A stretch of 62,298 nucleotides of DNA from an uncultured cyanobacterium (GTDB taxonomy: Bacteria > Cyanobacteriota > Cyanobacteriia > Cyanobacteriales > CAWCAG01), in NCBI GenBank assembly GCA_963793425.1, contig CAWCAG010000002.1:1-62298 (forward strand), in the 5' to 3' direction. This document shows positions 1-62,298 of the stretch, piece after piece. The notes below the pieces were generated by a model. It had not been told where the DNA came from, did not search any database, and saw nothing but the letters and a program-made list of their open reading frames with translations. Made by a program: the position numbers and the translations under genes. Numbering within the stretch: the first letter of the stretch is position 1; every line of letters begins with the position of its first letter.

Positions 1-594
1 TTAGTTTTTCCCATAGGGAAAAGGCATATGCGTCGCTTGAAAACGACGTTGAAATAAGTTTCCATTCTGTTAGTTTTTCCGTTATGGAAAAGACGGAAAA
101 TCGAAGTTGAGGTTACTGGGGATAATAAAGTTTCCATTCTGTTAGTTTTTCCGTTATGGAAAAGGACGGCACATATTGCTACAGTTGCGTTTGCGACGAC
201 GCAGTTTCCATTCTGTTAGTTTTTCCGTTATGGAAAAGAGGTGCGAAAGCTGCGGGTCTTCGAAGGCTCCAATGCGTTTCCATTCTGTTAGTTTTTCCGT
301 TATGGAAAAGTGTCTGAGGCTGTATTTGGTGAAGATGACAGTATCATGTTTCCATTCTGTTAGTTTTTCCGTTATGGAAAAGCAGCAAGAGGCAGAATCT
401 CGCTACAAAGCAGAGTGTTTCCATTCTGTTAGTTTTTCCGTTATGGAAAAGCACGCAACAGCAAGAAAAAAACCTTCAAGTCGGGTTGTTTCCATTCTGT
501 TAGTTTTTCCGTTATGGAAAAGTCGACGCTCCTGAAAGCGTTGAGGAGGTGGAAGTATTGTTTCCATTCTGTTAGTTTTTCCGTTATGGAAAAG
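1..594 (-). CRISPR. CRISPR array 1 (runs off the window start): 8 full 35-nt repeats + 1 partial, 8 spacers
   Basis: + strand repeat GTTTCCATTCTGTTAGTTTTTCCGTTATGGAAAAG at 58,130,204,276,348,417,488,560; partial variant (...CCCATAGGGAAAAG) at 1-23; leader on the right and GAAAC 3' end give minus-strand orientation. Confidence 0.98.
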
Positions 595-800
595 GCTGCC
601 CTCTGAAACCCTTACCCTGACTGCGCTCCTCAGCGAATTTTCGTGGGATAGCTTTTTAGGGTCAAATAGTTGACACAGATTCTCAATAACGAGAAACTTC
701 ACCCACCTCAACCCCTTACTGGGAGAGTCATTCGCGGGATAGCACGAAAGAATGCGGGTTTCAGCGTTTTACAACTTCCCACGAAAGAGGAAGTTATAAC
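595..800 (-). promoter_or_regulatory. CRISPR leader, copy 1
   Basis: Abuts repeat at 560-594; near-identical copies follow arrays 2 and 3; motifs TTCGTGGGA 640, TTCGCGGGA 731, inverted TCCCACGAA 777. Confidence 0.9.
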
Positions 801-1059
801 GAGCTTTGACTATTATAACTCAATTCATAAACTTCAAGCAACCTCTCATCAGCAAAACTGCTTAATTAAGAGCAAATTTAAGCAAAATTTATAAACAATA
901 CAAACCAAAATTACTTTAATTCCTTGCCAGATAAGCGCTACAGCCATTACTCAACCAAATTGACCCCATCATCAAGAAAGTTCTCTCCCTAACCTGAAGC
1001 TAAGGAAAGAACTTTCCCAGAGTCACATCGTTACTTAGAGTAACTTTGTTTTCTTGTAT

Positions 1060-1095
1060 GTTTCCATTCTGTTAGGTTTCCTAGTAATAGGAAAC
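1060..1095 (-). repeat. Solitary divergent CRISPR repeat
   Basis: GTTTCCATTCTGTTAG identical to array repeat, then a different perfect stem GTTTCCTA-GTAA-TAGGAAAC. Confidence 0.85.
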
Positions 1096-1126
1096 ATTTA
1101 TAGAATAATGAAAAGAAAAAAGGAAA

Positions 1127-1153
1127 GAAATATCATCTTGCTATTGATATTTC
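1127..1153 (-). terminator. Probable intrinsic terminator of the RT-cas1/cas2 operon
   Basis: 9-bp inverted repeat GAAATATCA/TGATATTTC followed by a T-rich tract on the minus strand, just after the stop at 1168. Confidence 0.55.
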
Positions 1154-1167
1154 CAGCAAACCATGTA

Positions 1168-1482
1168 TCACTCCTTGGGCTTTTTATCTTTACAAAGTTG
1201 TCCCCACAAATCTTCAGGAATCTCTTCAAAATGCTCTAATAAAAAATTCATTACAGCTAAATGACGTAAATCATTGGCAGTAGGGCGACGATAATAACGT
1301 CCCTGGCGAAACCAACCTTGCACAGTAGAACGAGAGCGGTTACAGATTTCAGCCATTTGTTCGTACTTAACACCCCACTTAAAGTAAAACTTTTGAGGAG
1401 TCATGCCCAACTCACAGTAACTATAGAGACTGATTAGCTCCAACTCTCTGTCGCCAATCCTACGACTCTCACTCATCTTCAA
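1168..1482 (-). CDS. Small helix-turn-helix protein (Xre/Cro-like)
   Basis: YEQMAEICNRSRSTVQGWF HTH pattern; overlaps upstream gene; similar to ORF 37236-37529. Confidence 0.75.
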   Translation of the reverse strand: MKMSESRRIGDRELELISLYSYCELGMTPQKFYFKWGVKYEQMAEICNRSRSTVQGWFRQGRYYRRPTANDLRHLAVMNFLLEHFEEIPEDLWGQLCKDKKPKE

Positions 1483-2005
1483 ACCTCTCTAAATCGTACT
1501 CCCAAGCCGTATCTACTAAACACCAACGGGAAGAAAGGGAGTCAGGGTCTAGGAGGATTAGATAGCACCACATCCACCTTCCCGACTCCGGGGCATAGCC
1601 ATAGAAGCGCCCAATAACCATGCCCCAATCTGTTAACTCTGGTTCTTCCAAAGGAGTCCAACGAACAATGGAACCGAAAGGAAACTGAGGAGGAGTAGCA
1701 TCAAGGAAAAAAGCTGGTGCATCAGAGGGAAGAGGTAACTGTTGGGCGTGTTGTAGAAACTGGGAAACCACTTCTCCTTGCCCATCGCGAATACTATGGC
1801 CATAAACTCGGAAACATTCAGGATGGACGGAAACGGTAAGATGCTTAATCAACAAAGTAGCTAAAGTTTCTAAATCTTTAACATCAGATGGATGAGAGTT
1901 AATCGTTGCTAGTTTTTGCAATAACTCAATGATGCCAAAATCATTCAAGGCTTTGTAGTAGCCCGGAGGTTGTTGAGTTAGATATTTGTGTTGATAGTTG
2001 AACAT
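1469..2005 (-). CDS. Hypothetical protein with C-terminal beta-rich (SH3/KOW-like) region
   Basis: 178-aa ORF co-oriented with cas2; FPFGSIVRW...WGMVIGRFY...WCYLILLD strand pattern. Confidence 0.65.
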   Translation of the reverse strand: MFNYQHKYLTQQPPGYYKALNDFGIIELLQKLATINSHPSDVKDLETLATLLIKHLTVSVHPECFRVYGHSIRDGQGEVVSQFLQHAQQLPLPSDAPAFFLDATPPQFPFGSIVRWTPLEEPELTDWGMVIGRFYGYAPESGRWMWCYLILLDPDSLSSRWCLVDTAWEYDLERFEDE

Positions 2006-2074
2006 AGTTTTTCTGTGTAAGGATTGGCTTCGGTAGGTTGGGTTGAGGTAACGAAACCCAACACCTTAATTGGC

Positions 2075-2338
2075 TTAATGATTGCTGAGAAAGAGGATTA
2101 GAATGGTTGCTTTCTCGGCATAGTCCCAATAGAAGCGGAGAAACATTGAAGCTGAAGAACCCCAAACCTTCCTATCTTTAAGTCGGTAATAGTGGGTTCG
2201 CAAACTTCTGTACTGAGGCCCCTGAATTGCTAACAGTTGAAAAGCTTTGTAATATTGCTTTTGCCAACTAGGAGCAAGGGTTTTGAGTTGTTTCTTCGCT
2301 TTGAGACTAAAAAGTAAAGAAAATTGTGGTGAAGACAC
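2075..2338 (-). CDS. RelE/HigB-fold toxin-like small basic protein
   Basis: 87 aa; FSLKAKKQLKTL helix, P-x-Y-x-SLRTH, LRFYWDY and ILILFLSNH strands resemble the RelE/ParE superfamily layout. Confidence 0.6.
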   Translation of the reverse strand: MSSPQFSLLFSLKAKKQLKTLAPSWQKQYYKAFQLLAIQGPQYRSLRTHYYRLKDRKVWGSSASMFLRFYWDYAEKATILILFLSNH

Positions 2339-2393
2339 AGGTAAAAAGTGGTAAACTAGGGGCGCTAAACGCCCCTAAGAGTTGAGCGAAAAT

Positions 2394-2672
2394 TCAAATT
2401 ACAAAAGCTGGGTCATCAACAGAAAACTCTGGCTGCAAACCTAAGATGAGAACTTGCTTACGGGTACGCTCTGTCAGAGGATAAAACCGCAGTTGGTCTT
2501 CTTCTTCGTTAATCAGTTTCTGCAACCTTCTTTGTAACTTAAGATATTCAGCTTCCTCTGCCATGACTTCAAAAACTGATTTTTGTACCCTCAAGCCATA
2601 AGCTTCCAGCAATTTGGCTACCTTATTGCGACGGCTGTCTTGCACAATGTCGTAGCAAACTAGATAAAGCAT
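2394..2672 (-). CDS. cas2: CRISPR-associated endoribonuclease Cas2
   Basis: YLVCYDI...RVQKSVFE...EEDQLRFYPL motifs; follows cas1. Confidence 0.97.
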   Translation of the reverse strand: MLYLVCYDIVQDSRRNKVAKLLEAYGLRVQKSVFEVMAEEAEYLKLQRRLQKLINEEEDQLRFYPLTERTRKQVLILGLQPEFSVDDPAFVI

Positions 2673-2723
2673 AGTAGGTAATAGGTTTTAGTTTTGTCTT
2701 CTCCCCAGCTCCCTAACGCCCAA

Positions 2724-4733
2724 TCACTTCTCCCAAAGCATAGGACGATAGTAGTCTGCATCTCCCATTAAGCAAGTAACGTACTCCCTTACTTGCAACT
2801 CTAAGCAGCGACGCAGGGTAACTTTGTAACCTGTGTAGGGATGGGTCATTTCACTACGGAGTTTTTCTTCCCAATGTTTGAGGAACTTCTTGAGGGCATC
2901 AGGCAGGAGATAAACACCACCTCGTTCGTCTTGAGGAGTGAAATCTTCAGGAGTGAAGATTTTCTTATTCACCAGGTAAGCCACTTGGGAATCTACAACT
3001 TGAGCGCGAAACTCTTCCATTAAGTCAGAAACTAAGGCAGGATGGTTATCACGGGGGACGTGGAGGCTACCAAAATGGGTATGTAAACCTACAGTTTCAA
3101 TAAAAGAGTGAACAATCTGACTAAGGAGGGTGTAGCCTAAACTGAGTAAGCTATTTACTGGGTCAGTGGGTGGACGTTTGCTACGATGCTCAAAGGTAAA
3201 ACTAGAGTTAAACAGAGAACCCAGTCCCCGGAAATAAAGCTTTGCAGCATTACCTTCATAGCCTCGTAAGGAATCTAAAGATTCTGCTAGGGGTAAGTTA
3301 TCAATAATTTGGGCAATTTCATTGATGGCAATAGTTGCACATTCACTCCTACGACGACGGTTTAAACGCATAAGCAGAACACGGGAGTTATGTAACTTCG
3401 CCCTAACAATAGTTTCTGCTTGTTGACGGGTAAATTCTGGGTCTTCAGCACACCTAGTTTGCTGTGCCAAGTAAGCCACCTTGGCCTGTCCTTCTGTTTC
3501 CAAACGACCGAAGTAACGACCCCTTTGGGAAAGATACAGGACAGGGATGCGCCGGGATAAAGCTAGTTTGATTGCGCCGTGGGTAATGTGGCAACAACCA
3601 AAGAGAATAATCTGACTAACCCGGTTGACGGGGACTTGACAACGTAACTCACCGTGGAAAAAGATCCGGAATTGGTAGTTTTGCGCCCTTAACAGGGAAC
3701 CTTGTTCGATTAGATAAAGAGTAGTCATTTCTTCTGCAAAGTAGTATTTAGGGTTAATAAGAGTTGGTACAGAAGCCTGTTTCTGTAAGTTGCAAACCTT
3801 GGGAGGACGGGAGAGAAAGGAATGAATGTAAATAGGTCGGGGTTTGCGGGGTACACCAGAGGGATCTAGGATTAACTTTCCTTTGCTAGGAAGTCGGGGG
3901 GGTGGTGCAAACACCTTGCCTTGGCGAAATTGGTAGCCAAGAAAGGTAAACTCTTCTTCTGGGGAGAAGATGCGGGTTTTCTCTGGTTGGAGGTTGAGGA
4001 AAATCTTTCTTAGCCAAGTAGCTAGTAAGCTTAAGGTATATTTAGCTTCTTCTAGGCTCGAACAAGCTACGACAAAGTCATCACCGTAGCGAACAAACTT
4101 GATGCCATTACTAAGGCAACTATGGTCAAATTCGTTCAGATACAAGTTAGCTAAAGCACCGGAAAGGATTGAACCTTGCAAAACCCCTTTTTTAGGGTAG
4201 AGACGGCGACCTTGGATAACGATGCCTGACTTGAGTTGTTGCCCAATCAGTTGTAGAATAACTTCCTCAGTTTCCATCTGCTCCAACGCAGCTAGTAGTA
4301 GAGCTTGGCAGATACTATCAAAGAAGTTAGCAATGTCAGATTTAATCACCCAACAAGGCCAGCTTTGGTAGTAGAAGTAGAAGTGTTTGACGGCTATCTG
4401 AATACCACGGTTAGGACGATAGGCATAGCTACAATCGGCAAATTGTTCTTCTAAGGAGAGATAAATTTCTTCTAGCAGCCACCTTTGGACTATGCGGTCT
4501 TTAACTGTGGGTATTCCTAGTAAGCGTTTACCACCATTGCGTTTGGGAAGATAGAATCCTCTAGCTGGGCTAGGAAAATAGGTTTCTTCTCCTAACTGTT
4601 GTTGCAGGGTCTTGAGTTGCTCTGTGGCAACCCCTGCAAACAGGTCTGTAGTGATGCCATCAATTCCTGGGCTACGACTTCCTTTGCGAACCAAGTTCCA
4701 AGCGTATTTAAGTTCAGGAAATGTTAGTTGCAT
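2724..4733 (-). CDS. cas1: Reverse transcriptase-Cas1 fusion
   Basis: N-terminal group II intron-type RT (PGIDG, RLLGIPTVKDRIVQ, GVLQGS, RYGDD) fused to full Cas1 (MTTLYL, LRGYEG, RPPTDPVNSLLSLGY, SDLMEEFR). Confidence 0.97.
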   Translation of the reverse strand: MQLTFPELKYAWNLVRKGSRSPGIDGITTDLFAGVATEQLKTLQQQLGEETYFPSPARGFYLPKRNGGKRLLGIPTVKDRIVQRWLLEEIYLSLEEQFADCSYAYRPNRGIQIAVKHFYFYYQSWPCWVIKSDIANFFDSICQALLLAALEQMETEEVILQLIGQQLKSGIVIQGRRLYPKKGVLQGSILSGALANLYLNEFDHSCLSNGIKFVRYGDDFVVACSSLEEAKYTLSLLATWLRKIFLNLQPEKTRIFSPEEEFTFLGYQFRQGKVFAPPPRLPSKGKLILDPSGVPRKPRPIYIHSFLSRPPKVCNLQKQASVPTLINPKYYFAEEMTTLYLIEQGSLLRAQNYQFRIFFHGELRCQVPVNRVSQIILFGCCHITHGAIKLALSRRIPVLYLSQRGRYFGRLETEGQAKVAYLAQQTRCAEDPEFTRQQAETIVRAKLHNSRVLLMRLNRRRRSECATIAINEIAQIIDNLPLAESLDSLRGYEGNAAKLYFRGLGSLFNSSFTFEHRSKRPPTDPVNSLLSLGYTLLSQIVHSFIETVGLHTHFGSLHVPRDNHPALVSDLMEEFRAQVVDSQVAYLVNKKIFTPEDFTPQDERGGVYLLPDALKKFLKHWEEKLRSEMTHPYTGYKVTLRRCLELQVREYVTCLMGDADYYRPMLWEK

Positions 4734-5043
4734 GGATTAGATTAATAATCGGTTATCAGTTTTCTCGTTTATTTACGTTCGTCTCCTTGCTTATTCGTTT
4801 GTGATTCCTATCTTTGCAAGGGGTTATCGGAGTCCATGTCTGAGTTAGAAAAAAGTCTGCCTGAGTTCGTGACTGAGTTGGTTTTAGTGAGGAGATTTGG
4901 TAGTTGATTCTATGAGAAAAGACTTACAGGGATTACTTCATAGCAAATTAGTTCATCTAGGTTGAGTTTTCAGCTATGCTTAAGATTAAGCTTCCAACTT
5001 CACTCGTTTTCGTGAACTATGAGAGCAAACAAAGGCAGGAGTA

Positions 5044-5457
5044 ATGGCCAAAGATTTATTTCATGATGTTGTCAAAGAAGCTCTGATTGCAGAAAAATGG
5101 CAAGTAACCCACGACCCTTTTCCCGTGGATTATGGCGACGTACAAATGCAAATAGATTTGGGTGCTGAATACCTCTTAGCTGCGGAACTCAATGCAACCA
5201 AAATTGCTGTAGAGATAAAAAGCTTTACTAAACCTTCAGCTATTTCTGAGTTTCATACTGCGGTTGGACAATATCTCAATTACCGTAGGGCTTTGCGTTC
5301 CCAAGAACCAGATAGAACTCTTTATTTAGCAGTACCTAGCCAAACCTATGATGAATTTTTTCGCCTGAGATTTATTGAGGAAGGGGTAGAGGAATACCAG
5401 CTTTATCTGCTTGTTTACAACACGAAAACCAGGAGGATTGAGAAATGGATAAAGTAG
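5044..5457 (+). CDS. xisH: XisH family protein
   Basis: AKDLFH...WQVTHDPF...IDLGAE...IAVEIKSF...FHTAVGQYLNY. Confidence 0.95.
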   Translation: MAKDLFHDVVKEALIAEKWQVTHDPFPVDYGDVQMQIDLGAEYLLAAELNATKIAVEIKSFTKPSAISEFHTAVGQYLNYRRALRSQEPDRTLYLAVPSQTYDEFFRLRFIEEGVEEYQLYLLVYNTKTRRIEKWIK

Positions 5458-5780
5458 TTCAGTATCGGCAGATTGTCCGAGAAATACTTTTTGCTCATAG
5501 TCAAGTTAAGCCAGTTTATGGTGATATTGAGATGGGAGTTTTGTTTGATGAGAAGCGTGACCGTTACCAAGTTGTACGAAGCGGTTGGTTAAAAGAAAGG
5601 CGCGTTTATGGGGCATTAATTCATATTGATATTAAAGGTGAGAAAATCTGGATTCAATACGATGGTACGGAAGTTGGTGTTGCTAACGAGTTAACGGAAA
5701 AGGGAATTCCTAAAGAAGATATTGTCCTGGCTTACCATTCTCCTTTTATGCGGCAATATAATGGTTTTGCTGTTAAATGA
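5445..5780 (+). CDS. xisI: XisI family protein
   Basis: MDKVVQYRQIV...IHIDIKGEKIWIQYDGTE...GIPKEDIVLAYH; overlaps xisH. Confidence 0.95.
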   Translation: MDKVVQYRQIVREILFAHSQVKPVYGDIEMGVLFDEKRDRYQVVRSGWLKERRVYGALIHIDIKGEKIWIQYDGTEVGVANELTEKGIPKEDIVLAYHSPFMRQYNGFAVK

Positions 5781-5786
5781 AACTAA

Positions 5787-6098
5787 TCACAGCTTAATGG
5801 CTTCCCGGAGTATATTTTCAGCAATCAGAGGACTTAAACCCTTAGTTGTGGTAATGTCTACCTTATTTTTCAAAAAAGATTCTAATTCGTTGATCAGTCC
5901 TCCCGGAAACCATGCACTCGTTCGCTTCCGGCCATAATCTATTAAAAAGTCAATGTCACTTTTATCAGTAGCTTCGCCCCGCGCTACAGAGCCAAATATC
6001 CAAACACTATAAACTCCATGTTTAGCAAAAATACCAATTAACTTATTTCGGTCATTTCGTAGGTCTTCAATAGTTCTGACTGTTGTCGACGAACTCAT
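5787..6098 (-). CDS. Minimal nucleotidyltransferase (MNT antitoxin family), no adjacent HEPN partner
   Basis: IFGSVARGEATDKSDIDFLID GS-x-DxD motif, 103 aa. Confidence 0.9.
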   Translation of the reverse strand: MSSSTTVRTIEDLRNDRNKLIGIFAKHGVYSVWIFGSVARGEATDKSDIDFLIDYGRKRTSAWFPGGLINELESFLKNKVDITTTKGLSPLIAENILREAIKL

Positions 6099-6296
6099 GT
6101 TTACTCCTTTTTTGCTACTGAGGAAGCTAGCTTCGGGGATAAAGTTTGTTTGATTGATTAGGGTTATAGCCTAAAGCTAATATGAGAAATTTTTGCTTTT
6201 TTATGTTCTCTGAACAAGGCTACTTTGAGAGGGTATTAGAGTGTTTTTTGCTGTTTTTTAATAAAAAAGACACATGATTAAATGTGCCTTCTATAG

Positions 6297-6778
6297 GTTT
6301 CCATTCTGTTAGTTTTTCCCAGAGGGAAAAGACTTTTCATCTCTCCGACTTTCGCAATGAATTACGTTTCCATTCTGTTAGTTTTTCCCAAAGGGAAAAG
6401 CGGCGGTGTTGATGCTGAGACTGGAGAACGTTTTATAGTTTCCATTCTGTTAGTTTTTCCCAAAGGGAAAAGCCGCGCAACAGCAAGAAAAAAACCTTCA
6501 AGTCGGGGGTTTCCATTCTGTTAAAAATCCCATTCTGTTAGTTTTTCCCAAAGGGAAAAGCTGTAAGGCGAAGATCCTAAGCGGTCATATGACGAAGTTT
6601 CAAGTTTCCATTCTGTTAGTTTTTCCCAAAGGGAAAAGACTTGGAAGAATCATACTTTTAAAAGAAAAAGTAAAGTTTCCATTCTGTTAGTTTTTCCCAA
6701 AGGGAAAAGCAGCCATTGGCTCAGGCAAGGTTACAAGCAAAAAGTTTCCATTCTGTTAGTTTTTCCCAAAGGGAAAAG
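6297..6778 (-). CRISPR. CRISPR array 2: 7 repeats, 6 spacers
   Basis: Repeats at 6297 (CCCAGAGGG loop), 6366, 6438, 6509 (17-nt internal insertion), 6604, 6675, 6744 (CCCAAAGGG loop). Confidence 0.98.
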
Positions 6779-6984
6779 GCTGCCCTCTGAAACCCTTACC
6801 CTGACTGCGCTCCTCAGCGAATTTTCGTGGGATAGCAAATTAGGGTCAAATAGTTGACACAGTTTCTCAATAACGAGAGAACTGACCCACCTCAACCCCT
6901 TACAGGGAGAGTCATTCGCGGGATAGCACGAAAGAATGAGGGTTTCAGCGTTTTACAACTTCCCACGAAAGAGAAAGTTATAAC
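6779..6984 (-). promoter_or_regulatory. CRISPR leader, copy 2
   Basis: Near-identical to 595-800. Confidence 0.9.
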
Positions 6985-7324
6985 AGGCTATAGCTAGTAT
7001 AGCTAAATTTATAAGCTTAAAACAACCTCTCATCACCAAATTTGCTTCATTAAAGTCAAATTTACTTCTAGCAATTTAGCTCTAAAATGCTTAAATCACC
7101 GTCAGATAAACATTTCAGCCCCTTGATCTCTAGAATAATGGTTAACTATCCAATTTCCGACTCAAATTTAACATCTAAAGTCAAATTTGAATGTTGGGTC
7201 GTGGCAACTTCGAGCTAGACTTTCTACTAAGATATTCTTGAGCATAACCAAACCTACCTTTTAATGAGGAAAGTTAGTTCCCTAGCTAATAGCTAACAGC
7301 TAAGTTTTGGATTCATACATCAAA

Positions 7325-8821
7325 TTAACAACGACCAACTAACAATCTTTGTAACTCTAAAAATACTTCTACTAAATCAGGATTAGCTTCTTGAGCAAGA
7401 GCTAAACCTACTTCACAAGCATTCAAAGCTAATTCCCTTTCACCTTTATCTTTATATAAAGTAGCTAAATTACAAAAACTAAAAACCTGCCCTTTCAAAT
7501 CTCCTTGCTTCTCTTGAATCAGCAAAGCTGCCAACAAACTTCTCTCTGCCGCTTTATATTCTTCCAAATTCAAATACGCATAACCTAAATAAGATAAAGC
7601 AGAAGCTACACTCTCCCAATCCTTAATCTCCTTAGCAACTTTTACCCGTTTTCTTTCCCAAATAATTGCTTCGGCTACCCTATCTGAAGCATCACAGGCA
7701 TAACTTAGCCCTTTGAGAGCATCCCGTTTACCGATGTTGTCCTGGGAAACTTCAGCCACCTCTAAACGCTGCTCAAAATAGAAGATTGCTTCTTGGTAAT
7801 TTTCTAAAACATTGTGGGCATTCCCTAAACCTCGCAAACATTCCCCTTCAATGTTGCGATCGCCAATTTCCCTAGCAATCTCCAAACCTTTCTGATGATA
7901 ACCAATAGCTTCTACAGATTTTTCCTCATCTTCATAAATATCCCCTAAAAACTGCATCGCTCTAGCAATAGTTTCGCGATCGCTAATTGACTCAGCTACC
8001 TCTAAAGCCTGCTGACACCATTCCCAGGCTTTTTGAGCATAATCCTTTTCCTCTGTCTTCTCCCTCAAAGCTTTGTAAACACTGGTCAATACTAAAGCTG
8101 CTCTCCCTTGAAAAGAAAGCAAATTATGCTCTTTAGCAAGCTCAAAACTTTGCTTACCATAACTCTTAGCCTGGGCATACTTTTGCAGAGATACAAAAAC
8201 ACTCCCCAAACTACCCAACAAAGCAGCTTGCCCTTGCACATCCTTTAATTCCTGAGCAATTTTCAACCCCTTTTCAAAATAGTTAGCTGCCTGGGAAAAG
8301 TTACCTTCTGTTTGAGCAATATTCCCTAAGCCAACTAAAGCTATCCATTCACCAGCAGAATCACTAATTTTCCTAGCTAAACGTAAATGTTGTTGATGAT
8401 ATTCAGAAGCACGAGTGCGATTACCGATAATATCGTAGAAATTCCCTAAACCGTTGAGACAAGTAGTGTCACAGTCAGCATTAACCTTGTGCAGCAAACT
8501 ATGATAAATCTCTGCTTGTTCGGGGTAGTAACCCCAAATACCTAACAGATGGTGCAACTCTTCATCCATCTGAGAATCTGGGTTTATTACTAACACCTGC
8601 AAAGCTCGATGCCAATCAGGAATATCCCGAAGATGCTCAAAAGCCCTCAAATGGCGATGGGCTTTTTCCAAGTTAGAAGCACTTTCAGAGGGCAAATCTT
8701 CTAAAGTCAAAAAATAAACCACTGCACTATAGGCAGCCAACTCGTCTAAAGGAACAGTATCTATATCAATCTTGAGACTATCGAAAAGCTGCTGACTTTG
8801 CTCCAGAGAAAAACCATCCAT
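7325..8821 (-). CDS. Tetratricopeptide repeat protein
   Basis: Repeated ~40-aa TPR units (LGNI...G...A..Y....L.IA.EI.D); N-terminus resembles the post-NB-ARC helical region of cyanobacterial STAND-TPR proteins. Confidence 0.9.
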   Translation of the reverse strand: MDGFSLEQSQQLFDSLKIDIDTVPLDELAAYSAVVYFLTLEDLPSESASNLEKAHRHLRAFEHLRDIPDWHRALQVLVINPDSQMDEELHHLLGIWGYYPEQAEIYHSLLHKVNADCDTTCLNGLGNFYDIIGNRTRASEYHQQHLRLARKISDSAGEWIALVGLGNIAQTEGNFSQAANYFEKGLKIAQELKDVQGQAALLGSLGSVFVSLQKYAQAKSYGKQSFELAKEHNLLSFQGRAALVLTSVYKALREKTEEKDYAQKAWEWCQQALEVAESISDRETIARAMQFLGDIYEDEEKSVEAIGYHQKGLEIAREIGDRNIEGECLRGLGNAHNVLENYQEAIFYFEQRLEVAEVSQDNIGKRDALKGLSYACDASDRVAEAIIWERKRVKVAKEIKDWESVASALSYLGYAYLNLEEYKAAERSLLAALLIQEKQGDLKGQVFSFCNLATLYKDKGERELALNACEVGLALAQEANPDLVEVFLELQRLLVGRC

Positions 8822-9006
8822 AGTTTTGAGTCGGGTACTTACAGTCTATTTTAGAGAATTTGGCAGCTAGGGAGAGCAAGTAATAATACAACCTACTGGT
8901 TTGTCAGGATTGAATTTGGGTATAGCTTAACTATCAAGTGTACTACCCTTTACCCCTTAACCTTTACCCCTTAACCTTTACCCGTCAATTGAAAATTGAC
9001 AGACTA

Positions 9007-10482
9007 TTACGCCGATTCTCTAGCCACCTTCAACTGAGCAATCAGCTTTTGATAATGCTCCAAAGCTACACTCCTAACCAAACTATGCAAACCTAAAACC
9101 AAGCGATTATTGTGATTAACTCCTTCTTCTACCAAGAAACGGTGAGACAATTCTAATAGGGCTTGCTCTTGTCTTTCTTCGCTACAACCTTGCTGTTCAA
9201 TACGTTTGACCAAATTGCTCAACTGGAGTAACCAACCTTCTACTTGTACAGGTACACGATAGATAGCAGCTACACAAATTAACCAATAAGCGTCAGGAAC
9301 TTGGGTGGCTAAACGTTCAAAAACGGCTTTTAATCTTTGCCTGTTTACTTCCAGCCGTACTTTACGAGTTAACTTGTGCAGCTTCCAATCGTCCTCTGTC
9401 CCAATCGCTTGCTTCGCATCGGCTTCTGCTTGTGCGATCGCATTTTCCACTGCCTCAATCTTAGCCGCCACCTCATGCCAGTAAGCCTGCACATTTCCCC
9501 GAAAAGACTCGTTTATTTCTCCTAAAATTACCCTGAGAACTAAAGGATGCCCTTGATAGGCTCTCCCTAAACGCAGTAACAGAGGTTTATCCTTTGAAGT
9601 AGAACTAATATCAAAACCCATGATTTCTATGAGTGCTTTCTGTTCCTCTTCCGTCAACCCTTGCAAAACCTGACAATGCCACAGTTGTTGATAGCGTTGC
9701 TCTACAAGCTGGGTTGGTAACTCTTGGGAAGTAATAATGATGCGACTTTGACAATTAGGTGCTGTAAGAATATTAAGAAAGAAGCGTTGCCAAAAAGAGT
9801 CTTGAAAACTTCCCCAACCCTCTTGCTCGTTACCTGTGAGTAAGTTTTCTAAAGAATCGATTAATACTAATACTCGCTGCTGCTGCAAATAGTCACTTAT
9901 TTTGAGCAAAAGCTGTTCTGGGTGACATTCTTGTGGAGAAATATTTACCTGTAGCTTTTCTAACCACTGCCTAGCAACGGTAGCAAAGTCTTTGTTTTGT
10001 TGAGCCGCTTCAAAACTAACTCTGAGGAAACCTTGCTGCCAATCTTTATCAAACCACTCTTCCATTTCTAGACTGATTCTTTCTGCTAAGGCTGTTTTGC
10101 CAATGCCTGTTAAACCCAAGATGATGAGAAGGCGAGAAGAATTAAGCAACTGATTTTTTAACTGTTGGGTTAGCTGTTTCCTACCTACCCAACAATCATC
10201 ATAGGCTGAAAAGTTAATTGGTAAGGTTTCTTTTACTTGGGAACTGGGTTTCTTAGCTTCACCTCTCCCCTGAATTAAATCCTGGGGTTCCAATCCCAGC
10301 GCATCACAAATTTCTTCAAACTTGGAAATGTAGACCCGCTTACTATTGATAAAGTTATTGACCGTAGAAAGGGCCATTTCTAAATGCCCTGCTAAGGCTC
10401 CCTGAGTTAGGAAACCATTACGCTCTAGGGACTGTAAGACTTCTGCTTTACGCTCAGGATGGATTCTGGCAGAACGAGCCAT
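9007..10482 (-). CDS. HTH + STAND (NB-ARC-like) P-loop NTPase
   Basis: N-terminal HTH (TQGALAGHLEMALSTVNNF), Walker A GLTGIGKT, Walker B LVLIDSLE, IIITSQ, GHPL (GxP) and LHSLVRSVA motifs. Confidence 0.9.
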   Translation of the reverse strand: MARSARIHPERKAEVLQSLERNGFLTQGALAGHLEMALSTVNNFINSKRVYISKFEEICDALGLEPQDLIQGRGEAKKPSSQVKETLPINFSAYDDCWVGRKQLTQQLKNQLLNSSRLLIILGLTGIGKTALAERISLEMEEWFDKDWQQGFLRVSFEAAQQNKDFATVARQWLEKLQVNISPQECHPEQLLLKISDYLQQQRVLVLIDSLENLLTGNEQEGWGSFQDSFWQRFFLNILTAPNCQSRIIITSQELPTQLVEQRYQQLWHCQVLQGLTEEEQKALIEIMGFDISSTSKDKPLLLRLGRAYQGHPLVLRVILGEINESFRGNVQAYWHEVAAKIEAVENAIAQAEADAKQAIGTEDDWKLHKLTRKVRLEVNRQRLKAVFERLATQVPDAYWLICVAAIYRVPVQVEGWLLQLSNLVKRIEQQGCSEERQEQALLELSHRFLVEEGVNHNNRLVLGLHSLVRSVALEHYQKLIAQLKVARESA

Positions 10483-10561
10483 GGTAGGATAATAAGCAAC
10501 TCTATCGACATCAATACCATAGCAAATTAACCTGCTTGAGCGTAGTCAAAGAACATTGAGA

Positions 10562-10854
10562 CTATTCCAATCGTGACTCCCAGTAACCTGGCTTTCTATT
10601 ACAGTGCATAACTGCCATTATCAGAAGATAATCTTGCTCAACTGTATACAAAAGAGCATAGGGGAATTTTTTAGTCAAGCAACGTCGGAATCTTCCTGAA
10701 TTATAGGGTAGCGTAATGGAGATTCCCTAACTCTATAAACAGCATCTTCAACAGCATCTATAAATGCTTGCCCCAGTTCAGTGCGCTTTTGAGCATAGTA
10801 TTGGACTGCTTTAGAATACTCTGTTAGAGCCTCCGGGTGAAAAGCATATTTCAT
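10562..10854 (-). pseudogene. RelE/ParE family toxin with a 1-nt frameshift
   Basis: ATGA overlap with antitoxin stop; MKYAFHPEALTEY...YPIIQED then -1 frame RRCLTKKFPYALLY...IMAVMHCNRKPGYWESRLE*; span 293 nt. Confidence 0.85.
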
Positions 10855-11138
10855 GAATCTAGCATTTGTCTTGCCTGAGCTAAAGCCTGATCTCCAGGAA
10901 TAGGTTGAACAGCCCCGCTTTTAATTTCATGCCAACGTCTTTTTACTTCTTGAATCCAAGCTGATTGAACTGTTTCATCGATATCAAACTCCAGGCTATT
11001 GAGCAACTTTTCTACTAATAATGCTCTCTGAGAGCTAGATAATAATAATGCTTCTTGGGCGATTTGTTCAACTGATAACATAGGCTTTAGCTCCTGAGTT
11101 TGGGTGTTTCCAGCTTCCTCTCTCCTTAATTTTGGCAC
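10851..11138 (-). CDS. Addiction module antitoxin component (likely start near 11081, MLSVEQ)
   Basis: ALLLSSSQRALLVEKLLNSL...AWIQEVKRRWHEIKSGAVQPIP pattern; upstream of ParE-type toxin. Confidence 0.85.
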   Translation of the reverse strand: MPKLRREEAGNTQTQELKPMLSVEQIAQEALLLSSSQRALLVEKLLNSLEFDIDETVQSAWIQEVKRRWHEIKSGAVQPIPGDQALAQARQMLDS

Positions 11139-11154
11139 AAATTACTAACAAATT

Positions 11155-11769
11155 TTGAAATACTCTACAAAGCAAGCAATAGAATTTCTACAAAAAACTG
11201 ACCCGCTTTTAGAACAGCTTATTGCTGAAGTGGGAGAGCCTCAATTTTCTTTTTCTAGGGCAGATTCAGACTTACTTAGAGAAGTTGCTAGGGCGATTAT
11301 TTCTCAACAGATTTCTACCCAAGCTGCGGCGAAGATTTACCAGCGATTTTTGCAACTTTATACAAACGAAGGTGGGACACTGACGGCTCAAGCACTTTTG
11401 GATACATCCCAGGAGAAATTAAGAAGTGTTGGTATTTCTCGCCCCAAAATTCGCTATCTTTATGATTTAGCCCAGAAGGTACTTGCAGGTTTGCCGACTA
11501 TTGAAGAGTTGGAGGGTATGGATGATGAGAAAGTTGTTGAAGTTTTAACCACAGTTAAAGGAGTAGGACGTTGGACAGTGCAAATGCTACTTATTTTTCG
11601 TCTACAACGTCCTGATGTATTACCTGTAGACGATTTGGGTATACGAAAAGGGGTACAAAAACTTTATGCTTTACCAGAGTTGCCAGAGAGGAAGGAAGTA
11701 GAAAGATTAGGGCAAAAATGGCGACCCTATCGTAGCTTTGCTGCACTGCTTCTGTGGCGGAGTTTGTAG
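11155..11769 (+). CDS. DNA-3-methyladenine glycosylase (AlkA-like, HhH-GPD)
   Basis: AIISQQIST, LTTVKGVGRWT HhH, DVLPVDDLG, WRPYRS motifs. Confidence 0.93.
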   Translation: MKYSTKQAIEFLQKTDPLLEQLIAEVGEPQFSFSRADSDLLREVARAIISQQISTQAAAKIYQRFLQLYTNEGGTLTAQALLDTSQEKLRSVGISRPKIRYLYDLAQKVLAGLPTIEELEGMDDEKVVEVLTTVKGVGRWTVQMLLIFRLQRPDVLPVDDLGIRKGVQKLYALPELPERKEVERLGQKWRPYRSFAALLLWRSL

Positions 11770-11947
11770 TTAAGTTTACCAAGGGAAAGTTGTTTGTTAA
11801 TGCTTTGATCCAAGTTGTTTTGTAACGTAGATCGCCATACTGCCTGATTTCTGATGGGAAAAGTTCTGGTTGAATGACAGACTGATTGTACCAGCAACGC
11901 CGCTCCCAAGCTTGGTAAACTCTTTGTTTAAGTTCCGGCAGTTTCAT
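11591..11947 (-). CDS. Small hypothetical protein; probably only the first ~50 codons are real
   Basis: MKLPELKQRVY...YGDLRYKTTW looks protein-like; remainder overlaps the glycosylase on the opposite strand. Confidence 0.35.
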   Translation of the reverse strand: MKLPELKQRVYQAWERRCWYNQSVIQPELFPSEIRQYGDLRYKTTWIKALTNNFPLVNLTTNSATEAVQQSYDRVAIFALIFLLPSSLATLVKHKVFVPLFVYPNRLQVIHQDVVDEK

Positions 11948-12023
11948 TCCCTAGCCTCAAATGATTTCTCAGAGCTGCTATTTAGCTTAACATTTCCTAC
12001 TATCTACACTACCTTTTACTAAG

Positions 12024-12058
12024 AAGCGATCGCACTGAGTTAAAAACTGCGATCGCTT
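12024..12058. terminator. Hairpin made of two HIP1 sites at the trailer of array 3
   Basis: AAGCGATCGCA ... TGCGATCGCTT inverted repeat 6 nt from the last repeat. Confidence 0.5.
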
Positions 12059-12064
12059 AATTAA

Positions 12065-12532
12065 GTTTCCATTCTGTTAGTTTTTCCCAGAGGGAAAAGA
12101 AGGAAGCAACTTCGAGATGAAGGTCTTCTTACCTAACGTTTCCATTCTGTTAGTTTTTCCCAGAGGGAAAAGCGTTATACGGAGAAGACGGAGGTGAAGT
12201 CAAACAGACGTTTCCATTCTGTTAGTTTTTCCCAGAGGGAAAAGGATAGAGGAGCCAAGAAGAGAATTTGGATGCCCTAGTTTCCATTCTGTTAGTTTTT
12301 CCCAGAGGGAAAAGGAGGTAGAAAATACCTTGGGTATATGCCACACCTACTCGGAGTTTCCATTCTGTTAGTTTTTCCCAGAGGGAAAAGAGTAGCTCTG
12401 TGACGTATTCCGGGATCCGCGTTATCTTGTTTCCATTCTGTTAGTTTTTCCCAGAGGGAAAAGCCCTCAAACGAGCTGTTCTACGAATCTTCGTAAAGTT
12501 TCCATTCTGTTAGTTTTTCCCAGAGGGAAAAG
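12065..12532 (-). CRISPR. CRISPR array 3: 7 repeats, 6 spacers
   Basis: GTTTCCATTCTGTTAGTTTTTCCCAGAGGGAAAAG at 12065,12138,12210,12280,12356,12429,12498. Confidence 0.98.
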
Positions 12533-12738
12533 GCTGCCCTCTGAAACCCTTGCCCTGACTGCGCTCCTCAGCGAATTTTCGTGGGATAGCTTTTTAGGGT
12601 CAAATAGTTGACACAGATTCTCAATAACGAGAAACTTCACCCACCTCAACCCCTTACAGGGAGAGTCATTCGCGGGATAGCACGAAAGAATGCGGGTTTC
12701 AGCGTTTTACAACTTCCCACGAAAGAGGAAGTTATAAC
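12533..12738 (-). promoter_or_regulatory. CRISPR leader, copy 3
   Basis: Near-identical to 595-800. Confidence 0.9.
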
Positions 12739-12982
12739 AGGCTATAGTTAGTATAGCTAAATTTATAGGCTTAAAACAACTTCTCATCACCAAATTTGCT
12801 TCATTAAAGTCTAATTTAGAGCTAGTTTATTACTTCAAAAAGCCTCAAATCACCACCAGATAATCACTTCAGCTTTTTCCGACCACGTACCTCTTTAAAA
12901 AAGCTCTGCGATACCTACGGTGCAGCCAAGCTATCGCATTAGAGGTAGGAAAAATGCTCCTGCAAAAAGTCCCGCAGGATAT

Positions 12983-13711
12983 CTAAATTGCATCAGGATC
13001 AATATTTAATTCCCGCAATTTAGCAGCAAATCTTTCTGCTTGAGCGGCCAACTCTTCTGCGGTTTCTTCTGGGGTAGGAACTAACTTCCCTTCAGTGGTG
13101 AAAAAACGTAACTTCTCGTTGTCTATTCCCAAATACAAACCTAGCTGCTGACTCCACAGACGCTTTTGGGTATCAGCTTCTAAAGACTGATACTCTCCAT
13201 CTACTAAATGAAAGCCTGCCAATTCTAAGCTGTAGGGGTCAAACCAGAAATAATCTGGGGTGCGGAAGGTGTTTTGATAGAGTTGTTTTTTGAAGTCTTT
13301 GTCTATATTTGCTGTACTAGAAGACAGAATTTCGACAATCACATGGGGATATTGACCATTTTCTTCCCACACTACCCAGCTTTTTCTGGTTTTCCTTTCT
13401 ACTCCCAAAACCACGAAAAAGTCTGGTCCACGAAAGTCTTCTGACTTCTTCTGGTTAGGACTGTAGTAAATGGTGAGATTACCAGCACTATAGAAATCGT
13501 TTCTATCTTTCCATAACCATTCGAGGCTTTGCAACAAGATAATTATTTGCCGTAGATGCAGTTCAGTTTCCAAGGGAGGTTCATCACTGTACAAGTCACC
13601 AGGAGGAAAGATAACATCTTCAGGCTGTTTCCTCCAAGTTTCCCTAGATGAGGATTGCTCCTCTACTTCTGGGCTTTTTTGGTTAGGTGCTAATTCTTTG
13701 GCAACAGACAT
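12983..13711 (-). CDS. Uma2 family (DUF820) restriction-endonuclease-fold protein
   Basis: SDEPPLETELH, GPDFFVVLG, SWVVWEE, VIVEILS, YFWFDP. Confidence 0.93.
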   Translation of the reverse strand: MSVAKELAPNQKSPEVEEQSSSRETWRKQPEDVIFPPGDLYSDEPPLETELHLRQIIILLQSLEWLWKDRNDFYSAGNLTIYYSPNQKKSEDFRGPDFFVVLGVERKTRKSWVVWEENGQYPHVIVEILSSSTANIDKDFKKQLYQNTFRTPDYFWFDPYSLELAGFHLVDGEYQSLEADTQKRLWSQQLGLYLGIDNEKLRFFTTEGKLVPTPEETAEELAAQAERFAAKLRELNIDPDAI

Positions 13712-13763
13712 GGCTAGTAAGGTGGGAAAAACGCTTGTGTCTATTCTAACGAGCAGATACCCC

Positions 13764-14744
13764 CTAAAACTTCATTTTCCGAATCGCAGAACGTTTCACT
13801 TCTTCCCCCCGACGGTCATAAATCGCTGTAGTAGCAGGAGAAGCATGACCTGCTAGCTTCTGCACCGTTACTATATCTGCGCCCAAATCTAACAACTCAG
13901 AACAAAATGTCCTCCGAAAATCATGGGCAGAAAAAGAAGCTAACCCAGCTTTCTTGCCCAACCTTTTTAAAGTCTTACCCACCGCATCAGCACTCATTTG
14001 GCGAATGACAATTTTTCCTCCCTTGACCACTGGACATAATAAAGCCCCACTTTTACGCCCTCTAATACCCAACCATTTAATCACTAACTCCACTGCTACC
14101 TCTGGTAAGTAAACCATCCTACTTTTACCCCCCTTACCCTGAAGTACTTCGACTGCTCCAGTTCTAGGATTAAAATCTTTTAACTCTAAGCTGACTACTT
14201 CATTACGCCGTAGTCCTCCTCCCCTTAATATGGCAATTAATGCCATATCTCTGATATCAATAGGTTGGGCTTCTCCTGGTTCTTTTTTACTTCTCCCTTC
14301 TTCTAATAGTTCTAAAAGCAGAGCTACTTCTTCTCTTTGAATTAAGCGACCCTTTAACCTTGAATCTTCCTTGACGTTACTAACTCCAATCGCTTTGGTA
14401 TAGTCACTACTAGAAATTAAATCTAACTTTTGAGCCTCTGATAACACCCGGCGTAAGGCACATAACATCTTGTTAATGGTTGCTGGGGCTAATTTCTTTT
14501 TTACTAGTACAGAACGAACCGTAGCTGTATGAACATAACGTAACTTCGACCAATCTAAAGACAGAGCATCACATTTGCCATTAGTCAGTATTGATGCGAT
14601 CGCATTCAAAGCTTGCCTCATAGTAGGAACAGAGCCAGGAGCCAAACTATCCAAATAAACTTCTGCCGGGTGACAAGCTAAAGGAAGGGGTGTCCTTAAT
14701 CTTAGACTCCCCTGTTCTTGTTCCCCCAACAAATTCTCCACCAT
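13764..14744 (-). CDS. Tyrosine recombinase (plasmid resolvase/integrase)
   Basis: GLRRNE, GKGGK, SAHDFRRT, LAGHAS, TTAIYDRR catalytic R-K-H-R-H-Y set. Confidence 0.95.
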   Translation of the reverse strand: MVENLLGEQEQGSLRLRTPLPLACHPAEVYLDSLAPGSVPTMRQALNAIASILTNGKCDALSLDWSKLRYVHTATVRSVLVKKKLAPATINKMLCALRRVLSEAQKLDLISSSDYTKAIGVSNVKEDSRLKGRLIQREEVALLLELLEEGRSKKEPGEAQPIDIRDMALIAILRGGGLRRNEVVSLELKDFNPRTGAVEVLQGKGGKSRMVYLPEVAVELVIKWLGIRGRKSGALLCPVVKGGKIVIRQMSADAVGKTLKRLGKKAGLASFSAHDFRRTFCSELLDLGADIVTVQKLAGHASPATTAIYDRRGEEVKRSAIRKMKF

Positions 14745-15137
14745 GAAAATTACTTTAGGAATTCATGCTGGCTTTATTGTCTAACTTCATGTCAACTTTC
14801 ACAAATAGGGAGTAGAGTTCCTTTTTTCGGCAACATTCCTTTACAAAAAAGGAACTCTGACTTAGCAGGGGCGAGAGTGAGTAAACAAAGGAGTATAGGT
14901 GTCATTTGTGGTGAGGAGAAGAAAAACTAGTCAGTAGAAGAATATTTCTCACGACTAATAAGCGAAAGGATAAATATCTGGTAGTCAGTAAACTCAACAT
15001 ATATAGAAGAGTTAGTTGGCTACTATAGTTATTTCTTACTGGCTACTCCATACTTTAGTCAGAAGGAAATAGAAAATAGAGTTTTTCTGGCGTAAGATAC
15101 CACAGTAAAATGCCTAATAACTGCAATAGGGAGAAGC

Positions 15138-15779
15138 ATGGCTGTTATTGCTCTAGTTAATCAGAAAGGAGGGTGTGGCAAATCAACTACAGCAGTTCAT
15201 TTTGCCTATTATTTAGCCCGTCGAGGGACTGTTGCTTTAGTTGATGCTGACTCCCAGCAAAGCTCTAGTATTTGGATTGAAAGTATAGAAGATGACTCTT
15301 TACCTTATGCCGCTATTCTTGACCCAGAAGAATTGTTTGAGTCCATTGAGAGAATGGGGCAAGAGTATGATGCTGTAGTTGTAGACGGGCCAGGAAGTTT
15401 ATCTGAAGTAACCAAAACGATACTTGATTGCAGCGATATAGCTCTTATGCCCTGCCAGCCCTCTGGTCTAGATTTATCTAGTAGTGGGAGTTTTTTACGA
15501 ATAATTCGCCACCGTCAAAAAATTAGAGGTGGCAAACCCAAAGTAGGATTATTTTTGAGTCGTGCTGTTAAAGGAACAGTTTTGCTCAAAGAAGCCAAAG
15601 AAGCTTTACAGATAGACGAGCGTTTCCCTCTACTCGAAACCATAATTTATCAAAGGCAGTGCTTGGCGGATGCTTCTATTCAAAAGAGTACAGCTTTTGA
15701 TTTATCTGGTTCTGCTGCTAAGGCTGCTGCCAAAGGTTACGAGTCACTGTTTGAGGAGGCACTGAAACTTCTTGGCTAA
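15138..15779 (+). CDS. parA: ParA family partition ATPase (short type)
   Basis: NQKGGCGKST deviant Walker A, LVDADSQ, VVDGPG. Confidence 0.93.
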   Translation: MAVIALVNQKGGCGKSTTAVHFAYYLARRGTVALVDADSQQSSSIWIESIEDDSLPYAAILDPEELFESIERMGQEYDAVVVDGPGSLSEVTKTILDCSDIALMPCQPSGLDLSSSGSFLRIIRHRQKIRGGKPKVGLFLSRAVKGTVLLKEAKEALQIDERFPLLETIIYQRQCLADASIQKSTAFDLSGSAAKAAAKGYESLFEEALKLLG

Positions 15780-16650
15780 ACGACGTAGCATAACATCATA
15801 CTTAGCTGAACTACCGCAGGAATCTGATTCTACCCTATCTCTAGAAGAAATTAGTCTTCCTGCTTCCCAGCCTCGTCACTACTTCGACTCTCAGAAAATG
15901 TCTCAGTTGGTAGCTTCTGTTGAGAAATATGGTATTTTGGAACCCCTGCTAGTCAGGCCAAAGGGTAGCAAGTATGAACTAGTAGCTGGAGAAAGAAGAT
16001 ATAGGGCGGCTAAAAAGGTGGGCTTAGTAGAAATTCCTGTAATAATTCGAGAATTGGATGATACTGAAGCCTTAGCTATTTCTCTGATGGAAAACCTGCA
16101 AAGAGAAGACCTCAATCCAGTAGAGGAAACTGAAGGTATTCTGAATTTAATTAGTATTGATTTAGATATATCTAAACAAGAGGCTATCAGTCAACTCTAT
16201 AAGATACGCAATGAATCGAGAGGTAGTGACAACGTTGTCACTAACCATAACTACGACAAAATCCGCTCGGTATTTAGTTCTCTGGGATTACTAAGTTGGG
16301 ACTCTTTCATTACTCACCGTCTTCCTCTTTTAAAGTTGCCGGAAGAAATTTTAGAAGTCCTAGGACAGGGTAAGATAGCCTACACTAAAGCTTTAGCTAT
16401 TTCCCGGCTTAAAGATAAGGAGCAGCGTCAGAATCTCTTAAAAGAAGCCATAGTAGAAAATCTTTCTATTCGGCAAATAAAAGAACGTATAGCAGAATTA
16501 AAATCGCCTTCAATAGAACAGCCAGCTTTACAAAAACAAATTGATTCAGCTTATCGTAATTTAAAAAAGTCCAAAGTATGGCACGACCCAAAGCGCAGAA
16601 AGCGCTTAGAAAAGCTTCTCAAGGAAATGGAAAGTCTTATTGAAAGTTAG
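15772..16650 (+). CDS. parB: ParB/RepB/Spo0J partition protein
   Basis: QPRHYFD, GILEPLLVRP, LVAGERRYRA, ENLQREDLNPVEE. Confidence 0.95.
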   Translation: MAKRRSITSYLAELPQESDSTLSLEEISLPASQPRHYFDSQKMSQLVASVEKYGILEPLLVRPKGSKYELVAGERRYRAAKKVGLVEIPVIIRELDDTEALAISLMENLQREDLNPVEETEGILNLISIDLDISKQEAISQLYKIRNESRGSDNVVTNHNYDKIRSVFSSLGLLSWDSFITHRLPLLKLPEEILEVLGQGKIAYTKALAISRLKDKEQRQNLLKEAIVENLSIRQIKERIAELKSPSIEQPALQKQIDSAYRNLKKSKVWHDPKRRKRLEKLLKEMESLIES

Positions 16651-17148
16651 TTCAATAATAGCAAACAAATTATTTACCGCAGAAATTGAGCCAAACTTTT
16701 TTCTTAAGAGTTGAAAGTCTGCTGTTGAATCTCAACTCCAGTCAGGTTATCTAAATCATTATTGAGAAGCACCTGTCTAAGATAATCTCTAAAAAAAGGG
16801 AACACCCTACTTCTGGTTATTAATAAATATAGGGTAGAGCGTCCCCTTGAAATCCTCGTCTACTAAGAGCTTTAGAGCATAAGTCACTATTTATCTCCAA
16901 GCTAAATCATCACTCCCTTTTTCCTAGCTCTCATTGTCAATAAGTAGGGTCTTTCTGACAAATTACGACAGTGAACCACCTCTTTTTAGACTTCTAAAGA
17001 TGATTTAACACCTCTAACGGCGATTAAACGCAAAAAATGATGTCCCAACTAGAATTTTGGGCATTAATCCAGCTAATTTGGCGCTTTTTGACACAACAAA
17101 ATAGAAGATGACTTCATCTTCAATTCATTGTATTTAATTGTTTGGGTG

Positions 17149-20100
17149 TTAAGTAGGGGCCTTAATTGCCGCGACCCATTGAGCAATCATCGCTTGTTTA
17201 GCTTTCTCTAATAGCTTTGTCGCTTGGCTTATCAGGTGGGCGCTGATGCCCTCTAGTAGTTTGCCTGCGGGGTAAAAAATCTCTCGGAAATCTTCAAAGG
17301 ATTTAATGTGGTTGAGAATATCTGCCGCATCTTCAAGCTCTTCTATTGGTATGGGGGGTGGTATTCGACTAGCAATTAATTGGAAATCAGGACAAGACTG
17401 GGATACCTTATCCTCAATTCTCCGGGTGACGCATTCGTAAACAACCGACTCAATAGAGTCTGGCTCATGTCTAATCGAATATGTTCTTTCCCCTTTAAAT
17501 TTGCGCTTGTGAATTTTAAACCCAAGCATCCGAATAGCTCTATTAAGATATTGAACTGGTGTGCATTTACCAACTTTGATTTTGAGCCTTCGCCAGTTCT
17601 TTTTACCTTGCCTCCAGAAATTAATCACTCTTTGGTCAATCTGACTCCAAGAGGTTCCCTCCTCCAAAAAGTCTTTGATGCCCATTTCGATGAGGGTTTT
17701 AACAAACAGAGTCTTGGACTTAAATTCAGTTGGGGAAACCCCTAAACCGTAACCACTCTTTTCTGGGTCAGTAAAGAAATCGAACTTCTTAAAGAATTTC
17801 TGTCTGTCCAACTGAAGGGCTATTTCTGGGTTATTAACGAAGAATTTGAGTTCTTGTTTAGAGATAACTCTTTTGCGCCTGTCTTCAAGTAACCTGACGG
17901 TTTCAGGAGAAAAAGCAGGGATTTCAACCTGAACCTCTTTCTCTTCTACTTCTCCTGTCTTCTCGTTGGTAGCCTCAACAGTCTCACTAACAACGATAGT
18001 TTTCTCTTCAATTCCCGGCAGTCTATCTAAGAGCCTACGCTTTTTAACAGCAGCTTTTTGTTCGACTGTGGCCGATACATCACGAGAAATTTCATCGGCT
18101 CTCTTGGTGGTGATGTTCTCAGCATGGAACTCTTGAGTAGCCTTAGCTTGTTCTACTGCTTCAATCTCTTCAGTTATACCTTTACTAATCTCGTTGTATT
18201 TCTGGACAACAACGTCGGTAACAGGGTAGCCTGAGTCTTCTAGAGCGTAGCGTAGACATCGTTTCAGGTTTTGGCGTTCGTAATTCTCAGTGGCTCTAAG
18301 TTGGCATTCGTAGGCGTAAAACTCATCATCATGAAGTTTCATCATCTGTTGCATGAGCTTGAGGTATTGTTCTTTAGCCTCCACGCCATCTAGTACAGAT
18401 TCACCATTGAGAATGGCGTATTCTTCCCAAGCTTTTTTGATTTCATCAGGAATGAAAGAATCGGATACCTCGTCGTTGCTAACTGCCCTGGTCGCAGGTA
18501 CGACGATAAGGGTCGCGTCTTTGTCTCTAACCCTAGCAATTAACTGCATCTGCTGGTTAGTCGAAAGTACGCCATAAAACAGGGCATATATTTCACTAAA
18601 ATAGCCCTTAATATCAACGTTTAAGCCAGCTTCACCAGTAGGAGAATACAAGAGAATTTGTATCCTATGCTTAACCAGATAACCGGGACTATCGGCATAA
18701 AATTGGGCAGCTTCGGATGTCCCCGCTTTAGTTGAGTCGAGTCGGAAGGTTCTTAGCCCCCTAGCTTTAAGTTTGTTGTCAAGAGCTTCTAGCTCCTTTC
18801 GGCTGTCACTACAAACAGCAATATTGACCCCTTCTGGGAGATTGAGAATGGCTTGTTCGACTTCGCTTTTATCCGGTTCTACTATTTCCCCGTTCTCATT
18901 TCTGCTGGCTGTGATGAATTTGGTTTCTGGTCTGTGGGCAGTAAAGGTATTTTCTGTAACTGACACACTAGCCTCACTGCCAAGGACGGAGCGAAGTAAT
19001 TTGACTTCTTTGTCGGTTAGATGACCATCAAGGCAATATATTTTTGAGGTTCTTGTTAATGCTTCACTCAGAAGTCTTTTGACCTTGGACTTAAACCGAA
19101 GATTTTTGTCCTTGGCCAAAGAGCGTAAGACACTAACGGTTTCATCTAGAACGAGAATCCTCTCATCAAAATCTTCAGAGGAAAAATGGGGAATTGAATG
19201 CAGGCAAAGAGCGATACAGCTTTTGGGGTCATGAATGAGGGCGTATTCATCCTGGTTTTTTAATTCCGATTGGAGATGATAGAAGCCCGATTCAAGACAA
19301 AATTGCAGCAGCGGCCCATTTCTGTAACCAATACTTAAAACTCCTTTACCAGGGTTCTCCTTAATAATTCTTTTTATTTCATGAGTTTTACCTGTACCAG
19401 TGCCAGATTTAACAGCAATGGCTTTGGCTTCAGTTGAGGAGGAGATATCAACAAAACGTTGATTCTGCTTGATGTCAGGGGACAGCCGACGAGATTTAAC
19501 CCACCTATCCCAGTCATCAATCTTTTTCTTCTCCTGGTGAGACAGTCGATAAAACTCTTCCGGGGATAGGTACTCAATTGGTTGCCCCGGCTCGATTTCA
19601 TCAATATCTTGCCCTGTTTCTTTATCAACTTGTCCCCACCAGGCAATTTGAACTTCTAAGCCTTGGTCTTGGATAAAGTTAATCTGGCGGCCCCAGCGCT
19701 TCATAACATGGGGATTAATAATATCTCCGGCATCAGGCATGAGGATGGCAAGATCATAACCAGCCGTAGCCGCTTTAACTTGTTCAGGGGAACTAGTAAA
19801 TAATCCTCCCGCCGCGCCTATGCAATCGATACCTAGTCGAGCCGAAACAATGTATGGCTTGAGGATTCCTTCACAAAGACTGACTACTCTGAGGGTCGGT
19901 AGGGTTCTATCTCCAGTGGATCTATCCCCATCGCCGTTAGGACATCCCAACCGTACCTGGCTACTTTCTCTATCTTGGGGCTGATAAACACTGTTTTGAT
20001 TCCGAAAAACACGTACGGTGGGGGTTCTGTCTCTAACCGCTTCAATACTCTGGCTTCGTAGGTCTTGTACTCCATTCCTCTGACTGGAGTTTCTCTCAAC

Positions 20101-20873
20101 GACTCCATTTCCATCTGGTCTATTTCGTCCCAGTACCTTCTTTCTCTTTTCTCTCTTTTCTGCCTGCTTTTGCTCCCCATCAGGTTCAACTCCTTTAACA
20201 AATGTTATTGGCAATTCGCCATTCTTGAGATGACTAGATTTTAAACCCTTAGCCCATCGGTACTTACCACTTTTTGTAGCACCATCTACCCTGATTTGCC
20301 ACCCTATGGCTCCACCCTTATGGTCAAAGGCTACACAAGCATAGCCAGAAACTTGAGAAAGAAGCTTTCCTCCATATCCCACCCCAGGAAGGTTGGTAGG
20401 GATATCGGCAGGTAACATAGCATGGGGAGAAATCGAGAAAAATAGCCCTTCTGTTATCTGAATATTGGTTAAGCCACGACGCTTTAAATCCTCCCTATGG
20501 CTAGAATTAAGTCCTAATACCTGGGCTATTTTCCTAATAGCTTTGTCCCGCTCAGGAGCTGATAATGCCTCCTGGTATTGACGGCGTTTGTCAGCTTCTC
20601 GCTTGGCTCTTAATTGCTGCTGCTGTCTAATCCAGAGTTCTTTGGGCAACCAGTCTTTGGCTTCTGTGGGTGGGGCATAAACTCCCCAGATACCAGAGGG
20701 GCGGCTTTTTTAAATTCATAGCCAGGGGCATCAACACCGCCATCTATGTATGTGTGGCAAAGGATTAAATCATCTTCACCGTGGCGACAATCGCCGGAGA
20801 TGTCAGAGCAGATGGGGCAAGGATTTGCTCTGTTGGTAGGAGTTCGTTTTGCTTGTCTGGTAAATGTGTTCAT
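17149..20873 (-). CDS. Large cyanobacterial plasmid replication protein (Zn-finger, Toprim-like primase, SF2-type helicase; CyRepA1-like) with an apparent 1-nt frameshift near 20700
   Basis: CPIC...C...CH zinc finger in ORF 20610-20873 continues in -1 frame as SGIWGVY...LPKELWIR (ORF 17149-20649); CEGILKP, PDAGD, SGTGTGKT, LVLDE motifs. Confidence 0.85.
19884..20180 (-). CDS. Putative 98-aa gene nested out of frame inside rep
   Basis: AAAGGAG 9 nt before ATG 20180; MGSKSRQKREK...PYRPSE* coincides with a low-complexity stretch of the Rep frame. Confidence 0.6.
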   Translation of the reverse strand: MGSKSRQKREKRERRYWDEIDQMEMESLRETPVRGMEYKTYEARVLKRLETEPPPYVFFGIKTVFISPKIEKVARYGWDVLTAMGIDPLEIEPYRPSE

Positions 20874-21292
20874 TTTCCTCGTCTTTTTAGTAGAGCGAGG
20901 AAAATCCTTTTTTAGATGGCTGCGCGATCGCTGATAAATTCAAACGTAGTTTTGTGTATGAAATTACACATCTTTAAGTTAAAAAGGAAACTTTATACCC
21001 TGAAATCTAACTTTTTTTGCGAACCTTCTTTACACATTGCATGAATTATCGCTTAAACTGACTGTATATAAACAATTTGATTTTATCCCGCGTGAGGGGA
21101 TTCAATTGGGTGCAAGTGCTGGAAACACTTGCGGGGGATATACAGTCTTTTTGCAACGACTTTGCAACCACCTAAATTTGGATCTTCCTCCCGTTTTTTT
21201 TTTGAATATTTTCTAATGATAGGGAGTTACCCTCCCTAATAGCTATACAGGAAGTTTAATCTTCATATCCAAGTAAGCTTTTCATTAAATAG

Positions 21293-21724
21293 TTACTCTT
21301 GATTAGTAGTGGTTAGCTCAGGCTGATTACCGGGAGAGACAGCTTCTATACTCTCTTTCCGTAATTCATCTAAAGTAGGTACTTGCTCCCACTGTTCTGG
21401 TACAGGAGAGTATTTACAGTAACAAATGGCTACTTCAGAGCGCTCGTACTCAGAACTAATAGCTTGATATCTCTCAACTCTAGTAACAACCCAATCACCA
21501 TTTCTCGAATCTAAACCCCTTGGTTCATGTTCTGTGGGATTAGGCTGAAATCTCCAGAAGCGATACCCAACTTCCGGGACTTTGGCATGAGGGTCATAGT
21601 AGGAGTGTTCAGCGAGGGTATTAGTTAGCCCTCCGATACCATCTTCCCTTTGACTCCAGCCATGTTTTGAGTCTGGCTCGGCTTTAAAAATAATTAACAA
21701 ACTTGTTTTAGTCTTGGTAGTCAT
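21293..21724 (-). CDS. Hypothetical plasmid protein
   Basis: 143-aa ORF overlapping upstream ORF; IIFKAE...GDWVVTRVERY...ICYCKY. Confidence 0.7.
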   Translation of the reverse strand: MTTKTKTSLLIIFKAEPDSKHGWSQREDGIGGLTNTLAEHSYYDPHAKVPEVGYRFWRFQPNPTEHEPRGLDSRNGDWVVTRVERYQAISSEYERSEVAICYCKYSPVPEQWEQVPTLDELRKESIEAVSPGNQPELTTTNQE

Positions 21725-21911
21725 ACCACAACTCCTGAAAGTTTAAAGGCTTTTCATCTTGGAACACACAGTTATAAGGCAGTTGAGAGTCCTTTGATTT
21801 TTCAATGCTAATCAAGTCCTTGCCATATTTCTTAGCCATTTGGTGGCACAGATGAGGTTCTGTAACACTGTGTCGATACAGAACTTTCTTCGGTGGGTCA
21901 TCCTCTGTCAT
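21708..21911 (-). CDS. Small hypothetical protein
   Basis: 67-aa ORF in operon-like packing. Confidence 0.6.
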   Translation of the reverse strand: MTEDDPPKKVLYRHSVTEPHLCHQMAKKYGKDLISIEKSKDSQLPYNCVFQDEKPLNFQELWYDYQD

Positions 21912-21935
21912 AGATTCTTTCTGGTGGTCATTTAG

Positions 21936-22196
21936 TTACTTTTTGTCCTTCTTAACTTTTCTCTGCTCAACCATTACTTTGAAAGCCTCTGCTTTATTAA
22001 GCTTTTCTAGCTGCATAAATAGTCCATCGCTTATACATTGAGCAGCTATAGAGCTTTGCGATTTACCACTCTCCTCCACTACTAGTTGTAATAGCTCGTA
22101 ATCATGGTCAGCTAATGTCACTGTAATTTGCTTTGGCATATTTCTATATTCATATATACACTCCCTATCATCAACTTTTAACTTATCTATCATCAA
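21936..22196 (-). CDS. CopG/ribbon-helix-helix-like regulator (likely start MPKQITVTL)
   Basis: KQITVTL strand, DHDYELLQLVVEESG helix, SQSSIAAQCI helix. Confidence 0.65.
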   Translation of the reverse strand: MMIDKLKVDDRECIYEYRNMPKQITVTLADHDYELLQLVVEESGKSQSSIAAQCISDGLFMQLEKLNKAEAFKVMVEQRKVKKDKK

Positions 22197-22331
22197 CTTT
22201 TTACTCTAACAATCTTCTATTTTGCGCTCTATATCTTGTAACTGGAAAATTAAATAATATCCATCAGTACTTAACTTTTGGATGACTGGTAATCATAATA
22301 ACAGGTATAGACAACTTTGTATTTGCCAACA

Positions 22332-22475
22332 GTTACCACCTGGTAACGCTTGGTAACTACCACGGCAATAGATGGTAACTACCAAATAGGAGTGACAAAA
22401 TGGCTAAAAACATTAGCAGAAAAAGCTTTCAAGACATAATCGACCTGGATTACCACGAAGATGAGGTAACTACCA
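22332..22475. promoter_or_regulatory. Cluster of GGTAAC(TACCA) operator-like repeats
   Basis: Palindrome GTTACCACCTGGTAAC 22332-22347; TGGTAACTACCA at 22351 and 22373; GGTAACTACCA at 22465. Confidence 0.55.
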
Positions 22476-23137
22476 CCTATACAAAAGAAGACTTAGTGAG
22501 GTTAATCGGCAAATCTGAAAAGACGATCCGAAATTGGGTCAAGGCCCTCAAGAATGCTTACCACTGGGAAGCAATTTCAACATTCCACACTAAAAGCGAA
22601 ACAGGAAAATTACTCTATAGCAACTTCACCTACGAGCAACTATTAAGCATCAAAAACTATCTTGCTAGCGGAGGTAATCTGGAGGGCTGGGTGAAGTCTA
22701 TAAGCCAGCAAAAGTCTACTGATTTTGAAGAGGGGGAATTAACAACCTGTAAGCAATCGTTCCCCAGAAAAGAGCTTGAGCAAGAAAGTAACTTGGCTAA
22801 TGACAATCCCCACCAAATAGAAGTACAGCCTCTTACAGAGCTACCAGTATTGCAAGCTGAAGTTGTAGAATTTACGCCGCCAAAGGAGCTACAACAGCGC
22901 TCAATCAATGACAAGTTACAAGATTTGGTACAGCTAGCAACGGCGAAAACTGCTCAAGATATCGAGGAAGCTAACGCAGTAGCAGCCCAAGCAGATGCGG
23001 CGAAACAACAGCTAACTCAACTGTCCAAGCTTCAGCAGATGAGCGAACGAGCGAAAGCTTCTAAAGAGGCTAACCAAGGGACTCTAGAGCAAATGGAGCA
23101 GATGCTAAAAAGTATCAATTCTTCAGTGGGAAAGTAA
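22400..23137 (+). CDS. HTH + coiled-coil protein; possible -1 frameshift extension to 23244
   Basis: TKEDLVRLIGKSEKTIRNW HTH; RBS AGGAG; ends at G GGA AAG TAA. Confidence 0.8.
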   Translation: MAKNISRKSFQDIIDLDYHEDEVTTTYTKEDLVRLIGKSEKTIRNWVKALKNAYHWEAISTFHTKSETGKLLYSNFTYEQLLSIKNYLASGGNLEGWVKSISQQKSTDFEEGELTTCKQSFPRKELEQESNLANDNPHQIEVQPLTELPVLQAEVVEFTPPKELQQRSINDKLQDLVQLATAKTAQDIEEANAVAAQADAAKQQLTQLSKLQQMSERAKASKEANQGTLEQMEQMLKSINSSVGK

Positions 23138-23246
23138 TCATCAGTCTAATCCTGGCTCTAGCACTAGTTTTAACTGGGGTAGGAATAGGCTATTTCATTA
23201 ATGAAGTAACAACACCATCAACTACTAACTATCGAAGGAATTAACA

Positions 23247-23417
23247 ATGCCTCGCCGAAGAGATAATCCCAAGTTTACCCAGGTCAGTGGCTACATTCAA
23301 AAAGAATTAGCCATCAGCTTTAAAATAGCTTGCCAATCATTGGGGTTGAGCTTCGCACAAGGAATCGAACAGTCAATAAAACTATGGCTCAAGCAACAAA
23401 AAAAAGAAAACCAGTAA
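23247..23417 (+). CDS. 56-aa ribbon-helix-helix-like protein (not in ORF track)
   Basis: AAGGA RBS; MPRRRDNPKFTQVSGYIQKELAISFKIACQSLGLSFAQGIEQSIKLWLKQQKKENQ*. Confidence 0.7.
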   Translation: MPRRRDNPKFTQVSGYIQKELAISFKIACQSLGLSFAQGIEQSIKLWLKQQKKENQ

Positions 23418-23433
23418 ATAACCACTAACGAAG

Positions 23434-23631
23434 ATGACTTCCCTTAAACCACCAACTCCTTTGAGTATTGCCCTCGGTAAGGCGATATACGAACTGCAAA
23501 AACGCCAACACCAAAACCCAGACAAAGAAACTGAGGAACTGCTCAATCAAATAGCCACTTACCAACAAAAATTAGTGACAGTTAGTTCGTACCTAACTGC
23601 CACAAATGAGAAAAAGACACAAGCCGCTTAA
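23434..23631 (+). CDS. Small hypothetical protein
   Basis: 65-aa ORF in co-oriented cluster. Confidence 0.5.
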   Translation: MTSLKPPTPLSIALGKAIYELQKRQHQNPDKETEELLNQIATYQQKLVTVSSYLTATNEKKTQAA

Positions 23632-23669
23632 AACTCGTTGACTCAAACTCACAGACCTCAATCATAGCA

Positions 23670-23792
23670 ATGAAAACCAGAAAAATTATAGCCCTAGCTC
23701 TTAGCGCCCTCCTGACGTTCACTTTGGTTACTTTGGTCAACATCTCCTCAGTAACAGCCCAAGCATCCCAGTGTAGAGGGGCAGGAAGGTAA
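23670..23792 (+). CDS. 40-aa secreted peptide precursor ending RGAGR (PatX/PatS-like; not in ORF track)
   Basis: MKTRKIIALALSALLTFTLVTLVNISSVTAQASQCRGAGR*: basic N-region, hydrophobic core, A-Q-A cleavage motif. Confidence 0.65.
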   Translation: MKTRKIIALALSALLTFTLVTLVNISSVTAQASQCRGAGR

Positions 23793-23797
23793 GAAAA

Positions 23798-23840
23798 AGC
23801 AGACTAGGTGCTGTGTCTCCAATACATCAACTAGTCTGCT
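23798..23840 (+). terminator. Stem-loop directly after the peptide gene
   Basis: AGCAGACTAG ... CTAGTCTGCT 10-bp perfect inverted repeat. Confidence 0.6.
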
Positions 23841-23885
23841 GAAGTCTACTTCTACCTTGTCCTTGACCATAAAAATCAGGCTTCT

Positions 23886-24125
23886 TTGATTATGACCCCA
23901 GAAGAATTAAATAAAAGCAAACAGAGGTTAGAGAAGCTAATTTCCTCTCCTTCAACTCCAGAGTTATTAGAACAAAAACTTCAGCAACTCAATAAAAAGG
24001 TTGAAGCAATAACCCAACCACCAGACTGGCTGAATGAATCTCTAACATCTCTCGACAAAAAACAAGCAGAACTAGATCAGAAAATCAAAGACTTAAAGCG
24101 CAAACGGGAGGGAGTAGATGAATAA
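23886..24125 (+). CDS. Small coiled-coil hypothetical protein
   Basis: 79-aa ORF rich in L/E/K/Q. Confidence 0.6.
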   Translation: MIMTPEELNKSKQRLEKLISSPSTPELLEQKLQQLNKKVEAITQPPDWLNESLTSLDKKQAELDQKIKDLKRKREGVDE

Positions 24126-24506
24126 TCTCCCAGAGCCAACCGAATCCCCTCCTGAAGCCGACTTAGAAATGATTGAAGATGGCTTAGAAGAGTTCAAATT
24201 TGAAGAATGGCTAGAGCCAAAGCATTTGACACAGCCATTTCGACCCAACGTACTATTGAGCAATCAAAAGGTAATTACATCGGGCTACAGAGCGATATAG
24301 AAGGAACCAAACAAAGTGCGATCGCCTATGACCTTAATAGAGCCAAAACTTACAAAGATATAGCTTCTAACGCCATCAGCAAGGGTCAATTAGCTCTTGA
24401 GTTACAGATTCAGGTCAACCAACTAGAAGATAGCCAAACCAAACTCAATGAGTTGGATGGTGAATTGGAGCTTTTTCAAAAGAAGTTAGGTGAGTATAGC
24501 TCTTAG
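24118..24506 (+). CDS. Hypothetical protein(s): overlapping ORFs 24118-24300 and 24207-24506, possibly one frameshifted gene
   Basis: GGAG RBS before 24118; coiled-coil character in the second ORF. Confidence 0.45.
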
Positions 24507-24645
24507 CTTTTAGCTCTTAGCTCGACGGGGAAGGGGTAAGGGGTAAAGGGTAAAGGGGTAAAGAATCGACTTATTTGGTTTTTGATAACCGGATTTTGTG
24601 TAATCAGGGAGTAGCCCCTGGTGATAACAGGGGCTAAAGATAAAT

Positions 24646-27600
24646 ATGAAAAAAGAAGATTTAATTCTAGCAATCGGTGGTATTTCTTGCAGTACAGCCA
24701 TCGGTTTTCTATTTGGGGCTGCGGTAACTAGTAGTCTGTCAAGAAGAAACTGACGGATACAATTTAGTTAACTTGATGCGAGCATCTTCAGTGGTAAATT
24801 GCCAATCGACTGGAGTTGAAGTTCGATTCCTTCGTTGCTCCCAAGCCTGCACTTCCTGGATTAAAGTCTCCTCAAAAGGAATACGCCGATTAAGACATTG
24901 CCTGTTTAAAACACTCAATTCAATTTCAGCCATATTTAACCAACTACCATGTTTAGGAGTATAGTAAAACTCTAATTTGTCTAGTATTCGGCGAGCTTCA
25001 CAAGGGCAAAATGCTTTGTACAATGAGGCTTTGACATGAGTATTTAGGTTATCTTGAACCACTCGAATTTTGATAGCCTCTGGGTAACATTCATCCACTA
25101 AGTATTTCATTTGTTGAGCATAATCGATGCTGGTACGTTGGTCAGTTACCTCAACGTGTCTCCAAGCTTTTAAAGGTTCAAAAAACATGAATAAATTTCT
25201 CACTCCTTCTCGTTGGTATTGATAATCAAAGCGTTCAGGTTTTCCAGGTTCAGCAGTTAGGGGTTGTCGCGTTTCGGAAATTAATTGTTTAGAGCTTTCG
25301 TCAAAGCAAACTAACGGGTAACAAGGGTCATAGGGGCGGGTATAAAGCTCTAAAACTTCTTCCATCTGACAAACAAACTCTGCATTAGCTTGAGGAGGAA
25401 TTACCCAACATTCTTGCAGCCAAGGTTTGATTTCGTTTTTTTTAAGACTTGTCTAACACTTTCATGAGAAATACTTTCCACATATCCTAAAACCACCATT
25501 TCGTCAGCTAGTAATCGTAAAGTCCAACGGCTAGAACCTGTTGGAGATTTCCCACAAGCTATGGCAATTAAATGAGCTTCAGCTTCTCCATCTATCTTTT
25601 TTAGTTTCAAGGAGTTTTTCCGACCAGGACTCAGTGCTTGTTCTAATCCTTCTTCGACAAATCTTTGTCTAACTCTCTCAATGGTTCTCGTACTGATATC
25701 CAATGCTTGGCTAATCATCTGGTCATTCCACCCCCCGTTATCTTGATTAATATCTGCTTTGAGTAAGATACGAGCATGATTAATTTTTCGGGCAGCAGCT
25801 TTCCCTTTTTGGGTTAATTCTTGCAGTGAAAAGCGTTCATCCTCACTCAGAGAGACAATATATTTTTTAGCTGGCATTAATAGCGTAGATTTGGCAAGAT
25901 TTACATCTCACATTATCCGTCATTATTACTTTGACAGACTACTAGTTCTCCTGGGAAAATAGCGGCAGCTTCTATATTGGGGGCATTACCTGCGGCTGGT
26001 ATTTCTGGGATAGTAATCGACCACAAGGCTACGAAAAAGCTCTCTAAGGTTGATAGAGCATTAGCTGAGAAGAAAGTAGAGCTAAATAGGCTCTACAGAC
26101 TAGAAATGAAAAATGAGGAGCTTATCGGGGATTTAAAATATCACAAAGCTCAACTCCAAGGTAAGACGAAGGAACTCGAACAAGTAGGGTTATTCGCTAA
26201 TGTACAGACTCAGCAAATTGATAGCCTCAAATCTAACATTGAGAAACTAAAACGGGCGATAGCTTCCAACCAAGAGGAAATAGACTTCTTAAACTCTGAG
26301 ATTAAAGACTGGGCAAGGAAATACGAAGAAGATTTAACCGAGGAAATTGCCAGAGAAGTAGCTCACATCAAACAGAAGAACATTCAGCAGATTTGTACTG
26401 AAGACTTTAGTTTACTCAAAGAACAGCGAACGCTGGATGCGGAGTATCGGCAAGTCATTCTCAAATGTCGTGACGAGGTGCGTTTAAAGACCCAAGGCTG
26501 TCGTCAAGCGGCAGAGAACTATAACGAACTGCTACACAAATTCAGGCATCAATTCAGCACTGAATCTGAGGCCCTTAGAAAGATTATCAAACTGCGAGAA
26601 ACTCAAATCCAGTTCCTACAAAGAGAAAAAGATGGTGAGTTACTAGAACCTGATTACCCCAAAGACTCATTAGACCCAATCATCAAACTCGGTGGGGCAT
26701 TCGCTCGTGAAGTTTGGGATTTATCTAAACAGACCATTCCTTTAAAGCTAGAAGGGCTTAAAGGCGATTACAACGGGATTAGTAGCATTGGCTTTAGCTA
26801 CTCAAGTAAACACTCACCAGAAGCGATTATAGGCTTCATTAAGAGCCAGCAGGAACGTCTAACCCAGCATTTAGGAATCCATAAAATCACTAAGTTTGAG
26901 AAGTCACCTCTATCGGCTCTTTTGGTTGTCTCATTTAGAGTACTTCCAGCACTAACCCAAGACAGCATCAAAGAGCTAGTAGGTAGTGGTGAAGAGTTCC
27001 TAAAGTGGGTAGGGAATCAGTCTTACCGATTCCGCTTAATTGCTGCTCCAGGCTTCGGTAAATCTCCAACCATCATTGTTCTGGTTTCCCACATCTTAAA
27101 AGTGGGAGGAAAAAGAGCGAATATTCCCAGTGGGCAGTTAATCCCAAACATTGATTTAACGCTCTCCTATCCAGGTATTGATGGTAGTGAGAAAGATATT
27201 GATTACCCTTTAGAGCCATTCGTTAAATATCGAACTTGGGAAGATGCCCATACTTCTTTTGCTGAGTTTCATGATGAATGGAAGTACCGAGAAAAGCATA
27301 GAGAATACAGACAGTCCAGTTTCAGTTTATGGGTATGGGATGAATTTGATAATTCTCTGACTAGTGCTAGTAATTCCAGAGAACTAGGCGCAAGCTTTAA
27401 GGAGTGTTTAAAACAGGCACATCATACCAATATGGGCTTTATTATTGCAGGTCAATCGGTCAATACTAAAGCCTTACCTGGATTCACCAACAATGACCGT
27501 AATACTTTATTTACTGAGATTGTTTGCGGCATCCCGGTTATTCGCGAATTTCTCGATATGTATGGCAAAAAGCTAGGTAGTAAAAAGGTAGCTACCATCC

Positions 27601-28059
27601 TAGCTAATCTAGACAATATTGAAGAATGGACTAACAGTAAGAATAAAGCAATTACGGATACGGCACGAGAATATAGAGTAGTTCTGGCTGTTGATGAGAA
27701 AAGTCCTAAACTATTTTTCTTACCTAATCTAGATAACTACGATTTAGATAAGCAAACTGTTAGTAATTCAGCAAAAAATAGAGATACTTTTGTGTCCAAA
27801 GAAGGTACAGAAGCTGTGGGGGGAGACAATCAGACCTGTCGCTGAAGCCAAGTCAGAGGAGAGGTTACAGCCTCCCCAGTCCCAAACCCCATTCACAGCT
27901 TGTGTATCCCCCACCCCCATAGTCCAAAATAATAGTAAACCTCATTGCCCTGGTTGCGGTAGCAATAAAGTAGGTAAGAAATCGAAAGACCGTTTTGTTT
28001 GCAAAAACCCGAATTGTAAACGCAAAACCTTTGTGAAAAGTAAAGCGGTTTGGAAATAA
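24646..28059 (+). pseudogene. Membrane-anchored coiled-coil P-loop ATPase (FtsK/HerA-like) with C-terminal Zn ribbon; interrupted by IS630 and frameshifted near a G6 run
   Basis: Removing the IS restores MKKEDLILAIGG...AAVTSSPGKIAAASILGALPAAG in frame with ORF 25977-27845; AAPGFGKS and WVWDEFD motifs; CPGCGS...CKNPNC in +1 frame after G6 at 27818-27823. Confidence 0.75.
24731..25942 (-). mobile_element. IS630 family element (two-ORF frameshift transposase 25401-25877 + 24739-25365)
   Basis: TIR GTAGTCTGTCAA/TTGACAGACTAC, TA duplication, DE...DNLNTH...TPKHGSWLNMAEIE motifs, A-run at ORF junction. Confidence 0.96.
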
Positions 28060-28074
28060 TGACTAATTGAACAG

Positions 28075-28101
28075 AGCAGTAGATTTTTAAAATCTGCTGC
28101 T
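28075..28101 (+). terminator. Intrinsic terminator
   Basis: AGCAGTAGATTT ... AAATCTGCTGCT stem followed by T tract. Confidence 0.7.
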
Positions 28102-28134
28102 TTTTCCTCTTGAGATTTTGTTTGTACAGTAATT

Positions 28135-28616
28135 ATGCTAAAAGCAGTAGACAGATACAGGTTAAAACACCCTAGACTTTCCCTTAAATCTGTATGGTTA
28201 TGGAATCGAAAGCAGTTACCTGAAAAGCCAGGAATATATTTACTAGTTTCCTTTTGGGAAGTAGTTTATGTGGGCATGAGTGGTAATCTTAATTCTCGTT
28301 GGAACAGTACCGGATTTTACACTCATCACAAACTTAATAAAGCTATAGTTGTTACCTTTAACCAAGGCTCTATTATTTACCCCTGATTGGATATTCTCAA
28401 GAACAGGTTTTGCTCTTAGAGCATGAGACAATCAGCCATTTTAAAAGTAAGAATCAAGCTAAGTGGAATGGTATCAAAGAAGTACCAGGGAAGTTAATAA
28501 TAGACCTCTATACCCATTTGGGAATGGTGATCTTAGCTTTGATACTGAGTTTGTTATTTAGTCAGTTAACCCCAGTCTGGATGATCACGGCAGGGGTTTA
28601 TTTTTTATGGGGTTAG
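28135..28616 (+). pseudogene. GIY-YIG nuclease with C-terminal hydrophobic helices, 1-nt frameshift near 28360
   Basis: PGIY...VYVGMSGNLNSRW...HHK then -1 frame PRLYYLPL...LLLEHETI...WNG and a TM-like tail. Confidence 0.7.
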
Positions 28617-28671
28617 TTAGAAGTGGAGTACTGGAGTTAGTAGATTTGATAATTTTCTGAAAACTTTCCAC

Positions 28672-29313
28672 TTAGGTTCGTTCAGTCCTACCCCTCAGTT
28701 GCTGGAGTAATTCAATAGTAGGAAGGTAACGATTTCCTTGTTGGTCATACCAGTACAACCACTCCCTAGTCCAACTATTAAACTCCCGACATTCTCTACC
28801 TATTCCTAATCCTATCTCTGGCAGCCAAACCGGTTCTCCTGACTGCTTAACATACACCCCATTCTCCAAGCGATGTACTTCAAAAGCTTCACCTTTTTCA
28901 CTGTGGTAGCGATCACCATCGTAGATTACATAATAAAGAATCCCTAACTGAGCGTACAAATCCTTCTTAATATCGTACTCACCACGGTAGTGTTGAGAAA
29001 CACATTCTAATACCAGGATAGGCTTAACGTAATCTTCTTCCCACAAAACATAACTTAAACGCCCATTATCATCTTTTCTTGTTTCGATACCAACACTCAA
29101 AAAAGCATCTGGAGAAATAGCTTCTTCGCCAGGATCATAGTAATAACCCATATCAATAGCAAAAAAGATATCATTGCGGTGTCGCCAAATAAAGTAGAGG
29201 GTTTCGAGAAGAAGGAAAGGGACAGCCCTATGCAATTCATCATCTGCTGGTTCAAAGTCAACCGAAGGTAACTCTTCCCCTTTGGGGAGATTAGATGGAT
29301 CGTACTCAAACAT
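28672..29313 (-). CDS. Uma2 family protein
   Basis: ISPDAFLSVG, SYVLWEE, LVLECVS, YDIKKDLYAQLGILYY. Confidence 0.92.
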   Translation of the reverse strand: MFEYDPSNLPKGEELPSVDFEPADDELHRAVPFLLLETLYFIWRHRNDIFFAIDMGYYYDPGEEAISPDAFLSVGIETRKDDNGRLSYVLWEEDYVKPILVLECVSQHYRGEYDIKKDLYAQLGILYYVIYDGDRYHSEKGEAFEVHRLENGVYVKQSGEPVWLPEIGLGIGRECREFNSWTREWLYWYDQQGNRYLPTIELLQQLRGRTERT

Positions 29314-29471
29314 AGTTCTATCTTGATTAGCAGAGGTTATAAAATTAGGTATATCAATACAATTGTATTAATATGATAGCAACCGAAAGTAAACCTCACT
29401 AGTAATGTGCTAGTTATGACTAGTGAAGGAAGAATCTATGAGCTAGGAATAAGACTCAAGGGATAACAACT

Positions 29472-30233
29472 GTGGTTCAACAACTTCAACCAACTCAACC
29501 AACTCAACCCAATAAAAAAAAACTCGATGTTACCTGGGAGGCACTCCCAGAGGAATTTGTCTTATCAGATGATCCAGTGGAAAACATTCAACAACCTCAT
29601 TTAGCCTCGGCCCTCACTGACGCATTAGGAGCAGCAGGGCGTATTGAATCTCAAATGCTGATTGGCTCTAACTTCGGACTAGTAGCCACAGTAAGAAACA
29701 AAACCATAGTCAAAGCACCAGACTGGTTTTATGTACCCCAAGTTAACCCAGTAGCTCCAGGAGTAATTCGTCGCAGTTATACCCCTAACCTAGAAGGAAG
29801 CCCCGTAGAAGTAGTCATGGAATTCCTCTCAGAAACAGATGGGGGAGAACTATCAATACGTTCTGTTCATCCCTACGGGAAGCTTTACTTCTATGAGCAA
29901 ATATTAAAAGTACCAACTTATGTAACCTATCACCCTCCATCGGAAACCTTAGAACTACGAATACTCACAGAGGGTAGCTATGTAGTTCAAGAGGCAGATG
30001 AAAATGGCAGATTTTGGATACCAGGGTTAGAGCTAAATATAGGAATGTGGTACGGGGAAAGATTAGGACAAGAAATGAACTGGCTCAGGTGGTGGGACAG
30101 CGAAGGAAATCTGTTGCTGTGGAGTAGTGAACAGGCTGAAGTAGAGAGACAGAGGGCAGAAGAAGAAAGAGCCAGAGCAGAGCAGTTAGCAGCCAAACTA
30201 CGAGAGTTAGGTATAGACCCAGACCAAATCTAA
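29472..30233 (+). CDS. Uma2 family protein
   Basis: DDPVENIQQP, KAPDWFYVP, VVMEFLS, WLRWWD, ERARAEQLAAKLRELGIDP tail. Confidence 0.92.
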   Translation: MVQQLQPTQPTQPNKKKLDVTWEALPEEFVLSDDPVENIQQPHLASALTDALGAAGRIESQMLIGSNFGLVATVRNKTIVKAPDWFYVPQVNPVAPGVIRRSYTPNLEGSPVEVVMEFLSETDGGELSIRSVHPYGKLYFYEQILKVPTYVTYHPPSETLELRILTEGSYVVQEADENGRFWIPGLELNIGMWYGERLGQEMNWLRWWDSEGNLLLWSSEQAEVERQRAEEERARAEQLAAKLRELGIDPDQI

Positions 30234-30235
30234 GC

Positions 30236-30273
30236 AACTTCGGGACACAGATATTCTCAATTGTCCCGAAGTT
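30236..30273. terminator. Stem-loop between convergent genes
   Basis: AACTTCGGGACA ... TGTCCCGAAGTT 12-bp inverted repeat. Confidence 0.7.
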
Positions 30274-30348
30274 AACCTAACCGAGCAAGAGCGGGGCTTC
30301 CGGCTAGTAAGTCTGTCAATTAGAAATCTACGGGTAGAGGGTAAGGGG

Positions 30349-31692
30349 CTAAAGAGAAAGCCCACGGCTCTTAGATTTTTGCTGAGAAATTTGTTTCTGT
30401 TTGTCTTTTTCAGCCTTAAAATCTCTAACTTTAGGAGCCACTTCTTTCTCGAAATACTGGGCTTTGTCTTCAGTTAGAGTGCTTCCCTTATCAAGCCAAA
30501 CTCCCTTATTCTCATCCCATTGGGCAACCATAACGGTAGTGTCTTGCTTCTCATCAACCAAAGTAAGGCAGTTAGTTTGGGGGTTCCAACGAGCGGAGTG
30601 ATTTTCTCCTTCTACCTTATGATCTGGAGAAGATACCACACCAAACCAAGAAGAAACTACCGGGGCAGTACGTTCTACTAGAGACTGCTGGTCAACAAGA
30701 GGTTTTTCTGTTGGCACATTAAACTCTTGAGTTTCTTCTAGGGACGAAGAAGTTTCTATCCCTTGTTCTATGGCTTCGCGTGGCTGAGTTCTCTTGTCTG
30801 GTGGTGAAGAGGTAATTCTTTGTGTAGTATTTTCTCTGGTCTTAACTTCTGGGTCTGTTTGAGGTTGTGGGGAGAAAGTTTCTTGTTTCTGTTCTGGTTG
30901 AAAGTAATTATGCTCTGGTGTTAAATGAGGTTCGAGAGTTTCTGCTACTGCTGGTAAGGTGTATTTACTACCAAGCTGATAACCAGCAAAAGGAACATCA
31001 CCTATTTGAAAACTCCAACCAAGCTTTGTTTGTCTGGTTTGAATATCTTTCCGTGCCAAAAACTCCTTGACCTCCTCAACACAAGAAGATGAACCGACAG
31101 CTTCATCAACAGCATCTTGTAGCTGTCTTTTTAAACTAGGTTCAGGAGGCTCATCTCTAATACCATCTTCATATTCGTGTTGCTCTTTCTTAATGCGATG
31201 AACTTGCCCAGAGCATTCTTGAGAACGACCAACCTCGTTACTACTAGGCACTTGGCAGTAACCCATTTCTTGCTCAATAGTCCTTAAAGCATCCTGGCAC
31301 TTACGATAGTCCCAAGAAGACTCACAACAATTGCCATCATCATCAATCCGACTAACTAGCAAGTGAACATGATTATCTTCATGAGTAGCTGCGATGAAAG
31401 GATGTTCTTTAAGCTCCATAAGTTCGAGAAAGCGCTCACTAATCTCTGACCACTCTAAAGCACCAAGCTCTCCATCTTCTGGAGCGCAACGGATAGAAAT
31501 ATGATACAAAGGCTTTTTCACCCTATCGTTGAGACGAGCCACAGAACGTAGAGCAGAACTAACTTTACTAGAATCTCCTCGGAAGCCGCTAGGAATATTG
31601 GTCAGAACTACCTCTGCTTCAGAGCGATTGAGGACATAACCAACACTCCCGCTAAGACTATTAGTTTGAACTTTATTTAAGTGACTAATCAT
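30349..31692 (-). CDS. MOBP-type relaxase/mobilisation nuclease
   Basis: GYVLNR motif I, RVKKPLYHISIR motif II, THEDNHVHLLVSRI 3H motif, SRGLSL C-terminus. Confidence 0.92.
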   Translation of the reverse strand: MISHLNKVQTNSLSGSVGYVLNRSEAEVVLTNIPSGFRGDSSKVSSALRSVARLNDRVKKPLYHISIRCAPEDGELGALEWSEISERFLELMELKEHPFIAATHEDNHVHLLVSRIDDDGNCCESSWDYRKCQDALRTIEQEMGYCQVPSSNEVGRSQECSGQVHRIKKEQHEYEDGIRDEPPEPSLKRQLQDAVDEAVGSSSCVEEVKEFLARKDIQTRQTKLGWSFQIGDVPFAGYQLGSKYTLPAVAETLEPHLTPEHNYFQPEQKQETFSPQPQTDPEVKTRENTTQRITSSPPDKRTQPREAIEQGIETSSSLEETQEFNVPTEKPLVDQQSLVERTAPVVSSWFGVVSSPDHKVEGENHSARWNPQTNCLTLVDEKQDTTVMVAQWDENKGVWLDKGSTLTEDKAQYFEKEVAPKVRDFKAEKDKQKQISQQKSKSRGLSL

Positions 31693-31787
31693 CGGCGGTG
31701 ATAATTGAACGTATGATGGGTCAAAATGCTTATTCTCGTAGCTAATAGCTAATAGCTAAAAACAGTTAACCAATGGCTAACAGCTAG

Positions 31788-32108
31788 TTATCCTTGCTCT
31801 AGTTTTTCAATAGCATCGCTTAACTGATTAGCTAAAGACACCTGACCACTTCGGAGCAACTGAGAGTAAACCTGATTGACTTCTAATGTAGCAGCCCTCA
31901 AATTGCGATTCATCTGAGTAGAAGAACTACCCTTAAGTCTTTTCAAAGCAGCTATAGAATCAAAACAAAGATGGCGAACCAAACTACTCACACTTTGGTG
32001 AGTATCTCTGGCTAGATTAACCAACTGTCCATACTCATTAGGAGAAAGTCTGAGTGTAATAGAACGTGAACGAGACTTATCTGGGGAATGCTTCTTTGTG
32101 TCAGCCAT
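31788..32108 (-). CDS. mobC: MobC-like relaxosome accessory protein
   Basis: RSRSITLRLSPNEY...SVSSLVR RHH pattern upstream of relaxase. Confidence 0.75.
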   Translation of the reverse strand: MADTKKHSPDKSRSRSITLRLSPNEYGQLVNLARDTHQSVSSLVRHLCFDSIAALKRLKGSSSTQMNRNLRAATLEVNQVYSQLLRSGQVSLANQLSDAIEKLEQG

Positions 32109-32363
32109 ACAAAAAATAAATTAACTGTAAACCTCAAAAAGAGTTCCAAATCGTATATGATGAAATAGAAGCAGACAAACTGAAAAAAACAATCGCTTCT
32201 GAATTAGTTTTCAAAAAGTTTGTCAGCCAATCAACAGAAACTATCACCATTGACAAAAGAGGAAATGCCTCAAAAAAAGCTTGTGAGACAAAAACATAGC
32301 TCGGTTTAAGAATGTATTATACTACAAAAAAAACGACTTAGGCTAAGAAAGTGGCAAAAAGCC

Positions 32364-32569
32364 GGAAAATGTAACGGTTATGTCACTAACGAGTGCTTGT
32401 AATAGCAGTACCATGTAATTACCATGTGACTTTTCCTCTACAACTGGGCAAAATGGGTCTTGCTTTGCTCGTGTAGTACAAATGTAATATACCGAAATAG
32501 AGGAAAATGTAACTTTAGTGTTACGGTTGAGTACCTGAAATGTAATTACCATGTGACTATTATGTCACT
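32364..32569. repeat. Direct-repeat cluster in the putative oriT/promoter region
   Basis: ATGTAATTACCATGTGACT at 32413 and 32540; GGAAAATGTAAC at 32364 and 32502; TTATGTCACT at 32378 and 32560. Confidence 0.65.
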
Positions 32570-32900
32570 GGTAAAAAGCCCGTTTTCGGTTAATAAAGAA
32601 AATGAATCAGAAAAAAAATTCCCGAAAAGTTTTTCGATATACCTTAACTTCTGTCACAGGTGTTGACACGAAAAACAATACCTTGATCAATTATCTACAG
32701 AAAAGGTGGAACAATAAGAAACTTCGCAAAGAAGAAGTAACTAAAACTATTGAAGCGAGAATCATGGCCCTAGCTTTATTAGAGAAATATCAAGGAGATG
32801 ATGAAGCTCTACAACAAAACAAAGAGAAAATTCTGTTTGCAGCGATAGAATCAATCATGGGAATGAATGTCTTTATCATGGCGATTAAAGATGCCATTAA

Positions 32901-34269
32901 CGGGACTTAAACAGAAAAAGAGAATAAAGAAGATATAATAGTTATATGGCATAACTTTAACGTTAGAATTATCGGTGGTGAATCTTATGAAAGAAACAAC
33001 CCCAGCAGCAATGCCTCCATGCTTCAATAGATGGTGCGCTAAGTTTGATAATATATTCAGAACAAAAGCTCAAAAGAGAGAATTTAGAAACTATATAGGA
33101 GGATTATTAGGCGAAAGTAAGCGTAAAAACCTTACACAGATAGCTAGAGACAGTGTAGGAGTAACATACCACAGATTACACCATTTCTTAACCGAAGCCC
33201 CCTGGTCAGCAGAGCAAATAAATGAGCGTCGTTTGCAAATAATGAACAAATGCAATCAGACGAGTATAAACAGTGGATTCAGTCTGATTGTTGACGATAG
33301 TGGACACCCGAAGAGCGGCAATTTTACAGCAGGAGTAGGAAGACAGTATATCGGAGAAGAAGGAAAAGTAGATAATGGTAATGTCGTAGTAACAACTCAC
33401 CTTTATGACGGCAAGAAAAGCTGACCTTTAGACATTGAATTATATCAACACGCCAAATCATTACCCCAAGGAAAAAAAGACCCAGAATTCAAAAAGAAAC
33501 CTCAGTTAGCTATAGAGCTAATAGATAGAAGTATTGAGAGAGGGTATCGACCCAAAATAGTTCTCATAGATGGAGGATATGGCAACAATACATCGTTTTT
33601 GGGAGCATTAGAACAAAGGAAATTAAACTACTTAGGAGGAGTAGCCAAAAACCGTAAAGTTAGAGTGCTAAAAAGCGATAAAACCACAGAAGAGGTCAGA
33701 TTAGATAATCTAGCGCAATCACTACCAGCAGAGGCTTTTAGGGAAATAACCATCAACACAATTAAGCCAAGAAAAGTGTGGGTAGCAACACAAGTAGTAG
33801 AAATATCTAGTCTCGAAGGTAGAAAAACAATAGCTATCGTTATGAATGCTTCTACCTTTGAAGATGCCGATGATATTGATTATTTAATCACTAATGTTTC
33901 CCCAGATTTAGCAACACCACAATGGTTTGTAGATACATACTCAAAAAGAAATTGGGTAGAAGTATTTTATAGAGAAGCTAAGGGATGGCTAGGTTTGAAA
34001 GAATATCAAGTCAGGGATAAAAGAAGCCTGATGAGACATTTTGTCCTAGTTTTTTGTGCCTATACTTTTATTATTTATCATAAGCTAACCGGAGGTTTGA
34101 GAAGACGTTGGGCAAACAAACCTTTGAATACATTTACTGAAGCTTTAGAAGCCTTTCGTACAGGTGTATCTTATCGTTTTATAGCTTGGCTCAATAATAA
34201 CCATGACGTATTTACTCGCCACAAAGAGAGTTTAGGCTTTATTTGGGCTTGATTTCTGTTTAAGTCCCG
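32901..34269 (+). mobile_element. IS701 family element; transposase has an in-frame TGA at 33422
   Basis: TIR CGGGACTTAAACAGAAA/TTTCTGTTTAAGTCCCG, TTAA duplication, IVDDSG..KSG...GVGRQY and RNWVEVFYREAKGWLGL motifs. Confidence 0.95.
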
Positions 34270-35652
34270 TTAACCAATGGCTTGATAGTGAAGAATTTGG
34301 TGGCAGCAAATATCTTGCTAAATCATCTATGGCGATCGCAGACTGGTACTATTCCCTCGAAACTAAGTTACAAAAATGGGTTAGCCGCAAAGTAACAAAC
34401 TGGTCAGTAGCCGCCCTACGGGAACTTTCTAAAGCCACAGGCAAAATGATTAAAATCCTCATTACTGAAAGCGATGGTACAGCAGGAGGAATCAAAAAAT
34501 GCCTCAACTACCTAACCCCTGGTGAAAAAGCTACAGAGGATGATTGGGAATTAGTAGCCCGTAAATTCAGAATTAGCGACCAGGATTTAGATGCCCTCAA
34601 ACAAGAAGCACTCCAGCAGGCTTCTACTAACCTAGAAACAGGGGAAACAGAACTTAGAGTAGAAAACCTCATCCAAGCTCTAAATAGTTTTGGTTACGAC
34701 TCTGATAAGGTTCTACCTAAACAGCAAAGAAGGGCAACAAAAGAACAACAATTAGCTCAACTCTGGGAACAACGTGAACATAAGAGTGATGAATTTATTA
34801 ATGCTGATTCAGAGACTACCAAAAATCAGCTTAATACTGAACTTAACCAAATTAACCAGCAACTAAATTCTGTGTGTACCTTATTAGGATTAAGCTATGA
34901 CCAAGCAGCAGACTTAGCTCAAAACCTGATTGCTGCCAGAACTCCTACCACCTACACAGTAGAGGAAGTAGAAGAAAAGGTTAGGAGTGCGATTTCAGAG
35001 TATGAAACTGCTAGCAAAGAACATCAACTAGCTCAGCTTACCAAAATTAGAGAAGAAGCCTTAAACCAAGCTAAGGCTGAACTTCAAGCGGCTCAAGATA
35101 GCAAAGACAAAGCAAAACAAGAAGCTACTCAACTTAGACAGGAATTAGAACAACTCCAAGAACAAATTGCTCAAACCCAATCTTTGCAAAAGCAATTATC
35201 AGAAAAAGAACAACGTATAGCTGATCTAGAAAAGATACTTAGAGATACCAATAATCCCTGGCACAATAACCTAACCCAAGAAGCGGCTCAAGCAATCGAA
35301 GATAAATTAACCCAAGAGTATCAACAAGTAGTAGATTTTGCCCAACAGCGTATTCAACAACTAGAAGCAGAAAACCAAAAGCTCAAACACAAACAGCCTC
35401 TGGTAGAGGAAGAATTTTTCTCTGGAGCCAAAATCCTTGTAATTCAAGATGACCAGTGGGAAGGTTGTACAGGAGTCGTCTGCGATCGCCATGGTCAAGG
35501 TTGGTGGGTGGAACTAACTGATAGCGGAAACCAAACATTCCGAGCATTATTCAAACCCCAGCAGCTAACTACTAACCTCCCTCCAGTTGATAGTTTAGCT
35601 GTACAAGTAATTGAGCAACGTTACCACAAAGAAAATCAAACCTTACGAACTA

Positions 35653-36868
35653 GTAGTCTGTCATAATCAATTTTGTGAACAATATGAGAGAATAGAAAAG
35701 GAAGTCTACTGGAAGCTCAAAGGAAAAATGCAGAAACGTTACATAGTGAGATTAAAACAAGAAGAAAGACAACAACTCCAAGAATTAGTATCGAAGGGAA
35801 AAGCAGCAGCCTACAAAATCAAACACGCGAATATACTGCTAAACATAGATATAAATGGACAAGGATGGACAGACATCGAAGCAGCTAAAGCGTTTGGTTG
35901 TCACCGAAACACAGTAGCGAATCTGCGACAAAGACTAGTTGAAGAAGGTATAGAAAGAGCATTGGAGAGAAAGAAACCCAAAAGTCCATCGCGACCAAGA
36001 ATATGTGACGGAGAAGCACAGGCAAAGCTGATAGCCTTAAGGTGTGGAGAGCCACCAAAGGGACAAGCACGTTGGACATTAAGACTCCTGGCAGACAAAC
36101 TAGTAGAGCTAGAGATTGTGCCAGAGATTAGCTATGAAACAGTAAGACAAGAGCTGAAAAAAACCAGTTAAAGCCGCATCTGCGTAGGCAATATGTAATT
36201 CCACCCAAAGCAAATGCTGAATTTGTGGCCCACATGGAAGATGTACTGGAAGTTTATCACCGACCCTACGACCCTAAACATCCCATGATATGTATGGACG
36301 AACAACCGGTGCAACTTATCAAAGAAACTCGAACTGCGCTACCAGCCCAACCAGGATGTCCAGAATCATTCGATTACGAATATGAACGTAATGGAACTGC
36401 CAACATTTTCATCTTTACAGAGCCTCTTTCAGGCTGGCGCAAAGTTATAGTTACAGAGCAAAGAACTGCGGTAGATTGGGCAAAACAAATACAATGCTTG
36501 CTCGATGAAGACTACCCCGAAAGTGAAACAGTAACTCTTGTGTGCGACCAGTTAAACACTCACAACCAAGCTTCTCTCTACAAAGCCTTTGAAGCACCAA
36601 CAGCCCGTCGTTTAGTAGAAAAGCTAGAGATTCACCATACACCCAAGCATGGAAGTTGGCTGAATATTGCCGAGATTGAGTTATCTGCATTAACTAGACA
36701 ATGCTTGGATAGACGGATTGGAGAGCGCGAAATATTAAAGAGTGAAACTCAAGCTTGGTGTGTGGAGCGCAATCGATTGCAAAAATCGGTGGATTGGCAA
36801 TTTAGCACCGAAGATGCCCGTATCCGCCTCAAGAGTCTTTATCCACATATTCATAATTGACAGACTAC
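35653..36868 (+). mobile_element. IS630 family element (second, divergent copy)
   Basis: GTAGTCTGTCA/TGACAGACTAC ends, TA duplication, TPKHGSWLNIAEIE, A-run frameshift at ORF junction. Confidence 0.96.
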
Positions 36869-37235
36869 TAGGTTGCAGCGACAAGAAGCTCACCTCAAAC
36901 AAGAAATTGCTGAACAAGATAAAACCAACAGGCTTCTTGCTCAAAGGAATGCTGATTTAAGTTCTAAACTTCATCAACAAACCCCCAAAGAATTACAAAA
37001 GCTACTCAAAACTCCTGCTAGTCAATTCGGTGCGATCGCCTCTGATTATGGTATCCCTCGCTGGACTCGACAAGGGTACATAACTAATACCGGACAGCAG
37101 TACAACGGTAATCTCCTTTCTGCTCTACTAGCTTTCGTTGGGGATGTGATGAGCAATCAACTTCAGCTACAAACAGTTTGATATACCACAGCACAAAAAA
37201 AGTTAGGTACTACTTTTAAGTTCCAAGGAAAAGAA

Positions 37236-37529
37236 ATGACACCTAATCCTCAAGAAGCGGCTGAGTTTCAGAACTGGCTATGGGGTAGATTAGAGCCAAG
37301 ATTGTTTGCTATTTATTACGCTCCAGTTAGCTATCATACTATTGCTTTATTCGCTGGGGTAAGCGAAAATACTGTCAAACACTGGATGCAAAATCCAGAA
37401 AGTCGTTCCTATCGCCAACCTAGCCAGACTGCCATGAACTTACTAGCTTTGGTAGCTTGGTTTCTGAACACTTTTGATTTAACTCCAGAAGAGTTGGTAG
37501 AAATATTTGAGCAGGAGCAGAGAAATTGA
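37236..37529 (+). CDS. Small HTH protein, similar to 1168-1482
   Basis: YHTIALFAGVSENTVKHW...YRQPS...LLALVAWFL parallels YEQMAEICNRSRSTVQGW...YRRPT...HLAVMNFL. Confidence 0.7.
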   Translation: MTPNPQEAAEFQNWLWGRLEPRLFAIYYAPVSYHTIALFAGVSENTVKHWMQNPESRSYRQPSQTAMNLLALVAWFLNTFDLTPEELVEIFEQEQRN

Positions 37530-37579
37530 GAGTATTGGCCTAGTAATTCTAGCTTATCTAATGGGCCAAAACCTTCTTT

Positions 37580-38954
37580 TTGACATCCTCCCCGACCTAG
37601 AAGGTACGGGGATTCCAATTTAGAACAATTCTAACTGGATAGTTGACGTTTCATAGGCTGCTGCTACAGTTGTAGTCTTACACCTGCCTCCACGTCCGTT
37701 TCTTGCTCCGCGTTCCCTTGCGCCTTTCGGCGGCGCGGGTTCGGTGCGCTTTAAAGTCTCAGGGTGTCCCCCCGCGACTAAGATATTTATGGCGGCATTA
37801 ACGTCTCTATCGTGAACTGCACCGCAATTCAAACAAGTCCATTCTCTAATAGAGAGTTCCTGCTTACCACCTCTGAAACCACAACAAGAGCAAGTTTGTG
37901 ATGTTGGTTCCCATCTATCAATTACCCTAAATTCTCTACCATACATTACTGATTTAGCTTCTAGCATCGTTCTAAAACTACGCCAACCTAAATCACTTAT
38001 GGCACGGGACAACTTACGGTTTCGGAGCATTCCTGATACGTTTAAGTCTTCTGAGATTATCGTTTGGTTTTCACGAATTATCTTAGTTGACAGCTTATGT
38101 AAAAAATCTGTTCTGGTGTCTTTTATCTTGGCGTTAAGCTTGGCTACTCTCCTTCTAGCTAATTCTCGTCTCTTACTACCTTTCGTCTTTCTGGCAAGGT
38201 TACGTTGTAGTTTTCTGAGCTTCTTTAGTTTCTTTTTTAAGGGTTTTGGGGCTTTGATTTTCTCTCCATTACTTAATGTGGCAAAGTCAGTGATTCCTAA
38301 GTCGATTCCTATGCTTGAATCGCATTTAGGTAAGTTTTGTGGTTGTATTTCAACTACGAAGCTTATGAAGTATCTATCAGCACTATCTTTGATTACGGTT
38401 AGAGATGTGGGAGTTGAGGGAAGTTCTCTTGAGAATATAGGTGTAATGTTGCCAATTTTCGTTAGGTAAACTTGTTGTTCTTGGATTGAGAAGGCTGATT
38501 TGGTGAATGCTGCACTTTGTTGATTACTGCGCTTTTTGAACCTTGGTGGTAAGACTCTTTTACCTTTTCTTTTGCCCTTACACGAGTCGAAAAAGTTTTT
38601 ATAGGCTGCGGCTAAGTTTCTTAAAGTTTGTTGTAAGGGGACTGCTGATACATCTCTTAGCCACTTTCTTTCTTCACTCTTTTTGGCTATGGTTAACAGG
38701 CTAGATAGTTTGTTGTAGTTTAATGCTTTGCCTTCACTTTTGCATCGTGCCAGAGCATCGTTCCAAACGACGCGGATACAGCCAAATAGTTGAGCAAGTT
38801 TTGGTTTTTGCTCCTTCGTTGGGTAAAATCTGTATCTGTATCTAGCTTTCATGTTGGTTGCAACAGTTGCTATTGGCAAATTATGTTTATTGTACCTGAA
38901 AAAATCAACGAATCCGCCCTAAAACGGCGGGGTTTTAAACCTTTTTTTGTTTTG
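37580..38954 (-). mobile_element. IS200/IS605 family element carrying tnpB only
   Basis: Subterminal hairpins (CCCCGCCGTTTTAGGGCGG left; ATCCCCG...CGGGGAGGATGTCAA right); left boundary approximate; no tnpA. Confidence 0.85.
37620..38879 (-). CDS. tnpB: TnpB RNA-guided endonuclease
   Basis: RYRFYPT, IGIDLG (RuvC-I), EDLNV (RuvC-II), CSCCG...CLNCG Zn finger, DRDVNAAINI (RuvC-III). Confidence 0.96.
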   Translation of the reverse strand: MPIATVATNMKARYRYRFYPTKEQKPKLAQLFGCIRVVWNDALARCKSEGKALNYNKLSSLLTIAKKSEERKWLRDVSAVPLQQTLRNLAAAYKNFFDSCKGKRKGKRVLPPRFKKRSNQQSAAFTKSAFSIQEQQVYLTKIGNITPIFSRELPSTPTSLTVIKDSADRYFISFVVEIQPQNLPKCDSSIGIDLGITDFATLSNGEKIKAPKPLKKKLKKLRKLQRNLARKTKGSKRRELARRRVAKLNAKIKDTRTDFLHKLSTKIIRENQTIISEDLNVSGMLRNRKLSRAISDLGWRSFRTMLEAKSVMYGREFRVIDRWEPTSQTCSCCGFRGGKQELSIREWTCLNCGAVHDRDVNAAINILVAGGHPETLKRTEPAPPKGARERGARNGRGGRCKTTTVAAAYETSTIQLELF

Positions 38955-39127
38955 ATAACCTATGATGAACCAAATCCTCAAGCTATGAGAACTAAGCCAG
39001 ATAAAGGTATTTATGTAGTATAGTCTCTGCGTAAAGTAACAAATAACTGGTTATATAGTTGTTTAATTGGCGATCGCAGTATACTTTCAACGGATGAGTA
39101 CATTTAGGCGCTTTAACCTCTCAATCC

Positions 39128-39940
39128 TTGTCGCCTACGGCAACGTTACGCAAACCCGATTCCCTATCCCCGATGTCCAAAACTTCGAGTCATATCATCG
39201 CTCTATTTAACCAGTCTGGTGGTGTTGGCAAAACCAGCCTGACCATGAATTTAGGCTATCAATTAGCTAAACGCAAAAAGCGAGTTCTGTTAGTGGATAT
39301 GGACCCTCAAGCTTCTTTGACTACCTTTATGGGAATTGATCCGGTGGATTTGGAAGCAACAGTTTATGAAGCAGTTGTAGCAGAGGAACCTCTAGCTATT
39401 CACAAAGAAATTCACAAAATGGCACTTGCCCCTGCTAACATCAATTTAAGTGCTGCTGAACTAGAATTAGTTTCTGCTCTCATGCGGGAGATGCGTCTCA
39501 AAAATGCTCTATCTCAGGTTAGGAAAGATTACGACTTCATTTTGATTGATTGCCCTCCTAGTTTGGGGATTTTGACAGTTATTAGTTTGATTGCAGCTAG
39601 TCACGTTTTAGTGCCAATTCAAACTCAGTTCAAAGCTTTCCAAGGTACAGATTTATTGCTAAATACTGTAGCTAGATTACGTAAATCAGCAAACCCTCAG
39701 CTTAAGTTTGCTGGATTTATCCCTACCATGTACGATGGACGCACAGCCCAGGAAACGAGAACCTATCAAGCGATTAAAGAGCAACTTTCTCCTTTGGCTA
39801 CGGTTTATGATCCTATCCCCCGCTCCATTGCTTTCGCTGATGCTAGTGAAAAGAGAGTTCCCCTCGCTATCTATAAACCAAAGCATCCTGCGGTTAAATT
39901 ACTACAAAAAATTGCTAGAAGTTTAGAAAAATTGTCGTAA
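39128..39940 (+). CDS. parA: ParA/Soj family ATPase (likely start 39172, MSKTS)
   Basis: NQSGGVGKTS, LVDMDPQASLT, IDCPPSLG. Confidence 0.95.
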   Translation: MSPTATLRKPDSLSPMSKTSSHIIALFNQSGGVGKTSLTMNLGYQLAKRKKRVLLVDMDPQASLTTFMGIDPVDLEATVYEAVVAEEPLAIHKEIHKMALAPANINLSAAELELVSALMREMRLKNALSQVRKDYDFILIDCPPSLGILTVISLIAASHVLVPIQTQFKAFQGTDLLLNTVARLRKSANPQLKFAGFIPTMYDGRTAQETRTYQAIKEQLSPLATVYDPIPRSIAFADASEKRVPLAIYKPKHPAVKLLQKIARSLEKLS

Positions 39941-39949
39941 CATTTTCTT

Positions 39950-40873
39950 ATGGTAAGTACCCGCAAAAAAGACCAACCCTATAGCAGTAAACTTAGGGGT
40001 GTAGCTGCACTCTTGGGAGAGCCTGTTACAGAAGTAGCTAGCCAATCAGTAGCTATCAATTTAATCGAAAAGCCTGGTCAACAGCCTAGACGTTATTTTG
40101 ACCCTGAGAAAATGGAGCAATTGGTAAGCTCTGTTAGGCAACATGGTATCCTCGAACCCATATTAGTTAGACCCCTAGATTCTGGAAGATATGAGTTAGT
40201 TGCCGGAGAAAGGCGTTATCGGGCTGCTCTTGAAGTAGGACTTGTAGAAGTACCTGTTGTTATTAAAGAGCTTGCGGATGAAGAAGCGCAGCAGTTAACT
40301 TTAATCGAAAATCTCCAACGGGTTGATCTTAATGCCATAGAAGAAACAGAAGGGATTTTACAGCTATTAGCTTTTCGTTTAAACAAAACCTTAGATGAGG
40401 TAGCTTCTCTACTTTACAGGATGCAAAATGAAGTCAAAGGAAAAGCTACCCAAAACGTTTTGGGTAGTTCTCAAGAAGAAGCTATTAAGGAGCTATTTGA
40501 CTCTTTAGGAACCATAACTTGGGAGTCTTTTGTTAAGAGTCGCCTTCCTTTACGAAAACTGCCGGAAGAAATTCTTGAAGCTCTACGTCGGGGAGAAATA
40601 GCTTATACCAAAGCAATAGCTATTTCGCGGGTCAAAGATTCACAACAAAGAAGAGAGCTATTAGCAGAAGCGGTTCAAAATAATCTTTCTCTTGCTCAGA
40701 TTAAAGTAAAAGTTAAATCTATTCTGCCTCAGCCCAAATCCCTACCTTTAAAAAGTAGAATGCAGGAAGCTTACCGCCGTCTCAATTCTTCTCAGTGTTG
40801 GAACAATCCCAAAAAGCAAAAGAAACTAGAGAAGCTTTTGGGTCAAATTGAAGCTATGGTTGCGGAAGATTGA
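39950..40873 (+). CDS. parB: ParB/RepB/Spo0J partition protein (second)
   Basis: QPRRYFD, GILEPILVRP, LVAGERRYRA, ENLQRVDLN. Confidence 0.95.
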   Translation: MVSTRKKDQPYSSKLRGVAALLGEPVTEVASQSVAINLIEKPGQQPRRYFDPEKMEQLVSSVRQHGILEPILVRPLDSGRYELVAGERRYRAALEVGLVEVPVVIKELADEEAQQLTLIENLQRVDLNAIEETEGILQLLAFRLNKTLDEVASLLYRMQNEVKGKATQNVLGSSQEEAIKELFDSLGTITWESFVKSRLPLRKLPEEILEALRRGEIAYTKAIAISRVKDSQQRRELLAEAVQNNLSLAQIKVKVKSILPQPKSLPLKSRMQEAYRRLNSSQCWNNPKKQKKLEKLLGQIEAMVAED

Positions 40874-41010
40874 TAGTAAGGTTAAAGAAAGTTGGGAAGA
40901 CATGGTATTGAAAAACAACTTAGCCGTGTTTGAAGATTTTATTTGTTTTTGTCTTTGAGTATCAGAACCAACAAATAAAATAGATTGCTAGAGTTAGTGT
41001 TTTAAGAATT

Positions 41011-41215
41011 ATGATTTCTGAAAATATCAGTGAACCAGAAGATAAGTATATCAACATTCTAATCGATTTCGGCTTTAAAAAGTTGTTTGGTGTAGAACCA
41101 AACAAATATCTCTTGAAAGATTTTCTAAATTCAATACTTCCGGCACAACATCAAATTAAGAATCTAACCTATCAGAAAAATGAACATTTGAGTAATGCTC
41201 CCTTAGATAGAAGTG
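41011..41215 (+). pseudogene. N-terminal fragment of an Rpn/PD-(D/E)XK nuclease family protein
   Basis: KYINILIDFGFKKLFG...LLKDFLNSILP...LDR then similarity ends where the photolyase 3' end begins. Confidence 0.75.
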
Positions 41216-41251
41216 ATTGTAATAGAGAATGCACAATTCTACCCACTATTG

Positions 41252-42838
41252 TTAGTCAAACATCTTTCGGTACTTCTCCTGATTCCGTTGCTGATACTTA
41301 TCAACTACTTCAGCTTGAACCTTGGCTTGCTCCCATTCCCCATTCTGCTGGGCTGTCAATCTTTTCCTGACTTGCTCTCTGATTTCTGCTACCTTTTTGC
41401 CATTTTCCCGCCTAGTTCGCAGAAAATCTAGCATAGGTTGAGGATACTTCACCTTACCTAAATATTCCCTAGCTAGAATTTGCTCTAAATTGAAGCCTTT
41501 CAACTCCGGTAGCCAAATATTAACAAATTCTAAGTTCGGGTCTTTATCCTGAAGACTTTTCTCAGGATTGTAAATGCGAATAGTTTTAGCTAAAGGATTA
41601 GTAATACCAGCCTGCATCTGCCACTGCCAATGGTTAATAGCAATATCTCCATCTACTAAGCAATTCATAAAATGCTTCGCTCCATGAAACCAACTGACCC
41701 CACAGTTGATACACAAAAAAGTAACCACCATCGCTCGCATCCGAAAGTTTAACCAGCCATATTGCTGTAACTGTCTCATAGAAGCATCTACTAAAGGAAA
41801 ACCTGTTTGTCCTTCTTTCCATTTGTGTAGGTATTCTTCTTGTTGTGGCGTTAGCTGCCAATTGTAAAGTGAGTCAAACTCGCTATACCAGTTCTTCTGT
41901 GCCAACTCTGGGTGAAAGTACAGTCTCTGAGTAAAGCTTTCATGCCACCTGAGTCTATCAAGGAAAGCTCTTAAACTGAACTCTAGCTTTTTCTGACCAA
42001 TTTCTTTGAAATAGTGGGCTTTTTCATAGGCTAGCTTGTTGATCTGCCTAACGGACAATGTACCCCACATTATGTGGGGTGAAAGCTGGGAAGTTGCTCC
42101 TTTGAGGGCAAGGAAAGGTTGAGAGAGCTTCCAGTGATAGCCTTTGTATCTGTAATCTATAAAAGTTTTAAGCTTTGATAGCCCTTGGCTAGAGCCACCG
42201 TCAAATAGAGGGCTTTTTTGGCTGAAAAGGTGAGTATACTTTTGCTTAAGGTGAGATAAGCTTACTAAGCTGGAACCCCGATTAGGCTCTTGTGGACAGA
42301 GAAGTTTTTCTAAATCTAGGGTTCTAATTTCTTCAGGAGTGGGAATTAAAGGCTGTTTTTGATAGTCGTAGAACTGACTACGCCAAGTATTCATTCTAGA
42401 CTCATTCAGAATTAGGAAGTTGTTGTTGCCAATGTGACAGCTTACTTGCAATCGCTGACAGCTTCCCACAATTTGAGTATCTCTGGTGAGGCCGTAGCTA
42501 ATTTGTCTGTCTCTGTGGAAGTATAGTTCTGGTTGATAGTTGTTAGTGAGTAGAAGTTGGAGAAGGTTTTCGATAACTGCAACGGAATTACCTTCTAACA
42601 AATAAAACTGACCTCCTATACTTTGGAAATCTAGGTTTAGTTGTTCTAAAGATTCAAAGAGAAAGCGTACTCTAGAGCCGCCGATTTCTGACCAAGTATT
42701 ATAGAAATAGGGGTCAACAATGAAAAAAGGAAGGCAGAGGGCATTTTCCCCGGTTCCCTGCTGAAGTAGCCAGTTATCAGCTATTCTCAAGTCTCTGCGA
42801 AACCACAATAAATTGACTTTCAAAGATTTCTCCTTCAA
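41252..42838 (-). CDS. Photolyase/cryptochrome family protein
   Basis: LWFRRDLRIADN, SQLSPHI, GQTGFPLVDASMRQL, GWLNFRMRAM, QWQMQAG. Confidence 0.95.
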   Translation of the reverse strand: MKEKSLKVNLLWFRRDLRIADNWLLQQGTGENALCLPFFIVDPYFYNTWSEIGGSRVRFLFESLEQLNLDFQSIGGQFYLLEGNSVAVIENLLQLLLTNNYQPELYFHRDRQISYGLTRDTQIVGSCQRLQVSCHIGNNNFLILNESRMNTWRSQFYDYQKQPLIPTPEEIRTLDLEKLLCPQEPNRGSSLVSLSHLKQKYTHLFSQKSPLFDGGSSQGLSKLKTFIDYRYKGYHWKLSQPFLALKGATSQLSPHIMWGTLSVRQINKLAYEKAHYFKEIGQKKLEFSLRAFLDRLRWHESFTQRLYFHPELAQKNWYSEFDSLYNWQLTPQQEEYLHKWKEGQTGFPLVDASMRQLQQYGWLNFRMRAMVVTFLCINCGVSWFHGAKHFMNCLVDGDIAINHWQWQMQAGITNPLAKTIRIYNPEKSLQDKDPNLEFVNIWLPELKGFNLEQILAREYLGKVKYPQPMLDFLRTRRENGKKVAEIREQVRKRLTAQQNGEWEQAKVQAEVVDKYQQRNQEKYRKMFD

Positions 42839-43027
42839 TAAAGCATCTTCAGATACTTTAAGTTTAGAAAGTTTCAGTTAACTCTGAGCAATTATTCACT
42901 TTTCGCTTTATTTAACAAACGGTAGGAGATCGAAGTCTTGACGTATTTCTAGAAGAGAATGATTGAGTAGGGATTCATAATTGAGAAAAGGGTAACATCT
43001 TCTAGTGCCAAGTCTCATCAAGCCATA

Positions 43028-43540
43028 TTGAAAGCTACTTTAGAATTATTGGGAGAAGTTGGTTTTGAAACCATGAGTATTGAAGCCATTTCAGCCCGTG
43101 CAGGAGTGGGTAAAGCTACTATTTATCGGCGCTACAGTGGCAAAGAGGAATTAGTAGCTGACGCGATTGAAAGTATTAGACAAGACGTGGTGATTCCTGA
43201 TACAGAAAATTTTTGGAGTGACATTGATGAGATTATTGAAAATGCTGCACAGATTACCCTCAATCCTTTGGGAAGGCAAACTATAGCCATGATCATTAGC
43301 AGTGCTTCTGGTAATTCTCAATTTGCTCAAATTTATTGGACAAAATATTTAGAGCCACGTCGAAAAGCCTTTGCTACTGTTATCGAACGAGCTAAAACAA
43401 GAAATGAAGTTCCCATCGATCTCGATTCTGGTCTAGTGTTTGACTCCATGAGTGGGATTATGCTTTATGCCCTTATTTTTCCTCCTACCACCGAATCTTG
43501 GAGAGACTATGTTCGACGTGCATTACATTTATTGTTCTAA
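43028..43540 (+). CDS. TetR/AcrR family regulator (start uncertain)
   Basis: SIEAISARAGVGKATIYRRY...KEEL HTH. Confidence 0.88.
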   Translation: MKATLELLGEVGFETMSIEAISARAGVGKATIYRRYSGKEELVADAIESIRQDVVIPDTENFWSDIDEIIENAAQITLNPLGRQTIAMIISSASGNSQFAQIYWTKYLEPRRKAFATVIERAKTRNEVPIDLDSGLVFDSMSGIMLYALIFPPTTESWRDYVRRALHLLF

Positions 43541-43588
43541 GGAGTACTCAACATATCTCAATTAGAATAAACTTTACTCATCATAACT

Positions 43589-46500
43589 CTACAAACCATT
43601 GCCGATTAAAATAAATGGGCCCCAATAGTAAGGATGGGCTAAGCGATTCTGTGTTGGAGCTTCTAATCCCTCCTCAAACCTGGCACGGATCTCGATTATA
43701 CTGCGAGAGTCGTTACCAAGAGAGTTGTATTCCCCATTAATCAAGGCGATTTGCGCCTGACGTAAGGCTTCAGCCTTGCTGTATTTCTGTGTGGCTAAAG
43801 CAGCATAGAAGGCATTCATCAAAGTTTGGGTTCCGCCATCATCTACTGACCATAGGGAAGCGATCGCAGCTTTAGCCCCGGCATCCTGCATTAAGTAGCC
43901 AAAACCAAGAATTTCTCGCCCATCCTCACCTAACTCTCCCCCTAAACCAGTTTGGCAAGCACTGAGAACAACCAAGTCAACGTTATTGATACTCCATTTT
44001 TCATCCACTTCTTTTAGGGATACGGTTTCTCCACTCCCAAAGAGGATAAATGATTCTTCTGGTTTGCCAGGAACTAGAGCCGCATGGGTGGCGAAGTGAA
44101 GCACTGTGTAGGTGTCCATGTTGTCTTCAAAGGTGTCTTTATTAAACGCCTCATCCACCAACTTATCTGTGTTCGGAATAGTAGAAGCAAGAATTTCTAC
44201 CTCCCGTCCCGCAAACTTTAACCCGGAAAAGGGAAAGGTGCGATCGCCTACTTGCACGCTATGGTTTCCATTCACAAACGCCCCAGCTAAAATATTCAGT
44301 TCCTGGGAAGGTTCATCATTCCAATCCGTGAGATTGCGGGCGGTAATATTATTAACCCGGAACCTTTCTACCAGCCACTGTTCCCCATCGTGGAGGGCAG
44401 CTAGGGGAATATAGCGCAGTTGACCATCAGGAGCATAAATTATCGTTTCTGCTTCTGCGGTAGTGAGGTCATTTTCTAGGGGTTTGATTAGCCAGTTATA
44501 GAGTTTTTGACCATGTTTTCTCACATCGGGAGAACGTCTCTTCAAAGCTTGGCGGTAGGCAACGATGGTGCGGTTCAATTCCTCTCTTGTCACGGTAACG
44601 GTGCGACGGATGGGGGGAGAGTTGGGAGTGGTGAGGAGGAGTTCCAGGCGGTCTTCCAGGATGAGGGGATAGAGGAGGACAGCATTTTGGTCGATATCTT
44701 GCAGGTCATCGGAAATGCTTTTTAATTGGTCGAGGGGGACATTTCTGCCTTGGGAAATGAGGCTAAGTTGTTGCACCCAAGCTTGCACATCTTCCCTTTT
44801 TGTGAAGCTAGTCAGCAAAGTAACTAATTCTTCCCGTTGGTTCGTTAAGGTTTTAAGGCGTTGCAGTTGAGCTTCGCTTCTTTGGGCCAGGGGAATGCCC
44901 TTGAGTTCCTCTTGCAATTGGCTGAGTGCTTTACCGTTGGCAATGGCTTTGTCTTGCAGTTGGGCATATTCGGTGATGATTTTTATTTCTGGGGCTAAGT
45001 TAACTACTTTCTCATCCCCTTCTCCCCTGACATTTTGCAGATAGTCTTCCAATTCCTGAACTTTGAGGAGATCCAGCACTTGTTGGGCTTCGAGGATGCG
45101 GTTTTGTTGCAGGAGGAGGTCGCCTAGTTTGCGGTATGTGTCAGCTACGGTGGCGGTGTAGGATTCTTGTTGGTCTGTTGGTAATCCTTTGATATCGGCG
45201 CGGATGGTTTCGTAGATGTTGACTGATTGTTTGAGGAAGATGATGGCTAGTTGCGGTTGGTTTTGTTTTTCGAGGACATAGCCGAGGTTGTTGAGGATTG
45301 TACCTTCACCAGAGCGATCACCCACCTCCTGCTTGATAGTCAAAGCTTGCTGAAAGTAAACGGTAGCTTTTTTGTATCTTTCTAAATTATTAGAAACTCC
45401 GCCTAAATTATTGAGAGTAGTACCTTCACCAGAGCGATTGCCTACTTCCTGACTGATAGCCAAAGCTTTCTGAAAATAAGTAATGGCTTCCTGATATTTT
45501 CCCAAACCTCGGTAAACTTCGCCCAAATTGTTGAGAGTAGAACCTTCACCACTCCGATTACCTACTTCTTGCCTGATAGCCAAGGATTCCTGATAGTAAG
45601 TGATCGCCTTTTCATATTTCCCTATGCTTTGATAAACTACCCCCAAATTGTTGAGAGTAGTACCTTTCATCAGACGATTACCCACTTCCCGATGAATAGC
45701 CAAGCTTTGTTGTAGGTAGGCGATCGCATCCTCATATTTCCCCGTACTTTGGTAAACTAACCCCAAACCATTGAGGGTAGTGCCTTCTCCACTTCGATCA
45801 CCTACTTCCTTACTGATAGCCAAAGCTTGTTGAAAGTAGGTGATCGCATCCTCATATTTCCCCGTACTTTGGTAAACACCACCCAAATTGCTGAGGGTAG
45901 TACCTTCTCCACTTCGATTACCTACTTCCTTACTGATAGCCAAAGCTTGTTGAAAGTAGGTGATCGCCTCTTCATATTTCCCCGTACTTTGGTAAACAGT
46001 ACCCAAACCATTGAGGGTAGTACCTTCTCCACTTCGATCACCTACTTCCTTACTGATAGCCAAAGCTTGTTGAAAGTAGGTGATCGCCTCTTTGTATTTC
46101 CCTGTGCTTTGGTAAACAGTACCCAAACCATTGAGAGTAGTACCTTCTCCAGCCTGATCACCTATTTCCCGTCTTATAGCTAAGGCTTGCTGATAATAAG
46201 CAATAGCCTTCTCATCTTTTTCCAAACCTCGGTAAACTTCGCCCAAATTACTGAGAGTATTACCTTCTCCAGAGCGATTACCTACTTCTTTGTGGATAGC
46301 TAAAGCTTGTTGAAAGTAGGTGATCGCCTCTTCATATTTCCCTGTGTTCTGGTAAACTGACCCTAAATTGTTGAGGGTAGTACCTTCCATTCGTCGATTA
46401 TCTACTTCTCTATGGATAGCCAGAGCTTGTTGAAAGTAGTTGATTGCCTCTTCATATTTCCCTGTGTTCTGGTAAACTAACCCTAAATTGTTGAAGGTAG

Positions 46501-47023
46501 TACCTTCCATTCGTCGATTATCTACTTCTCTATGGATAGCCAAAGCTTGCTGAAAGTAGGTTATCGCCTCTTGGTATTTCCTTGTGCTTTGGTAAACTAC
46601 CCCCAAATTGCTGAGGGTTATACCTTCTCCACCCCTATTATCCACTTCCCTAACAATAACTAAGGCTCGCTGAAAATAAGTGATCGCATCCTCATGTTTT
46701 CCCGTGTTTAGGTAAACAGCACCCAAACCGTTAAGGGTAGTACCTTCCATTGAACGATTACCCGCTTCTCGGAAAAGCTGCAAAGCCTCCTGCAATTTCT
46801 CAAACGCCTCTGCAAACTTACTAACCCGCCACAAATCAAGAGCTTCAGAATATAACTGCTGCGCCCTAGCATCCTTCTCCTCAACTGTTTCCGCCCTCAC
46901 CAATCCAGGTTGTAATCCAAAACTTAAAGGCAGAAAAGGAGCAGCAACGGCCAGCAACAAAACCAAACCAAGGCGAGAAAGATTCTTCAACCCCAACAAG
47001 CGTAACAGAGAAAAGTCAGACAT
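43589..47023 (-). CDS. Secreted TPR-CHAT (caspase-like) protein
   Basis: Signal-peptide-like N-terminus, tandem 40-aa TPRs, LHFATHA and VVLSACQTG His/Cys dyad, HPYYWGPFILIGN tail. Confidence 0.95.
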   Translation of the reverse strand: MSDFSLLRLLGLKNLSRLGLVLLLAVAAPFLPLSFGLQPGLVRAETVEEKDARAQQLYSEALDLWRVSKFAEAFEKLQEALQLFREAGNRSMEGTTLNGLGAVYLNTGKHEDAITYFQRALVIVREVDNRGGEGITLSNLGVVYQSTRKYQEAITYFQQALAIHREVDNRRMEGTTFNNLGLVYQNTGKYEEAINYFQQALAIHREVDNRRMEGTTLNNLGSVYQNTGKYEEAITYFQQALAIHKEVGNRSGEGNTLSNLGEVYRGLEKDEKAIAYYQQALAIRREIGDQAGEGTTLNGLGTVYQSTGKYKEAITYFQQALAISKEVGDRSGEGTTLNGLGTVYQSTGKYEEAITYFQQALAISKEVGNRSGEGTTLSNLGGVYQSTGKYEDAITYFQQALAISKEVGDRSGEGTTLNGLGLVYQSTGKYEDAIAYLQQSLAIHREVGNRLMKGTTLNNLGVVYQSIGKYEKAITYYQESLAIRQEVGNRSGEGSTLNNLGEVYRGLGKYQEAITYFQKALAISQEVGNRSGEGTTLNNLGGVSNNLERYKKATVYFQQALTIKQEVGDRSGEGTILNNLGYVLEKQNQPQLAIIFLKQSVNIYETIRADIKGLPTDQQESYTATVADTYRKLGDLLLQQNRILEAQQVLDLLKVQELEDYLQNVRGEGDEKVVNLAPEIKIITEYAQLQDKAIANGKALSQLQEELKGIPLAQRSEAQLQRLKTLTNQREELVTLLTSFTKREDVQAWVQQLSLISQGRNVPLDQLKSISDDLQDIDQNAVLLYPLILEDRLELLLTTPNSPPIRRTVTVTREELNRTIVAYRQALKRRSPDVRKHGQKLYNWLIKPLENDLTTAEAETIIYAPDGQLRYIPLAALHDGEQWLVERFRVNNITARNLTDWNDEPSQELNILAGAFVNGNHSVQVGDRTFPFSGLKFAGREVEILASTIPNTDKLVDEAFNKDTFEDNMDTYTVLHFATHAALVPGKPEESFILFGSGETVSLKEVDEKWSINNVDLVVLSACQTGLGGELGEDGREILGFGYLMQDAGAKAAIASLWSVDDGGTQTLMNAFYAALATQKYSKAEALRQAQIALINGEYNSLGNDSRSIIEIRARFEEGLEAPTQNRLAHPYYWGPFILIGNGL
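45290..46770. repeat. Tandem 120-nt repeats encoding the TPR units
   Basis: Near-identical units recur every 120 nt (e.g. TACCTTCTCCACTTCGAT...GCCAAAGCTTGTTGAAAGTAGG at 45901 and 46021). Confidence 0.9.
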
Positions 47024-47297
47024 TGTTTAGACCAGATAAACTTAACTACAAGGAAGGCAAACTTTAGCAAAATTGTACCTGTCTATGTTTCTCAGCTAAC
47101 TTAAATTATTTATGCTGTTCTGAATTATTGACATCGAACTTTACTGATAAGTCTCACGGGGTGACAAGTATCTTAAAGCCAAGTCAGTTAAGGTTTCTAG
47201 CTCACCGACTTTCAAAAAGATTAGAGTTTATTGATAGGTCTGTTGACACCTAGATAGCACTCAAGATGGTAACAGTTGAGTAGCTTACGATTTGTAA

Positions 47298-48032
47298 ATG
47301 CAGCGTCACCAAGAGTCAGCCTTTCAACGTCGTCAGGCAGAAGCCATAGTTATGGCCAAACTACACAATTCCCGTAAGCTGTTACTACGGATGAACCGGA
47401 GCAAAAAGATTACTAAGGTGAATAAAGCCGTTAATAAGATTGCTCAGATTATTGATAAGCTACCCTCAGCTAAATCGGTTGAGAGTTTGTTAGGTTACGA
47501 AGGGCAGAGCGCTCATTTGTATTACCAAGCCTTGGGAGTACTTTTTAATGGCAAGTTTACTTTTGCCAAGCGTACCCGTCGTCCTCCCACTGACCCCATT
47601 AACAGTCTGCTCAGTCTAGGTTATACTCTATTACACCAAAATGTTTTTTCCTTGGTACAGGCAGTAGGTTTACACACCCATTTTGGTAATCTCCATACTC
47701 CCCGCCGTAATCATCCGGCTTTGGTTTCTGATTTAATCGAGGAGTTTCGCGCTCCAGTAGTGGATTCTTTTATTGCTTATTTAGTTAATTCCAAGATTTT
47801 TAAGCAAGGGGATTTTACTCCGGCAGATCCAAGGGGTGGGGTTTATCTTCATCCTAGTTCTTTGCGGAAGTATCTTAAACACTGGCAGGAGAAGTTACAG
47901 ACTCAAGTTACCCATCCCCATACAGGTTATAAGGTAAGTTATTATCGTTGTTTGGAGTTACAGGTATGGGAGTATATTGCTTGTTTGAAGGGAGAGCAGG
48001 AGGTTTATCGACCAATGATGTGGAATATTTAG
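47298..48032 (+). pseudogene. cas1: N-terminally truncated Cas1, no cas2 follows
   Basis: Aligns by eye with the C-terminal ~245 aa of the RT-Cas1 (LLGYEG, RPPTDPINSLLSLGY, SDLIEEFR); in-frame TAA immediately before the ATG. Confidence 0.88.
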
Positions 48033-48199
48033 AATATCCAAGATGTTGTAGCTTTTAGCTCAGGGAGAAAATAGAAGGGGCAAAAAGTCAATATCATAAT
48101 GACATGGTTTTGACCCTGAATAGCTGCTAAGGTAGTGAGCAAAGATTTTTCACTTTTCGTAATCGCTCTATTTCTTGCTATTACTGAGTTTCAACCTGA

Positions 48200-48407
48200 T
48201 TTTTTGTCCTTTTATTTAGGGGGGTCAAGGAATGGCTGAAATGTCCATTCTTTCGTTGACCCCCACAAATAGCCTTCTGAGTAAGAGTTCTAGCTGTTAT
48301 GAGGTGGCATTTACTGCTAATTATTATCAATTATTTGAGGGGTGAGTTGACCCCCCTAAATTTGATGGTTTATAATGACCTCATACCAAAGCTTTCATAA
48401 GCCGAGG
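48200..48407 (+). promoter_or_regulatory. Leader of array 4
   Basis: GGGGGTCAA ~48220 (inverted), TTGACCCCC at 48256 and 48347. Confidence 0.8.
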
Positions 48408-48929
48408 GGTTCACCAATTACCTAAATTGGTCTTGTTGGAAACGCCGAAGCCTTTCTTATTTTTTTCCTTTTTTGTTGGTTCACCAATTACCTAAATTGG
48501 TCTTGTTGGAAACATTTGAGAGACAGAGACATCGTCTTTATTATCTCGGTTCACCAATTACCTAAATTGGTCTTGTTGGAAACCTTAGTACCACCGCAGG
48601 TTCTACATGAGCGTCTTGGTTCACCAATTACCTAAATTGGTCTTGTTGGAAACTAGGCCATCCAGCCTGTCACCTTCGGAGAAGGCTTCGTGGTTCACCA
48701 ATTACCTAAATTGGTCTTGTTGGAAACACTAACAGAGATAATTCTGAAGGGGGGATAGCTCTAAGGGTTCACCAATTACCTAAATTGGTCTTGTTGGAAA
48801 CTTCCTTTTTCACATTTTCCCCCGCCATTCGAGGTGGTTCACCAATTACCTAAATTAGTTTTGTTGGAAATAGCAAAAACAGGCGCAATGGGAGTTGCAA
48901 CGATAGCCGGGTTGACCAATTACTTATTC
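48408..48929 (+). CRISPR. CRISPR array 4: 7 x 36-nt repeats + degenerate partial 8th, 7 spacers
   Basis: GGTTCACCAATTACCTAAATTGGTCTTGTTGGAAAC at 48408,48478,48548,48618,48692,48766; degenerate at 48836 and 48910. Confidence 0.97.
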
Positions 48930-50135
48930 TCAATCAATAGTAGAAAAACGCTCAACCAAAGCCTGAGCCTTGCTTAACTGAAGTTTTACCAAATCTGGTG
49001 GCGCAAGAAATTGAGCGCTATCCATATGCTTAAAAACCCAAAAACCAAATTCCTGGAAAGAACGAGGAGGTAAATTGAGTGAGTAATCAATGTAGGGATA
49101 TTCCTTTTGCTTATTCTTTTTAGGAGTACGAATCCTTTGAGAAGGGTGGCGACATTCTCCTTCTAAGATAAAATTAACAACCGGAGGAAAAAACCTGACC
49201 TTAACCTCTGTAAAAGATAAATTACCGCAACGCTCTAAATACTGCTCTTCCGGCTTACCCAAATATAAACCCCAACCAGTTTTCAATAACTTTTGTGCAA
49301 CCTTAAGACTAGCTTTTTGCTTTTCGATACCTCGTTGGGTTTGAGAAACAATTGGGCAGTAATTCTTGAAACGGTCTAAACGCCCTATAGCTAGATGGTT
49401 AGTTTCCCCAGAATTGTAGAAGGGACTATCCTCCTCAAACAAAAGATACCAAGCAACATCATAATAAATTAACTGCAAAGGATAAACTTGCTTTGAACCA
49501 ACTTGACCACTTTGATAATGGTCAGCAAAACGATAAAGTTCTATCTTATTTCCTAATGCGATCGCTTCTTCAACCGTATCAAGACATTCATAAAGAGTAC
49601 CTTGATGATATTTACCCTTAGCTCTCTTCTCCTCTGAATCGGTGTAGATAATAGCCCGATTGAGGTAAGCCCTTATGGGGTAAAACAAATCTTCCCCTAT
49701 AGATAAATCAAGCCCCCGCAAACGCTTCTCTAATGTGCGGTAACAAGCAACAATCTTAGAGTCTCTTTGATATTCAGCCTGAGAAGCCAAAGCATTAAAA
49801 GCTAACTTTAGTTCCTCTTGGCTAAGAGCGCCTGTTCCGAGATAATAACCCCAACGATACATTTTTTGCCTCAACAAACCGTAATCCCTCAAAGTTGCCA
49901 AGTCACTGGAAATAGTAGAAGCAGAAGGATAATCATCTGGTAGCTCGAAATTCAGAGTTTTAGCTAGCAACTGTAACTTATCTCGAATCAGTGCTTTAGC
50001 ATCATGTTCTCCTTTAGTACTCTTTTCTGTGGCAGTACCTACCCCAGGAAAGTTAGCCAGAGTAGCGATTAACAACATGATGCGTTGAAAAGATAACTCA
50101 TCAGCATAGGGATGCAGCTTCGGTGGTTTAGCCAT
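48930..50135 (-). CDS. WYL-domain transcriptional regulator
   Basis: N-terminal wHTH (SASTISSDLATLRDYGLL), VYPLQLIYYDVAWYLL and GRLDRF; divergent from cas10. Confidence 0.93.
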   Translation of the reverse strand: MAKPPKLHPYADELSFQRIMLLIATLANFPGVGTATEKSTKGEHDAKALIRDKLQLLAKTLNFELPDDYPSASTISSDLATLRDYGLLRQKMYRWGYYLGTGALSQEELKLAFNALASQAEYQRDSKIVACYRTLEKRLRGLDLSIGEDLFYPIRAYLNRAIIYTDSEEKRAKGKYHQGTLYECLDTVEEAIALGNKIELYRFADHYQSGQVGSKQVYPLQLIYYDVAWYLLFEEDSPFYNSGETNHLAIGRLDRFKNYCPIVSQTQRGIEKQKASLKVAQKLLKTGWGLYLGKPEEQYLERCGNLSFTEVKVRFFPPVVNFILEGECRHPSQRIRTPKKNKQKEYPYIDYSLNLPPRSFQEFGFWVFKHMDSAQFLAPPDLVKLQLSKAQALVERFSTID

Positions 50136-50582
50136 TGACTAATAGGTCGTTAATGTAGAGTTACTATAGGGGGCATTGGTAGATGCAGGTATGGTTGCTC
50201 CCATATTAAACTAGCTTTTTGGGAGCTAATAGCTAATAGCTAACAGCTAATAGCTGCGAACAGAAAAACTTTGCACATCATACGTTCAATTACCAACGCC
50301 GAGTTACTATAGGGTAGTCGAAAGTAAGAATGAAAAACAACTCAAAAGAAATCATTAACTTTAAGAAAATAAAAGAGCTTCCATGCAATACTATATGAAG
50401 CTTTGAAGCAAAGATATTTTTAGGTCAATAATCTCTTTTCCCTTTATTTCATCTCTCTAGAAAAGTTATCGTATAAACATAGTCAGGAGGAGTCAAAGCA
50501 AAGCTGCATTGTGCGTCTAAGGAAACTCGTTAAGGCAAAGACATCGATAAATTCGGTCAACCGCCACAGCGAGGTACAACCA

Positions 50583-50834
50583 GTGAACAGCACCCAGCAA
50601 CGTCCCCGTCCCCAAGCTCAAACTCAGGCTTCCTGGAAAAAGCTGCGTCAGCAGTATGGAGGCTTCGCCATCAAAGCGGTGGTAATTGCCCTCACCAGTG
50701 GTATCTCTGCTTGCGGAGATAACCTGCTGCTCGATGTCGCCTTGCCAACCCTAGTGGGAATTGGCTTAGAGGCGGTCAACGAGAGAGACAGCAGACGGGT
50801 AGAGGAACAGCTACGACGACTCCGGACTAAGTAG
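50583..50834 (+). CDS. Small putative membrane protein upstream of cas10 (83 aa from GTG 50583)
   Basis: GAGG RBS at 50571; hydrophobic FAIKAVVIALTSGISA and LLLDVALPTLVGIGL segments; GC-richer than flanks. Confidence 0.55.
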   Translation: MNSTQQRPRPQAQTQASWKKLRQQYGGFAIKAVVIALTSGISACGDNLLLDVALPTLVGIGLEAVNERDSRRVEEQLRRLRTK

Positions 50835-50836
50835 GG

Positions 50837-50860
50837 AGACGGGGGAACCCCCCCTGTTTT
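50837..50860 (+). terminator. GC hairpin + T run between the small ORF and cas10
   Basis: GACGGGGGAACCCCCCTGTTTT. Confidence 0.6.
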
Positions 50861-50976
50861 CCTTGCTGTTGCCGTTACCAAAATAGGGCAGATGGAATAA
50901 GTAAATAAGCAATACAGAATTTCAGGGTTTGCAGCTTCGTTAGCCAACTTTTTAAATTTGGACTTTTAACTCAAAT

Positions 50977-52638
50977 ATGTATACAGCTATTTCCTTTGCA
51001 CCAGTGCAAGGTTTTATTGAAAAGTCTCGTAAGTTGAGAGATTTGTTTGGAGCATCTCTAATCCTCTCCCACCTTACCTCTAAACTAATTGAAGGGCTGA
51101 TTCCTAAGCAAGAGAGGGGAGAAAGAGTTATTTCTCCAGGGTTGCTGCAATTCGAGAAGGGTATGCCCAACAAAATTTTGCTAAAGGGGGAGTATTCTTC
51201 AGAAGAGATTAAGAATGTTTTCTTATTGAGTTGGAAAAATTTATTGACCGAGTGTAAAAAGTGGCTACAAGAAAATGTACAGGTTGACTCTGGGTATCAA
51301 TGGGAGAGACACTGGCGTAATTGGGGCAACCATGCTTGGGAAGTCTTCTGGGGTGTGGGAGATACACCAGATTCAGCAATGAAAGACTTGGAAAATCGCA
51401 AACTTTCCCGTCGTTGGACAGCTATCAATTGGCAGTGGGATAGTTCTAGTCTTAGTGGTGCAGACGGTATCGTCTTTCCTAATATGAGTTCTCCGGACTT
51501 TGCACCCCAAAAAGATAAGTCAAAGGAAGAAAAGAAGGAACAAAACCGTAAGCATAAAGAAGCTATTGATAGTTTTTATCGGCAACTGGCAGAAGTTTTA
51601 GATGATTCTAAGTCTAATGCTTCTCAGAATGAAGATGATGAACCAGAAGGGAAATTCATTGACTCCAACGAAAGATTAAGCATTCCGGAGTTAGTTAAAC
51701 GTTTAGTTACCAGGGAAGATATTGCTGAAGAAGTAGGTATAAGCCAGTTACATCGTGGTTTTAAAGAAATTAGGCGTATTCCTGAAAAGAAAACAACTAA
51801 TCCTGAAGAGTCACAGGGGCAGTGGACAGGTTGGTTTATGGGAGATGGGGATAAGGTAGGAGATTACGTCAAAGGTTTATATGAGAAAGAGGGAGAAGCA
51901 GGACTCCGGAGATTTAGCCATGCTCTCCGAGATTGGGGAAAACGATTCCAAGAATTTTTCCCTAGCAGATTGGGAAGGGTTATTTATGCAGGAGGAGATG
52001 ACTTTTTAGGAGTTATTTATAGCAAAAAAATAAACCAACAGATTCCTGGGACTACAGCCGTAGATTGGTTGAGGGAATTGTCTCAAAAGTGGCAAGAGCA
52101 TAAAGAAAAAATTACTCTCAGCGTTGGTTTTGTCTGGGCTGCGCCCCGTGTACCTCAGAGGGATTTATTACAACATTGCCGCCAAACAGAAAAACTAGCT
52201 AAGAGTTTAGGGCGCGATCGCGTAACGATTAGGGTGTTATTTAACAGTGGGCAATATGTGCAATGGAGTTGTCCTTGGAACTATTTGCACATATTAACCA
52301 AGTATCAAGATAGGGAAGGTATCGGTTATCGTAATGGAGACTTTCTACAGTATGAAGATGCTAAAGGCAATCCCTGGGACGAACCTCCTAATTGGAGTCA
52401 TGTTTACACAGATTTAGCACACCTTAAAGCTAGGCACGTTATAGATTTAAACGCTAACGAAGATAATGCTGATGACCGCATCGCTTTGAAATTATTTGAC
52501 CTCTATTTCCGTAAACAAAGTGAATATTTAACTGATAATTCAGAACGAATTATTGGTAAAAACGAGGGGCTAGAGTATACCGATGTAAACCATTGGATTG
52601 ACGGCTTAATCCAAATCGGTTGGCATTTATGTTCCTAG
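50977..52638 (+). CDS. cas10: Cas10/Cmr2 lacking HD domain
   Basis: Begins directly at ISFAPVQGFIEKSRKLRDL; GDGDKVG and IYAGGDDFL palm motifs; 553 aa. Confidence 0.95.
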   Translation: MYTAISFAPVQGFIEKSRKLRDLFGASLILSHLTSKLIEGLIPKQERGERVISPGLLQFEKGMPNKILLKGEYSSEEIKNVFLLSWKNLLTECKKWLQENVQVDSGYQWERHWRNWGNHAWEVFWGVGDTPDSAMKDLENRKLSRRWTAINWQWDSSSLSGADGIVFPNMSSPDFAPQKDKSKEEKKEQNRKHKEAIDSFYRQLAEVLDDSKSNASQNEDDEPEGKFIDSNERLSIPELVKRLVTREDIAEEVGISQLHRGFKEIRRIPEKKTTNPEESQGQWTGWFMGDGDKVGDYVKGLYEKEGEAGLRRFSHALRDWGKRFQEFFPSRLGRVIYAGGDDFLGVIYSKKINQQIPGTTAVDWLRELSQKWQEHKEKITLSVGFVWAAPRVPQRDLLQHCRQTEKLAKSLGRDRVTIRVLFNSGQYVQWSCPWNYLHILTKYQDREGIGYRNGDFLQYEDAKGNPWDEPPNWSHVYTDLAHLKARHVIDLNANEDNADDRIALKLFDLYFRKQSEYLTDNSERIIGKNEGLEYTDVNHWIDGLIQIGWHLCS

Positions 52639-52703
52639 CGTTGCTGATTTATGCCTGAATCAGAAAATGATACTGTCCGTAGCTCTTAGCCATTAGCAAT
52701 TTT

Positions 52704-53708
52704 ATGTTTAAACACCTAATTATTATCAACCCTCTGGGTACAATGTACGGTAGTTCAGGGGGCTTCCTTTCCCCAGAAAATTTAGTAGGTATCTCTCGGC
52801 GTAAGTTTCCCCCTGAAGCAGCTACCCTCTCTGGATTGTTTTTTCTTGCTGCTGAAGAAGGTGGAACTAAAGAGTTTGCTTCCCATAAAGAACTCAAAGG
52901 AAAGCTGCACGTTGCTGGGCCATTCTGGGCGAAGCTAAACGACCCCTATAACTTCTATGTACCAATCCCTTGGCATAAGGTCATAGCTAAAGAAGAAACA
53001 GATCAATGGCACATTGAGGAAGGTAAATGGCAGCGTAACCAAGAAGAAATCGAACCAGATTATAAGTGGCAAACTATTGATTCCTGGGATGATTCACCAG
53101 ATACCATCTTAAGCAATGAATCTGCTAGTGCAGACCCTTGGAAGTTCACTCCGATTTTGCATCCTCATCTCAAACCAGAAGAGCGTTGTAGTAAAAGTGA
53201 AGATGGTTTGCTCTTAGAAAGTGCAGTGCAAATGCCAGAAGACCACTGTTTAGTTTACCTTTCTACCCACAAGTTACCGGATGGTTGGTATCGCTTTGGA
53301 GGAGAAAATCACACTGTAGAAGTTACTAGTGAGCCAATTGATGAAGGGCTTACAGAACAGTTTGACCAACCTTTAGGTAACGCTTTCACCCTCATAACGC
53401 CAGGAATCTGGGGTTCTAATCGCTTTTCTGAACGTTATCCTCAACCCTTAGCGCAAAAAGCACCAACAAAAGGTAAGCCCTTAATGCTAACGGATAAGCC
53501 TATTCCCTATCGCTACCGTCTCTCTGGCTTTATGGGTAGGGGGCGTTATGCTGTCGCCCCTGGTAGTGTCTATGTTCTGGAGAAGGCTTTAGAAGAGTCT
53601 TGGTGGGACTTACCTGAAGACTGGTTTCCCACTGAAGGTATCAGTCTGAAAAAAATGGGTTGTGGTCTTTGTTTACCTGTCAATATTAAAGGATTAGACA
53701 ATGTATAA
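52704..53708 (+). CDS. cmr3: Cmr3 (Cas5-group RAMP)
   Basis: FPPEAATLSG, YRFGGEN, LITPG, AVAPGSVY, GCG glycine loop. Confidence 0.88.
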   Translation: MFKHLIIINPLGTMYGSSGGFLSPENLVGISRRKFPPEAATLSGLFFLAAEEGGTKEFASHKELKGKLHVAGPFWAKLNDPYNFYVPIPWHKVIAKEETDQWHIEEGKWQRNQEEIEPDYKWQTIDSWDDSPDTILSNESASADPWKFTPILHPHLKPEERCSKSEDGLLLESAVQMPEDHCLVYLSTHKLPDGWYRFGGENHTVEVTSEPIDEGLTEQFDQPLGNAFTLITPGIWGSNRFSERYPQPLAQKAPTKGKPLMLTDKPIPYRYRLSGFMGRGRYAVAPGSVYVLEKALEESWWDLPEDWFPTEGISLKKMGCGLCLPVNIKGLDNV

Positions 53709-54543
53709 AAAAGCTTACGGAATCATTGAAACCCTTGCTCCTCTTCATGTAGGAGCAACAGCAGGAGAAGAAAGTGGGAATTTGAACTTAATCTTCCGTG
53801 ACCAGTTTACTCAAACTGGCATTGTCCCTGGTAGTTCCATTCGTGGACGTTTGCGTTCTGAGATGCGTAATGACTTAGGAGAAGAAGAGGAAAGCTACTG
53901 GTATGGATACAAAGCAGAATCTACCCTTTCTGATAACACTACAGAATCTCGGATTAAGATTGAACACGCTTCTATAGTTTGGCTACCTGTATTTTGTCCT
54001 GGTCAACCTATTGTTTGGGTAACTTGTCCGATGTTACTGCAAAGATATAAACGTGTTGTGGGTATAGATGCAGACGTACCAGATCCCTACACAGCTTCTA
54101 ACACTTTGCAACCTCTCCATGTAGAGGGAGAAGATAAGCTCTTTTTTAACTTCGGTTTCTTAACTATCGAAGATGAGCAAGATTTGTCTGCCTGGTTTCC
54201 TTTTGGTCAGGAACTTCCTGCTGTGGTTGTTGCTAATGATGAAATCGCTATGATTCACGACATGGCTCTTTATCGGCAAAGTAGGGTGAGATTGGAAGAT
54301 GATGAAAAAAGAGTTAAAGGGGGACAGTTTTTCAACACAGAAGCTTTGCCAGAACAAACCATACTTATTTTCCCTATTGCTTTGAAGGAAAAGAAGGAAA
54401 GCCAAGATTCGCAAGAAGAAACAAAAGCCCAAAAAACTTGGCAACCTTTTAAAGATAAACGCACTGAAGACATCTATTTGGGAGGGCTAGAATCTATTGG
54501 TTTTGGTCATTGCAAGCTGCTAGTCAAAGATAGACAAGACTAA
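53701..54543 (+). CDS. cmr4: Cmr4 (Cas7-group RAMP)
   Basis: PLHVGA, IVPGSSIRGRLR, WVTCP, YLGGLESIGFG. Confidence 0.93.
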   Translation: MYKKAYGIIETLAPLHVGATAGEESGNLNLIFRDQFTQTGIVPGSSIRGRLRSEMRNDLGEEEESYWYGYKAESTLSDNTTESRIKIEHASIVWLPVFCPGQPIVWVTCPMLLQRYKRVVGIDADVPDPYTASNTLQPLHVEGEDKLFFNFGFLTIEDEQDLSAWFPFGQELPAVVVANDEIAMIHDMALYRQSRVRLEDDEKRVKGGQFFNTEALPEQTILIFPIALKEKKESQDSQEETKAQKTWQPFKDKRTEDIYLGGLESIGFGHCKLLVKDRQD

Positions 54544-54572
54544 CAAGGAAAACTAATAAAGGAGGAATAACT

Positions 54573-54971
54573 ATGGCATGGCAATCCTACAGCTTAGACC
54601 AAGAAGCACATGATTTAGCACTAAAATACCGTGAAGATAAAGATGCAGCCAAAGAAGCACACAAGATGCGTATGACTGTAGCCTATGGTTTAGAACGCTT
54701 TTGGGGAGAACATCTGCGTTTAGAAGGTTCTAGCAAAGGTGATTACTGGCAAGATACTTGGCAAGCCTTGCACGATATTTTAGCCTTAGCAGGGATTAAT
54801 TTGCCTAATGATGAGGTTAGTAGCAATGATACTGAGGCTATTGAAGCAATGGCAGCTAAAATCTGGGCTTTTCCTACTAATCATAGCAAAGTCGCTTTAG
54901 CTATCCTTACCCAGTTGTGTGACAGCATGGTTTGGTGGACGCAACGTTACAAAAAGCGCCAAGCAGATTAA
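54573..54971 (+). CDS. cmr5: Cmr5-like small subunit (Cas11)
   Basis: 132-aa helical protein between cmr4 and cmr6; YGLERF motif. Confidence 0.75.
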   Translation: MAWQSYSLDQEAHDLALKYREDKDAAKEAHKMRMTVAYGLERFWGEHLRLEGSSKGDYWQDTWQALHDILALAGINLPNDEVSSNDTEAIEAMAAKIWAFPTNHSKVALAILTQLCDSMVWWTQRYKKRQAD

Positions 54972-55056
54972 CTGAAAAGCTAACAGCTAATAGCTAACAG
55001 CTAATAGCTACGAACAGATTACTTTATAATCCTATACTTTAAATCAGCAACGCCAA

Positions 55057-56748
55057 ATGCACAACAGAGTACCTTTAATGTACCAGGCACAATTGCCGGA
55101 AAGAGGAAAAATTCAATATGCAGGGGATGAAGGCCCTGCTGCTAAGTGGATTGAACAATGGCTAGAAGGGTGTCCACCTGTTCCTAGTAATGTGGATGAA
55201 AAGATACCTCTTTATAAACGCCGTAGCCTCAAACCAGAAGTAAAGATGCCTGAATTTGGGCCGGAGGTAGAAACTAAAGACTACACCTTCAGTTGGCGTT
55301 TTGTAACTGATGCTGGTCAAGATGAAGGATGTATCCGTCCGGTTATTGGTGCTAAGGGTTTACCTTTTATTCCTGGTTCGAGTATGAAAGGTGCTTTCCT
55401 GCGTCATTGCCCTCAGAAAAAGAAACTCAAGTACTGTGGTGGCGAGGTACGGGAAAAGGGAGAAATTAAGATGAAACCAGGGATTTTGCGTTTTCATGGC
55501 GCTTATCCTGTGGATATGTCTTGGGCAAAACGAAAGCGCTTGATGGATATTATTCATCCCCAGCAAGAACGTCAGGTGATGGAAAATAAAACTACTAGCG
55601 CACACGTGCAGATTTCCCTTTATCAACCAACTTTAAGGTTTGGTATTTCCAGTAGTAAAAAATTAACTACCCAAGAATGGCAGGAAGTTTGGGCTATTTG
55701 GGAACAAGCTTTAGGGGAGGGAATGGGTTCGCGGGTAAGTGCTGGTTATGGACAAGTTACATCTCTAGCTAGCCCGAAAAAGCCTTTGCTGGCAGTTCAT
55801 TTGCAAGGGCAAGGATTAGCTTCCCAGTTACTGAATAATACCCCAGAGTTTCGTCCTAATATGTTTAAGGCAGCTTTGCGGGGTCACACTTTGCGTTGGT
55901 TAGCAGGGGTAACTGATAAAGAGACAGCTTTGGCTTTAACTAAACAACTCTGGGGTGGCATTGATGGGGAAGCAGGGGCGATAGTTGGTAAGTTGGGAGT
56001 TAACTTCGTTGCTGATGAAGAGAATCTTCAGGTAGGGAAATATCGCTATGATTTGCAAAAAGGTGAGTTAGCTGTTCACTGTCTAGCTAAAGTGAGTACT
56101 CAAGAAAAGAAAGAGTTACGAAAGTTGGTTAGACAAATAATTAGATTCTCCTTATTACTGGGGGGTTTTGGTAAATCTTGGCGTAGGATAGACCATGAGC
56201 TTTTTTTTCCTAGCTATGTCAATAACAGCAACAATCCTGGGATTGGTTGTCATTGGCAGTTTGCGGAGGAATCGGAGAAACTGTATTTGCCAGTTCACTC
56301 TCTAAAAAATGTTACAGATTTTCTGGACTATTACCAAAATTTGATTACAGAATGGGTGCAATCTAACCGAAAAACAACTGGTAACTCAGTCCGGGAGTGG
56401 CGGGAAGCATGGCATCCGAGTAAAGTTCAAGTGTGGGGTCGTATTGCCCAGAGTGAGAGAGATAGCACAGCCATTTACTGGTTACATGGGCCATACTCTG
56501 GTAAGAAATCGATTAAGAACACTGCCTTGACAGGAAAGATAGGGCAAATTGGTCGTCTTTGGCATCGTATGTATCCCCGTTACAAGAATTACAGAGACAA
56601 GAGTAGCGGAGAGATTGTTTTACGTTCTACAGGGGAGTATATAGAGTTGCTTACTCTTTTTCCTGATGAGTCTCAAACAACGACAGATTTTTTGAGATAT
56701 CTATACAATGTGTCTGATTTTGAACTGTTGTTTGGCGAGATAAGATAA
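55057..56748 (+). CDS. cmr6: Two-RAMP fusion (Cmr6-Cmr1 type)
   Basis: PFIPGSSMKGAF and GMGSRVSAGYG in first RAMP; FKAALRGHTLRW and LLGGFGKSWRR in second RAMP. Confidence 0.85.
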   Translation: MHNRVPLMYQAQLPERGKIQYAGDEGPAAKWIEQWLEGCPPVPSNVDEKIPLYKRRSLKPEVKMPEFGPEVETKDYTFSWRFVTDAGQDEGCIRPVIGAKGLPFIPGSSMKGAFLRHCPQKKKLKYCGGEVREKGEIKMKPGILRFHGAYPVDMSWAKRKRLMDIIHPQQERQVMENKTTSAHVQISLYQPTLRFGISSSKKLTTQEWQEVWAIWEQALGEGMGSRVSAGYGQVTSLASPKKPLLAVHLQGQGLASQLLNNTPEFRPNMFKAALRGHTLRWLAGVTDKETALALTKQLWGGIDGEAGAIVGKLGVNFVADEENLQVGKYRYDLQKGELAVHCLAKVSTQEKKELRKLVRQIIRFSLLLGGFGKSWRRIDHELFFPSYVNNSNNPGIGCHWQFAEESEKLYLPVHSLKNVTDFLDYYQNLITEWVQSNRKTTGNSVREWREAWHPSKVQVWGRIAQSERDSTAIYWLHGPYSGKKSIKNTALTGKIGQIGRLWHRMYPRYKNYRDKSSGEIVLRSTGEYIELLTLFPDESQTTTDFLRYLYNVSDFELLFGEIR

Positions 56749-56822
56749 CTTCTTCTCAACAAGAACATCAGAAATTGTGGTGATATCTAACGTCTACTTC
56801 TTATACTCTACTCTTTTTTGAT

Positions 56823-58502
56823 ATGGCAATTTGGCTTTTGACTATTGGTAATAGTGACGTTCAACTAAAAAGAAATGTGAAGTGGAAGGATTGGCAACGT
56901 GATTTTAAAAAAGGGCTAAATAACTGTAATTTTACTCCGGTAGACAACGAACTAGCTAACAAAACCAAGACTAGTCTTGTTCCTTCACGAGCTTTGGGAT
57001 ATGTTTACACTCAGGAATTGAAAGAAAAACCAGATAAAAAGGTAGATAGATACGCAAGTTTGGTATTTCCTCTTCTCAATAACTTTTGTAGTTGTTTGAA
57101 GGCAAACGAAGATGGAAAACAGAATATTGAACTATCTCAAATTGTCATTTTTGTGACAGACCAATCTCAAGTTTTTGCCAGCAACCAACTTAGTAAGTTC
57201 AATTGTCCTTATTGGCAGGATACTTGTGAGTTAGAGCCGATTATCTCCAAATATCTCAACGAAGCTTTTCCTAATGTCAGGCAAAAGTTCATTAGACTCT
57301 GCTCAAAGTCTTCTCAAGAAGGTCTAGAAAACTGGAATAGCACTTTAAATCTTGTCAAGGAAGAACTTTCTGCTCTATTACCTGAACTCAATCGAAATTC
57401 AGAAGAAACAATTTATGTAAGTCATCAAGCTAGTACTCCTGCTATCTCTTCTGCGGTGCAGTTTATGAGCTTAACTACCTTTGGCGATCGCATTAGGTTC
57501 TTAGTCAGTAATGAATACAATGATCAACCGGGGGAAATTATTGCTAGTTCTACTTATTTACGAGGAATTAAAGTTCAGCAAGCAACTGGTTTAATCAAAG
57601 CTGGCTCTCCTGGTGGCGCTATGCAGTTGTTGCAAGATGTAGAAGATATTAAAGCAGGAGATAAAAAAGAGTTAGATGCCTTGGTTAGTTTTTTCAATAT
57701 TGAAAGTTCAGGAGATAGTAAAACTGATTTTGAAGTAGATATAACTATAGCTAGAATTATTAATGCCCTCGACTTGATTGAGAAGTTCTTTGAACAGGAA
57801 AATTACATTCAAGGAATTACTCTCTTAGCGGCTGCTCAGGAAGCTTTTGTGAAAGCTGCTATCGTCAATAAATTAGAGAAACTTTCTACTATTTCTGGCC
57901 AAACTCAAGGCAAGGTTTATAGATTTAAACCTCGCCGACTCTTTAAATGGTTTGAAGGAGGGTTATGGTTCGATGAGCGCTATTTGATAAGAGAACTCAA
58001 TCTTAGTAAGGATGAAGTTCAATTAGCTAAGCAAGCAATTATGGCAAAATTAGGATTTACTTTAAGTAAGTATACAGGTCAAAACTGGCAACTACTTCCT
58101 TGGTTACAAAATTTAGCTAGCACATTTAAACCTTGGGATTTGCTAGAGTGGACTGGCAAGTATAAAAGAGACTTTGATAGCGACAAACGTAATCAAATTA
58201 TGCACAATTTGCGAGGGGTAGAAAAAAAAGATGTTGTTAAGTACTTATTAGGAAAAGAGAATAATGAAGATGTTGCTGAGTACTTACAAAGTAGAGATAA
58301 AGATAAAGCAGAACATTTATTAAGTAAAGATGAATGCGAGGAAATAACTAAAGGTATCACTAAGCAAGATATTTACGAAGTTTATCAAGAGAAAGTTAAA
58401 CAACCTTTTATAGAAGCTATTCAAGATTTGAAATTACCTTACAAAAAAACTAATCTACAAAATAGGTTGAATAAGTTAGCAGAGCGATTAGCTATACAAT
58501 AA
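56823..58502 (+). CDS. Putative CARF-like + HEPN ancillary ribonuclease (Csx1/Csm6-like)
   Basis: N-terminal LLTIGNSD, IFVTDQ...DT, IYVSHQASTPAI Rossmann-like pattern; C-terminal RNQIMH (R-x4-H); last gene of cmr operon. Confidence 0.7.
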   Translation: MAIWLLTIGNSDVQLKRNVKWKDWQRDFKKGLNNCNFTPVDNELANKTKTSLVPSRALGYVYTQELKEKPDKKVDRYASLVFPLLNNFCSCLKANEDGKQNIELSQIVIFVTDQSQVFASNQLSKFNCPYWQDTCELEPIISKYLNEAFPNVRQKFIRLCSKSSQEGLENWNSTLNLVKEELSALLPELNRNSEETIYVSHQASTPAISSAVQFMSLTTFGDRIRFLVSNEYNDQPGEIIASSTYLRGIKVQQATGLIKAGSPGGAMQLLQDVEDIKAGDKKELDALVSFFNIESSGDSKTDFEVDITIARIINALDLIEKFFEQENYIQGITLLAAAQEAFVKAAIVNKLEKLSTISGQTQGKVYRFKPRRLFKWFEGGLWFDERYLIRELNLSKDEVQLAKQAIMAKLGFTLSKYTGQNWQLLPWLQNLASTFKPWDLLEWTGKYKRDFDSDKRNQIMHNLRGVEKKDVVKYLLGKENNEDVAEYLQSRDKDKAEHLLSKDECEEITKGITKQDIYEVYQEKVKQPFIEAIQDLKLPYKKTNLQNRLNKLAERLAIQ

Positions 58503-58699
58503 CTATGTTGTGATCGCTTTGATTCAAAATCAAACAAAAATGGCGGGATGTGATCGCGATGGTGGGCTTCTCAAATTATGCCTACACACAATCAATCAAA
58601 TAAATGTCTCCTGATATCCTGTGCATTTAAGATTACGATGAGTCAAGTAGTTGCTAATTGGTAAAAATTGAGTAGCAAATTTCTAATTTTCGTATGTAT

Positions 58700-58938
58700 A
58701 ATTACTTGATTTTGCGCGGCAGGGTAGGTCACAGAATTGCCTCTTTTTCAAAAATGGCTGAAAGTAAGGCAGAGATAGGGTTTCAGCGTTTTTCTATCGT
58801 AAGAGTACCGCGCACCTTACACAGCAAGAGTTTCAGCGTTTTGAGCTTGTTTTGTTGGTTCGATTATGGTAAATTTGTAGGGGTTCCGCGCAAACGGGCT
58901 TTGAAAGCTAAATATAATAAGGGTTTCAGAGTACCGCA
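58700..58938 (+). promoter_or_regulatory. Leader of array 5
   Basis: TGCGCGG 58713 (inverted), CCGCGCA 58808 and 58886; GTTTCAG motif three times. Confidence 0.8.
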
Positions 58939-59923
58939 GGTTCACCAATTTCCTTAAATTGGTATTGTTGGAAACATAAGATCACCTACCCATGAGAAAA
59001 TTGAGACATGGGTTCACCAATTTCCTTAAATTGGTATTGTTGGAAACAAAAAGGATTTTACTGGTTCTTTTGCCTACAAAGGGTTCACCAATTTCCTTAA
59101 ATTGGTATTGTTGGAAACGTATTACTACCCGATACATATCAGCTTTTCATAATCAACGGTTCACCAATTTCCTTAAATTGGTATTGTTGGAAACTTCCAG
59201 TCAATTAAAGATAGTTGTCCATCCACGGTTCACCAATTTCCTTAAATTGGTATTGTTGGAAACTCCTCCTCTGGCTCTTCTTTCCACCCTGACTTTTCCT
59301 TGGTTCACCAATTTCCTTAAATTGGTATTGTTGGAAACAATTCCTTTAAAACCCCCAAATTGACCTTTGCCGGTTCACCAATTTCCTTAAATTGGTATTG
59401 TTGGAAACTATTCCTTCCTCATCTTCATAGAGCATCTCGTAAGGTTCACCAATTTCCTTAAATTGGTATTGTTGGAAACACCAAGGATTCAACCTCAGCA
59501 ATAGCATCTTGCACCGGTTGGGTTCACCAATTTCCTTAAATTGGTATTGTTGGAAACGCGGATGTAAGATGTGTTTCCACTCCTGCCCTTCGGTTCACCA
59601 ATTTCCTTAAATTGGTATTGTTGGAAACATACTCAAGTATCGGTGCATCAGATGGCTCTGCGGTTCACCAATTTCCTTAAATTGGTATTGTTGGAAACAC
59701 GTCGATGAAATTTTTAAACTCTCCCCTCTTAGGTTCACCAATTTCCTTAAATTGGTATTGTTGGAAAACCACTTTTGGAAGTAGCGCGATCGCATTTTGA
59801 TTATAGCTATGGTTCACCAATTTCCTTAAATTGGTATTGTTGGAAACGCGATCGCATATATCTTTTGGCCACCAAGGCGAAATATCGGTTCACCAATTTC
59901 CTTAAATTGGTATTGTTGGAGAC
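58939..59923 (+). CRISPR. CRISPR array 5: 14 x 37-nt repeats, 13 spacers
   Basis: GGTTCACCAATTTCCTTAAATTGGTATTGTTGGAAAC at 58939,59011,59082,59158,59227,59302,59372,59443,59521,59592,59662,59732,59811,59887; variants at the trailer end. Confidence 0.98.
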
Positions 59924-61048
59924 GCGAAAGAAACTACCATTAATAGGGTCAAATATAGCGAGGCTGTTATGAAGTACACTTTGTCCCAAAAGTATTGATA
60001 TATAAGGGTTTCAGAGTCGAAGGTTTTGTATATCTTTTTTAGTAGTATACACGTAGAGAATAGCTACATAGCAGATATATCAGTAGCTAGAGCAATCGAG
60101 GAATAAAATGAAGAGGAAGCCTTTCATGACGAATTAGAGCAGGCTTCAAACGAGGGTAAGCATTACTTGCCCAGATGTTTCCATGCCCAAGTTCTAGCAT
60201 CTGCGATCGCCACCTCATTTCGAGCCGCGTATGGAACCTTTTTTTGATACACTTCTAACCAAAGAGATATCTTTCGTAGAGGGAGAAACAGTTGAGTTTG
60301 CTGAGTAGCGAACAATTAAGCTAATGTATTCTATGCCTTAGTTGAACAAACCGCAATAGGAAAGTCTCAGAAAAAGGGAGTAATTGGGAGTATTTTAGAG
60401 GTAAGTTTTGGCTAGCAAAGTAAGTCAATATAAGTAAAAACAAAGCAACAATAAAATTAAGAATAATCAAAAAACAATTAGAGTAATAAAGATAGATGTA
60501 GAAGGGCTTAAAAGAAGTAAAAGAAAGTTCAAAAAAGCCAGAAACCAGACAGAGAAAGAGAAGTAGATCAACAATTTACAGAAAGTAAAATAAAGCAACA
60601 GAAAGTCGTAAAAGTGTGAGTAAACAATCTCGTAAAAGTGAAGATAAAAAAGAGAAAAAAAGAGAAAATAGAAAAAACCAACGACCACAAAGAAAATAAT
60701 TAATAAATACAAAGAAACCTTGAAACTCTTGTCTGACAAAGCATAAAAGGATTTAGAAGAAGAAATACAAAGAGAGAAATAATAACAAAGACATATAATA
60801 TAGTAAAAAGAATAAATTGTCAAATCAGCAAGTAAAGTAAAATGTGAGCAAAGCACAAAGACAGCTAGTAAAATAGAAAAATAAATTCATAAATCGAGAA
60901 CAAAATAACCTTTATTTTGTAACTAGTTCAGAGATAAAATAACTAGTAACGATGTAGAAATAAGATACATTAGTAATAACTAAAAAGAAAATGTGAGGGT
61001 GCAATAAGAACATCAATATTCTTCAAATAGCATCAGGGGAAAAGAAAG

Positions 61049-61797
61049 ATGAATTGGGTAACAGAAGAACTTAAGTATGCAGACTTAGGGGACACAAGGA
61101 GAAACAAACGGTTAGTAAAAATAGTAGAAGACCTAGCAGATCAACCTAACGTCAGCGTCATTTCAGTTATCAGTTATCAGTTATCAGTTATCAGTTGGGG
61201 CTAATAGGGCAGAAAGTATGGGCTAGAGAGAAAAAGCATCGTAGCTTAGAAAAAGAAGGACATATAAAGGACATAGAGAAGCGGGAGTCTCAACGCTGGA
61301 TAGAAAGCCTAGAAAAAAGCCAAGAAGCATTGCCAGAAGGAGTAAAAGGAATAACAGTCGCAGATAGAGAAGCAGACATACATAAGCTTCTGGTCAGGCA
61401 TAAACAATTAGGAGCAGACTTCATCATTAGAGCTTGCCAGAATAGGCGAAGCATAGAACTAATCAATAGAAAAGGAAGAAAACAACCACTATGGGACGCA
61501 GTACGAGAGCTTCCCAGAAAAGGGAAAATAACTATCAAACTACAGAGAACGCCAAAAAGGAAAAAAGTCAGGACAGCAGAACTGTCTATAAGGTATGGAA
61601 CAGTACCATTAAGGCCACCAGAGTCAGCATCAGCAGAAGAAAAAAAAGAAAAGCTCACAACTCAAGTAATACTGGCAGAAGAAGAAAATCCGCCACCGGG
61701 AGAAGAGCCAGTAGTGTGGCTATTACTAACAAGTTTAGAAGTAAACAGCTTCTCCCGAAGCGAGAAAATCTTAGAACTGTACTCTTACCGTTGGTTA
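61049..61797 (+). pseudogene. IS4 family (IS50/Tn5-like) transposase remnant
   Basis: MNWVTEELKYADLGDTRRNKRL then gap, ESQRW, VADREADI, FIIRA, WLLLTSL, YSYRW motifs; cut by ISAzo13. Confidence 0.85.
61163..61196. repeat. Heptamer tandem repeat (TCAGTTA)n at the deletion point of the IS4 transposase
   Basis: TCAGTTA x4 + TCAGTT; other heptamer tracts (AGCTAAT/AGCTAAC, ACCCCTT/ACCCTTT) near 7283, 8945, 24530, 31738, 50224, 54978. Confidence 0.85.
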
Positions 61798-62275
61798 GAG
61801 AGAGCCACAAAAAGAATGATCCAGTTTAAGCTAGGAGAATTAGGGGTGAAAAAAGTGGATGAAGAAACTAAGCGAAAGTATAAAAGCTCTTTACATAAAA
61901 ACGGCAACGCAACTAAAAGGTAGTGCAAGAAGACAATTTATGGCAGCAGTAGTGAAAGAATTAGGTGTAGGGGGACAAAGTTTAGCAGAAAGAGAATTGA
62001 AGTGGAATCGACGAACAATTCGTAAAGGAATGAAGGAATTAACCAGTGGCGAAGAAATTAAGGATGGTTATGAACGTAGTGGACGCAAACGAGTAGAAGA
62101 GAAACTGCCGCAATTGCTCGAAGATATAGAAGCCTTGGTAGAGCCACAAACACAAACAGACCTAAGTTTCTTGAGTACAAGATTATATACTCGTCTGAGT
62201 GCAGTACAGGTGCGTCGTCAGTTAATCAAACACAAAGGCTATACCGAAGAAGAATTACCGAGTGTAGAGCAGTAA
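61798..62275 (+). mobile_element. ISAzo13 family element 5' part; transposase truncated
   Basis: LKGSARRQFMA...WNRRTIRKG...SGRKRVEEKLPQLLEDI...LYTRLSA; starts exactly where IS4 similarity ends; stop at 62273. Confidence 0.85.
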
Positions 62276-62298
62276 TCAAGATTGGGGAATTTGACAGA

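Follow-up and report, generated by a model that had tools for sequence, protein, structure and literature searches.

Does a short segment of a cyanobacterial plasmid rep gene encode two proteins at once, in two frames of the same strand? The locus lies in a stretch of 62,298 nucleotides, hereafter the window, from contig CAWCAG010000002.1 of an uncultured cyanobacterium. The original prediction, made from the letters alone, held that a complete captured gene is nested out of frame in rep and that both frames are kept open. The features concerned are the following.

17149..20649, minus strand: main Rep ORF of the CyRepA1 family (primase-like plus SF2 helicase), 1166 aa with TTG start; hosts the overlap
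20610..20873, minus strand: Cys-rich N-terminal part of Rep, an 87-aa ORF; in this assembly, loss of 1 nt near 20701 separates it from the main ORF
19873..20185, minus strand: insert proper, 313 nt; a related insert-less Rep contig has 67 other nt instead
19884..20180, minus strand: nested ORF, 98 codons plus TAG, in the +1 frame relative to Rep and wholly inside 17149..20649
20190..20196, minus strand: Shine-Dalgarno-like motif AAAGGAG, within Rep codons V-K-G-V and 9 nt ahead of the start of the nested ORF
19897..20139, minus strand: Rep-frame reading of the insert, Rep residues 171-251, predicted to be disordered

The nested ORF and its start signals

The 98-aa ORF and the AAAGGAG motif 9 nt ahead of its ATG are present on the minus strand at this site, as had been predicted. 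The ORF extends from ATG (20180..20178) to TAG (19886..19884) and would encode a small basic protein; its frame is closed upstream by TAA at 20207..20205, 9 codons ahead of the ATG. Being located inside another ORF and in another frame, it has the geometry of a same-strand overlapping gene. The same ORF was not found in a collection of 15 billion proteins. No promoter-like site was found on the minus strand between the rep start and the nested ORF, and RNA structure around the nested start is nothing notable (z -0.81).

AAAGGAG and probably the ATG lie in sequence common to insert-less Reps (V-K-G-V-x-x-D). Rep paralogues from the same genome carry GTAGGAGAA at the position of AAAGGAG, and P0004, a close relative of the window Rep, also reads VKGV. 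With these signals shared by Reps that have no insert, the description as a complete captured gene is too strong.

The host rep gene

The window Rep scores 304.2 bits against NCBIfam CyRepA1 (NF042913; cutoff 200) over residues 409-1049. Pfam searches for DUF3854 were negative for the window Rep and for insert-less P0005 and P0116. The AF2 model of Rep has pLDDT 83.6; its best match in Foldseek is HSV-1 origin-binding helicase (E 7e-15), and SF2 helicases are also found near the top. Residues E260, G261, K264, P265 and D306 of Rep are invariant. Three of them, E260, G261 and D306, flank the insert site and are taken by us to be Toprim motifs. According to the available part of the published description, CyRepA1 (Slr7037 of pSYSA) and CyRepA2 consist of N-terminal DUF3854, which is Toprim-related, and C-terminal DEXDc helicase (PMC10079941). 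The window Rep, a CyRepA1 member by NCBIfam, probably shares this layout, with the Toprim-related region in its N-terminal part and the helicase in its C-terminal part. In contrast to canonical CyRepA1 members, which have a linker of 15-17 aa at the insert site, its linker amounts to 111 aa; no mention of an insert or a nested ORF in CyRepA1 or CyRepA2 occurs in the available part of PMC10079941.

The window's copy of Rep has an upstream 1-nt frameshift in the present assembly. In P0003, the same N-terminal sequence is continuous with Rep in a single 1241-aa frame, and an extra base is present behind 20701 in the X1 contig (depth 66/66) as well as in X5. The upstream frameshift was counted against maintained dual coding.

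An insertion at a variable linker of Rep

Alignment to homologues reveals about 96 aa of extra Rep sequence at the linker, in agreement with the predicted insertion of roughly 100 aa. Between ...NGELPITFVKG and VVSLCEGILKP the Rep frame holds 103 aa, rich in R/V/G/Q/D/S/N. To define the usual linker, 121 Rep proteins of at least 600 aa were surveyed, 103 of which matched both flanking motifs by regular expression. In 97 of these 103 the linker is 15-17 aa long; linkers of 29, 31, 45 and 77 aa occur in one homologue each, and 111 aa is found only in the window's own two forms. The 18 Reps outside the regular expression were judged by eye and are canonical-looking, save P0024 (about 35 aa). Further, the insert is covered in none of the 52 complete plasmids in PLSDB with a match to the Rep N-terminus. 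That Rep homologues lack the stretch had only been recollected in the original prediction, and the survey bears it out.

The insert is missing from the close relatives P0004, P0129 and P0005 and from both paralogues in the same genome (C3 and C4), which align with the window up to about 20204 and resume from about 19793. The joint lies at 19872|20186 in the X5 contig, with 67 letters between, and at 19835|20178 in X1 record 3, with 96 letters between. Insert-bearing and insert-less Reps are 78-91% identical in the flank. Within the five members of the window's 90% Rep cluster the insert is identical, with zero variation, and no second genomic copy was found in the same genome. A scan of GTDB contigs with P0004 retrieved one distant Rep only; in genomes of the same genus or family no close Rep was found. 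The linker is an indel hot spot that has also accepted unrelated inserts of 14-30 aa. That close relatives and an intact paralogue work without the insert was likewise counted against maintained dual coding, as was the uniformity of the insert among the five near-identical copies.

Known kinds of insertion do not fit. Inteins start with Cys or Ser, end with His-Asn followed by Cys, Ser or Thr, and contain a Hint domain; an intein was rejected on the junctions (...GVEPDGEQ / ...TLRVVSLCEG), the negative Pfam search, the size of about 96 aa and the predicted disorder. A MITE or IS was rejected as well, as the insert is present in a single genomic copy and its terminal inverted or direct repeats are unconvincing (best pair 17 nt at 71%).

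In the Rep model, no long segment other than residues 171-251 falls below a pLDDT of 50; there, blocks of 10 residues average 24-36. The insert is predicted to loop out between strand 149-151 and strand 255-260, directly ahead of the invariant E260-G261. Hydrophobic residues make up 19 of 99 positions in the Rep-frame stretch, versus 33% across the rest of Rep.

Relatives of the nested protein

We wondered if the nested protein also exists on its own. A search for stand-alone homologues, as had been proposed, yielded one: a 108-aa gene that stands by itself elsewhere in the same genome, on contig C6 (G000:C6:45304-45630), hereafter the C6 paralogue. The two proteins align over nested residues 3-92 with 33-35% identity (E 1.3e-8 genome-wide). 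Their N-terminal starts are equivalent, and the nested protein is about 10 residues shorter at the C-terminus. The C6 paralogue is the sole match among 1.84 billion representatives; the nested protein is one of a two-member orphan family.

Other searches did not enlarge this family. Word-indexed protein searches with the nested protein and the Rep-frame insert as queries gave zero matches. Scans of JGI metagenomes with the family profile and P0006 confirmed nothing, and no match was obtained in IMG/VR or, using both family members as tblastn queries, in PLSDB. Six-frame profile searches of 400 phylum-sampled genomes and of 60 related genomes found no member of the family. A further 400 order-sampled genomes gave five weak matches (E 0.001-0.009), which were judged to be due to chance; the one inspected is an in-frame part of an unrelated ORF for a membrane protein of 502 aa. 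In total, no credible match was found across 860 cyanobacterial genomes.

Pfam, NCBIfam, PHROGs and PADLOC assigned the nested protein to no family. AlphaFold predicts it to be folded (pLDDT 69.8, pTM 0.56, from two sequences). Foldseek comparison of the model with PDB gave a best E of 3.7, and ESM Atlas offered nothing usable. A functional clue is absent from the gene neighbours of the C6 paralogue and of rep, and the suggested role as a replication regulator gained nothing from the family, fold and context searches. Independent evidence for coding by the nested frame comes from the C6 paralogue, from the pLDDT of 69.8 and from the rarity of openness (0.09%) described in the next section. These data support the view that the product of the nested frame belongs to a protein family that is tiny but real.

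Openness and codon usage of the two frames

To estimate how often two open frames arise by chance, codons of either frame were permuted or resampled. When synonymous codons of the Rep frame were permuted 50000 times, the nested frame came out open in 0.09% of cases. In the opposite direction, the Rep frame has 0 stops where about 9 are expected, or 10.3 as predicted from genome codon usage, and it is open in 0 of 20000 resamplings with the nested protein fixed and genome codon usage applied. The Rep-equivalent frame is stop-free in one of 2755 real 98-codon gene windows; in the C6 paralogue it contains 5 stops. Both frames appear to be open well beyond chance, a conclusion that these counts support.

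Third positions of the nested codons carry T in only 6 of 98 cases, and no real window falls below 12%. When the insert's own T-poor codon set is permuted, the Rep frame is open in 35%. Openness of the Rep frame rests on composition, which might in principle be due to a foreign origin.

Codon log-likelihood is -4.38 for the nested frame, -4.15 for the Rep frame and -5.20 for the third frame; for real genes the values are -3.89 in frame and -4.87 and -5.11 out of frame. This is apparently a dual-coding signature, and both frames look constrained. The original prediction considered the Rep stretch to be off-frame-looking. In codon usage it does not resemble ordinary off-frame sequence, scoring slightly better than the nested frame.

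Diverged copies of the insert

An open nested frame might also be a tolerated passenger, i.e. a fragment of a small gene in a permissive Rep loop, where only the Rep frame is selected and the nested ORF is an untranslated relic, open by youth or luck. Such a passenger would agree with start signals that belong to Rep and were not imported, with loss of about 10 C-terminal residues, with absence of the insert from the nearest Rep relatives and with the readiness of the linker to take unrelated inserts. Against this, a typical family member would have imported about 5-10 Rep-frame stops, so that a simple paste would have killed Rep.

P0006 is a diverged Rep with its 77-aa linker at the same site; its Rep flanks are 73% and 54% identical to those of the window, and inferred nucleotide divergence is about 58%. 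Its possible +1 readings, an upper bound inferred from the Rep protein sequence (whatever the 77-aa linker allows), match the nested protein with z 6.0-6.6, a level seen in 0 of 300 shuffles and 0 of 1500 real Rep windows. They also match the C6 paralogue, independently of the window's DNA (z 3.2-3.7; 1 of 300 shuffles, 5 of 1500 real windows), while controls (+2 frame, reversed target) gave z of at most 1.8. In register, Rep-frame identity is 12/71, and 30/71 nested residues could be kept. The similarity score of 179 compares with 124 +/- 20 (maximum 174) under neutral decay and was reached in 0 of 600 simulations. Neutral decay to such divergence would place 3.4 stops in the nested frame and erase the family-like reading, the persistence of which speaks against a passenger.

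Smith-Waterman comparison of the window and P0006 inserts in the Rep frame gave a weak signal (z 2.4, P 0.03). Clustering of base conservation by nested codons is not significant (17 versus 15.0 expected, P 0.24), as would be expected of a passenger. The same degenerate-frame test on other long linkers was null for P0010 and P0004; the z of 1.96 for P0017 is not credible after multiple tests.

X6, a contig from a marine metagenome, spans positions 19916-20193 with 26 differences in 278 nt (9.4%, i.e. 91% identity). The adjoining Rep N-terminal domain contains 32 differences in 250 nt (12.8%), and 7 of the 11 that were listed out of these 32 are at Rep third positions. The insert is thus evolving no faster than constrained flanking sequence, again contrary to a passenger. 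Taken together, P0006 and X6 provide indirect evidence that points to maintenance by selection. The claim of dual coding is strengthened by these signals and by openness of both frames beyond chance, but codon co-conservation does not add to it. On this balance, we consider a passenger rather unlikely.

Origin of the overlap

A different proposal is that the nested ORF was born in place by overprinting: the Rep-frame spacer came first, the +1 ORF arose inside it using GGAG and ATG of Rep, and the C6 gene escaped from it later and has in part relaxed towards the composition of the genome. The proposal is one about origin and does not conflict with dual coding today. The orphan status of the family and the Rep-native start signals are in accord with it, and so is the C6 paralogue itself, with 5 stops in the Rep-equivalent frame versus 10.5 expected (P 0.012 by resampling) and a low T content at third positions (22%, the 1.6th percentile of chromosomal windows). 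Five or fewer stops are, however, found in 12% of chromosomal and 7% of plasmid real windows, which makes the C6 count unremarkable. Moreover, the C6 gene has its own start and a longer C-terminus, and no Rep remnants were found beside it. Since the nested protein and the C6 paralogue are 33% identical and Reps with and without the insert 78-91% in the flank, the family looks older than the Rep insert. The 96 extra codons would in any case still require a source, and we regard birth in place as improbable.

Programmed +1 frameshifting of the prfB type uses an in-frame stop or hungry codon at the shift site and a Shine-Dalgarno-like element a few nucleotides upstream. That Rep ribosomes slip +1 near GGAG, yielding a fusion of the nested peptide to a shortened N-terminal domain of Rep, is suggested by AAAGGAG inside coding sequence slightly upstream, but is very improbable, because neither a Rep-frame stop nor an obvious hungry codon is present at the site, the TAA at 20207..20205 leaves 9 codons for a shift, the properly spaced ATG is a simpler account of the signals, and the paralogue begins at the equivalent residue as a free-standing gene.

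A proposed maintained gene within a gene

The best reading is that of a maintained dual-coding gene within a gene, to which we assign a probability of roughly 0.55. A segment of about 290 nt with the coding body of a small protein occupies the naturally variable linker of a CyRepA1-type Rep, ahead of the first strand of its Toprim-related core, and would be used in two frames of the same strand. In the Rep frame, ribosomes would translate it into about 96 aa of hydrophilic, disordered spacer, and Rep would stay intact. In the nested frame, internal initiation on rep mRNA at AAAGGAG-N9-ATG, signals supplied by Rep's own sequence, would give a 98-aa basic alpha/beta protein. Selection would keep both readings, and at least two diverged Rep lineages would have either inherited the arrangement or re-created it repeatedly. 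The insert, the openness of both frames, the paralogue, the signatures in composition and the predicted folds are direct results, whereas internal initiation and selection acting on the nested frame are inferred. As for function, our best guess, held with low confidence, is a small nucleic-acid-binding or Rep-accessory protein for plasmid maintenance, the synthesis of which is tied to rep mRNA.

More tentatively, the segment might be a heritable module that sits out of frame in Reps, borrows their ribosome-binding site and start, has been doubly selected through deep divergence and possibly moves between Reps at one site, with its paralogue working alone. This wider proposal is possible, though less likely than not.

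Comparison with known systems

For small phages and viruses, long same-strand nested genes are textbook knowledge; in bacteria and their plasmids they hardly ever gain acceptance, and annotation pipelines discard them by rule. Most bacterial nested candidates are orphans with no homologue, so that coding is not arguable from sequence. Here, a free-standing paralogue and an inferred second nested copy in a diverged Rep bring the claim within reach of ordinary comparative and bench tests. The insert is a rare, well-supported candidate for a bacterial gene within a gene. It would be a natural example of DNA shared by two proteins, one folded, the other a disordered, stop-free hydrophilic spacer in an insertion-tolerant loop. 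Were the protein to act on replication or plasmid maintenance, CyRepA replicons, which are under development as cyanobacterial vectors, would also gain a new accessory.

Phage phiX174 has gene B inside gene A and gene E inside gene D, and the nested protein is made from the same mRNA by internal initiation. Similarly, the window has a candidate small-protein gene that is fully contained in the gene of a replication initiator and shares its strand but not its frame. Unlike in phiX174, the host protein is a bacterial plasmid primase-helicase Rep, the overlap lies in an insert that most homologues lack, a free-standing paralogue exists, and the nested product is a predicted one.

In geminiviruses, the AC4/C4 ORF is embedded in the Rep (AC1/C1) ORF. 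As in the window, a protein of about 100 aa is encoded out of frame in a Rep gene, and one reading is more constrained. To our knowledge, AC4/C4, which belongs to a eukaryotic virus, is thought to be overprinted within conserved Rep sequence, and we know of no free-standing copy; the Rep-frame reading in the window is, in contrast, a dispensable disordered spacer.

Among bacteria, E. coli O157:H7 nog1, ano and pop are, as far as the available parts of the reports go, antisense and mostly orphan embedded ORFs with RNA-seq and Ribo-seq support (PMC4683798, PMC5960689, PMC7103648). They share with the nested ORF a considerable length, a position embedded in an annotated bacterial gene and removal by annotation pipelines. 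The nested ORF differs in being on the same strand and in being backed by a paralogue and comparative signals. Plasmid pIGRK, as described in the available part of its report, encodes two in-frame Rep proteins (PMC6854812), i.e. more than one protein from overlapping coding sequence at a plasmid rep locus. This much is shared with the window; pIGRK products are in one frame, whereas in the window the frames differ and the proteins are unrelated.

Should the module proposal be true, bacterial plasmids would have their own equivalent of phiX174 B-in-A or geminivirus AC4-in-Rep, with the difference that an independent gene either was inserted to make the overlap or arose by escape from it.

Organization of the rep locus

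The CyRepA1-type plasmid replication protein (Rep) of the window is encoded by two overlapping ORFs. These, together with neighbouring small ORFs and Rep copies on other contigs of the same genome (G000), are as follows:

17149..20649, minus strand: main Rep ORF, 1166 aa
20610..20873: Cys-rich N-terminal ORF of Rep, 87 aa, split from the main ORF by a missing base at ~20701 (20640-20760)
21936-22196, minus strand: small ORF beside rep
23247-23417, plus strand: small ORF beside rep, with weak ParG and ribbon-helix-helix matches (E 0.006-0.008, under cutoffs)
G000:C3:66140-69574: intact Rep without the insert (P0005), 78% identical to the window Rep
G000:C4:858-4259: decayed Rep copy with several stops

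The main ORF scores 304 bits against the NCBIfam CyRepA1 model (cutoff 200), and the helicase part of the Rep model structurally resembles a herpesvirus origin-binding helicase. The upstream 1-nt frameshift is absent in other copies. Near-identical metagenome contigs carry one extra base at ~20701 (sequencing run X1, depth 66/66; X5), and the homologues P0003 and P0126 are unbroken (1241-1242 aa). The split reflects an assembly error or else a frameshift particular to this strain. The two small ORFs may be plasmid partition or regulator genes.

In total, three related CyRepA1-type Rep genes reside in this genome, on three plasmid-sized contigs; remoter Rep-like matches are located at C3:82086-85477 and C9:278699-279850. 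The Rep genes have a mosaic make-up: the window Rep is 91% identical to the homologue P0004 in the N-terminal domain and only 41% in the helicase part, while the values for P0005 are 78% and 80%, a pattern implying that Rep genes have recombined with one another.

An insert in the Rep linker

Between the conserved NGELPIT and the invariant E260-G261, the window Rep contains a hydrophilic stretch (most common residues R16, V10, G9, Q9, D8, S8 and N7), in which hydrophobic residues make up 19/99, compared to 33% elsewhere in Rep. According to the original prediction, homologues lack this stretch, and the survey bears this out. Among 121 Rep homologues of at least 600 aa, both flanking motifs were matched in 103. 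The linker is 15-17 aa long in 97 of these; four single proteins have linkers of 29, 31, 45 and 77 aa, respectively, and a length of 111 aa occurs only in the two forms of the window Rep itself. The 18 Reps without a regex match look canonical by eye, with the exception of P0024 (~35 aa).

The insert is absent from the closest relatives, P0004 and P0129 (91-92% identical N-terminal domain), as well as from P0005 (78%). The P0005 gene and the decayed copy align to the window only outside ~19793-20204. Two related contigs from public runs have 67 other letters in place of 19873-20185 and 96 letters in place of 19836-20177, respectively. The insert is single-copy in its genome, and although 52 PLSDB plasmids match the Rep N-terminus, no alignment among them extends over the insert. 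No convincing terminal repeats were found at its ends. An intein was rejected, since the insert has no intein features.

Across the family, the linker ahead of the invariant Glu (19873-20202) is a hot spot for indels. P0004, P0017 (31-aa linker), P0024 and P0010 (45 aa, Arg/Pro-rich) carry additional, unrelated segments of ~14-30 aa, and P0004 (29 aa) and P0129 (16 aa) differ here despite belonging to a common 90% cluster. In the X1 sediment metagenome, an identical insert-bearing contig (19400-20950, depth ~31) is found along with a related insert-less Rep contig (~10), so both forms co-occur.

A reading frame nested in the insert

A 98-codon ORF in the other frame, with AAAGGAG 9 nt upstream of its ATG, is present just as first described:

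20180..20178 (ATG) to 19886..19884 (TAG), minus strand: nested ORF, 98 codons, one base ahead of the Rep frame
20196..20190, minus strand: AAAGGAG upstream of the nested ATG
20207..20205, minus strand: TAA closing the nested frame upstream

Where the window has these start signals, Rep paralogues carry GTAGGAGAA; V-K-G-V-x-x-D is common to the window Rep and P0004 at this site, and the alignment of one insert-less contig to the window continues through 20178. By these comparisons the GGAG is part of Rep's own sequence, and the nested ATG very likely is as well. Homology of the nested protein to its paralogue on contig C6 (see below) extends from approximately residue 3-4 to about 6 residues short of the stop, which adjoins the point where Rep homology resumes. 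The insert would have contributed the gene body; the signals for initiation, and possibly the stop, would come from Rep. No promoter-like site was detected on the minus strand from the rep promoter region to the nested ORF; the nested protein, if produced, would come from rep mRNA.

Six-frame search of the genome revealed a single relative of the nested protein, a 108-aa ORF (G000:C6:45304-45630), 33% identical over residues 3-92 (BLASTP, composition-adjusted statistics). It is free-standing, as no longer ORF encloses it, and is annotated as a gene in public records. A two-sequence profile matched only this paralogue among 1.84 billion representative proteins. The nested ORF, in ATG or TTG form, is absent from a 15-billion-protein collection, and no credible further members were detected in 860 cyanobacterial genomes, PLSDB, JGI metagenomes or IMG/VR. 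On the strength of this homology, the nested frame is considered to encode a member of a real but tiny protein family.

The C6 paralogue (region G000:C6:43210-53733) is flanked by a split DDE transposase on one side and by Cas2-like and Cas1-like fragments, a TnpB-like ORF and a reverse-transcriptase-like ORF on the other; labels other than the transposase were assigned by reading the sequences, not by family search.

In the AlphaFold model of the nested protein, built from two sequences (mean pLDDT 69.8, pTM 0.56), a long basic N-terminal helix leads into a helix, a hairpin, a second helix and a strand; no known fold was matched. In the whole-Rep model (37 sequences; pLDDT 83.6), the sole long low-confidence stretch is the insert (residues 171-251), which protrudes as a loop between strands 149-151 and 255-260, the latter running into the invariant Glu. 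Compared with each other, the models suggest a folded product for one reading and, for the other, a disordered spacer where indels are tolerated.

Signs of constraint on the two frames

With Rep-frame protein and codons fixed, 0.09% of 50000 permutations leave the nested frame free of stops. When instead the nested protein is fixed and codons follow genome usage, none of 20000 draws keeps the Rep frame open (mean 10.3 stops). The equivalent frame is open in 1 of 2755 98-codon windows of real genes from this genome, and the C6 paralogue has 5 stops in it. Lack of stops in the Rep frame results from composition: T occupies 6/98 nested third positions (Rep first positions), against a genome mean of 37.5% and no real window below 12%. 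Since shuffling within the T-poor codon set of the insert leaves the Rep frame open in 35% of permutations, the signal lies in global composition, not in site-by-site avoidance.

Codon log-likelihood of the insert is -4.38 in the nested, -4.15 in the Rep and -5.20 in the third frame; the values for real genes are -3.89 in their own frame and -4.87 and -5.11 in the other two. The nested and Rep frames thus score at an intermediate level, which is what shared coding would be expected to produce. The original impression of an off-frame-looking Rep frame was thus not upheld, -4.15 being unlike ordinary off-frame values. We infer selection on both frames.

Diverged copies

Rep P0006, from an unrelated assembly (flanks 73% and 54% identical to the window), has the 77-aa linker at the same site. 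From its protein sequence, +1 readings permitted by the Rep-frame residues were compared with the nested protein; bases 1 and 3 of the +1 codons are nearly fixed and base 2 is free within synonymous choices. The result is an upper bound. The best permitted reading matches the nested protein with z 6.0-6.6 (equalled in 0/300 shuffles and 0/1500 real 77-aa Rep windows) and the C6 paralogue, which has no common DNA history with the window Rep, with z 3.2-3.7 (1/300 and 5/1500). Controls in the +2 frame and with reversed target gave z <=1.8, and the long linkers of P0010 and P0004 gave no match. The match is ungapped, beginning just past PIT in P0006 and covering nested residues 28-98. In this register, Rep-frame identity is 12/71, 30/71 nested residues could be retained, and bases definitely differ at 42 nested third positions and 35 nested first positions.

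Neutral decay of the window insert to the divergence of P0006, with only Rep-frame stops barred (n=600), gave a similarity score of 124 +/- 20 (max 174) versus 179 observed, which was reached in 0/600 runs; 23.4 residues were kept versus 30 observed (P 0.022), and the simulated nested frame acquired 3.4 stops on average. Conserved bases pairing within nested rather than Rep codons numbered 17 versus 15.0 expected (P 0.24), in the right direction and not significant. A passenger ORF, untranslated and shaped only by Rep-frame selection, would be in keeping with this last figure; set against the decay simulation, it appears rather unlikely.

A marine metagenome contig (X6) spans 19916-20193 with 26 differences (9.4%) from the window. 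The clearly constrained Rep domain beside the insert shows 32 differences/250 nt there, 7 being at Rep third positions among 11 listed of the 32.

Interpretation and comparison with known systems

We favour, with a probability of roughly 0.55, a maintained dual-coding arrangement. The insert would be read as a spacer in the Rep frame and would give rise, by internal initiation in the nested frame, to a small basic protein. The basic N-terminal helix of the model and the location suggest a putative role in binding nucleic acid or as an accessory to Rep, linked to the expression of rep. The contig of the C6 paralogue lacks a CyRepA-type Rep.

The ORF might also have been born in place within Rep, the C6 gene being an escaped copy. 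We regard this as improbable; it is a proposal about origin and would not conflict with present function. A +1 frameshift fusion product is scarcely credible.

As to known systems, embedded antisense genes are described in E. coli (PMC4683798, PMC5960689, PMC7103648) and an in-frame Rep pair in pIGRK (PMC6854812). Domain structure of CyRepA1 and CyRepA2 is treated in PMC10079941, the consulted part of which makes no mention of an insert or nested ORF. In the consulted parts of the literature on CyRepA1 and on overlapping or overprinted genes in plasmid replication proteins, no such case was found, which is not proof of absence. Near analogues of the nested arrangement are gene B inside gene A of phiX174 and AC4 inside Rep of geminiviruses.

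Follow-up and report, generated by a model that had tools for sequence, protein, structure and literature searches.

The question raised by this locus is whether a 40-codon open reading frame (ORF) on a plasmid-like contig of an uncultured filamentous cyanobacterium, ending in the pentapeptide RGAGR, encodes an exported signal that acts on the HetR switch of its host. The window analysed here is the whole 62,298-nucleotide stretch of DNA that contains the ORF. Inhibition of HetR by PatS, PatX and HetN is the textbook case of bacterial pattern formation by a diffusible inhibitor, and to our knowledge all HetR-inhibiting signals carry RGSGR or RGTGR and are encoded on chromosomes. An earlier note on the window had proposed that the ORF encodes a secreted mimic of PatS or PatX, or a plasmid communication signal, and this interpretation was partly supported. 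The ORF is a real gene, and it is very probably an exported PatX-like peptide gene that belongs to a group of peptides occupying one slot of related plasmids. The elements of the gene and its borders are listed below.

23575-23603, minus strand: terminator-like hairpin of 11 bp followed by T5, inside a 65-aa ORF and kept in three of three copies
23638-23665, plus strand: promoter-like TTGACT-16-AATCAT, ending 4 nt before the ATG
23670-23792, plus strand: 40-codon precursor gene of the RGAGR peptide, ATG to TAA, from the translation
23670-23759, plus strand: signal-peptide-like part M1–A30, judged by hand, with conservation of its cleavage site taken from the family alignment
23760-23789, plus strand: predicted mature peptide QASQCRGAGR, from the translation
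23775-23789, plus strand: RGAGR codons, from the translation, with the stop codon directly after
23798-23840, plus strand: hairpin at 6 nt from the stop codon; outer stem of 10 bp plus a further, inner stem; -23.4 kcal/mol, z -5.3

The signal peptide was judged by hand from the translation of the 40-aa product, MKTRKIIALALSALLTFTLVTLVNISSVTAQASQCRGAGR (ORF 23670-23792, plus strand). A charged start (K2, R4 and K5) is followed by an uncharged hydrophobic core of 18 residues (I6–V23) and by two sites that obey the (-3,-1) rule, V28-T29-A30|Q31 and A30-Q31-A32|S33. The former, of the type [VL]-T-A|[QN], is kept in four of five aligned family members and reads A-T-A|N in the fifth. The latter is the A-x-A site (AQA|S) favoured by the earlier note, and it was rejected because relatives have P or Q at -1; V/L-T-A|Q/N is preferred and alone is conserved. 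A lipoprotein was likewise discarded, as a lipobox, [LVI][ASTVI][GAS]C, is missing and the cysteine is preceded by A-S-Q, with Q unfit at -1. Across the five members, the tail S/T-Q-C/T-R-G-x-G/S-R is conserved, and this polar tail and the cleavage-type site are better conserved than the hydrophobic segment. The latter spans 18–21 residues, near the length of a membrane anchor, and a signal anchor is possible. Since the stop codon directly follows, RGAGR has a free C-terminus, as in PatS. No Shine-Dalgarno sequence precedes the ORF, Pfam, PHROGs and PADLOC returned no informative family for the peptide or its neighbours, and the best ESM Atlas score, 0.82, was within the range also reached by shuffled sequences.

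What identifies the ORF as a gene is its recurrence and the way in which its copies differ. The pentapeptide RGAGR occurs four times in the six-frame translation of the 5.28-Mb host genome, and three of these occurrences are the extreme C-termini of such ORFs, namely that of the window (contig C2) and those at C3:88788-88910 and C3:63774-63932 (minus strand). The two further copies, C3a and C3b, share the last eight residues of the window peptide, SQCRGAGR. Between C2 and C3a, 16 codons differ, 12 of them silently and four with replacement, and the differences between copies within the RGAGR codons are all silent (GGG/GGC, GCA/GCT, AGG/CGC). Nucleotide divergence among the host copies amounts to 14–30%, which argues against recent duplicates that have had no time for selection. 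Among 3102 signal-peptide-like small ORFs of the host genome, six contain RG.GR, compared with zero to two for five permuted motifs. Outside the host, a homolog from a metagenome-assembled genome (MAG) is 73% identical and ends in QCRGGGR, and a sister-species homolog in the same slot, with the tail TRGSSRR, shares 47% identity with the C3b paralog (E 6e-11). The syntenic homologs and analogs anticipated by the earlier note thus exist, with the last residues as the conserved part, and its view of a real gene with the PatX design of an export signal and an RGxGR tail was borne out by the paralogs, the silent codon differences and the hand-judged signal. A profile of the window type retrieved only the C3b paralog, one MAG protein and one noise match from 1.84 billion representative proteins, and only the host itself from 40, and then 401, genomes sampled from the host's order. 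This search missed the divergent sister-species homolog, which was found by synteny, so the blanks in the order-wide searches understate the family.

The surroundings of the gene are those of a plasmid operon, with the following parts and, at some distance, a replication gene.

17149-20649, minus strand: CyRepA1-family plasmid replication gene (NF042913, 304 bits against a cut-off of 200)
22400-23137, plus strand: first operon gene, 245 aa, also kept in the operon copies of C3, C4 and the sister species; no family found
23247-23417, plus strand: ribbon-helix-helix (RHH)-like ORF, 56 aa (ParG E 0.0058, 56B_RHH E 0.0081, neither reaching its cut-off)
23434-23631, plus strand: helical ORF, 65 aa, directly upstream of the peptide gene; no Pfam or NCBIfam family
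23886-24125, plus strand: coiled-coil ORF, 79 aa, downstream of the peptide gene, with weak coiled-coil matches only
24207-24506, plus strand: 99-aa remnant of the operon's 220-aa gene; about 450 bp of the C3 version are missing
24728-25945, minus strand: IS630-family element in the 5' part of the ATPase gene, with flanks contiguous in C3
25977-27845, plus strand: C-terminal 622 aa of a membrane-anchored, FtsK/TcpA-like ATPase (735 aa when intact)

The operon of the window is damaged by the IS630 insertion and the deletion. The IS630 element is 99.9–100% identical to two other copies in C3 and was the sole match when the region was compared with plasmids by blastn. The intact 220-aa protein is 33% identical to a gene product of Nostoc pNPM10 (E 1e-24). 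A model of the intact ATPase paralog (pLDDT 68) yielded as best Foldseek matches the FtsK motor 6t8o (E 5e-11) and TcpA 6o1x (E 3.6e-10), and as modelled the operon ATPase is similar to a DNA translocase (FtsK) and to a coupling protein of conjugation (TcpA). Downstream of the peptide ORF, at 6.6 kb from its stop codon, is a MobA-type relaxase gene. A search of viral contigs did not retrieve the ATPase operon. The position near rep among RHH regulators, described in the earlier note, was confirmed, with the CyRepA1 gene 3 kb away and RHH-like small ORFs around. No TPR, HetR-hood or other ligand-binding family was found among the neighbours of the peptide gene, and the nearest TPR ORFs of the window are at 7325-8821 and 43589-47023; the suggestion of a Phr/arbitrium-type system accordingly lacks its adjoining TPR receptor.

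The peptide gene had been regarded as encoded by the plasmid backbone; it is instead a variable cassette in a conserved CyRepA1-plasmid operon. It is found in three of the four host copies of this operon, and it travels with the 65-aa ORF, as both are present in C2, C3a and C3b and both are absent from the C4 operon copy. Of 37 loci with a homolog of the ATPase, eight contain, some 1 kb ahead of the ATPase gene, a signal-peptide ORF ending in [RK]GxG[RK]; a further three have a near-variant in the slot (together 11/37), and 26 are without the cassette. As the cassette is optional, a host-directed accessory gene fits better than a core plasmid regulator.

In Nostoc-type plasmids the slot is filled by peptides P0003–P0031, annotated as "hypothetical protein" (e.g. 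WP_181154580.1 of pNPM10 and WP_179071020.1 of pC052_H), whose genes in CyRepA1-type plasmids precede those of the 220-aa protein and the FtsK-like ATPase. They comprise 50–70 aa, with 30–40 hydrophilic, proline-rich residues after the signal peptide, and end in HRGxGRR, sometimes followed by ELNG or ESNG; four of them (P0007, P0012, P0013 and P0021) carry RGAG[RK]. The window gene shares with them the slot, as a small plus-strand ORF ahead of the genes for the 220-aa protein and the FtsK-like ATPase in a CyRepA1-type operon, as well as the architecture of an export signal (by hand) and a C-terminal R-G-x-[GS]-R with a third residue other than S or T. It differs in that the Nostoc-type peptides are longer, with a proline-rich spacer and the HRGxGRR end. 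Comparison of the two profiles with hhalign aligned only the six motif columns, with a probability of 2.3%, and disclosed no homology beyond the motif, so the window and Nostoc types may have a common origin or may have converged.

The third motif residue sets these peptides apart from the host's own signals. Neither S nor T takes this place in any of 29 distinct plasmid-type peptides, which have A, G, Q, K, V, D or N there, and this speaks against a mere copy of the HetR inhibitor. The near-variant RGSSRR of P0018 and the sister species is the exception in having S as x, although G is then missing from its fourth position. The window peptide itself, with RGAGR, lacks the RG(S/T)GR pentapeptide of which a mimic had been proposed, and its relatives have RGGGR and RGSSR. 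Within the C-terminal block, no column varies more than position x (2.27 bits), which is flanked by invariant glycines, and otherwise identical peptides of the form …PEPVPHRGxGRR differ at x alone (K, V or A). Conversely, all seven hetR-linked PatX genes found have S or T as the third residue, the count resting on 14 of 15 loci, seven of which have no such ORF within 1.5 kb. A Fisher test calculated by hand for S/T in hetR-linked PatX versus plasmid-type peptides gave p ~1e-7, a value that is overstated as relatives are not independent. The restriction of S and T to hetR-linked PatX indicates that the third residue seems to matter for HetR and that the plasmid peptides avoid the host's choice.

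The relation to PatX, reportedly defined by Elhai & Khudyakov in 2018, extends beyond the pentapeptide. Like PatX of the Asl2332 type (NF047413), the window gene encodes a short precursor with an N-terminal Sec signal and R-G-x-G-R at or near the C-terminus, and many plasmid peptides also have a proline-rich stretch and H before RG. Consistent with the PatX kinship surmised in the earlier note, 24 of the 29 Nostoc-type peptides in the slot match the NCBIfam model NF047413, although below its cut-off (14.7–23.5 bits versus 30), and the hetR-linked PatX genes of relatives score 17.3–43.8 bits on it. Neither the window peptide (at E <= 10) nor the host's own hetR-linked PatX matched the model, and the latter failure reveals that the model is narrow. 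Peptide P0025 carries the precomputed family PF28278. The window peptide departs from PatX by A as the third residue (Q, K, V, D, N or G in relatives, S or T in PatX), by its location in a plasmid operon rather than by hetR, by the missing model match and DIF1 promoter, and by a 40-aa precursor with almost no spacer between signal and motif and with a conserved Q-C before RG. PatX genes are chromosomal and either linked to hetR, outside Nostocales, or under a DIF1 (TCCGGA) promoter, and the peptide derived from PatX binds HetR and frees it from DNA. The DIF1 motif was not found within 19 kb of the plasmid peptide gene, the nearest being 19 kb away. PatS, a 17-aa peptide with C-terminal RGSGR, has no signal peptide and acts in the cytoplasm, and HetN, also with RGSGR, is a large reductase-like protein. 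Like PatS, the window peptide has its pentapeptide, here RGAGR, at the extreme C-terminus, with the carboxyl group free without trimming.

The host has the potential receptor. Its hetR gene is present, as the earlier note had asked to be checked, with patX (…ERGSGR…) directly upstream; both are on contig C5 and the peptide gene is on C2. As described in PMC4649674, PatS6 is contacted by HetR residues R223, E253, D256, D270 and D278 and is held in the hood mostly through four main-chain hydrogen bonds and its two arginines, with the C-terminal carboxyl near R223; the serine contributes one hydrogen bond, and the side chain of the residue before RG is unimportant. Host HetR keeps these five contact residues, and the chemistry of the pocket is compatible with RGAGR; T instead of E at position 254 of host HetR speaks against HetR as the target. 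A Peptidase_S13 gene is also present in the host (355 bits), Peptidase_S13 being the family of PatP (Table S3 of PMC12756182), and according to the same source PatX activity needs export and periplasmic processing. In a search for relatives of a second chromosomal PatX-like gene (RGDGR), that gene alone was returned. The host genome is devoid of nifH, and therefore suppression of heterocysts cannot be the role of the peptide in this host.

From the sequence we infer export, the cleavage site, uptake and HetR binding, in the following order. A Sec-type signal peptide or signal anchor would carry the C-terminus across the cytoplasmic membrane, and signal peptidase would cut after the conserved V/L-T-A and thereby free about ten residues, QASQCRGAGR. 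Further trimming, perhaps by a host PatP-type S13 peptidase, might then yield (C)RGAGR with a free carboxyl end. The peptide would spread through the periplasm of the filament, enter cells and fill the PatS/PatX pocket of the HetR hood domain, where a third residue other than S or T leads us to expect a weaker or altered ligand. It might thus act as a partial inhibitor, or as a competitor of the host's own ERGSGR signal, and the plasmid would thereby bias HetR-controlled behaviour of its host. This whole chain, including HetR as the target of the exported peptide, is put forward tentatively, as possible but somewhat short of an even chance. A more far-reaching version, in which the plasmid peptides are diversified PatX look-alikes whose variable third residue tunes them as competitors or altered-strength ligands of the host HetR switch, is unlikely on present grounds. 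If it were true, a plasmid would jam or bias cell-fate signalling in the filament, for instance by holding its host cell from terminal differentiation, and plasmid lineages would carry differing "dialects" of the signal.

The two hairpins and the promoter-like site bear on how the gene may be transcribed. The hairpin at 23798-23840, whose presence after the ORF and 10-bp outer stem agree with the earlier description, folds better than any of 200 shuffles. It is followed by a T5 run on the minus strand and by no T-run on the plus strand, and is therefore not a canonical terminator of the peptide gene. A hairpin of like shape and other sequence follows in the C3a copy (-19.7 kcal/mol, z -4.0), and none is found at the matching place in C3b (z +0.5). 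In the hairpin at 23575-23603, an arm substitution of the C3b copy keeps pairing only as G-U and on the minus strand (read by hand). The stretch AATCATAGCAATG at the promoter-like site is identical in three of three copies; the site is only a lead because the regional count of such sites is at chance level (three found, 2.9 expected). On the minus strand, no promoter-like site is common to the three copies: the 341 nt scanned around the window copy contain none, and C3a and C3b have only a weak TATGAT immediately before the start codon. The antisense ORF at 23582-23743 (minus strand, 53 aa) was rejected as a real gene, as it is kept in C3a and lost in C3b.

Three other accounts of the gene were weighed against action on HetR. 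The exported peptide might have a receptor other than HetR, with the hypervariable third residue setting specificity in the manner of pherotypes, and might signal along the filament that the plasmid is present, or at what density, and control its own operon, and perhaps DNA movement through the FtsK/TcpA-like translocase. The variability of x between invariant glycines, the peptides that vary at x alone, the avoidance of S and T, the co-directional operon with an FtsK/TcpA-like ATPase gene, the relaxase gene downstream and the absent DIF1 promoter all speak for such an orthogonal signal, which would resemble the inhibitor peptides encoded by enterococcal pheromone plasmids. More generally, the precursors of enterococcal iCF10 and iAD1, Bacillus Phr and arbitrium AimP are short and consist mostly of an export signal, with activity in the last five to ten residues, and they are encoded by mobile elements at the head of operons. 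The window gene resembles them in its predicted export signal and short, putatively active tail but differs in having no adjacent RRNPP/TPR or PrgX-type receptor gene and in carrying the motif of a host signal already known from cyanobacteria. A candidate receptor among the neighbours is indeed what this account lacks, and since the cassette is absent from 26 of the 37 related loci and one of the four host operon copies, a receptor in the conserved part would usually be without its signal. The likeness to PatX in architecture, HRG motif start and model score would also be left unexplained, and we consider an orthogonal signal of this kind rather unlikely.

Alternatively, the product might be a small membrane protein, i.e. 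an uncleaved anchor with a short basic tail at the outer face of the membrane instead of a diffusible signal. It might serve as a part or accessory of the translocase, for example in exclusion or assembly, or might resemble type I toxins and be held in check by an antisense RNA. Its 18–21 uncharged hydrophobic residues have the length of a membrane helix, the plasmid gene adjoins that of a membrane-anchored ATPase, and both hairpins flanking the ORF are terminator-like only on the minus strand, which makes antisense transcription conceivable. However, it is the polar tail and the cleavage-type site that are best conserved, not the hydrophobic segment, and the Nostoc-type relatives in the same slot have 30–40 hydrophilic residues, unlike type I toxins. 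The lack of a minus-strand promoter-like site conserved in all three copies, the loss of the antisense ORF in C3b and the absence of a lipobox, with Q before Cys, also count against this account, and it appears improbable. A frame open by chance, or a functionless remnant in decay, would accord with the shortness of the ORF, with its want of a Shine-Dalgarno sequence and family match, with the broken operon around it and with the great rarity of the window subfamily. Yet the frame and tail are kept in three copies with mostly silent differences, homologs exist in the MAG and the sister species, and distant plasmids have the motif again in this slot, so that this explanation is barely credible.

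Action on HetR is the reading tentatively put forward here. What is new is a set of plasmid-borne, probably exported peptides in which the R-G-x-G-R frame is kept and the third residue is varied. Its natural variants (A, G, Q, K, V, D and N) lend themselves to probing the role of this residue in the HetR pocket. The set also offers a tangible example of a mobile element that may disturb a developmental signal of its multicellular host or put it to its own use. According to its Methods, the latest genome survey of PatX accepted only matches above the trusted cut-off of the model (PMC12756182), so plasmid peptides that score below this threshold would by design have been missed. A literature search retrieved no paper on RGAGR or RGQGR in cyanobacteria, and the titles and abstract starts it returned make no mention of plasmid-borne PatX-like genes. 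Of the region itself, close variants were seen among DNA contigs of sediment metagenomes, and one 729-nt contig spans the ORF, with all its listed differences outside it.

The 40-codon ORF with a signal peptide and an RGAGR end, which the earlier note had singled out as unannotated, was confirmed, along with two paralogs on host contig C3:

23670-23792, plus strand: peptide ORF, ATG to TAA, 40 codons, MKTRKIIALALSALLTFTLVTLVNISSVTAQASQCRGAGR
C3:88788-88910: paralog C3a, 90% identical to the window peptide
C3:63774-63932, minus strand: paralog C3b, 52 aa, N-terminus different, ending like the window peptide, …LTAQPSQCRGAGR

The signal peptide was called by manual inspection, which revealed a charged start (K2, R4 and K5), an uncharged hydrophobic core (I6-V23) and two sites satisfying the (-3,-1) rule. 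A six-frame scan of the host genome (5.28 Mb in nine contigs, with the window being the whole of contig C2) returned RGAGR four times, three of them as the extreme C-termini of short signal-peptide ORFs (C2, C3a and C3b). The C2 and C3a copies differ at 16 codons, 12 of them silently, and the RGAGR codons show only silent differences across the three copies (GGG/GGC, GCA/GCT, AGG/CGC). RG.GR was found in 6 of the host's 3102 signal-peptide-like small ORFs, compared with 0-2 for permuted motifs; the six comprise the three copies, two chromosomal genes (the host PatX and a second, PatX-like one) and an ORF that is probably due to chance. Judged from its sequence, the window ORF is a gene. A 53-aa antisense ORF, lost in the third copy, was discarded.

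Contig C2, which carries two ParA/ParB pairs, a MobA-type relaxase, an integrase, an RT-Cas1 fusion with type III CRISPR genes, and IS elements, looks plasmid-like in its sequence. The peptide gene belongs to a co-directional operon comprising, in order, a 245-aa ORF, a 56-aa RHH-like ORF, a 65-aa ORF, the peptide gene, a 79-aa coiled-coil ORF, a 74-aa ORF, a 220-aa ORF and a 735-aa ATPase. The following features accompany it:

17149-20649, minus strand: CyRepA1 replication protein ORF, 1166 aa, 304 bits against a cut-off of 200
24728-25945: IS630-family element, splitting the ATPase gene after about 30 codons
25977-27845: window part of the ATPase gene, with an intact paralog at locus L026, 1249-3456, minus strand

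Four copies of the operon are present in the host genome (one in C2, two in C3 and one in C4), of which the C4 copy has neither the 65-aa ORF nor the peptide gene. The window copy is damaged: about 450 bp of the C3 copies are absent from its 74- and 220-aa genes (24213-24732), and the ATPase gene is split as listed above. IS630 copies 99.9-100% identical to the inserted element occur elsewhere in C3 and C5. The intact 735-aa ATPase begins with a membrane segment and closes with a zinc ribbon at the C-terminus; a coiled coil of ~200 residues and a P-loop domain lie in between. It falls into no Pfam or NCBIfam family. The best matches to its structural model (pLDDT 68) were the motor domain of FtsK (E 5e-11) and TcpA, a coupling protein of conjugation (E 3.6e-10). 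The long helix keeps the TM-scores low (0.21-0.41), so this resemblance is a fold-level lead only; the protein may represent a DNA translocase family, so far undescribed, of CyRepA1-type plasmids in cyanobacteria.

Relatives of the ATPase (about 34% identity) were found in 12 Nostocales plasmids and 39 genome contigs, mostly from Nostoc, and also from Mojavia, Symplocastrum, Scytonema, Caldora, Symploca and some MAGs, whose taxon names ("Chroococcales" for plasmid contigs, for example) should not be relied on. The 220-aa gene is homologous too (33% identity, E 1e-24, to its counterpart on Nostoc plasmid pNPM10), and the operons adjoin a CyRepA1 gene where annotated; viral contigs yielded no copy of the operon. 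The equivalent slot was surveyed in 37 loci with enough upstream DNA (35 + 2), eight further loci being left out for too little upstream sequence. A signal-peptide ORF ending in [RK]GxG[RK] lies about 1 kb upstream of the ATPase gene in eight of the 37 (L023, L025, L032, L043, L045, L048, L052 and L053; L052 and L053 are two ends of one contig and were both counted, and the L045 ORF, without its N-terminus, was scored separately from the main census). Three loci have near-variant tails (RGVSRR, RGQSRR and RGGTNRR), and 26 have no peptide ORF of either kind, among them L024 with a visible remnant and L022 with a signal-peptide ORF of another tail. As the peptide occurs in only some loci, it is an optional cassette; the earlier proposal of a backbone-encoded peptide next to rep thus holds for the nearby CyRepA1 gene but not for the backbone. 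An optional gene of this kind is more in keeping with an accessory function directed at the host than with a core circuit of the plasmid.

Close homologs of the window peptide are few. A word-indexed search of 5.8 billion proteins yielded one from outside the host, a 40-aa protein (73% identity) ending in QCRGGGR from a MAG labelled Spirulinaceae, and no further homolog emerged from a full HMMER search of 1.84 billion representatives or from profiles run against 40 and then 400 genomes of the host's order. In the sister species (G001), a 51-aa ORF in the same slot, missed by sequence searches, was found through synteny; it is 47% identical to C3b (E 6e-11) and ends in SQTRGSSRR. The five family members share the block [VL]-T-A / x-x-[ST]-Q-[CT]-R-G-x-[GS]-R. 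Syntenic homologs with a conserved end, which the earlier note had proposed looking for, thus exist, but RGAGR itself is not constant.

When the peptides from the equivalent slot of the Nostocales plasmids (Nostoc type) served as queries, 29 proteins were returned, 43-71 aa long, none with more than a "hypothetical" annotation and mostly following the consensus MKFYS…PSLASF…P-H-R-G-x-G-R-R; one belongs to the precomputed family PF28278. Twenty-four matched the PatX model NF047413 at 14.7-23.5 bits, below its cut-off of 30, and the window peptide did not match it. For comparison, hetR-linked PatX genes of the host's relatives scored 43.8, 35.4, 32.0 and 17.3 bits, and those of the host and sister species gave no match. 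Since even the host patX adjoining hetR goes unrecognised, NF047413-based surveys undercount PatX outside Nostocales. In profile comparison, only CRGAGR of the window type aligned to HRGQGR of the Nostoc type (probability 2.3%), so what ties them together is slot, architecture and motif; homology was not demonstrable.

Host hetR, whose presence the earlier note had proposed checking, was found on C5 with patX directly upstream:

C5, locus L001, 847-1746: hetR
C5, locus L001, 384-599: patX, 71 aa, signal peptide, …AERGSGRFDTGPFQG, 250 bp from hetR

Host HetR retains R223, E253, D256, D270 and D278, which are invariant in 12 HetR sequences, and has T at position 254. A Peptidase_S13 gene (PatP family) is also present. 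The best nifH hit reached 215 bits against a model cut-off of 394 in a genome 98.6% complete, so the host is very probably neither diazotrophic nor heterocystous. PatX is exported through a Sec signal and depends on export for its activity; HRGTGR, set free in the periplasm by the S13 peptidase PatP, binds HetR at 88 nM and detaches it from DNA (PMC12756182). Table S3 of that paper uses "plasmid" three times, at least twice for PatP homologs. On the HetR hood, PatS6 pairs as a β-strand via four main-chain bonds, its two arginines bind E253, D270' and D278', its serine adds one bond to E253, and its C-terminal carboxyl lies near R223, with the first-residue side chain being irrelevant (PMC4649674).

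The third motif residue differs between plasmid-type peptides and hetR-linked PatX. Among the 24 Nostoc-type peptides with the exact motif it is Q (8), K (6), A (4), V (4), D (1) or N (1), and no column of the C-terminal block varies more (2.27 bits); an invariant glycine stands on either side. Otherwise identical peptides differ there only. Neither S nor T occurs in any of 29 distinct plasmid-type peptides (these 24, L052 with Q, and the window type with A three times and G once), whereas 14 hetR loci yielded seven hetR-linked PatX ORFs, all with S (6) or T (1); PatX is described as carrying RGSGR, and RGTGR in few alleles (PMC7761841). A hand-calculated Fisher test gave p about 1e-7, which is overstated because relatives are not independent. 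The second chromosomal PatX-like gene (C7:547445-547711, minus strand; locus L087, 2446-2712) encodes a signal peptide followed by …KRSDSRGDGRREEDE… with RGDGR, is unlinked to hetR, scored 26.4 bits against the 30-bit PatX cut-off and had no relatives in the word-based search; non-S/T variants are therefore not confined to plasmids.

These data make it highly probable that the window ORF is a real exported PatX-like peptide gene of the plasmid-slot group. Compared with PatS6, the RGAGR tail keeps everything but the serine hydroxyl and has a free C-terminus needing no trimming, which makes HetR binding chemically plausible. Given such an exported peptide, the HetR axis may be its target, a reading we hold tentatively and at somewhat less than even weight. 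The strict S/T of host genes versus its strict avoidance on plasmids indicates that the third residue matters, so the peptide is just as likely to be a weaker or competing HetR ligand, or a signal for another receptor, as to be a plain inhibitor. That the peptide is an orthogonal signal with a receptor other than HetR seems rather unlikely, and the lack of any candidate receptor near the gene weighs mildly against it. A membrane-anchored small protein appears improbable. A V/L-T-A↓Q/N cleavage-type site is found in four of the five family members, and the A-x-A site first proposed (AQA↓S) is not conserved.

The hairpin that had been noticed after the ORF was recovered, and a second one lies upstream:

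23798-23840: hairpin starting 6 bases after the stop codon, -23.4 kcal/mol, z -5.3
23575-23603, minus strand: second hairpin, inside the 65-aa ORF

None of 200 shuffles folded as well as the former, which is without a T-run on the plus strand. Together, the two flank the peptide gene and are intrinsic-terminator-like on the minus strand only, with a T5 run after each; no minus-strand gene or conserved promoter accounting for them was found. The second hairpin has one substitution in C3b, where only the minus strand can still pair, as G-U.

The remaining cargo of the window includes:

2724-4733, minus strand; 47298-48032; 50977-58502: RT-Cas1 fusion; second, shorter Cas1; type III set (Cas10/Cmr2, RAMP)
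5044-5780: XisH/XisI pair
7325-10482, minus strand: NACHT/NB-ARC ATPase adjoining a TPR protein gene
43589-47023, minus strand: 1144-aa CHAT-TPR protein

The latter three entries have no relation to the peptide gene and belong to the accessory or defence-like cargo typical of cyanobacteria. The last 11.6 kb (50665-62298) are 99.97% identical to C3:1-11634, and would be either a segment common to both replicons or one collapsed in assembly. In Nostoc plasmids L023, L024, L025, L088 and L089, whose records are marked linear, the operon is followed by GIY-YIG nuclease and protelomerase genes, and a single 25-kb contig has the L052 and L053 copies at its two ends, in inverted orientation; such replicons may be linear plasmids with hairpin ends.
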